NCBI GenBank assembly: GCA_964508365.1
Contig: CAZDTP010000048.1
Span: 1 to 32,448, forward strand
DNA: 32,448 bases
From: an uncultured archaeon
GTDB lineage: Archaea > Asgardarchaeota > Lokiarchaeia > Sigyniarchaeales > SOKP01
Direction: 5' to 3'
A model generated the notes under the pieces. It had not been told where the DNA came from. It was given only the letters and a program-made list of their open reading frames with translations, and searched no databases. Within the stretch, counting starts at the first letter, position 1. Every line of letters starts with the position of its first letter. Below, in pieces: positions 1 through 32,448 of the stretch. Both the position numbers and the translations under genes were made by a program.

Positions 1-229
1 GAGTATCTTCTTCAATCGTTTCTTTTGGATGTTCTTTAATCTGACCGAGATATTCTTTATTTTTATTAAAGAAATAAAAAGTTGGAATCGCTTCTAACTT
101 AAACTTAGGATTTACTGCTTCCGGTGGAGACCTTTTTTTATGCCATAGAGTTTCTCCTGGTTTATGTAAAGCATTAACCATTATACCATACAAGATGCGA
201 AGCTCTATATCGTTGCTTTTTTTTAGTAA
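1..229 (-). pseudogene. 5'-truncated duplicate of the thioredoxin-like gene (C-terminal half only; runs off the window edge)
   Basis: Positions 1..~200 align without gaps to 2105..~2304. Translation is LLKKSNDIELRILYGIMVNALHKPGETLWHKKRSPPEAVNPKFKLEAIPTFYFFNKNKEYLGQIKEHPKETIEEDTL. There is an in-frame TAA at 230-232 upstream and no WCPDC-coding segment. Confidence 0.85.
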
Positions 230-704
230 TTAGCTTTTAACTTTCATTCAATTATTTGAAGTATATAAAGAAAAAATGACAAACTTGACAATAATTTAGT
301 TTGAAGAAATTCTCTTATAGATGGTGAGTCGAGCAAATCAGAACAACAAACAGAAACTTAAAAATTATTAATAAAACAAAAACAATCACTGCTAAAGGTA
401 AAAAATCAATTTGTTTACAATTTGAACTCTTCGCAAATCTGAGGTTAAATTTTTTTTTTAAAGAAATTCATCAGTTTGGTTATCGATGTCTGAGTGTTAG
501 CAAATGTTTTCCCTATCGAATTTTTAAAGGAGTGATGGTTATGAGGCGATCTTTAGGATTATGGATCTAAAAATGACCTTTGAACCAAAGCATCTTGATC
601 TGTTAATATATTCAAGGATAAATGAAAAAAAGAGATTAAAAAAGTTTATTAATTTTTTGATTTTAAAACTTTATATGACAAAAATTTCAAAAATAGGTTG
701 AAAT

Positions 705-1736
705 ATGATTCAAATCACAGAAATAGAAAAAGATATCTTTAAATATATAGAGCAAGGAAAATATAGGAAACCTGCAACATTGTTATCTGATTTGTTAAAG
801 CGTCTAGAATTTACCCAAATAGACAGTTTCGTGGACTTACTATCTCTCGTCTTGAAAACTGAAAAGAGTCCAAAAATTGCTCGGGCATTTAATTATTTAA
901 ATCAAAAAATAAAAGATACTAGCAAATTATATGAAATAGAGCTAAGATTTATAAAGAAACACCTTTTAATTGATGGAGAACGCTTAATTGATTCATTTTT
1001 TGGAACTCTTGAAAGTGGTTTCGAAATTGTTAAAGGGAGAATTTTTCTTACGAATTATAGGATAATTGCTTCGGGTTTTCAAAAGGAAAAAGTAAATCCC
1101 CAGAGTGGTGCTCTGGCAACTCCCAAAAGTGTTATAAGCTTAGCAGCTACCATAGCAAAAGAATATAAAGTTGGAAAAAGTTATATAAAGTTATTGAAGG
1201 GGATCAAAAAATCAATGAATTTCGGATTTTATTCGGTCAATCAAATACAATATGGTTCATATTACCCTCTATCCTATCCAGATGAGATCGATGTAAGTGC
1301 TCAATCCCTAAAGTATTCAACTAAGATCTCATACATGTTGGATAATGAAAGGGTATTTAGTAGTATTGAAATTCAAATTACCCGGAAGAGATTATCCAAT
1401 GAAACCCATGAGGAATTTCAAGCAAATCTCGTTAAATCTTACAAGCTAATTAAAAAAACTCTCAAAGATTCAGCGTCTGTACAAAATGAGCTTATAATTA
1501 TCAATATGGCGAAGATTTCGGATATTGGAACACATTTAGGTATTTTTTTCAAGAAAAATCCAGGAAAAGCATGGACGGCTAAAGCCATCCTTAGTAGAGT
1601 GGATGAACTTAATTTGACAAATAATGTCAAACAAGAAGTAACAGAAAAAAAAATTCTTGAGACTTTAGATCGCCTGTATAACGAAGGATTTATAGATCGA
1701 ACTATCCATGAAAATCAATTCTTTTATCTTCTTTAA
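705..1736 (+). CDS. Hypothetical protein with a GRAM/PH-like central domain and a C-terminal winged helix
   Basis: 343-aa ORF. LIDGERLIDSFFGTL...KGRIFLTNYRIIAS resembles the GRAM/PH-GRAM pattern. The C-terminus (KAWTAKAILSRV...EKKILETLDRLYNEGFIDR) fits a wHTH. Confidence 0.5.
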   Translation: MIQITEIEKDIFKYIEQGKYRKPATLLSDLLKRLEFTQIDSFVDLLSLVLKTEKSPKIARAFNYLNQKIKDTSKLYEIELRFIKKHLLIDGERLIDSFFGTLESGFEIVKGRIFLTNYRIIASGFQKEKVNPQSGALATPKSVISLAATIAKEYKVGKSYIKLLKGIKKSMNFGFYSVNQIQYGSYYPLSYPDEIDVSAQSLKYSTKISYMLDNERVFSSIEIQITRKRLSNETHEEFQANLVKSYKLIKKTLKDSASVQNELIIINMAKISDIGTHLGIFFKKNPGKAWTAKAILSRVDELNLTNNVKQEVTEKKILETLDRLYNEGFIDRTIHENQFFYLL

Positions 1737-1743
1737 ATAATAG

Positions 1744-1770
1744 ATTTAAAGAATTTAAATTTCTTTAAAT
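1744..1770. repeat. AT-rich inverted repeat (10-bp arms, 7-nt loop), possible terminator or protein-binding site
   Basis: ATTTAAAGAA-tttaaat-TTCTTTAAAT, starting 8 nt after the 705..1736 stop. Confidence 0.5.
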
Positions 1771-1926
1771 TCTGGAGTTTAAGGATAAACCCAATATTTT
1801 ATCAAGATATTTAGAACGATCTTTCTTTTTATAATATTCATCTATATCTACATATTCTTCATTATCTAATTTAAATACAATATCTTTACTTGTCCAAAAC
1901 TCTAAAGGAAGTCTCGATCTCATCAT
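1765..1926 (-). CDS. Small hypothetical protein (53 aa), below the ORF-track cutoff
   Basis: Hand translation MMRSRLPLEFWTSKDIVFKLDNEEYVDIDEYYKKKDRSKYLDKILGLSLNSRI*. Its ATG overlaps (ATGA) the stop of a 17-codon ORF at 1923..1976. Confidence 0.4.
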   Translation of the reverse strand: MMRSRLPLEFWTSKDIVFKLDNEEYVDIDEYYKKKDRSKYLDKILGLSLNSRI

Positions 1927-2078
1927 TTTAGTATTTCGCTTCTTTTTGTCTTTTTTAATTCTATAAATCTAACCATATTTTTAAATATTTTAGAACCACA
2001 AATTTATTGAAGAAGAGTTTAAATTTTGATTCCTTAAAAAAAAGGATAATGAACAGTTAGGGTATTACAATATTCTGT

Positions 2079-2603
2079 TCATAGATTTTCTTTCAATATT
2101 TCTAGAGTATCTTCTTCAATAGTTTCTTTGGGATGTTCTTTAATCTGACCGAGGTATTCGCTATTTTTATTAAAGAAATAGAACGTTGGAATCGCTTCTA
2201 GCTCAAACTTAGGATTTACTGCTTCCGGGGGAGACCTTGTTTTATGCCATAGAGTTTCTCCTGGTTTATGTAATGCATTGGCCATTATACCATATAAGAT
2301 GCGGAGTTCCACATTATTGGTTTTCATTCTTTTTATAAGTTTAATCATTCGAGGTACGTTTTTATGGCAATCTGGACACCAGTCAGCACCTAAAGCAACA
2401 ATCTTTAAAGTTTCTTTCTTACTGTTCAATACTTCTTTAATTTCTTTTAGAATCTCAGCTTTTGGTTTGTAAATTTTATAGTTGTATTCTATTTTATCTG
2501 CGAATTTCTTTAAGTACTCATCAGGCGACATAGTAGGAGATACAAGATCAGTCCACTTTAAATCAAGATTTTCTTTCATATTTACAATATTATATTTTCT
2601 CAT
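2079..2603 (-). CDS. Thioredoxin-family protein
   Basis: Active site IVALGADWCPDCHKNVP; cis-Pro motif AIPTFYFF. Confidence 0.9.
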   Translation of the reverse strand: MRKYNIVNMKENLDLKWTDLVSPTMSPDEYLKKFADKIEYNYKIYKPKAEILKEIKEVLNSKKETLKIVALGADWCPDCHKNVPRMIKLIKRMKTNNVELRILYGIMANALHKPGETLWHKTRSPPEAVNPKFELEAIPTFYFFNKNSEYLGQIKEHPKETIEEDTLEILKENL

Positions 2604-2781
2604 TAAAAAAAATTGTATTAATGATATATAAAAGGTAATAATGAAGGAATTCTAATAGATAGTTTAGGGATTTTTTATTAATTTAGTTATATCTTCTTTT
2701 TTTCATTTATAAAGTTAAAGGGTAAAAAAGATAAACTAAAATTGCGTTTTAGTATCCAAATTATAAATTTCATTTTCCTTA

Positions 2782-2788
2782 AGGTGAG
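2782..2788 (+). promoter_or_regulatory. Shine-Dalgarno site for the AOR gene
   Basis: AGGTGAG, 5 nt upstream of the in-frame ATT at 2794. Confidence 0.6.
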
Positions 2789-2793
2789 TTATT

Positions 2794-4626
2794 ATTTTAG
2801 GAGGTTTTAGAAGTCGATTATTAAACATAAACTTAACAACTAAACACATTTCGGTTGCTCTTATTGTAGAGGACATAGCTAAACACTTTTTAGGTGGGTC
2901 CGGTTACGCTTGTCGTTATTTGTACGACAAATTAAGCAGAGACACAAATCCATTGTCTCCAGAAAATATTATTATGATAATGACTGGTCCTTTAAATGGA
3001 ACTTTTGCGCCAAATACCGGAAGATGGGTCGTCTGTTCAAAATCACCCTATACAGGTATTTGGGGAGAATCGAATTGCGGGAGCTGGTTTGGTGCCGAGT
3101 TAAAAAAAGCGGGTTATGACGGAATTATAATATCTGGAGCATCAGATGAACCAGTTTATCTAGAAATTAAAGATGAAGAGGTTCAACTCAAAGACGCTAA
3201 TTTTTTATGGGGAAGAGGGACATTTTATACTACCGAAAAGTTAAAAGAACTTTTTGAAGACGAAAAAGCTAAAGTTGCCTGTATTGGTCAAGCGGGTGAA
3301 AATCTCGTAAAATATGCTAATATTGTTTCCGAAGAAAGGGCAGCCGGGAGAACTGGAATGGGAGCTATTTTTGGTTCAAAGAAACTTAAGGCGATAATTG
3401 TTAAAGGAACAAAAATTAAATTAGCTGTATCAAATCAAGAGGAATTACGAAAAGCAATAATAAAAGCAAGAGATCACGTAAAGTCGTCCTTTGCCTCACA
3501 GATATTGACAGAATTAGGAACATCTGGTGCGATGGATATGTATAATATGACTGGTGAACTTCCGATTAAATATTTTTCTCAACCGGAATGGGTAGGCGCT
3601 GGTAAAATATCTGGAGCAACGATGGCAGAAACTATTTTAGTTAAAAATAGATTTTGCCACTCTTGTGTTATTGGCTGCGGAAGAAGGGTTGCTGTTAAAA
3701 ATGGCTTGTATAAAACAGACGAGATTGAAGGTCCAGAATATGAAACTCTTGTATCTTACGGAGCATTGCTTTTAAACGACAACCTAGAATGGATTGTTTA
3801 CATCAATAGAAAGTGTTTTGACTACGGAATTGATACGATAAGTTCCGGAGCTACAATATCATGTTTGATACACCATTTTGAGCAAGGAAATATAACATCT
3901 GACGATATTGACGGGTTAAAACCTGAATGGGGTAATATTGAATTTGTTGAAGAATTATTAGAAAAAATTGTATTCAAGGAAGGAATTGGCAAAGTATTAG
4001 CAGAAGGGTCTGATGTTCTAGCTAAAAAATTTAATATTTCGCAAGAAGAGATTGCTACAGTTAATGGTTTAGAAGTTACATATCACGATCCCCGCGCTAA
4101 TTATGGTACGGCACTATCTTATGGCATTGGATTAAAGGGCCCATCCCACAACTTATTAGATGCCTACTATGTATTAAATGGGATTCCATTAGAAGAAATT
4201 GGCATTAAAATTATAGATAAATATCTTGATAACGAAGAAATGGCGGAAGTATGTTCTTTAATTATGGATTATAGAGCGTTATATAGCTCAATGATCATGT
4301 GTTCTTTCTGTAATCCATTACCTTCTCATAATGCAGCGTTAATACAAAACACTATAGGAATCAAATTTGGTCTCGAAGAAGTCAAATTATACGGAGAAAG
4401 AATAGCAACTATAAAACGACTGTTTAATATTAAAATGGGTTTAACTCCTAAAGATGATAGGCTACCTAGTATTTTAACTAGACCTTTTAATAGTGGTGGT
4501 TCTGCAGGAAGAAGTCCAGATTTTGCTAAACTTAAGAAGCATTTTTACAAATATCGTGACTGGGAATTTAATACTGGGAAACCAAGTATAGCTAAACTTA
4601 GAAAGTTAGGATTAGATAAGTTGTAA
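2794..4626 (+). CDS. aor: Aldehyde:ferredoxin oxidoreductase family protein (tungstopterin AOR)
   Basis: Motifs KSPYTG, AAGRTGMGAIFGSKKLKAI, CHSCVIGC, GPEYETL, YGIDTISSG and HDPRA. The frame is open upstream of the track start (2920) back to 2788 and encodes the typical N-terminus LGGFRSRLLNINLT...FLGGSG. The start coordinate is inferred. Confidence 0.93.
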   Translation: MLGGFRSRLLNINLTTKHISVALIVEDIAKHFLGGSGYACRYLYDKLSRDTNPLSPENIIMIMTGPLNGTFAPNTGRWVVCSKSPYTGIWGESNCGSWFGAELKKAGYDGIIISGASDEPVYLEIKDEEVQLKDANFLWGRGTFYTTEKLKELFEDEKAKVACIGQAGENLVKYANIVSEERAAGRTGMGAIFGSKKLKAIIVKGTKIKLAVSNQEELRKAIIKARDHVKSSFASQILTELGTSGAMDMYNMTGELPIKYFSQPEWVGAGKISGATMAETILVKNRFCHSCVIGCGRRVAVKNGLYKTDEIEGPEYETLVSYGALLLNDNLEWIVYINRKCFDYGIDTISSGATISCLIHHFEQGNITSDDIDGLKPEWGNIEFVEELLEKIVFKEGIGKVLAEGSDVLAKKFNISQEEIATVNGLEVTYHDPRANYGTALSYGIGLKGPSHNLLDAYYVLNGIPLEEIGIKIIDKYLDNEEMAEVCSLIMDYRALYSSMIMCSFCNPLPSHNAALIQNTIGIKFGLEEVKLYGERIATIKRLFNIKMGLTPKDDRLPSILTRPFNSGGSAGRSPDFAKLKKHFYKYRDWEFNTGKPSIAKLRKLGLDKL

Positions 4627-4665
4627 GAGATAATATTTTAAAATTTTAATGTCAAATTTCATTAT

Positions 4666-5070
4666 ATGATAAATAGACAGACTATCATGAGAATGAAACA
4701 TCTAGAGAATCGCTTGAGAAGAAAAGAACTACTATACGCCGATGAAATACTGGGACCAATGACCAGTATATCAGAATACATGAATCCATGTTGTGGGATT
4801 ACTTTTACGACAAGAAAACAAGCCTATAAGCGGCAATCATTTTTCAGCAAGTTTAAATTCAGGTCGTTGGAGCAATTTTTTAAAAACGCAAAAATTTTAA
4901 ACCCATCTGGAGTGCTTAGCTATTATAATCCGAAAAAAGGTGGTGTTAAACAACTCGGTATCCAATGGGGAAGAAGAAACTGGTGGAAGTTGCGTCATCT
5001 TAAAACAGTGTTGTCTTTAATAAAGAACGCGGAAATAGGGATTGAATACAGTAATTGTAATCTAAATTAG
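4666..5070 (+). CDS. Basic hypothetical protein
   Basis: 134-aa Lys/Arg-rich ORF directly downstream of aor; no recognised motif. Confidence 0.6.
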   Translation: MINRQTIMRMKHLENRLRRKELLYADEILGPMTSISEYMNPCCGITFTTRKQAYKRQSFFSKFKFRSLEQFFKNAKILNPSGVLSYYNPKKGGVKQLGIQWGRRNWWKLRHLKTVLSLIKNAEIGIEYSNCNLN

Positions 5071-5161
5071 GAAATCTTCAGGGAATGATAGATAGTTTTA
5101 TTGCGATAAGATATGTATAAATAAGTATTTATCATGAAATTATAATTAGGAATGAATAAGA

Positions 5162-5908
5162 ATGGGATTTAGTGAGACAACAAAAAAATATCTCTTGGCA
5201 GCGAGTGGCAATAAATGTGCATTTCCGGGTTGTGATGAATTAATTTTTGATTTGGAATTAGAATCGTATATTGGTGAAATTTGTCATATTAAAGGAAACA
5301 AACATGGAAGTGCAAGGTTTGATCCAGATCAACCTGATGAAGAGCGACAGTCATATCACAATGGAATTGTTATGTGTAGAAACCATGGAACTGTGATTGA
5401 TAAGAGTCTTAAGGTGGAGAATTACACCGTAGCCTTATTAAAACGATGGAAAAAAGAGCACGAATCCAGAACATCTAATACACAAAATAAAAGATGGATT
5501 GTTCCTCCAAATTCAATCTTTAATGGAAATGTTTTATTGAAAACTGGAAAACTTGCTGTTCACTTTTGGATCGATAGAAATGGAACACCGCAAATATATT
5601 CAGATGAGAAGCTGGGAATTATCAATGTTTTGATGGCACTAAACCTAATAATCAGTGACGCTAGCAAACTTGTTAGGTCTTTGAAAACAAATCCAGAGGT
5701 TAAATCGAAGGACTTTCTGCACAAGTCATATGGGAAGATTATATCAGAAGATCGGACTTTGGCAGAAAACTTATATCAAACAATGCTTGAGGCACCAAAT
5801 ATTATGTTTGTAGATTTTATCCAGTTTTTGGCACCAGGGCAAGACTTGACCAGAGCTTTAGAAGAAGCTATTGAGAGAAGAGATGCTCGAAACGGCTTTT
5901 GGAAATAA
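5162..5908 (+). CDS. HNH endonuclease-domain protein with an unknown C-terminal domain
   Basis: SGNKCAFPGC...GEICHIKG...SARFD...SYHNGIVMCRNHGTVID...LKRWKKEHE is the Zn-binding HNH type seen in many defence effectors. Confidence 0.8.
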   Translation: MGFSETTKKYLLAASGNKCAFPGCDELIFDLELESYIGEICHIKGNKHGSARFDPDQPDEERQSYHNGIVMCRNHGTVIDKSLKVENYTVALLKRWKKEHESRTSNTQNKRWIVPPNSIFNGNVLLKTGKLAVHFWIDRNGTPQIYSDEKLGIINVLMALNLIISDASKLVRSLKTNPEVKSKDFLHKSYGKIISEDRTLAENLYQTMLEAPNIMFVDFIQFLAPGQDLTRALEEAIERRDARNGFWK

Positions 5909-6366
5909 TGCAAATTAATTTTTTTCTAAGCGGATTTTTTCTTCTTAGCATATTCGATGTATCAAAGCTTCCCACATTTAAAGGTAAATTTATCATTTTT
6001 CATTGCAAATGCAAGAGATAATTAAGGTAAATTCAGCGAGTAAAGAAAATACGAGAGAAATAAAGAGAGAATTGATTTAGAGAATAAGATTGGGTTTTAC
6101 GAACTCATATGGATTACAATTCATCTCTTTAATCTCTATTAAGACATAAAAAAAGTTACTTGTGTGTCTAATCGTAACTATTTAAACGTAGTTTTTTTTC
6201 ACTTTGATTTGGATCGTTTAAGTGTCTCAGGATATCAGTCTAAAAAACGATAAATACTATATCTTTTTAAAATCAAAATGAATCAGAATGAATATTTTTT
6301 TAACAATTTATTATATATAGATAGTCAGATTATTTTCTACAGTAAAATTTGTGGAGAAATGTTAAC

Positions 6367-6819
6367 ATGGATAAAGAAGAAATGGAATTATATGAAAATA
6401 TGAGAGAAAGGATAGATAAGCTTAAAGAATTGGATGGATTTAAATGTTTTAAATGCGGGGAATGTTGCTGTGGACCTAAAAATCCAGTAACTAGATTAGA
6501 TATAGAATATATGAGAGAAAAAGGAGTAGATTTAACAGGTATAAATATTGAAGGACCAGGATATTACGATAGCAGGCATCTTAAAATAATTGATCATTGC
6601 TGTTATTATTTAGATAGAAAATCTAATTTATGCAAAATTCATCCTCATAATCCATTGCTTTGTTATACCTATCCTCTTGTAGTTAATGTTAATTCCGACA
6701 CTTTTGCTTTTAAATTATGTTTAAGAGAACAAAATAGAAGAACTTACTTAATAACGGATGAATTGAGAGAAGCAGCTAGAGCCCTATATAATATGGATTA
6801 TAAGGTAGAACAGGATTAG
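6367..6819 (+). CDS. YkgJ-family cysteine-cluster (CxxCxxCC) protein
   Basis: FKCFKCGECCC...CCYYLD...LCKIH...PLLCYTYP. The ATG at 6367 is preferred over the track's GTG at 6349. Confidence 0.85.
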   Translation: MDKEEMELYENMRERIDKLKELDGFKCFKCGECCCGPKNPVTRLDIEYMREKGVDLTGINIEGPGYYDSRHLKIIDHCCYYLDRKSNLCKIHPHNPLLCYTYPLVVNVNSDTFAFKLCLREQNRRTYLITDELREAARALYNMDYKVEQD

Positions 6820-6910
6820 ATATAATTTAGAAAAGAGATAATTACAGAATTCAAATTAGAAAGAATTTAGGAAAATTCCAAGAAAATAATCAAAATAAAA
6901 GAAGAATAGT

Positions 6911-6941
6911 GAGGGAAGAGAAGGAAGTCTTTCTCCCCCTC
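6911..6941. terminator. GC-rich hairpin between convergent genes
   Basis: GAGGG-aa-GAGAAGG-aagt-CTTTCTC-c-CCCTC gives 5+7 bp stems between YkgJ (+) and NYN (-). Confidence 0.45.
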
Positions 6942-7026
6942 GGGACCAAATTAAAACCAACCAAAATCATTTCATCATAATTCGATTGAATTTATTGCGT
7001 ATATTCCTTGACCGATAAATAACTTT

Positions 7027-7593
7027 TTAATTTTCCAGCTTAAGCGTGATTTGATCTAAAATATCGTCGAGATAATGCACGCTTTCTTTTCCCACTTCCC
7101 ATATCAACGCTCGGGAAAGAGATTTTCTAAAGCTCCAAACCTCTACTTCTATACTGGCTTCTTTTAGCTCTCTAACTACACCTACAAACATATTATCCCC
7201 ACTCACGATTATTGCTTTTTCGTACGTGCCGTCTTTGGCTAAGTTGTAAATGTCTAAGAACATTTTCTCGTCCACTCCTTCTTGTGAGTATATACCTGAT
7301 GGATTAATTTTTAGCGGTTTTTCGGATATCTGCCAACCAATTTTGTCTAACGCTCTGAAAAATTTTTTCTTCTTCGGGAACACGAAACTTGGTGTTCCTA
7401 CATACATAATCGAAGCGGCTACGTGATAATCTCGCCTTAATTTCTCTTTAGCTAAACTGTAATCTATCCTTACCTGAAGTTCTTGTAAGTTGTGGAACAC
7501 GTTTGCGTGATCCCAGAATATAAAAGCTCTATTAATCGTCTTTGGCGGTTTGTTGATGTAAAGTTGGTCTCTATCTTCCGTTTTGCCTGCCAC
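7027..7593 (-). CDS. NYN-domain (LabA/DUF88, PIN-like) putative ribonuclease
   Basis: AFIFWDHANVFH, QEGVDEKMFLD, AIIVSGDNMF and EVEVWSF match the NYN acidic motifs. Confidence 0.88.
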   Translation of the reverse strand: MAGKTEDRDQLYINKPPKTINRAFIFWDHANVFHNLQELQVRIDYSLAKEKLRRDYHVAASIMYVGTPSFVFPKKKKFFRALDKIGWQISEKPLKINPSGIYSQEGVDEKMFLDIYNLAKDGTYEKAIIVSGDNMFVGVVRELKEASIEVEVWSFRKSLSRALIWEVGKESVHYLDDILDQITLKLEN

Positions 7594-8017
7594 CCTTTGG
7601 ACTTTTGTCTACATTATTTCCAAAATTTAACGCTATAAATACCACTACCCCATTTAAATATTTACTCATAGTTACTTCCTATGCTCTTTATTTTTTATGG
7701 CTATAATCTTAAAGAGAAGCCTTCCTGAAAGAATATTCAAGCCAGAAAAATGGTTATTAACCCTTTGTCTGCTAAACCTTTCAATAGAAGACCTCTAAGA
7801 ATCACTATACATCATTCCTCACCTAGCTATTTAAACCATACGAAATCCTTCCAATATAGTCCTATACTCTGTGAGAACGAAGAATTCCAAATTTAGTATT
7901 AAATAACCATTAATCGATGATCCATATGAACTTAATGGAATAAATTAATTTTTTTTGAGATACTAATTCGGACACTTTATTAACATTAAACAATAAGGTA
8001 ACTTCTATCAAGAATCA

Positions 8018-8623
8018 TTGATAAAATTTTTAAAAAAAAGCTGTATGTATATGGTAAGTATTATTGATGTTTTAGAAATTATTGGTGGATTTGTAGGAAT
8101 TTTAGCGATCATCATTGTCATTTGGGATCATTTTAAGGACGATCGGCGCTTAACAAAAGAGGTTCAAGAATATTACGAGAATATTGAAAACTTCCTTGCA
8201 TTACATCTAATATTAATCCAAGGTAAGGGACAACACGAAGAGAAATCTATTAATCTCTCTGAATTTGAATATTTTAACAGCATTATGAAACAAAGGTTTA
8301 ATGACTTCTCAAAATTCCTTGGGCTCACGGTTGGAAAAAGTCGTGATCACAGATATAAAGATAATAAATCCTATGTAACTAAAAAAGGACATGTTTTAGT
8401 TGAAGATGGAAATCTTTTGTATAGGGATCCCGAAATGGTTGGTACGTACGAAAGACATGCGATTGGAAACCCACAATATCTGAAGAGAAGTGAAATACCC
8501 AATATTGATAATTTTTTTTCAGACCTTAGAGGACACTGGCAGAAATTCTATCATAAAACCTTTTTCAGACCTAAGTTGAAAAAAAAAATAAATTTTCACG
8601 ATTTTATAGTGGTCGATGATTAA
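8018..8623 (+). CDS. Hypothetical protein with a single N-terminal transmembrane helix
   Basis: Hydrophobic IIGGFVGILAIIIVIW followed by a soluble domain. The real start is probably the ATG at 8045 or 8051. Confidence 0.7.
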   Translation: MIKFLKKSCMYMVSIIDVLEIIGGFVGILAIIIVIWDHFKDDRRLTKEVQEYYENIENFLALHLILIQGKGQHEEKSINLSEFEYFNSIMKQRFNDFSKFLGLTVGKSRDHRYKDNKSYVTKKGHVLVEDGNLLYRDPEMVGTYERHAIGNPQYLKRSEIPNIDNFFSDLRGHWQKFYHKTFFRPKLKKKINFHDFIVVDD

Positions 8624-8910
8624 ATTTTACAAACTTGTTTTACAGTAAGAATTTCTATCAATCCAAATTCAATTTCTCAAGGAAGGACAAGCAAGGTAAG
8701 CAACGCCCACAAAAGAGGTGATTCTTTTTTGCCATTAAAAATATTACCGCTCTTTCTTACCGGAGATACATCTAGCACTGAAACTGCACGTATCGGGCAA
8801 AATGAGAGCTTTGCGCGTTTAACTACCTTACTCATCGCTAAGATATAAATTCGCCCTAAAATTAACGTCGAGAATGCGGGATTTATAATTTTGTAAAGAT
8901 TTATATACCT

Positions 8911-8958
8911 AAATTTTTATAAATACCATTTTCTTTTGGTTATATGGACGACAAAAAT
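8911..8958 (+). repeat. 48-bp direct repeat, copy 1 (TATA-like box plus ATG)
   Basis: AAATTTTTATAAATACCATTTTCTTTTGGTTATATGGACGACAAAAAT; 44/48 identical to 13867..13914. Confidence 0.85.
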
Positions 8959-9088
8959 TGCTATGAAAAAGTAAGAAAAGATAGAAAGTAAAAACTCGAA
9001 AAATAAAGGTAATTCGGAATTACCGAACTATTTTCAGGATGATTATTGGGTAACATAATTGAGATAAAAAACAAACCAGAAGCGATTT

Positions 9089-11794
9089 ATGACGTTTAAG
9101 GAGGGGAATAAAATCCAGACGAATGAACTTCATGACGGTTTATTAAAATTACTAAAGGAAGATTTTCCAACAAGGGAAATCATTGATTGTTTGAAAAAAA
9201 AATATAATTTTTATACTCATGGGAGCATTATTGAAGGGTTACCTGAATTTGAAAGGTATATTCACAAAAATTTACCAGAAAAAGATAGCATAGATTATAA
9301 TATGCCAGATTCATTCAGAATCCTAAAATTATTAGCAGAAATGAACGATGTTGCTGCTAAAAGGATGTTAGAGCCTCAAGTAAAAAAAATTTTAGAAAAC
9401 AAGGAGCTCCGCTCAATTATTATGCTATTTAACGACGATTATTTTAAATTTTTGCCTAATGATTATGTGAAAAGATATGTTAGCTCCTTCACCTCAAATC
9501 ATGCTGTAAAAGCAATGATGCAGAAATGTATTAAAAGCGAGGATTACGAAATAAACGAACAAGTTATTCATGATCTACTTTCAATTGATCCTTACCTTAA
9601 TCTATTTCTAATAAGTAGAGGCCCGCTAATTCAATCGTTGCTAATCGACATTTTAACAACTCCAAGTATGAAAATGAAATTTCTATCAATTTTCGAGGAG
9701 AGAATGGATAAAAAAGAGAATTCATCACAACTTTTAGAAGTCATGATAAATTTTTTGAGCAATATCGAAGAGGAAAAACTGATTAGTTTATTGGGCAAGG
9801 AATTGCATCGATTCTATGGGCTAGTTTACAACATCGTTGAATTTGATAAGAAAAAGATGTTTGGGCACTTAGAAATGGAACACATTGTTAAGGGTTCGAT
9901 GTCCAAGTTTATTTCGGAAAAAATCATTGAAGAAATTGAGAAGAATGATTTCGATCGATTTTATTTAACCTACAAATATTTTTTTGAGTGTATCAACAAA
10001 CCTGATCTCATCAAATTTTTTCTTGAAAATGGGATTAAATTCTTTACTTTTATTTTATCAAACCTTACAGAGAATGGATACGAAGCTATAAACGAATCTG
10101 AATTTTTTTTCTCTTTAAAAAGCGATCCTGATGTAATCGATTCTATGCGGCATGTTGTTCAGCAGTTACTTAGAAATTACAAATTTAAAGAAGATAATCC
10201 CATCTTTAATTTAGAAATTTTAGATCTAGTAGACAGTCGAACGCTCCAGGATTTATTAAATAATCCTGAATCTGGTTTCTTTGAATCATTGTTGTATACA
10301 AAGGGAAGGTGGGGTGTGGATTATTATCACAAATTCCTTAACGATAAGAACCTTAGTTTTAAAACGAGAATTTACCAAGTTTTCAAAAGTAACAAAGTAG
10401 AAGATATTTCATTGTTCTGGAAATATTGGGTATGGAACGATCTTAAGATTAGCGAGCTAAAATGGTTATTTGAAAACAAAGATTTGAATTTTTTGGAAAA
10501 AGTGCTAAAAAACGCGTATCATTGTACCGATGACTACTTCTTTGATTTTTATTATGTTATACCAGATAGAGTAAAAACTCATCTCCGTCCTCAACTAAAA
10601 GAGAGCGTACTTCAACTCCTTAATAAAACGGAAATTGATTCTTTTGTACCGTTATTGGCAATGAGACTCTTAGATTGTTTTGACCCAAAAGAATTATTAT
10701 CAATTATTGATGATAACGAAATCAACCTATTAGAAAGAATAGATGAAGCTATTGAAGATCACTACGACAAAATTATGGAGTTAAACGAAGGTTTTTATCG
10801 TTGGAAAATCAATTTTTACAAATTGCTCTCAAAATTCAATGTTCCGATTAGCGATACGATAGATCGGTTGGAAGCTGCTGAAACGTTAGTTTTCCAACTT
10901 TCGCCTCAAGACGAAGAAGTAGAAGATTTTGAGTATAAGATTCAAGCAACATCACATATTGAAGAACATGTGGAAATTGCAGGGAGAAAAATTAAAGTAA
11001 TAAACGGAATTCTAGATTTAAGCGGTTTAAATATATATGCTCTCGAGACCGTAGAGAATCTCTTTGAATTAAAATCTCTAAGGATTTTGAGTCTCAGTAA
11101 CAATTTTCTTACTGAACTGCCGTCTACAATTGGAGATTTGACCTCGTTAGAAAAGATATTAATCGAGAAATGTAAAATAAACGAATTACCGGAATCTATA
11201 GGGGACCTTAAGAGCCTTAAACATCTCAACCTACATAGAAACCAAATTAACCACTTTCCGAAGTCCTTTGGAAACCTTAAAAAAATGGAGCGCTTAGACG
11301 CAAGTTTTAATAACATTTCATACATTCCAGTATCTTTTAAAAAATTAACTTCGTTGAAGGTTTTAAATTTACGCAACAACTCTATTAAAACGATTCCAGA
11401 ATGGATTGGAGAGTTCCAAAACCTCAAGGTTCTTAACTTAATGGTAAATTCCCTATTATCAAATCTTCCGTTAACTATCGGAAAATTAGTTTCGTTAGAA
11501 TTATTAAATCTATCTAGCACTTGGATAAATAAGATACCAAAATCAATTGGTAACTTGAAGGATTTAAAAATCTTACACTTAAGCTATACTCATATCAATG
11601 AAATTCCTGAATCCATTGGAAATTTACAATCATTAGAAGATTTATATCTATCTAGTGATAGGGTTATATCCTTACCAAAAACGATTTTGGAGTGTACTTC
11701 GCTAAGTTATTTAAATGTTGGAAGAAAAACTTTCGAGCATAACGAAGATTTAATACGAACTTTAGAGGAGAATGGAGTTACAGTTTACCATTAA
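9089..11794 (+). CDS. Leucine-rich repeat protein with a long helical N-terminal region
   Basis: About 10 tandem ~23-aa LRRs (LxxLxxLxLxxNxLxxLPxxIGx) in the last ~250 aa. The N-terminal ~600 aa are Leu/Phe-rich and predicted helical. Confidence 0.9.
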   Translation: MTFKEGNKIQTNELHDGLLKLLKEDFPTREIIDCLKKKYNFYTHGSIIEGLPEFERYIHKNLPEKDSIDYNMPDSFRILKLLAEMNDVAAKRMLEPQVKKILENKELRSIIMLFNDDYFKFLPNDYVKRYVSSFTSNHAVKAMMQKCIKSEDYEINEQVIHDLLSIDPYLNLFLISRGPLIQSLLIDILTTPSMKMKFLSIFEERMDKKENSSQLLEVMINFLSNIEEEKLISLLGKELHRFYGLVYNIVEFDKKKMFGHLEMEHIVKGSMSKFISEKIIEEIEKNDFDRFYLTYKYFFECINKPDLIKFFLENGIKFFTFILSNLTENGYEAINESEFFFSLKSDPDVIDSMRHVVQQLLRNYKFKEDNPIFNLEILDLVDSRTLQDLLNNPESGFFESLLYTKGRWGVDYYHKFLNDKNLSFKTRIYQVFKSNKVEDISLFWKYWVWNDLKISELKWLFENKDLNFLEKVLKNAYHCTDDYFFDFYYVIPDRVKTHLRPQLKESVLQLLNKTEIDSFVPLLAMRLLDCFDPKELLSIIDDNEINLLERIDEAIEDHYDKIMELNEGFYRWKINFYKLLSKFNVPISDTIDRLEAAETLVFQLSPQDEEVEDFEYKIQATSHIEEHVEIAGRKIKVINGILDLSGLNIYALETVENLFELKSLRILSLSNNFLTELPSTIGDLTSLEKILIEKCKINELPESIGDLKSLKHLNLHRNQINHFPKSFGNLKKMERLDASFNNISYIPVSFKKLTSLKVLNLRNNSIKTIPEWIGEFQNLKVLNLMVNSLLSNLPLTIGKLVSLELLNLSSTWINKIPKSIGNLKDLKILHLSYTHINEIPESIGNLQSLEDLYLSSDRVISLPKTILECTSLSYLNVGRKTFEHNEDLIRTLEENGVTVYH

Positions 11795-11972
11795 AAATAT
11801 TTTAGAAGACGGTTAGTTTAAAATAAATACTCTAATAATCAGATTCTTATAGTATCATTTCGAATATTAACCAACATTCATCTAGATATCAAGTAGAAAT
11901 ATTTAAAACAGTCAAAAACCTAGTTAATAAAAGAACAAAGATCAATAATAAAAAAAGTACGGTGTGATAAGT

Positions 11973-13820
11973 ATGTCACGTCGAATTCTAAACCAATGGG
12001 AAAACCCAAGTCATTCGGATCCATCTAAAACCTATAAAGTTACCTTATATGAGGATGGATCATATGCTTGTTCGTGTCCACAATGGATTTACCGTAGAAA
12101 AGAATGTAAGCATATACAAGAATGTAAGGTAAACCTCCCCGATCTAGGGGAATTGTCCGATGTAAACAAGACTCGAATAGACACGGGATTGATAAACCAA
12201 CCGGCTTCAGTCACAAGTGTATCAAATAAGCAGATGGACAGGTTTCCTAAAAAAGAAGATGTAATAGAAGAAATTAATTTCTACGATAGAAGACTTATGA
12301 CAGAAACTCTTAGATTGGTGATTTCCACCCTTGAACGAGATGACTGGGAGGTAAAAACGACATCACTATTTTTTGGAATGGGAGGTTTTTTGGTTATGAA
12401 AGGACCGGTGGGATATAACATAAATTTAAATTTTCACATCCCACAAGAATCGGACAAATCATGGGGGTATTCTACAGAGGAGCATGGGCTTCCCATTGAA
12501 GAATTGAAAAATATTCTTCTGAACGCATTAAAACATGAAGATTATGACATTTCGTTTGTAGGTTTAACTCCAGAACCTTACGATCCCCGATATAGTCCTT
12601 CAATTAAACTAGTCTTCACTAAAGGGACCGTGACCATACCATTTGAACTCAACATCTACGAGGAGGGCACATTATTCTCTCGGGATATGGGCATTATGAC
12701 TAAAGATTTAAAACCTGTTAAGGAAATCATTAAAAGCATGATTGCTCAGGCAGAAAAAGATAAGGAAAAGGAGCGAAAGCATAAAAGGGATTTAAAAATC
12801 TTAGAAGTTCCGGAGCTTACTGATGATATGAAATCGAAAATGGTCCAAATGAAGGCGAGTAGCTATAGCAATGAAATGGTAACTATATCCGAATACGACA
12901 AACGAATAATAGAATATTTAAATGTTCTCATTAACGACCAACTGAGCAAAGCAGTCACCTTTAAGATTAGTGGTCGTAAGACCTTTGAATTAGAAGGCGA
13001 TAAAGTGGTTGGACTACGGCTTGATTGGGAGCAATTAGGCATGTTTCCTGAAATAATTCTTAACTTTGAACATCTTAAACGATTAGATTTATCTCGTAAT
13101 GGGCTTACGCAGATTCCATTGTCTATTGAACGACTCACAGAGTTAGAATATTTAGATGTGAGTAGGAATAAACTTGCTAACTTACCTGAAAGTCTCGGAA
13201 ACTTAACTCATCTTAATTCGCTGATAATTAGCGAAAACGAGCTAAGCACTCTTCCTCCGAATTTTCAAAATCTTCAAATTCTCCAACATTTGGATTTCAA
13301 TCGTAACAATTTTAATACCATATCTCCACTCATTTATTCCCTTAAGTCTTTAGAAAAGCTTTATATGGTCGAAAATGATATTTTGGAACTACCACTTCAA
13401 ATTACTAAAATGAAATCCTTGAAAGAATTCAGCTTTGGAAGTTGTAATATGACGAACATTCCCTATACCATCTCACTTATCCCTCACTTAGAGCAAATGG
13501 TTATCGTATGTCACGATTCTAAACATCTGCCTTATAATATTGATCAGTTAAAATCGCTTACATGGTTAAATTTGTATGTAGATATTTTCTCTGTTCTTCC
13601 ACCGGCGTTTGGGCGGATACCTAAATTGGAAACATTAAGTATCGAATCAAAAAAAGGCGCACATCTTCCACACGAGCTTACACACCTACCCTCCCTACGA
13701 ATGATGTACTTAGAAGGTGAAATAGCAAATGTATTGATTCACGGATTTAAGAGGGACAGAACTACATTAGAAGTTATTAGGGAGCTGGAGCGGAAAAATG
13801 TAGGATTATACATTCCATAA
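11973..13820 (+). CDS. SWIM zinc finger + leucine-rich repeat protein
   Basis: YKVTLYEDGSYACSCPQWIYRRKECKHI is a SWIM finger (CxC...CxH), with about 10 C-terminal LRRs. The ATG at 11973 follows GGTGTGA. Confidence 0.88.
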   Translation: MSRRILNQWENPSHSDPSKTYKVTLYEDGSYACSCPQWIYRRKECKHIQECKVNLPDLGELSDVNKTRIDTGLINQPASVTSVSNKQMDRFPKKEDVIEEINFYDRRLMTETLRLVISTLERDDWEVKTTSLFFGMGGFLVMKGPVGYNINLNFHIPQESDKSWGYSTEEHGLPIEELKNILLNALKHEDYDISFVGLTPEPYDPRYSPSIKLVFTKGTVTIPFELNIYEEGTLFSRDMGIMTKDLKPVKEIIKSMIAQAEKDKEKERKHKRDLKILEVPELTDDMKSKMVQMKASSYSNEMVTISEYDKRIIEYLNVLINDQLSKAVTFKISGRKTFELEGDKVVGLRLDWEQLGMFPEIILNFEHLKRLDLSRNGLTQIPLSIERLTELEYLDVSRNKLANLPESLGNLTHLNSLIISENELSTLPPNFQNLQILQHLDFNRNNFNTISPLIYSLKSLEKLYMVENDILELPLQITKMKSLKEFSFGSCNMTNIPYTISLIPHLEQMVIVCHDSKHLPYNIDQLKSLTWLNLYVDIFSVLPPAFGRIPKLETLSIESKKGAHLPHELTHLPSLRMMYLEGEIANVLIHGFKRDRTTLEVIRELERKNVGLYIP

Positions 13821-13866
13821 ATTAAGGAATGCTGATCCTAAGAAATTATCATAATTTTTTCTACAT

Positions 13867-13914
13867 AAATTTTTATAAATACTATTTTCTTTTGGTAATA
13901 TGACCGACAAAAAT
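13867..13914 (+). repeat. 48-bp direct repeat, copy 2
   Basis: AAATTTTTATAAATACTATTTTCTTTTGGTAATATGACCGACAAAAAT; 44/48 identical to 8911..8958. Confidence 0.85.
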
Positions 13915-14149
13915 AGTGTATTTTGCGATCGGTTTTTCGGATAAACGCAAGGTTCCTGTCAATATAAGGCAATTACTCACTTTCCTCTGGTTTACGAACC
14001 TTACTTAATATAATTTTTAGCTTAGCGGTTAAAAATACCGTTAAGTTTGGGAGAAGTGAAGTTGAAGATTATTGGCAGGAATCACCTTTTTGAGTATTGA
14101 GTGAATTTAAGAAATCATTTTAACTCCATTTTGATTATATACCGTTGTT

Positions 14150-14575
14150 TTAGAAATCTAACAATTTTAATATTTCAATGCATCTTTTTTTTGAAACTAA
14201 ATATTGAATCTTCTGGTCAATTTCAGAAATCGATTGACTTTTAAGTTTATACAAGATATTTTTTTCTTGCAAAGATAACTTTCCTGTATCGTATAAGACA
14301 AACTTTTCTAAAGCCTCGCCAGACTTATTAGATTTTCTTCTTAAATTATCTGCATTCCTTAAATCAAACCGATAAGTATATAAAACCCCGTTACCGAATT
14401 GTTTCTTGTATAAAATAGTATTTCCAAAATTATCCTTAACCAATTTTACTCCTTCCTCTAAAGATTCATATCTATATTTATTGTACATAGCGCAATTCCT
14501 ACATTTGATAATAAATTCTATATCTCCAGTCTGGTTTAAAGGTGTATTACATTGTTGACATACTAACATTGGCAT
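14150..14575 (-). CDS. Zinc-ribbon-containing hypothetical protein
   Basis: MPMLVCQQCNTPL...IKCRNCAMYN has two CxxC pairs. The ATG at 14575 is preceded by AAGGG; the track ORF starts at 14614. Confidence 0.65.
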   Translation of the reverse strand: MPMLVCQQCNTPLNQTGDIEFIIKCRNCAMYNKYRYESLEEGVKLVKDNFGNTILYKKQFGNGVLYTYRFDLRNADNLRRKSNKSGEALEKFVLYDTGKLSLQEKNILYKLKSQSISEIDQKIQYLVSKKRCIEILKLLDF

Positions 14576-14770
14576 CCCTTTTGTGAATGATTTATTCACA
14601 TAAATTTTCAACAAGTAATAATATAAACCCTTAGAATTTAAATTTTTGATAAGCGTATATTAACAGATTAATAATAGCAATTATTACTAAGAAAAAGAAG
14701 AGGATCTCAATATAGTCGAAGTAATTGACTTATATAAATTTATGGAATAAGAAATTAGTTTGTAGATTAA

Positions 14771-15454
14771 GTGATTGGTATGGAAAGAGAATACATCTCA
14801 ATAGAAGATATTTTAGCATCAGCTCAAAACTCTAATAAAGATTTTTCTATCAAAGGAAGATTTCTTATCACAGATGTGTTAAAAAAAACTTCTAAAATTG
14901 GAAAACCATATTATAATATAAAACTAAAAGACACAACGGGAAAGCTGAACGCTAAACGATTCACGAGTGGTGAATCTGAATTTAAATTTTTAAATACGAT
15001 ATATTTGGTAGGAAATATTGTTGAATTTCAAGGGATTTATCAAAATGAATGGAATTCTCTGAATATCAATACTGAGGAACTAATCTTAAGGGTTATGGAA
15101 GAATTTCCTCAAAGAATTCAAAAAGATAATGTAGATTATTTTCTCCAAGAAAATCTTGCTTTAATAAACAATAAACTCGGTGAATTAATTAAAATTAATA
15201 AATTTGGGACTCAGATTCACATTAAATCATATATAAACGATGTGATTAAGTCTGGTTTTGCCAATCCAAGTAACAGAAGGATAAAATTACTTAAAAAATC
15301 TTATGAACAACATACAGAAGGCTGGTCTGAAGATAAACGAGAAAAATTTTACAACGATTATACCAGAACAATTAGACATTATGAAGCAATGAGACCTTCA
15401 AAATGGAAAAGGTGGGGTTCTCGTTTATTTAAACTAATTTCTCTTATAAGATAA
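14771..15454 (+). CDS. OB-fold nucleic-acid-binding protein (YhaM N-terminal-like), paralog 1
   Basis: FLITDVLKKTSKIGKPYYNIKLKDTTGKLNAKRF resembles the YhaM/Cbf1 OB domain. There is no HD domain. The helical C-terminus is shared with 17996..18619. Confidence 0.7.
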   Translation: MIGMEREYISIEDILASAQNSNKDFSIKGRFLITDVLKKTSKIGKPYYNIKLKDTTGKLNAKRFTSGESEFKFLNTIYLVGNIVEFQGIYQNEWNSLNINTEELILRVMEEFPQRIQKDNVDYFLQENLALINNKLGELIKINKFGTQIHIKSYINDVIKSGFANPSNRRIKLLKKSYEQHTEGWSEDKREKFYNDYTRTIRHYEAMRPSKWKRWGSRLFKLISLIR

Positions 15455-15494
15455 TATTAGAGCATAGAAGATAAGATTTGACCAAAGAATTAGT

Positions 15495-16190
15495 TTATTG
15501 AATAAGAGGAACTATCCTCAGCAACTCTTTTAATTTAAATTCCAAATAAACCACTCCAAATATAGATTCGACTAAAGTACCTTTTACATGTTCAACTGTC
15601 TCTTTTTTCATTTTCTCGTCTGGAATAATTTGCAAACGATGCAATCGAGAAGAATATAAACCCCACTCATCACAATAAATTGCCAAGTTCTCATTCGATG
15701 CTAATTTTTTTCTTTTTTCTGTTAATTCTCCTGTTTTTGAAAGCGAAGAATCCCACAATGTTTGGACTATAGCTAAATCGAGCGCAGCATCTCCAATTAG
15801 AGCAAGTACTACTGCAGCATCTCCAGAACTTGCCAATTCCATTAATTCTTCTTCGCTCAAGGGGCGATTTGGATCATCTTTGAAATGAGCATTAAGGTTT
15901 TCAAAGATGGTACGAATACTTGGTCGGGTTAAGGCAAGCATAATCATTTCAGGTGTCTGGAACTTCAAATGGAATAATTTTTCTAGCTTTAGAATGATAA
16001 TCTTTTCGATTTTTTCCATTTGTTCTAACATATGATTAAGCTCCCTCAAGTATCCAGAGAGAGGAGCAGTCCTCTCCTTTTGATGAGCTGGTAAGCTTTC
16101 TTTCTCCTGTTTCTCTCGTTCAATGTAATTTTTTAATAGTTTGGTTTTCTTAACTAATCCTACTGCATTCCACTTGAGTTTATCTTGCAT
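15495..16190 (-). CDS. RNase III catalytic-domain protein without dsRBD (Mini-III-like)
   Basis: LEKLFHLKF...LALTRPS, LALIGDAALDL, ASNENLA and GTLVESIFGVVYLE. The start MQDKL (16190) is preferred; the track ORF extends to 16349. Confidence 0.85.
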   Translation of the reverse strand: MQDKLKWNAVGLVKKTKLLKNYIEREKQEKESLPAHQKERTAPLSGYLRELNHMLEQMEKIEKIIILKLEKLFHLKFQTPEMIMLALTRPSIRTIFENLNAHFKDDPNRPLSEEELMELASSGDAAVVLALIGDAALDLAIVQTLWDSSLSKTGELTEKRKKLASNENLAIYCDEWGLYSSRLHRLQIIPDEKMKKETVEHVKGTLVESIFGVVYLEFKLKELLRIVPLIQ

Positions 16191-16448
16191 TTTTATCAAT
16201 CTACAATTAGAATTCCTATAGGTAGATATAACCATTCTCGTTTTTAAATAAATGTAAAATAGCTGAAAAAGGATATTTCCTATAATTTTTTTTTTTGCGA
16301 CTGGATATTCTTGTAATTCTTGTTTTAAAGATCCTGTAGTTCCCACCATCTCGGAATTAATGGTAGCTCCGAATATTTCTCGAGCTTGCGTTTCGTTGTT
16401 CGTATCATTGTCAAATAATATAGACTAACAAATTCGATCTTAAAGGAG

Positions 16449-17642
16449 TTATTCTCTAAATTTTCTTGAGAATATATCTTTCAGAAGATCTGTAAGTTTA
16501 TATAAAACTATATCTAGCAATGTAATTTCGATCTGTCTTCCTCTTTCTGCTTCTTCAATTCTAACAGTTTTAGATGCGATTATTTTTAGTTGGTTAAGTG
16601 TTCGGATGTATTTTTGAAAGCTCATTTTAACATGAGGTGTAATTGAGTATGTTTTACAGATTATCTGATACTCTTCAAAAGCATCATCTACAAGTATATA
16701 TGGTTCTTGTTTCTTCTGTAACGCCAGAGAGATTCCAAATAATGTAAATAGCTCGTGATCGTTTAATTGATCTACGATCTCTCCTCTAAAAGTTGGATAA
16801 ACTTCATTAGATGCAGCTCTGATAATATCGGCATTTATACTATCTAAACTTTCCCTATCGGCATACATACCGCTTTTTCTTAGGACCTCTATTCCGTGTC
16901 GAATATTTTCGTGATCTGTAGCTATTTGACTAATCATACTTAATATATCGTCATCAACAACATTTTCTTTAAACGCAAGGTCACTTCTATATTCTAAGAT
17001 TTTTCTCGTTTCTTCGAAATTATAAGGTTTGAGTTTAATTTTCTCGTTTAACCTACTTAAAATCCGTTCCGTTTCAATTGTAATCCACTCTTTATTTCTG
17101 GAAATTAATATTATCGAAAGTTTCGTGTTTTGTTGTCCAAAGGTTTCAGCAATATCTAAGAATGCTAATATTTCGTCAGATCTTAATAAGTGGACTTCAT
17201 CGATTATTAGCAACATATAACCTTTTTCTCGGATTAATTGCTTTAAAATAAGCTTGAGTGCTTCGTCATCCGAGAAGCCTCTACCACCACCATGAGTGTA
17301 TTTTGCTAGTAATTCTCGTATTATAGCTCCTTTATTTCGGAAAATTATGCAGTTATAATATTCAATAAAAATTTCTGTATCATTTTCTAAAGCTACTGTT
17401 TTAAAGTTTCTACCAAAATATCTTGCAGTACATGTTTTACCAAGTCCTCCCTTCCCCAAAATTAAACAATTTACTGATGGTTGCTCTTTTTCTTCAAGTA
17501 TCCGCCTAAAATTAAAGATAAGGTTTTTAATTGCTTCATCGCGACATAATACTTTTTCGGGAACAAAGCTAATATCCAGTGAACTTGCCAGTCTAAATAC
17601 TGAATTTGCCTTTAATATTTTTCTAAAATCATCCTCGTCCAT
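16449..17642 (-). CDS. cdc6: Orc1/Cdc6 family replication initiator
   Basis: FVPEKVLCRD, Walker A GKGGLGKT, Walker B LLIIDEVH, R-finger region RILSRL, and a C-terminal winged helix. Confidence 0.95.
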   Translation of the reverse strand: MDEDDFRKILKANSVFRLASSLDISFVPEKVLCRDEAIKNLIFNFRRILEEKEQPSVNCLILGKGGLGKTCTARYFGRNFKTVALENDTEIFIEYYNCIIFRNKGAIIRELLAKYTHGGGRGFSDDEALKLILKQLIREKGYMLLIIDEVHLLRSDEILAFLDIAETFGQQNTKLSIILISRNKEWITIETERILSRLNEKIKLKPYNFEETRKILEYRSDLAFKENVVDDDILSMISQIATDHENIRHGIEVLRKSGMYADRESLDSINADIIRAASNEVYPTFRGEIVDQLNDHELFTLFGISLALQKKQEPYILVDDAFEEYQIICKTYSITPHVKMSFQKYIRTLNQLKIIASKTVRIEEAERGRQIEITLLDIVLYKLTDLLKDIFSRKFRE

Positions 17643-17995
17643 AGCTACTCGATAATTTTTGATTTCTTAATATTTAATACTATTGAAAATATCGCAATTA
17701 AGTTTTGTTGAAAAACTTGAAATTATATTAGTAAATTTGCACTCTCTCCCTGGTCTCGTTTTTATGTTAGAGCTGATGTTTATTATCAGAAGAGGAGGTT
17801 TTATACTTTTTCAAAAAAAATGAGAAAAAGAATAACGTGAAAAACATTAAATCTTTTAGCTTGCTATTAGATGAGGTATATCGGTATAATATTTTATAAT
17901 TTTTAAGAAGGTGTGGATAAAAAATCCACGAAGCATATACAAGAATGTATTGAATTAAGAATTGGATAATTATCTATAATATGGAGAAGGAATAA

Positions 17996-18619
17996 ATGTC
18001 AGTGAAAGATTTTACTAGATCAACTCGGGATTTTTCAATTAATAGAAGATTTTTAATCATAAATGTAGTAAAAAAAATGGCAAGTAATGGAACTAAGTAT
18101 TATTTTCTTACCTTGAAAGACAATACGGGAAAATTGAATGCTAAGCGATTTACAAGTGGTGAGATAGAGTTTAGATCTTTAAATATTATATATTTAATTG
18201 GAAATTTTATCGAAATTGAGGGAATTTATCAATATAAATGGCAATCTATGAAAATTTTTACTGAAAAACTAATTGAGAGTGTTACAAAAACTCCGTCCGC
18301 TGAAGTTCAAATTGAACCTAAGGAGAATATCCTAATAGTATTAGCTCAATTAAAAGAGTTAATTAAAATAGGAACATATATTCAGCTTAAATCATACATT
18401 AATGATGTAATCGCATCATTTTTTCCAAATTTTAGCAACAGAAAGAAAAAACAACTGAATAAATCTTTTAAAAATGAAATAGAAAGCTGGCCTATAGAAA
18501 ATCAAGGAGATTTCTATATTGAATTCACCAAAACTTTGGAACGATACGAGAAAATGCAACCATCTAAATGGAAAAAATTGGGTTCTAATCTCCTTAAATT
18601 ATTATCTGTTATAAGATAG
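17996..18619 (+). CDS. OB-fold nucleic-acid-binding protein (YhaM N-terminal-like), paralog 2
   Basis: FLIINVVKKMASNGTKYYFLTLKDNTGKLNAKRFTSGE and C-terminal MQPSKWKKLGSNLLKLLSVIR; a clear paralog of 14771..15454. Confidence 0.7.
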   Translation: MSVKDFTRSTRDFSINRRFLIINVVKKMASNGTKYYFLTLKDNTGKLNAKRFTSGEIEFRSLNIIYLIGNFIEIEGIYQYKWQSMKIFTEKLIESVTKTPSAEVQIEPKENILIVLAQLKELIKIGTYIQLKSYINDVIASFFPNFSNRKKKQLNKSFKNEIESWPIENQGDFYIEFTKTLERYEKMQPSKWKKLGSNLLKLLSVIR

Positions 18620-18863
18620 ATATTAATTTAGTTAAACAAGGTTATTTTTTAAATCACAATTTAATTTTGATATCATACAATTGATGCAATAATTTTAAAC
18701 TGAGTTTAATCTCAAGTTATTTTCAGACAAAAAATTAAAATTTTTGTTCATTCTTTTAAATAGGAACCTCTATTCATTATTATCTAAAGCATTTGATAAT
18801 TAAAGTTAAATACATAATTTATTATAGATCTTAACGAAATCAAAAATTTTTACTCTCCAATGA

Positions 18864-19970
18864 ATGAAAGCTTTTAACAAGGATGAATTAAAAAGGGAGT
18901 TAGTTCAACTAGAAGGTTGGGATTCGATAGGAGATTATCTCAAAAATGTTTATTATGACCAACATACTGACACTCATGTTTTATTCTATAAAGACAAAAA
19001 CCGTCAGTTACACAAATGGTTTCTGAGAAGACTTATTAAAGGAGCATGGTCTAAAGACAAAGAGAACCCACAAAACATTCATATATGGATTCCTCCAAAT
19101 TCTTATTGGGTCTATCCTTTGGAATTAGAAGTGCCATCCCTCCTGCTGGATGAACATAAAGAGAATTTTATTAGTTTATATGGGATAGGAAGTTTTTTCG
19201 ATGAAAATAAACCAGACGACTGGATTAGCAACGATATTGATTTTATTGCTGTAGTCGAAAATTTTGATAATATATCAGAAGATACATATACCTCTTCTAG
19301 GCATAAGAAAATGTTTATCGAAGAGAAAGAAGTTTTTATCGCCTTCCATACCATTGAAACCTTAAACTCTAAAGAACTCTTTAACTCAGTTTCTTTTGCT
19401 AATTTTGAATGGGCTTTACAGGAAATAAAGCTTCCAGAAAACTCAAAATTGTTATTTGGTCAGGATATTAGGGAAAAAATCCCTGAACTCAACGAAATAG
19501 GTCATGACTATGAGGATATTCTTCGGCGAGTATTTTATCACATGGAAATGAGTTATAAGATGGAAGAAAAAAAGGATGAAAACAAATCCAAGAGCGAATT
19601 CACCAAGAGCATCTTTAAATTCTCTTATTATCTAAGTGTCTTATTTGATCCCGATTTTCATTATACATCAAGCATTAAATCGGCACTAAAAGTAAAGGAA
19701 TTGTCCGAGCAAGGAAAAATCGGCGGGGAAATGCCCGATTTTATTGAAAATTCTATTTTGTTTAGATGTAAAAATGTGTTTATCAAGGATTTTAAAGAGA
19801 AACGAGAGCAATTCCTTGATTATTTATTCTCAATAGCAAAGAACGGAGTTCTCCATAGAAAGTTAGATTATCAGGATTTACTTAAATACCTCAAAGATAC
19901 TTATGAAGGATTAAATCATTTAATCGCAAAATTGGAATTGAAAGAGTCTGAAGGACTCTTACGGTTTTAA
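18864..19970 (+). CDS. Pol-beta-superfamily nucleotidyltransferase with an N-terminal extension and helical C-terminal domain
   Basis: ISLYGIGSFF...SNDIDFIAVV fits the hG[GS]...DxD NTase signature, followed by a helical bundle (HEPN/substrate-binding-like). Confidence 0.7.
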   Translation: MKAFNKDELKRELVQLEGWDSIGDYLKNVYYDQHTDTHVLFYKDKNRQLHKWFLRRLIKGAWSKDKENPQNIHIWIPPNSYWVYPLELEVPSLLLDEHKENFISLYGIGSFFDENKPDDWISNDIDFIAVVENFDNISEDTYTSSRHKKMFIEEKEVFIAFHTIETLNSKELFNSVSFANFEWALQEIKLPENSKLLFGQDIREKIPELNEIGHDYEDILRRVFYHMEMSYKMEEKKDENKSKSEFTKSIFKFSYYLSVLFDPDFHYTSSIKSALKVKELSEQGKIGGEMPDFIENSILFRCKNVFIKDFKEKREQFLDYLFSIAKNGVLHRKLDYQDLLKYLKDTYEGLNHLIAKLELKESEGLLRF

Positions 19971-19982
19971 ACGGAAACGCTT

Positions 19983-20135
19983 TTAGCCTGTAAATAAGTC
20001 CATAAAAATCTCAGCCGGTACCTCCCAATAGATTAAAACTGCCCAAACTGCGAATATTACGCTTGCAAAATTAAGCCCAAGGAACAAAAAATACATCCCT
20101 ACAAAACATTTAACGACATATTTCCAATTTTTCAT
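19983..20135 (-). CDS. Small membrane protein (50 aa), not in the ORF track
   Basis: Hand translation MKNWKYVVKCFVGMYFLFLGLNFASVIFAVWAVLIYWEVPAEIFMDLFTG*; long hydrophobic core. Confidence 0.6.
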   Translation of the reverse strand: MKNWKYVVKCFVGMYFLFLGLNFASVIFAVWAVLIYWEVPAEIFMDLFTG

Positions 20136-20255
20136 TTCAATTCTTTTTATTACCTTAATCTATATAAAAAAAAAGATCAGGTTGAATCAAAATTATTATT
20201 TGATATTCAAATAGACTGACGCGTAAGTGCTCAAAATTATTTATAAATCAAATAC

Positions 20256-20867
20256 TTATTTTTGTATATCTGCAATGATAGCTAGAAACTCTTCACGCAA
20301 TTTCTCTTTACTGATAAAATGAGAATAATGGGTAACACATAAGATTCTAAATTCATCTTTGAGATTTTTACGTAAAATATCATAGCTGTCTTTTCCTAGA
20401 GCAATTAAGATTGGATTTAAAGCCCCAATATCACAGAGTTCTTGTTTGAAGGATGAGATATTTTCTTTGGTAAAATCGGGATTTTTTCGAAGAAAACTCA
20501 TTATCTTTCCAGATACTTTCTCTTCAAAATTTTTGATAATGTCTGTCATATACGCACCCCATAAAGGAGTTCCTTGCAAAGCATAGCGCGTCTTGTAATC
20601 TTGTGCGGCTGAATAATTAGGATGAAAATTCGCAAACGGGTGTTCAAATTTTCGGGAAATGTTTAAAGCAACAAGGACAATATTTGGCTTAAGAGTTTTC
20701 AGTAATTCCATACTTGGATTATCAAAGAATGATATATCTCCCATTCCCGATTTGGCTTTTTCGGTTGATTTCCATTCGTTCCAGATAGCCCAAGATGACA
20801 TATGTCCATATTTGTTCTTAATGTTCTGAAATTTTTCGTAACTGACATTAGGGATATGTTCACTCAT
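20256..20867 (-). CDS. Uracil-DNA-glycosylase-like superfamily protein (divergent)
   Basis: Motif order NIVLVALNIS / GAYMTDIIK / ILIALGKD / CVTHYSH parallels the UDG-fold motifs. Confidence 0.6.
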   Translation of the reverse strand: MSEHIPNVSYEKFQNIKNKYGHMSSWAIWNEWKSTEKAKSGMGDISFFDNPSMELLKTLKPNIVLVALNISRKFEHPFANFHPNYSAAQDYKTRYALQGTPLWGAYMTDIIKNFEEKVSGKIMSFLRKNPDFTKENISSFKQELCDIGALNPILIALGKDSYDILRKNLKDEFRILCVTHYSHFISKEKLREEFLAIIADIQK

Positions 20868-20924
20868 TATTGAATTAATTTAATATTTAGAATATTTCAA
20901 ATTTGTGCAAAAAAGTCGAAATTA

Positions 20925-21173
20925 TTAAATTATGAGTTTATCGAAAAAGAGTTCTACCTTTTTAACGAGCAAATCTAGGCAGTTAGGATCACTCCACTCT
21001 TCTCCGGAAAGAAGCCCTTCCATTTTAGCTTCTAATTGTAAACCGTATTTGGCAACAACGCAAAACATTTGGTCTTGTAACTTAGTAAAATCCTTACAAC
21101 CTTTAATTTCATTGAGCGCTTCTTGCTTTAAGAACTCTCTTGCTTGGTCTTTTGTGAATTTGCAACTATTCAT
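20925..21173 (-). CDS. Small hypothetical protein
   Basis: 82-aa ORF co-oriented with its neighbours; plausible helical composition. Confidence 0.6.
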   Translation of the reverse strand: MNSCKFTKDQAREFLKQEALNEIKGCKDFTKLQDQMFCVVAKYGLQLEAKMEGLLSGEEWSDPNCLDLLVKKVELFFDKLII

Positions 21174-21462
21174 CGTAATAAAAGATTAGAGCAATAAACA
21201 TAAACTCTAGCAGAGTAACAAATTTTTAAAAATCTTATCATTTGATTTATTTGGAAAGGCAGTAAGTGAAGAAAAAGTTCCGAAAATAAAACCACCTGTA
21301 AGGAAAACTAAACCTTGGGAAAAAAAGAATAGTAAATTGCATATGACAAGAATTTAAAGAAGACGCTACAGTATTGTTGCAGTTTATATAAAATCAAAAG
21401 ATATTTAAAAATATTGTTAACATGTATATCATAACAATGGATAAAAAAAAGGTAGAAATTTA

Positions 21463-22157
21463 ATGTCTTATTTTGAAGGCGATTTTGGACAAGGAGTACT
21501 TGAAGCACTTAGAATTGCTAAAAAACATTTAATTAAAAGGAGTGATATGCACTGTCGGTTAATTGGGTAGAAGTTTATCAGTTAATTAAAACAATTGGTT
21601 CTGATATTAAAAAACATTACAAAGAAAAATATACAAAAGAACTTATTCCTTATATTGACGCTCTAGATATCAAAGAGAAAAATAAAGTTATAATAAAGAA
21701 GAATGTAGAAAATTTTATCAATGCAATAAGTAAATACGCGAAGGAAATCATGAAGTTAACGAATGATGATATTTCCAAATTAGCTAAATTTGATGCACTA
21801 TTCGATCTACTCCAGAATCCTGAGAATGATACTGTAGACGATGATATCAAAGAGGAATTGGGCGATGGTAGTATCTTTGATTATGCTCTTGGTAAGGATA
21901 TCCCAATAAAGGATATTTTTGATCTCTATGAGCAAACCCCTAAGAAGATTAGGTATAAATACTATGAACTAAACAATGACATGTGGAGCGATCTCATGGA
22001 AACTATGAAGAGAGCGCTTGGTAACATTAACCACTATTATAATGTTTATGAGTTAACAGATGATGTTTCTAGGATTTTCAATGATCAATTTATTAATTAT
22101 GTACTCGAAGGTTTAGATGTCGCTTCAATAGTAGGAGAAAAAAAAGAAAAAAATTAA
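21463..22157 (+). pseudogene. Hypothetical gene interrupted by one -1 frameshift near 21546 (or two coupled ORFs)
   Basis: ORF 21463..21570 (MSYFEGDFGQGVLEALRIAKKHLIKRSD...) overlaps a frame that is open from 21546 through the track ORF 21750..22157, adding 68 codons. Confidence 0.65.
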
Positions 22158-22322
22158 AAGAAAAAAATAGTAGATAATGATTTATTTTCTTAAGAGGCGT
22201 TTCTGGACAACAAAGTGGGTTCTTAACGGCGAACTGTGAGGAAAGATGGCTTTTATTGCCCGATCGTTGTTAGCCCAAATTGAAGTACCTTCAAAGTAAA
22301 AGAAAAAAAAACCCATTAGCTT

Positions 22323-22670
22323 TTAGCTCAAAAAATGATATCCTTGATTCGGCGAACCACCAGTAAAAAGGGATATAATGCCTGCTGGGTCTCCAAGAAC
22401 AAGTCCTATAACTAACAACATAATTCCCACCATTATTAACTTGGATCGCTTGATAATAATCCCACCAAGTAAAATAACGACCCCAAAAATAAGGGAATAT
22501 TGGCCAATGCTTTGTAGTGGTGTCAAGCTCGAACTGATGAGGTATCTAAAATTGCTCCCAAAATAAGGAAAGACAAACAAAAGAAATACGACGAAGCCTA
22601 ATAAAATCCACAAGACTTTAGAACTCTTCCTTCTCCCTCCTATTACTACCTTTTCCCTCCTACGGCTCAT
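22323..22670 (-). CDS. Small integral membrane protein (about 3 TM, basic N-terminus)
   Basis: MSRRREKVVIGGRRKSSK followed by three hydrophobic segments; preceded by an AGGAGGGG SD-like site. Confidence 0.8.
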   Translation of the reverse strand: MSRRREKVVIGGRRKSSKVLWILLGFVVFLLFVFPYFGSNFRYLISSSLTPLQSIGQYSLIFGVVILLGGIIIKRSKLIMVGIMLLVIGLVLGDPAGIISLFTGGSPNQGYHFLS

Positions 22671-22686
22671 CCGGCATTCTCCCCTC

Positions 22687-23346
22687 CTAAATGACTTTTA
22701 TAGAAGCGTGTGAAAAAACTTCTAACTCTTGAATATCGAAATTAACGTACTTATTTTGGGGGATAATATTCACTAGAAAGTGTAGAGTCAACATGTATAT
22801 CATCACAATTAAAAACGATATCCCCGAAAGTAACATCATTATCGAAACGTAATTAACATGTAAAGCTAATAAGGAACTGACCCCTATATAAGTGAATAAC
22901 ATACCAACTCCTAGAAATAACCAAAGACTTACGAATTCTCTCCTCTCGTGGGTATTATTAATCAATCTAGTGTACTCCTTCTGCAAAACGCTATTATTTT
23001 CATAAATACAATTTCTACATAAAATTTGATCGATCCTTAAAATTGTATTACTCCTAAAAGTAAGGTTTCTACATTCCCTAAGTTCTACATCGCCGATAAA
23101 ACAATTTTCAATTACAATGTTTTGGGAACCTGCTATTGAAAGCTTAGAAATAGTAAGATTCTTCAAAACAAGATAGACTCCTTCGATAAATATCGAAATT
23201 TCTATAGTTACGTCCCCTAAATCATCGATTACAATAGGCGAATCCTTCGTTCCTTCTCCATTAAATCCCAAGATATTCTTTAAATTCTCTATCGTTCTTT
23301 TTCTCAACCTATACTTTATACTTTTTTTATTCAACATTTTTAACAA
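22687..23346 (-). CDS. Membrane-anchored protein with a parallel beta-helix (NosD/pectin-lyase-like) region
   Basis: GEGTKDSPIVI motif, then repeated NIVIENC / NLTFRSN / NCIYENN strands and two C-terminal TM helices. Confidence 0.65.
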   Translation of the reverse strand: MLKMLNKKSIKYRLRKRTIENLKNILGFNGEGTKDSPIVIDDLGDVTIEISIFIEGVYLVLKNLTISKLSIAGSQNIVIENCFIGDVELRECRNLTFRSNTILRIDQILCRNCIYENNSVLQKEYTRLINNTHERREFVSLWLFLGVGMLFTYIGVSSLLALHVNYVSIMMLLSGISFLIVMIYMLTLHFLVNIIPQNKYVNFDIQELEVFSHASIKVI

Positions 23347-23472
23347 TACAAACCACCTTTTAATAATACTATAAACTCGTTTTATTTAAAAGGAAAAATA
23401 AAATAGAAAAATACAAAATGTTAGAATTGAAAGTTATTCAGTTAAAAAAAAATTATCTTCTACGACAAAATT

Positions 23473-23844
23473 TCATTTTTTTTTATCAGAATCTGGACCA
23501 TACTCATCTACCAGAAATTTTAGCGCTTCAACCTGTCTCTCTTCGGCCCATTTAGTCATAGAATTAATAACTTCGGTTAACTCGTAATTTTTCTCAGATT
23601 TAAGAATTTTATCATATTTATCAGAAAATGTTTCACCCAAAGCGTCTATAAAGCGATTTAAAGTCGTTGTAATCTTTTTAAGCCCTTCTCCGCCATAATC
23701 AAAACTACTATCCTTATTCTTCATTTTTTGATACTTTGGTAATATTTGATCCATTAATTTATCTAATAAAATTTTTAAATACATCCTATCTTGTCCTATT
23801 ACAGTTTCTAAATTAATCATACCTGGAATATCTCTATTCATCAT
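23473..23844 (-). CDS. Hypothetical helical protein
   Basis: 123-aa ORF co-oriented with the two membrane genes. Confidence 0.65.
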   Translation of the reverse strand: MMNRDIPGMINLETVIGQDRMYLKILLDKLMDQILPKYQKMKNKDSSFDYGGEGLKKITTTLNRFIDALGETFSDKYDKILKSEKNYELTEVINSMTKWAEERQVEALKFLVDEYGPDSDKKK

Positions 23845-24183
23845 TTTTTTATCAACCTAATTTTGTCTTTTTTTTAATTTTATTTTATTATATTATTATA
23901 GCTTAAATTTACTATAAAAATACTTCTTCGTCAATGTTAACACGCTCATTACGAAATACTCTTTTATAAAAAACCTAAATCTGGTTGACTACACGCTTAA
24001 TCCAATTACGGGAGTTCTAATACTTAAGGGCATTAAATTACGAATCATGAAACTTCAAAAAAACTGATGAAGGAATGAATTTTCCTTTATAAAGAATCAG
24101 CTTTAGGATGTCTACATATATAAAATAAAATTTTTAAACAAAAGCTATAGATGTGAAAAAGCACGAAAACAATAGTTAATGGC

Positions 24184-25071
24184 TTGTTAGATGTTTGCTA
24201 TCATTGCAACTCTATTTATATCTCTGAAATAAGTTCTGGGTATGTGTGTAGAACTTGTGGAACAGTTCAGCAATTGTTAAAATTTGAATCTAATACCCCA
24301 TTCAATGAGATACAATTTCGAACCCCTATTATTAAAAAAACTACAATAGGAAATGAAGGAGAACGAAAAATGGCTTCAGATGGTGGAAAGATGCAAGTTC
24401 TTAGTAAATTAGATGCAATTATACCATATAGCGAAAAAGTCTTGAACAGAGCCTCCTCTTTAGCTGATACAATCCTTGAAAAGCTAGGGCGATCAAAAAA
24501 AGACAGTTCAATAATTCTAAGGAAATTCATAGAAATTCTTCCTTATATCCCTTCTGGAACCACATTTCGGAACCCTGAGAAATGTATTCCATGCATTATC
24601 TATTTTCAGTATAAAGAAATGAATATCGTTATAGATTTAAACATGTTGCTTGAAATTTCAGCGATATCAAAATCTGATTTAAAGGAGTTTAGAAAGCGGA
24701 TGTGGCTATTTTGGCCGGGTTATGAAACGAGAGATCGTAAAAAATATATTCTTACAAAAATAGGGAGCGTTACAGGTTATGGAAAGCTATACAAACAATC
24801 AAAAAATATACTAGATAAATTTTGGGAAATAATTAAAGATTCTAAAGACGAAATATTGGCTGGTTTAGTGATAGGAATATCAATAACGCTTTCTAAAAGC
24901 AAACAACTAACTCTAAGGTCGATAAGCAACTCCTTAAATATTAGTCAGAGCTCGCTTCAAAATTCAATTCAAAGGAAATTGTTTGATCGCTTAGGTATCG
25001 AAAATAAGCTAAAAGGATTTAAAAAGCGGGTTGAATTCTTAGAAGAAAGAGGCTTCTTTAGGGATGAATGA
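24184..25071 (+). CDS. Divergent transcription factor B (TFB/TFIIB)-like protein
   Basis: N-terminal Zn ribbon CYHC...GYVCRTCGTV, TTIG linker, cyclin-like repeat (TFRNPEKCIPCIIY) and C-terminal HTH TLRSISNSLNISQSSLQ; 295 aa; TTG start. Confidence 0.8.
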   Translation: MLDVCYHCNSIYISEISSGYVCRTCGTVQQLLKFESNTPFNEIQFRTPIIKKTTIGNEGERKMASDGGKMQVLSKLDAIIPYSEKVLNRASSLADTILEKLGRSKKDSSIILRKFIEILPYIPSGTTFRNPEKCIPCIIYFQYKEMNIVIDLNMLLEISAISKSDLKEFRKRMWLFWPGYETRDRKKYILTKIGSVTGYGKLYKQSKNILDKFWEIIKDSKDEILAGLVIGISITLSKSKQLTLRSISNSLNISQSSLQNSIQRKLFDRLGIENKLKGFKKRVEFLEERGFFRDE

Positions 25072-25181
25072 GAAATGTGGATAAAAAATATCTTTTCCGA
25101 ATTTAATACTTTTTTTTGTTTTAAATAAAACTAGCTTATTAGTTTAGTAAGACTAAATAAATATTTTTAGAAAAGTTAACA

Positions 25182-25940
25182 ATGTTTGAAGAAATCATAT
25201 TTATGGTAGGTTTTGCGGTATTTTCAACAATTGCATCATACATTTGTTTAAAATATGCGCCCAATCCATTATACGCGATTTTTCGATGTATCGCCGTTGT
25301 TGGCATCATAATCCACGAACTTTCTCACGCTCTAATGTGTGTGGTAACCAACACTCGCATACGGACCATAAAATTACTAGAACGTTCAGATGGCAAGTCG
25401 GCTTTTGGTTTAAATTACGGAGGCAGAGTTGAATTGAAAGATTACGTCAGATTGTCGTTTTTACAAGCGTTGCTAATCGGCTTTGCACCCATTTATATTT
25501 CCTTTTGGCTTTTTTTCTTTTTATGGGGGCAATTAAAAACTCCAGGTCTAGATGTTCTAATTTTTTATGTTTATATTTTTGTTATGTTGTCGTTAGTATT
25601 AAGTGCTGCACCTTCATTTGCGGACATAATAGCGATATTCGGAGCGTTTCATTTTGACTGGAGATATTCCTTGTATCAAAGTGGTTTATCATTGCTATCA
25701 ATAACCACCGTTTGGCTTGTTGTTACCAATTACCAAATTAAAATTTTTCACGAAATTGTAACTTATGTATTAATTTTCGTAGGATATTACGGATATAGAA
25801 TTGGATTTAAAGGATTGAAGGGTTTGTATTCCCTTTTCTTTGCTAGGGGAAGTAAAAATAGAACAAAATATATGAAGCCAAAAGCTTTAACTCGAAGACG
25901 CTTTAAACACGCTAAAAATGAGAGAGAGGTTCAATGGTAA
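25182..25940 (+). CDS. M50-like (site-2-protease-type) membrane zinc metallopeptidase
   Basis: IIIHELSHALM (HExxH within a TM segment), GFAP, distal AAPSFAD Asp motif, and multiple TM helices. Confidence 0.85.
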   Translation: MFEEIIFMVGFAVFSTIASYICLKYAPNPLYAIFRCIAVVGIIIHELSHALMCVVTNTRIRTIKLLERSDGKSAFGLNYGGRVELKDYVRLSFLQALLIGFAPIYISFWLFFFLWGQLKTPGLDVLIFYVYIFVMLSLVLSAAPSFADIIAIFGAFHFDWRYSLYQSGLSLLSITTVWLVVTNYQIKIFHEIVTYVLIFVGYYGYRIGFKGLKGLYSLFFARGSKNRTKYMKPKALTRRRFKHAKNEREVQW

Positions 25941-25963
25941 ATTTTAAAAGAGGAAATTAGTAA

Positions 25964-27910
25964 ATGGAAATAGTGGGATATCAAGCAAAAATTAATATAA
26001 CGCAGGTTTTACCGTGTGTAGAAGAAAAAATAATCGGAAATCAAGAATTTGCGTTAAAACGGTTAATAAATGCTTCGTGGTTATATGATCCATTTGGAGA
26101 TAATTTGACTTATGGAGTAGAATTTGGAATAGGAAAGTATTTTTCTTGGGAATTTTATCTTTTTGCTGAAACTGTCGAAATGGCAGAAGAATTAGGAGGA
26201 GCCTTACTATATAATTTGCAAGAGAGGTATAGAGGATTGGATGGGCAAATGAGCGTGTATCCACTTTACTCAGAGTTTTTAGACATTAAGAGAAGCCTAT
26301 ATGAGCTAATTCTTCCCTCTAATCCTCCGTTAAAATTGCATTTTCTTAGGAAGATAATCAATTATTATAAAACACCTCAAAGAAAAATGGATGCAACCGT
26401 CTTTATTGTATGGAAAAGAGACGATTTACATGCAAGTCCCGATCCACTCAAATTTATGCTTAGAACTTTCGTTACTTTGAACCCCAATCCAGATTTCTCT
26501 ATGGATTTAGAAGAACGGGAATTAAAAACAAACGCAGTCTTAAGATACTTCGTTTCTGATATGTCTATACCGCCTTATCAGAAAGCAAAACATGATCTAG
26601 TGCCTCCAATTTTTTGGAGGAACGTTTTAACCACTGATGTGTTTCCCGAGAAACCCGAATATGGCCAACTACCCAGAGAGTTTATGCCCAATTATATTAA
26701 ACCTCATTTGATCGATTTCGATATTCCTCCTGAAATGCCTTTGTCAAAACCACCTATACTAGAAAACAGAAATACCGTCAATTTGGCGATTGATTTCAAT
26801 GATCCTAATTACGTATATGTCGGAACTAAAATGAACAAAGGAGTTTTAAGCACCGAATCAGGATTAATAGCAATAGATAGTCTTACTACCCATTTGAATA
26901 TTTTTGGAAAAACTGGGACGGGAAAGTCGACCTTAATAAAAATTCTGTTGCATCAGATACATAAGAAAAGACCAGATATTGGAATATTGATTCTAAATTT
27001 TGCAAAGCCCTATTTGGAAGACGATTATCCTATGGCCCATGTTTATAAGTTTCCATCTGAAAAATTTAGAGTACCTTATATTACACCTTTTGATAGAATC
27101 ATGATCTCGATTAAGGAATCGAGTAATGTTTTTGCTGCCTGTTTAGGATTAAAATATCTTGGACCAGGAATATTTTCTGAAACACTTCAACGTTGCTATT
27201 CAAAATTCAATAAATTTCCAGTAGATATTAAAGAATTCTTTAACTGTGTTGATGATAACATGAAAACAAAGTCTTGGGAACCAGAATTCAAGCAACATGT
27301 TCGTGCTACGTTCAAACGAAGGATTAATGAATTATTTTATAGAGAAGATCTTGAAGCTACGCTAAATCTCCTTGATGGTGCATGGAAAAATATTCCAGAG
27401 TGGTTTAAAAAATGGAAGGAAGGAGGAACCGTCTTAATTGATTTAACAAAGTGTCTAGAGGAGGAACAGCATTTAATTGGTATGTTGATTTTAACTATGA
27501 TTGAAAATTTGATTCCTATTGATAAAGAAAAATCAAATAGATTGAAATATCTCTTGATGTTAGATGAAGCTCATCGAATTTTAGGTAAACCAAGCGATGG
27601 ACACCCCGAATCTCCTGAATTCATAATGAAAGATAAAACAAATTCAATATATAAAAGAATTACACAAGAATCTAGAGCTAAAGGTTTAGGAATCATTACT
27701 GCTGATCAACACGCTCATTTGCTTCATAGTATCGCGATTGATTCAGCACGGACAAAAATTTTGTTCCAATTAGGATATCCAAGTAATCAGATTTTCACCG
27801 GAATAATGAACGAGCGAGAAATGTTATTAACACTTCAAGAAAGGTATGCTTTAGTCATAACAAACACTGAACGGTATTTATTGAGAACGGTAGATGATAA
27901 AATCCCCTAA
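25964..27910 (+). CDS. HerA/VirB4/FtsK-superfamily ATPase (DUF87-like) with an uncharacterised N-terminal domain
   Basis: THLNIFGKTGTGKSTL (Walker A), LLMLDEAHRIL (Walker B), and ESRAKGLGIITADQ (Arg finger and Gln motif). Confidence 0.9.
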   Translation: MEIVGYQAKINITQVLPCVEEKIIGNQEFALKRLINASWLYDPFGDNLTYGVEFGIGKYFSWEFYLFAETVEMAEELGGALLYNLQERYRGLDGQMSVYPLYSEFLDIKRSLYELILPSNPPLKLHFLRKIINYYKTPQRKMDATVFIVWKRDDLHASPDPLKFMLRTFVTLNPNPDFSMDLEERELKTNAVLRYFVSDMSIPPYQKAKHDLVPPIFWRNVLTTDVFPEKPEYGQLPREFMPNYIKPHLIDFDIPPEMPLSKPPILENRNTVNLAIDFNDPNYVYVGTKMNKGVLSTESGLIAIDSLTTHLNIFGKTGTGKSTLIKILLHQIHKKRPDIGILILNFAKPYLEDDYPMAHVYKFPSEKFRVPYITPFDRIMISIKESSNVFAACLGLKYLGPGIFSETLQRCYSKFNKFPVDIKEFFNCVDDNMKTKSWEPEFKQHVRATFKRRINELFYREDLEATLNLLDGAWKNIPEWFKKWKEGGTVLIDLTKCLEEEQHLIGMLILTMIENLIPIDKEKSNRLKYLLMLDEAHRILGKPSDGHPESPEFIMKDKTNSIYKRITQESRAKGLGIITADQHAHLLHSIAIDSARTKILFQLGYPSNQIFTGIMNEREMLLTLQERYALVITNTERYLLRTVDDKIP

Positions 27911-27960
27911 TTCAATGATATATAAATTGTTACATTAAAAGCAGAGGTTTTAAAATAAAA

Positions 27961-30900
27961 ATGGGTTTTGGAAGCGAAATTGAAGACGATGAGGGATATT
28001 TAGGCGAACTGAAAGAAGAAGACGGAGAGGAAAAAGAAGATGATCTTAGTGATGATTCTGAATTAGGGGAAGAAAAAGATTTTGAAGACGATCGAATTAA
28101 TTGCGAGGAACCTGAAGATGATTTAGGTCAAGAATTATCAGAAGAAAAAGAAGAAGCTTTATGGGACGAGATCGATTGGAACGAAGATTTGCAAGGTGAG
28201 AGAGAAAAAACTATATGGGACGAGATCGATTGGAACGAAGATTTGTATGGCGAGCGAGAAAAAACTATATGGGACAAGATCGATTGGAACGAAGATTTGC
28301 ATGGCGAGCGAGAAAAAAATGTGATAGACAAAAATGACGATCAAAACGAGAAATACAATAAAGAAGATTATGTCGAAAATGTTGAATCGCAATCAATTTC
28401 AACAATTTTAGCTACTGAAATGGAAGAAATAGAAGATCAGATGGAACACCAGGAACATGAAGAAATCGAGATTCCCCCCGAAGAATATCAGGACGATACG
28501 GGACCAAATGTAAATGCCGACGAGATTGAATTCATAAAGGATGTTGAAAAAATGGCTGAATATGCCAGAGAAACAATAGGAGAAGACGAAAATGTTGAAC
28601 CGCAAGCTGAAAAAGAAAATGCGGCGTATTATGCCGAGCAATATTACAAAAAATTAAAGGAAAAAGAGGTAGAAAACGATCAAAATAGTAAAGAGGACCA
28701 AGAAATCGAAGAACATAAGCAAGAAGTAACAGAGGAATTTAAGAACATGGAGGATATAAATGAGACATCTAAGGAAAACATGAGTCCGGAAGAATTTGAA
28801 TATTTATGGAATGTTCGCGAAGAATTAGATCGAGAAGGAAAGTCCGATAAAGAGATAAAAGAAATAATGCACGAAGCGGAAGAGATGTACAAAACGCTTA
28901 AAGAAGCAGAAAAAGTATATGAAGAGCAACAACAAGAGAAATTAAACCTAGTTGATCACGAAGATGAAGCAAGCATAGAGGATCTAAAAGAAGATTTAGA
29001 TAGAGTAGATTTAATAGAGCAAGCTGTTGAATTGGAAGAGAGTTTGATTCAACAAGGGAAATTACAAGAAGAAATAGATGTGAAGGTAGAGAAAGCCATA
29101 GAAAGAACTGAATTTGAAGAAGAACTAGAAAAATTACATAAAGAGCAAGAACAGGAGAAATTGAAGCAGGAAAGTCTCGATCATGAAGAGAATATAGGCA
29201 ATCTAAAAGAAGATTTGGATAGAGTAGATTTAATAGAGCAAGTAGTTGAATTAGAAGAAAATTTAGCTCAACAAGGAAAATTACAAGAAGAAATAGATGT
29301 GAAGGTGGAAGAAGCCATAGAAATGGCTGAGTTTCGTGAGGAAATAGAAAAATTACATGAAAACCAAGAACAGGAGAAATTAAAACAAAATAATCACGAA
29401 GACGGAGAGAACTTTGAAGATTTAAAAGAAGAGATCGATCGACCAGCGGAAGCAGAGTATTATATGGAGAAAGCAGAGGAGTTGCATCGACAAGGAAAGT
29501 CCCAAGAAGAAATCAATGAGCAAATGGAAGAAGTAGTTAGCAATTATCAAAAGGAAATAAATAAAAAACAAGAAAAAGAAGAAGAACCGAATGTAAATGA
29601 AGAAATTGAAAAGCAAGATTTAGAGATTAATGAAAAAAATTCAAGTGCGGAAAACCGCTATAAAATTGAACAATCCTCTACCTTACACAATGAAAAGAAA
29701 GCAAAAAATTACGAAAATGTTGAGAATAAAGAAAAATTAGAAGTGTTAAAACTAGAATTAGATACTATCGAAAGCGAATCCGAAAATAAGAAAGAGTTGC
29801 TTGAAGAAGGTTCAAAGTTAACAAGTGAAGAAACTGACGAAGAGGAGAATGAACATCTTCAAGAATTATATCGCCAACAAACGGACAAGAGGCCGATATA
29901 TGCTAAAAAAAGAACAAAAGGCTATATCCAATGGTTAGAACAACGAGAACTAGATTTGGAAAAGATTAACAATTCTCAAAGCGAAAATGAATCAAAAAAA
30001 GAAATTGAAGAAGAAGATTGGGAAATAACCCTTAAAAAATGGATTAAAGAGGCTTCTGAGGATGAATGCAGCGCTGAACTTAAATCTGAGTTAAAAATAG
30101 CCCTTGAGAGATATAACGAGTTCGATTATTTGACTAGAAAGTTTATGGAATTATTTGAAAAGTCTCAATACGAAAAACTCTCTGAAAAAGAAAAGAATAG
30201 AATAAAATCTTTGACAGAAAAACTACAGAAGATCGATCCGATCCAATTAGAACTTTTAGCAAATATTCGTGCTATTAAAAAATACATCATCGAACAATAT
30301 GGGTGGGATTCTATGAACAGATTTCTTGATTATCGAGTGCGTAACAGGTTTTTTACGCATGTCTCGCAGAAATATGATCTATGGAGTTCAAATAAAGTTC
30401 GCATGGTCTCCCCCAGTTCTTTCACTAACGATGAATTGGAGTTTTATAAAAGAAAAAAAATTGATCTTTCTAAAATTAAGACTCGTTGGGCATGGGTTAA
30501 AAACAAACAAATAGCTGTGGAGTTTTACAAGGAAGTAATATTGCCAAAATTTGACAATGTACCTAAAGCTCATGACATGGATGGTTTAGGGTACAGAGGA
30601 TTTAGGTCATCTATTAAAAAATTAGGATTAGGGGTCAATGATCTAACTAAAGCTGCGGGTTTTAACCCATACCATGAAGAAAGGTATACTGGTATGAATT
30701 ACGATGAACTATTGAAATTTTTTAAGGAAAACGTGTATCCTGAAGTAAAAAATAAGCTAAAGTTGAAAATAGGTGAAGCACCCGGAGCAGGTTATTTAGA
30801 GAGGAAAGGATTAGGCTATAGAGGGTTTGTTGACAGAGTAAGAATAGTCTCAAAGTTGGAAGGGATAAAAAGGAATATCTGGGCTGAATTTGTAAAAAAA

Positions 30901-32037
30901 GTGGGTCTGGAACCTCTAAAGGATTTAAAATATCGAGGTATGGATTTCGTTGAGTTAATGGATTTATTTGTCAAAAAAATATATCCTAATTTAAAGGAGA
31001 AATACAATTTAGATCATAAACAAGCTCCTTTTAAAGAGCAAGTTGATAAGGAATATAACGGATTTCGCAAAGCGATAAGAAGATTAGGTTATAAACTTTC
31101 TGACTTATATATCGCACTTGATTTTAAACATAAATTTTGGCAGATATATCATAATAAATCATATAAAGAACTCCTTAACTTTTTTAAAGATATAATACAA
31201 CCATCATTACAGGATATTTATGACTTTTCTGAAACTGAGGCTCCTTCTTATGAGGAGGTTGAAATTAATTATCGTGGCTTTATTGAGGCTCTTAATCGTC
31301 ATGGAAAGAAGCTTTCGGATGTTATTAATAATTTAGGGTATATCCCCCGAAAATTTTCTAATATAGGAGTTATTACTCATGCATTAATGAATTCATTATT
31401 ATCTTATTATATAAACGATAAAAATTTCCTATCAAATTATTATTCTGAAGTAGAATTGTTTTCTTCTTCTAAGCACAGAATTGATGGTTTCATGTTTGTA
31501 ACTCCATCCCTTATTTCTTTTTTTAGAAAGCATATCACAAAACTATATCCTAAAATAAATAATAAAAAAGAGAGAGAGGAAATCTTATTATTATTAAGGA
31601 AAATAGAGGGGAAACAACATTTATTAATTGATTTTTCAAATGGATTTTTCAAGAGAAGCAAAATAAATTCAGAAATTATTGCAATTAAGGCAAAGAAATA
31701 TCTTGATTATCCCAGCTCGTTTTTAATTTTGATTGGAACAAATTGGAGCAATGTGGAATTAAGTAAAAGATTACCCACCTCGATAAAATATAAGGACTCT
31801 TATTATACTACAAAAGATGTAGCTTTAATAAGTCCAGAATTATTTGGAATTCTATTAGGAATAAATAGTCCCTATAAAGATTATTTAAATAATATTATCT
31901 TATACAATAAAAATGAAGATATAGATAAGTTACAAGATATAAATAAATCACTAGAGAGAATAAAAAATCTTAATTATTTTAGCACAGAAGAATTTAATAA
32001 AATAAAGCAAAATAATACACTGATTAGGTGGCTTTGA
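27961..32037 (+). CDS. Giant acidic repeat protein with C-terminal helical repeats and a putative PD-(D/E)xK-like nuclease
   Basis: 1358 aa. The N-terminal half is Glu/Asp-rich with 18-aa and 73-aa repeats. Four ~65-80-aa P..GYRGF..G repeats follow, then SEVEL...HRIDGF...LLIDFS. Confidence 0.75.
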   Translation: MGFGSEIEDDEGYLGELKEEDGEEKEDDLSDDSELGEEKDFEDDRINCEEPEDDLGQELSEEKEEALWDEIDWNEDLQGEREKTIWDEIDWNEDLYGEREKTIWDKIDWNEDLHGEREKNVIDKNDDQNEKYNKEDYVENVESQSISTILATEMEEIEDQMEHQEHEEIEIPPEEYQDDTGPNVNADEIEFIKDVEKMAEYARETIGEDENVEPQAEKENAAYYAEQYYKKLKEKEVENDQNSKEDQEIEEHKQEVTEEFKNMEDINETSKENMSPEEFEYLWNVREELDREGKSDKEIKEIMHEAEEMYKTLKEAEKVYEEQQQEKLNLVDHEDEASIEDLKEDLDRVDLIEQAVELEESLIQQGKLQEEIDVKVEKAIERTEFEEELEKLHKEQEQEKLKQESLDHEENIGNLKEDLDRVDLIEQVVELEENLAQQGKLQEEIDVKVEEAIEMAEFREEIEKLHENQEQEKLKQNNHEDGENFEDLKEEIDRPAEAEYYMEKAEELHRQGKSQEEINEQMEEVVSNYQKEINKKQEKEEEPNVNEEIEKQDLEINEKNSSAENRYKIEQSSTLHNEKKAKNYENVENKEKLEVLKLELDTIESESENKKELLEEGSKLTSEETDEEENEHLQELYRQQTDKRPIYAKKRTKGYIQWLEQRELDLEKINNSQSENESKKEIEEEDWEITLKKWIKEASEDECSAELKSELKIALERYNEFDYLTRKFMELFEKSQYEKLSEKEKNRIKSLTEKLQKIDPIQLELLANIRAIKKYIIEQYGWDSMNRFLDYRVRNRFFTHVSQKYDLWSSNKVRMVSPSSFTNDELEFYKRKKIDLSKIKTRWAWVKNKQIAVEFYKEVILPKFDNVPKAHDMDGLGYRGFRSSIKKLGLGVNDLTKAAGFNPYHEERYTGMNYDELLKFFKENVYPEVKNKLKLKIGEAPGAGYLERKGLGYRGFVDRVRIVSKLEGIKRNIWAEFVKKVGLEPLKDLKYRGMDFVELMDLFVKKIYPNLKEKYNLDHKQAPFKEQVDKEYNGFRKAIRRLGYKLSDLYIALDFKHKFWQIYHNKSYKELLNFFKDIIQPSLQDIYDFSETEAPSYEEVEINYRGFIEALNRHGKKLSDVINNLGYIPRKFSNIGVITHALMNSLLSYYINDKNFLSNYYSEVELFSSSKHRIDGFMFVTPSLISFFRKHITKLYPKINNKKEREEILLLLRKIEGKQHLLIDFSNGFFKRSKINSEIIAIKAKKYLDYPSSFLILIGTNWSNVELSKRLPTSIKYKDSYYTTKDVALISPELFGILLGINSPYKDYLNNIILYNKNEDIDKLQDINKSLERIKNLNYFSTEEFNKIKQNNTLIRWL
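28162..28323 (+). repeat. Intragenic tandem repeat, 3 x 54 bp
   Basis: Units start at 28162, 28216 and 28270 and encode WD(E/K)IDWNEDL(Q/Y/H)GEREK(TI/NV). Confidence 0.95.
28981..29550 (+). repeat. Intragenic tandem repeat with a 219-bp (73-aa) period
   Basis: Units start at 28981, 29200 and 29419 (DLKEDLDRVDLIEQ...QGKLQEEID). The first two are highly similar and the third is degenerate. Confidence 0.9.
30484..31350 (+). repeat. Four degenerate protein-level repeats (HEAR-like)
   Basis: Pattern Y..M.Y.EL..FFK..I.P......AP......(GL)GYRGF...L...G...D....GF/Y recurs at about 30484, 30682, 30928 and 31144. Confidence 0.8.
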
Positions 32038-32448
32038 GACTTACTAGCTTTTCAAGTAGGAAAAGTGCTCCTTTTTTATCAAGGGGTTCATTTCGATTTC
32101 CACAACGACTAGACATAATACACGCAGGACAGCCATTTTCAGTTTTACAGCTACAAGTTTCAATTAATTTCAAAGCCAAATGGAGTAAATCTATTAAATG
32201 AAGATACAATTGTTCAGAGATACCTATACCTCCTCTATATGCATCGTAAACATAAATAACGGGTTGCTGCTTAACGGGGTCAAAATCTATAGAAACACCT
32301 CCTAAATCCCACCGCGAGATTTGAGCTAGTGCTGGAGCCATTGCGATCATAGCGTGTTCAACAGCGTGAATGGTCCCCCCTAGATTGAATCCTTTCAATT
32401 CTAGCTCTTTTTGGTATTCAAACGGAATTCCAAACCAAACAGCTTGAG
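32024..32448 (-). CDS. C-terminal DUF1998 part of a DEAD/DEAH-box helicase (Hrq1/YprA/MrfA type), partial
   Basis: GGTIHAVEHAMI, VYDAYRGGIGISEQL and CSCKTENGCPAC...C. The frame stays open to the window edge (QAVWFGIPFEYQKELEL), so the gene starts outside the window. Confidence 0.9.
   Translation of the reverse strand, partial: QAVWFGIPFEYQKELELKGFNLGGTIHAVEHAMIAMAPALAQISRWDLGGVSIDFDPVKQQPVIYVYDAYRGGIGISEQLYLHLIDLLHLALKLIETCSCKTENGCPACIMSSRCGNRNEPLDKKGALFLLEKLVSLKAT

Follow-up and report, generated by a model that had tools for sequence, protein, structure and literature searches.

Free-standing homing endonuclease genes, including replacement-end cassettes, are known from phage T4 (seg and mob genes) and from fungal mitochondria (gene-end cassettes). 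The locus described here resembles them in its site-specific presence or absence, in the nuclease families concerned (LAGLIDADG, GIY-YIG and PD-(D/E)xK) and in the lack of an integrase. Moreover, occupied alleles carry a recoded sequence at the presumed target, and an element-borne end keeps the host gene intact. Unlike in homing endonuclease genes, however, the predicted nuclease forms the C-terminal tip of a 1.3–1.7-kaa protein with a hyperacidic region of ~650 aa, the element spans ~10 kb and also encodes membrane proteins, a HerA-type ATPase and, frequently, a TFB, and long and short carrier proteins exchange their tips as cassettes.

Among Asgard archaea, the aloposons of Heimdallarchaeia carry tandem giants of 3,000–6,000 aa along with a MinD/ParA-like ATPase and target tRNA genes (Wu et al. 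2022, PMC8813620). Aloposons and the present locus share the Asgard host, a very large protein, an upstream block with an ATPase and site-specific insertion directly downstream of the giant gene, whereas a single 1.3–1.7-kaa protein, a HerA-type ATPase and protein-gene targets set our locus apart from the aloposon description (PMC8813620). In the searches made here, no sequence relationship to aloposons came to light. TFB homologues of their own are likewise encoded by the virus WyrdV1 and the 10H_0/7H_42 MGEs of Asgard archaea (bioRxiv 10.1101/2021.07.29.453957). In contrast to these, the TFB described here is too divergent for Pfam, and PHROGs and Pfam searches revealed no wyrdvirus capsid or pI-like ATPase genes.

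The end-resection machinery HerA-NurA and the HerA defence systems (Sir2-HerA, DUF4297-HerA, mad8 of MADS) place an ATPase of the DUF87/HerA clade beside a nuclease and provide the best PDB and PADLOC matches for our ATPase. The latter differs from them in its N-terminal domain and in being accompanied by or fused to membrane proteins. In addition, its nuclease partner is a swappable, apparently site-specific tip on a giant acidic protein, and NurA is encoded on another contig. Conjugative coupling, VirB4 and Ced ATPases also unite an FtsK/HerA-superfamily motor with the membrane and a DNA-processing protein, and weak matches to CedD, VirB4 and TrwB were obtained. However, these scored about 20 bits as compared to cut-offs of 590–640, and neither a pilin nor a relaxase nor any other transfer gene could be recognised.

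Literature searches did not retrieve a description of the module studied here, which resides in a 32,448-nucleotide stretch of archaeal DNA (referred to as the window). We consider it reasonably probable that the region from ~22.3 to 32.1 kb represents one copy of a family of integrase-less, site-specific, homing-type mobile elements. Members of this apparently undescribed family measure ~7–15 kb and occur in Loki-type Asgard archaea (source records assign the relatives to Promethearchaeota). The window contains the following features:

4627–22322, no strand: remainder of the 27.5-kb island between AOR and helicase, with LRR proteins, NYN, RNase III-like, Orc1/Cdc6 and ORFans (Pfam)
22323–22670, minus strand: element-associated 115-aa protein with three TM segments (hydropathy scan), marking the approximate left end of the core element
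22687–23346, minus strand: element-associated 219-aa membrane protein, TM segments at aa 138–197 (hydropathy scan)
24184–25071, plus strand: predicted divergent TFB/TFIIB-fold factor, P0001 (AF2 model and Foldseek)
25182–25940, plus strand: HExxH multi-pass membrane protein, possible M50-like metallopeptidase, P0002 (invariant motifs, hydrophobic segments)
25964–27910, plus strand: HerA/FtsK-superfamily P-loop ATPase, DUF87, P0003 (PF01935, Walker motifs)
27961–29895, plus strand: giant P0004, aa 1–645, hyperacidic region (composition, tandem repeats)
29881–30375, plus strand: giant P0004, aa 641–805, adaptor domain (shared with short-form proteins)
30376–31350, plus strand: giant P0004, aa 806–1130, four helical repeats of ~70 aa (AF2)
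31351–31866, plus strand: giant P0004, aa 1131–1302, predicted PD-(D/E)xK-fold nuclease-like domain (VIA-align wide search, motifs)
32024–32113, minus strand: element-borne replacement 3' end of a host DUF1998-type helicase gene, overlapping the giant's stop codon by 14 nt (DNA identity to G011)
32114–32446, minus strand: body of the host helicase gene, MrfA/DUF1998-like Zn-binding C-terminus, truncated by the contig end

The ORF coordinates bear out the arrangement given in the preliminary description, that is, four co-oriented genes (24184–25071, 25182–25940, 25964–27910 and 27961–32037) separated by 110, 23 and 50 bp, with AGAGG motifs preceding the last two. These motifs lie at 25949–25953 and 27943–27947, 11 nt upstream of the ATPase ATG and 14 nt upstream of the giant's ATG, respectively. 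Across the entire window, AGAGG shows no enrichment (59 occurrences as compared to 47 ± 6.6 expected). All four genes together with the two upstream genes are syntenic in G004:C109, and three of the four recur in G017:C53, G021:C191, G061:C68 and G000:C126. Thus, the module is not a chance arrangement. The four-gene system proposed initially is real, recurrent and apparently undescribed, but its genes do not constitute an obligate set: the TFB and the HExxH protein are optional, and the constant pair consists of the ATPase and the nuclease-tipped protein encoded downstream.

As to the two upstream genes, the 115-aa protein is 89% identical in G063:C152 and C75 and 51% identical in the G004 element, and its gene always adjoins that of the 219-aa protein. 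The latter has no Pfam match, is 70% identical in the G004 element and shows a patchy, multi-copy distribution (15 of the 41 genomes of the genus). The left border of the window's element at ~22.3 kb is inferred from other copies. The genes at 4627–22322 are missing from the 9.8-kb G004 copy, and this part of the island probably reflects other or older insertions outside the core element. An ORFan at 18864–19970, which has a paralogue on C18 of the same genome, is a member of a wider family and does not track the element.

P0001, for which TTG is the start codon and an in-frame TGA lies just upstream, had been called a TFB paralog. This call holds on the basis of the predicted fold: no TFIIB-family Pfam match (TFIIB/TF_Zn_Ribbon) was found at E ≤ 1 and a profile search against the PDB gave no sequence match, but the top 35 Foldseek matches of the AF2 model (pLDDT 71.8) in the PDB are all TFIIB, TFB or Brf (1ais_B, TM 0.75, rmsd 3.4 over 193 aa). 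The model comprises a Zn ribbon and two cyclin-like helical domains, and the C4 zinc ribbon (CYHC, aa 5–8; CRTC, aa 22–25) is invariant in 18 homologues. Only 35 homologues were found, each at least 50% identical. Judged by its modelled structure, P0001 is a divergent TFB/TFIIB-fold transcription factor.

The assignment of P0002 to the M50 peptidases was borne out in part. It is indeed an HExxH multi-pass membrane protein, with ~5–6 hydrophobic segments in a hydropathy scan and invariant residues H45-E46-x-x-H49, P144-S145-x-x-D148, H190-E191 and a C-terminal QW. The invariant H45-E-L-S-H49 is located within a hydrophobic segment, as is P144-S-x-x-D148, which resembles the second M50 motif (NxxPxxxLDG type, providing the third zinc ligand) without matching it. 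However, membership of M50 is weak: PF13398 (E 0.012, 15.8 vs 26 bits) and PF02163 (E 0.022, 14.5 vs 27.2 bits) both remain below the gathering cut-off, and a profile search against the PDB gave no match. The nearest named Atlas cluster is M50B, at a score of 0.85 that serves as a lead only. An M50-like metallopeptidase is thus a possible identity for P0002.

P0003 was described as a HerA/VirB4-like ATPase, and we can place it in the DUF87/HerA-FtsK superfamily above the Pfam cut-off (PF01935, E 1e-9, 39.3 vs 23.2 bits), with intact Walker A (GKTGTGKST, aa 315) and Walker B (LLMLDEAH, aa 530) motifs following a family-specific N-terminal domain of ~290 aa. Profile comparison with the PDB yielded HerA 4d2i first (E 1.3e-5), followed by defence HerAs (8wiv, 8xau) and STIV B204. 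NCBIfam scores are below family level for CedD (21.1 vs 600 bits), VirB4_CagE (17.8 vs 643) and TraD (12.3 vs 521). The protein is not the housekeeping HerA, a candidate that we rejected: HerA_Thermprot scores 15.4 vs 800 bits, and neither NurA nor Mre11 nor Rad50 is encoded on C48; NurA is found on C2 and the best-scoring DUF87 gene on C10 of the same genome. In plasmid records only generic DUF87 cores at 22–25% identity were detected. Wherever a locus was checked by hydropathy scan, genes for membrane proteins were seen alongside that of the ATPase, and one ATPase variant is fused to a 6-TM domain. The fused ATPase of G017:C78 was considered as Rosetta-stone evidence for an ATPase-HExxH pair and dismissed, as its N-terminal TM domain and the HExxH protein are not homologous.

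Defence systems often swap their effectors, and the locus could be read as a HerA-type ATPase plus nuclease acting against viruses from within a variable island. The tips would then be exchangeable effectors, whose association with sites arose by recombination with resident homing genes. The PDB matches to defence HerAs fit this idea, as do PADLOC matches to mad8 (1e-14) and several defence HerA models and the presence of NYN, LRR and Cdc6-like genes in the island. However, these matches concern the generic P-loop core and lie far below family level (HerA_antiphage, 20.8 bits vs the 800-bit cut-off), and the partner genes of the matched HerA defence systems are all absent.

The giant P0004 (1358 aa) has no protein-family match and consists of the hyperacidic region, the adaptor, the helical repeats and the nuclease-like domain. 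D and E account for 27–47% per 100 aa within aa 1–645, which are encoded in part by 54-bp and 219-bp tandem repeats. Conserved islands at aa 139–236 are kept even beside ATPases that are only 26% identical. The predicted complex of the ATPase with aa 125–250 of the giant scored 0.00, which points neither way. The adaptor is 60–87% identical to that of other giants up to aa ~805, with no similarity beyond, and 17–33% identical to aa 117–277 of the short-form proteins; the junction for tip swapping coincides with its end. The all-helical part at aa 806–1130 (AF2 pLDDT 85) contains a GYRGF motif, its repeats align in A2, and P0058 and P0059 carry the same repeats joined to RNase_T exonucleases. 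The four repeats are presumed to form a DNA-reading array.

A C-terminal nuclease had been proposed for this giant repeat protein, and a restriction-endonuclease-like fold is indeed predicted at its end from the model. Foldseek comparison of the 553-aa tip model with the PDB gave no match at E ≤ 0.001, and the fold emerged only in the exhaustive VIA-align wide search. Here, model residues 325–496 retrieved a nearly uniform list of PD-(D/E)xK nucleases at modest Z scores of 4.2–6.2, including McrC, Can2, Card1, AF1548, R2 RLE, Bax1, NucS and many restriction enzymes. The motifs YYSE(1163), RID(1175)G, LLID(1224)FS and RKxxKY are conserved in A2. D1175 and D1224 (D or E in relatives) are conserved, and the canonical Lys position is occupied by Ser or Thr in all members and followed by the RKxxKY helix. 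PD-(D/E)xK variants at the Lys position exist in BamHI and BglII. We refer to it as a predicted PD-(D/E)xK-fold nuclease-like domain, for which the Z scores are modest and the canonical Lys is absent.

The preliminary description had asked whether homologues of the giant swap their C-terminal domains. This is the case. The acidic and adaptor parts are 50–87% identical in the giants of G004, G029 and G005, and similarity ends at aa ~806. From there on, P0004 is 85–92% identical to the 830-aa short form P0040, which occupies the same site in G028, whereas the tips of other giants are LAGLIDADG_3 in G029 (E 4.6e-13) and GIY-YIG in G004 (GIY...YIG motifs). By sequence, the giant of the window appears to be a chimera of giant and short-form nuclease parts. 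Tips are also associated with sites, as judged from two to five genomes per site that are all relatives: the P0004-type tip is present at the AOR|helicase site in five genomes, in giant and short forms; the S8 site carries the GIY-YIG tip in G004 (as a giant) and in G003 (as a short form); and the related L026 and L030 tips share one C16 site, in G019 and G005. For each of the three sites, related genomes include both precise empty and precise occupied alleles, and all three are empty in G000. C9 of the latter genome, at the site of the LAGLIDADG copy of G029, holds an unrelated 439-aa ORF.

A conserved N-terminal part joined, at a fixed junction, to C-terminal nuclease domains that vary by swapping would also be in line with a polymorphic toxin. 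The giant would then be secreted as an effector whose nuclease tip is the toxin, with the HExxH protease processing it and the ATPase moving it. The membrane proteins and the ATPase that adjoin the giant suit this export module, the first of three readings offered initially. We disfavour it and regard it as highly improbable, because the tips, sequence-specific nucleases of homing type by prediction, track the insertion site, neither a signal peptide nor a TM segment is present in the giant (hydropathy scan), and the genes directly downstream are not immunity genes but belong to the host: the convergent helicase in the window and ribosomal protein genes in G004.

In nine genomes of the same genus the AOR and helicase genes abut, with 3' ends 12–32 bp apart in G008 and G011, whereas the window carries 27.5 kb at this position. 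The flanks of this insert are 91% identical to the empty-site genome G011, with sharp breakpoints at 4626/4627 and 32113/32114: on the left, homology ends exactly at the AOR stop codon (4626), and on the right, 91% DNA identity extends to 32114 and then collapses. The helicase, whose orthologues are found in 35 of the 41 genus genomes (63–94% identity), has its last ~25–29 codons travelling with the insert as a recoded replacement end. As compared to the closest empty-site genomes the helicase body is 88–95% identical and the tail only 60–62%, whereas the occupied genomes G014 and G035 share with the window 77% and 71% identity, respectively, in the body but 89% and 85% in the tail. That is, the tail type tracks occupancy rather than the body (SSRCGNRNE, occupied; SPKCGNNND, empty). 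In G028 (E 1.5e-9) and G035 (E 2.5e-7), the original helicase tail persists, displaced to the far end of the insert. At the left of the window's own insert, no remnant of the original helicase tail and no internal repeat of the window's right end or the AOR end was found. In G004, the 5' end of the ribosomal protein S8 gene is interrupted cleanly by a 9.8-kb element copy, the start of the gene is duplicated over 69 bp, and the ATG of the S8 remnant is changed to ATA. Since the S8 gene downstream reads as two ORFs, either this copy may do damage or the assembly may contain an error.

The HerA-nuclease defence reading leaves unexplained the recoded gene ends, the empty/occupied polymorphism, the S8 insertion, the multiple and decayed copies and the occurrence of the same tip with and without ATPase at one site. 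We hence rate it as very unlikely. By contrast, the third initial proposal, a DNA-transfer element with its own TFB, comes closest, but the element is integrase-less and seems to insert by means of a site-specific nuclease. The ATPase family is present in 62 of the 150 genomes of the order with up to seven copies, often in multiple copies and sometimes as decayed fragments with stop codons, which is a selfish-element distribution.

The duplicated target ends, i.e. the 69 bp at S8 and the helicase tail remnants, resemble attL/attR and would also be left by att-site recombination by an unrecognised recombinase. In this case, a conventional integrative plasmid or provirus would use an ORFan or the giant as recombinase, the ATPase would serve as the motor for packaging or conjugation, and the membrane proteins would be virion or transfer parts. 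The ATPase profile also matches the STIV B204 packaging ATPase and phrog_7035, and virus-encoded TFBs are known in Asgard MGEs (bioRxiv 10.1101/2021.07.29.453957). However, profile searches for tyrosine (PF00589) and serine (PF00239) recombinases gave no match on C48; PF00589 matches only C17 and PF00239 nothing in the whole genome. A PHROGs search detected no capsid or virus hallmark beyond phrog_7035 and a Walker-A match, and no relatives of the ATPase were found in phage records or, by peptide-pattern scan, in IMG/VR. Moreover, two-gene short forms are present at these same sites, likewise with the duplications, and offer only the nuclease-tipped protein as a candidate enzyme, and the tips belong to classic homing-endonuclease families. 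An integrative plasmid or provirus is therefore unlikely in our view.

Taken together, the homing-type element that we favour would operate as follows. The tip would cut the empty target, namely the last ~25 codons of the DUF1998-type helicase gene abutting AOR, and recombinational repair would then copy the element into the cut site. The recoded gene end carried by the element would preserve the host gene and keep the occupied allele from being targeted again. Recombination of the tip, at the fixed junction (aa ~806), with free-standing short-form nuclease genes already resident would open up new targets. The TFB probably drives transcription of the element. The ATPase, the HExxH protein and the small TM proteins probably form a translocation device for element DNA and/or the acidic protein, which is the least supported step. 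One may go further and imagine a HerA/FtsK-type motor, docked to the membrane on the HExxH and small TM proteins, that threads the polyanionic, DNA-like region of ~650 aa, possibly with element DNA, so that a programmable homing nuclease reaches another cell or compartment; we consider this extension quite unlikely.

If the homing-type explanation is correct, Loki-type Asgard genomes carry a widespread mobile-element family (62 of 150 sampled genomes of the order) that inserts without an integrase and invades even essential operons, as exemplified by the ribosomal protein S8 gene, while repairing the gene struck, and that retargets itself by swapping of nuclease cassettes. Such elements would represent a new architecture among homing elements and would help to account for variable islands and assembly breaks in Asgard MAGs. 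For further study, they would also provide a naturally occurring collection of modular nucleases with long targets, as well as a HerA-type motor that is linked to the membrane and has an unusual polyanionic partner. Finally, the divergent element-borne TFB provides a handle on the use of eukaryote-like transcription machinery by mobile elements.

The preliminary description had proposed an operon encoding a TFB paralog, an M50 peptidase, a HerA/VirB4-like ATPase and a giant repeat protein with a C-terminal nuclease. The window takes up the entire contig C48 of genome G000. The four co-oriented ORFs are indeed present in the window at 24184-32037, all on the plus strand and separated by gaps of 110, 23 and 50 bp. 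The AGAGG motifs reported upstream of the last two genes are located 11 nt 5' of the ATPase start and 14 nt 5' of the start of the giant, while the pentamer shows no overall enrichment across the window. No tRNA genes were found in the window.

The product of the first gene (P0001, 295 aa) had no match in Pfam, NCBIfam or among PDB sequences, and only 35 homologues were found, each at least 50% identical and all sharing an invariant C4 ribbon. Foldseek searches with its AF2 model (pLDDT 71.8) returned exclusively TFIIB/TFB/Brf structures in the top 35 rows, and the model superposes on the Pyrococcus TFB core (1ais_B) with a TM score of 0.75 and an rmsd of 3.4 Å over 193 aa. Judged by its predicted fold, P0001 is thus a very divergent TFB, as had been suspected. 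Its start codon is TTG, preceded just 5' by an in-frame TGA (24154-24156), and the homologues have seven more residues, encoding MKTKVNG at the position of the TGA (24151-24186). Hence, either the N-terminus of P0001 is slightly shortened or an unusual start may be used.

The assignment of the second gene product to M50 peptidases holds only in part. A hydropathy scan identifies P0002 (252 aa) as a membrane protein with multiple passes; its HExxH, P-S-x-x-D and H-E motifs and the QW at its C-terminus are invariant, but its M50 profile matches in Pfam remain under the cut-off, and the Atlas assignment to M50B serves as a lead only. The third protein (P0003, 648 aa) is an ATPase of the DUF87/HerA clade and has intact Walker motifs; its relatives, which come from Promethearchaeota and marine sediment, are recorded as 'DUF87 domain-containing protein'. 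It does not represent a housekeeping HerA encoded beside nurA, as NurA and the best DUF87 gene of the same genome are both found on contigs other than C48, the contig of the window. In the loci scanned for hydropathy, the ATPase has membrane proteins beside it, and one ATPase variant carries a fused N-terminal domain of ~6 TM segments (L027 9502-12339, on G017:C78); frames of 944-945 aa with the same fused variant occur in G065:C27 and G081:C75. Because of these membrane-protein neighbours and the 6-TM fusion, we infer that the evidence points to a membrane-linked translocation role of the ATPase rather than to HerA-NurA-type resection. The fused TM domain was also considered as a counterpart of the HExxH protein, which was rejected for lack of homology.

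The genes also occur together in other genomes. Contig G004:C109 carries all four, along with two upstream membrane-protein genes (70-80% identical), and TFB, HExxH protein and ATPase are present in G017:C53, G021:C191 and G061:C68. The locus in G063:C152 is devoid of the TFB, and in G019 and G005 a 1,270-aa TM protein takes the place of the HExxH protein. A second copy in the window's own genome (G000:C126) keeps the gene order, with HExxH protein, ATPase (28% identical) and acidic protein. By comparison with the copies in G004 and G063, the core element of the window would span about 22.3-32.1 kb. The ATPase profile detected members in 62 of the order's 150 sampled genomes, which represent 14 of 24 genera; a single genome has up to seven copies, and many ATPase fragments in these genomes contain stop codons. 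The family comprises two deeply diverged types with ~26% identity between them, whereas the flanks beside the two types are still 54-89% identical, and therefore the modules have been shuffled. Two loci with an ATPase of the second type encode, downstream of it, a non-acidic, Lys-rich protein with FKPTL-type repeats (L025 8389-10569; L078 7352-9739), and the one in L078 still terminates in a tip like that of locus L026. A domain resembling G000 C1:60429-60920 appears in proteins of 318 aa (L078 2000-2956), 406 aa (L030 13406-14626) and 1363 aa (L080 11402-15493) in three element copies and belongs to an accessory gene in the element family.

The giant protein P0004 (1358 aa) had no match in Pfam, NCBIfam, PHROGs or PADLOC. 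Its first ~650 aa contain 27-47% Asp+Glu, with tandem repeats at the nucleotide level. A model of the last 553 aa (pLDDT 85) consists of helical repeats and an alpha/beta domain, whose structural neighbours are nearly all PD-(D/E)xK nucleases (Z 4.2-6.2). The tip conserves E, D and (D/E)-x-(S/T) motifs and is missing the canonical Lys; the proposed C-terminal nuclease is recovered as a predicted PD-(D/E)xK-like fold. All giants have the acidic and adaptor part in common and diverge after aa ~806, where different nuclease tips follow, in line with the suggested exchange of C-terminal domains: the G029 giant ends in LAGLIDADG_3 (E 4.6e-13), the G004 giant in a segment that resembles GIY-YIG (it shows GIVY...IQIG and is similar to a GIY-YIG protein recognised by Pfam), and those of G019 and G005 share the PD-(D/E)xK-like domain. 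A segment like the GIY-YIG-type tip also lies at G017:C74:47357-48220, in a reported open frame of 13,771 aa. When the window's tip was used in an exhaustive HMMER search, only 42 relatives emerged among 1.84 billion representatives. The best one, P0040, has 830 aa, with 86% identity in the tip and a Zn-finger N-terminus where giants have the acidic region; other tip relatives carry an added RNase_T exonuclease. Up to aa ~805, P0004 is 60-87% identical to other giants, and thereafter 85-92% identical to the resident short form. On the basis of these identities, P0004 is a chimera of a giant-type front and a short-form tip.

The module is inserted between an AOR gene and a helicase gene, and the following features are relevant at this site:

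4627-22322: two large LRR proteins, NYN nuclease, RNase III-like gene, Orc1/Cdc6 and many ORFans
32024-32446, minus strand: C-terminus of the DUF1998-type helicase, overlapping the giant's stop codon by 14 nt
Short form in other genomes: 215-aa ORF and ~829-aa P0040-type protein, with the same tip as the window's

In nine genomes of the same genus the helicase end abuts the AOR 3' end (spacer 12-32 bp in G008 and G011), as compared to a separation of 27.4 kb in the window. The short form resides between both genes in G007 and G035, and lies against the helicase end in G028 and G014, where no AOR gene is seen beside it; no ATPase match was obtained in G028, G014 and G035. The window is 91% identical to G011 as far as the stop codon of the AOR gene (4626) and likewise from position 32114 on, and its last ~27 helicase codons are recoded relative to G011. 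Comparison of 28 genomes revealed that identity of the helicase tail to the window follows occupancy of the site rather than the helicase body: the closest empty-site genomes reach 88-95% in the body and 60-62% in the tail, whereas the occupied G014 and G035 have 77% and 71% in the body and 89% and 85% in the tail. G028 and G035 retain a remnant of the original helicase tail, displaced to the distal end of the insert. Locus L044 (G016:C8) has an empty site, yet its helicase tail is element-type (SSRCGNLND; tail 80%, body 73% identical to the window), which may be the trace of an element since lost or an allele that resists cleavage.

Relative to the empty-site genomes the insert measures 27.5 kb, and the 17.7 kb of the island outside the core element look like other cargo or older insertions. 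The AOR-helicase site itself looks like a hot spot accumulating mobile cargo, because LRR and w20925 homologues adjoin the two small membrane-protein genes in G063:C75. A 248-aa ORF just past the AOR gene (5162-5908) has a weak HNH_2 match (E 0.015) and may represent one more small nuclease gene in the hot spot.

Other tips are found elsewhere. In G004, the copy measures 9.8 kb and is inserted in the 5' end of the gene for ribosomal protein S8, a site that is uninterrupted in G000 C35; G003 has a short-form relative of the G004 tip (39% identical) at this position. The tips of G005 and G019, which are related, share one site, flanked by genes that converge in G000 C16. A GIY-YIG-like gene of 518 aa is found as an insertion between a pair of genes that in G000 C5 have 28 bp between them. 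At the G004 copy a 69-bp stretch of the S8 gene start is doubled, with ATG in the element-side copy and ATA in the remnant, and in G005 the flanking gene end is present in a second copy. An att-site integrative element using an unrecognised recombinase would leave the same duplications and for this reason stays a serious rival; a profile search of C48 detected no tyrosine or serine recombinase. Directly 3' of the G004 element, the S8 gene is represented by two ORFs of 50 and 65 aa (L022 5639-6057), reflecting either an assembly error or an essential gene disrupted by a frameshift or stop. Beside the 15-kb element in G005:C67, duplicate flanking gene ends (L030 1-235 and 1762-2009) enclose a 327-aa gene, which is suggestive of a tandem or nested arrangement of insertions in one target.

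The earlier ideas of a toxin-export module or a HerA-nuclease defence module fit these results poorly. In the literature searched, this module is not described; the closest published ideas are the Heimdall aloposons (PMC8813620) and TFBs borne by viruses and other mobile elements (bioRxiv 10.1101/2021.07.29.453957). The replacement ends and the association of tip and site hold for the window as well as for independent loci. Taken together, the results fit a homing-type mobile element that would be targeted by its nuclease, the targeting domain serving as a swappable cassette.
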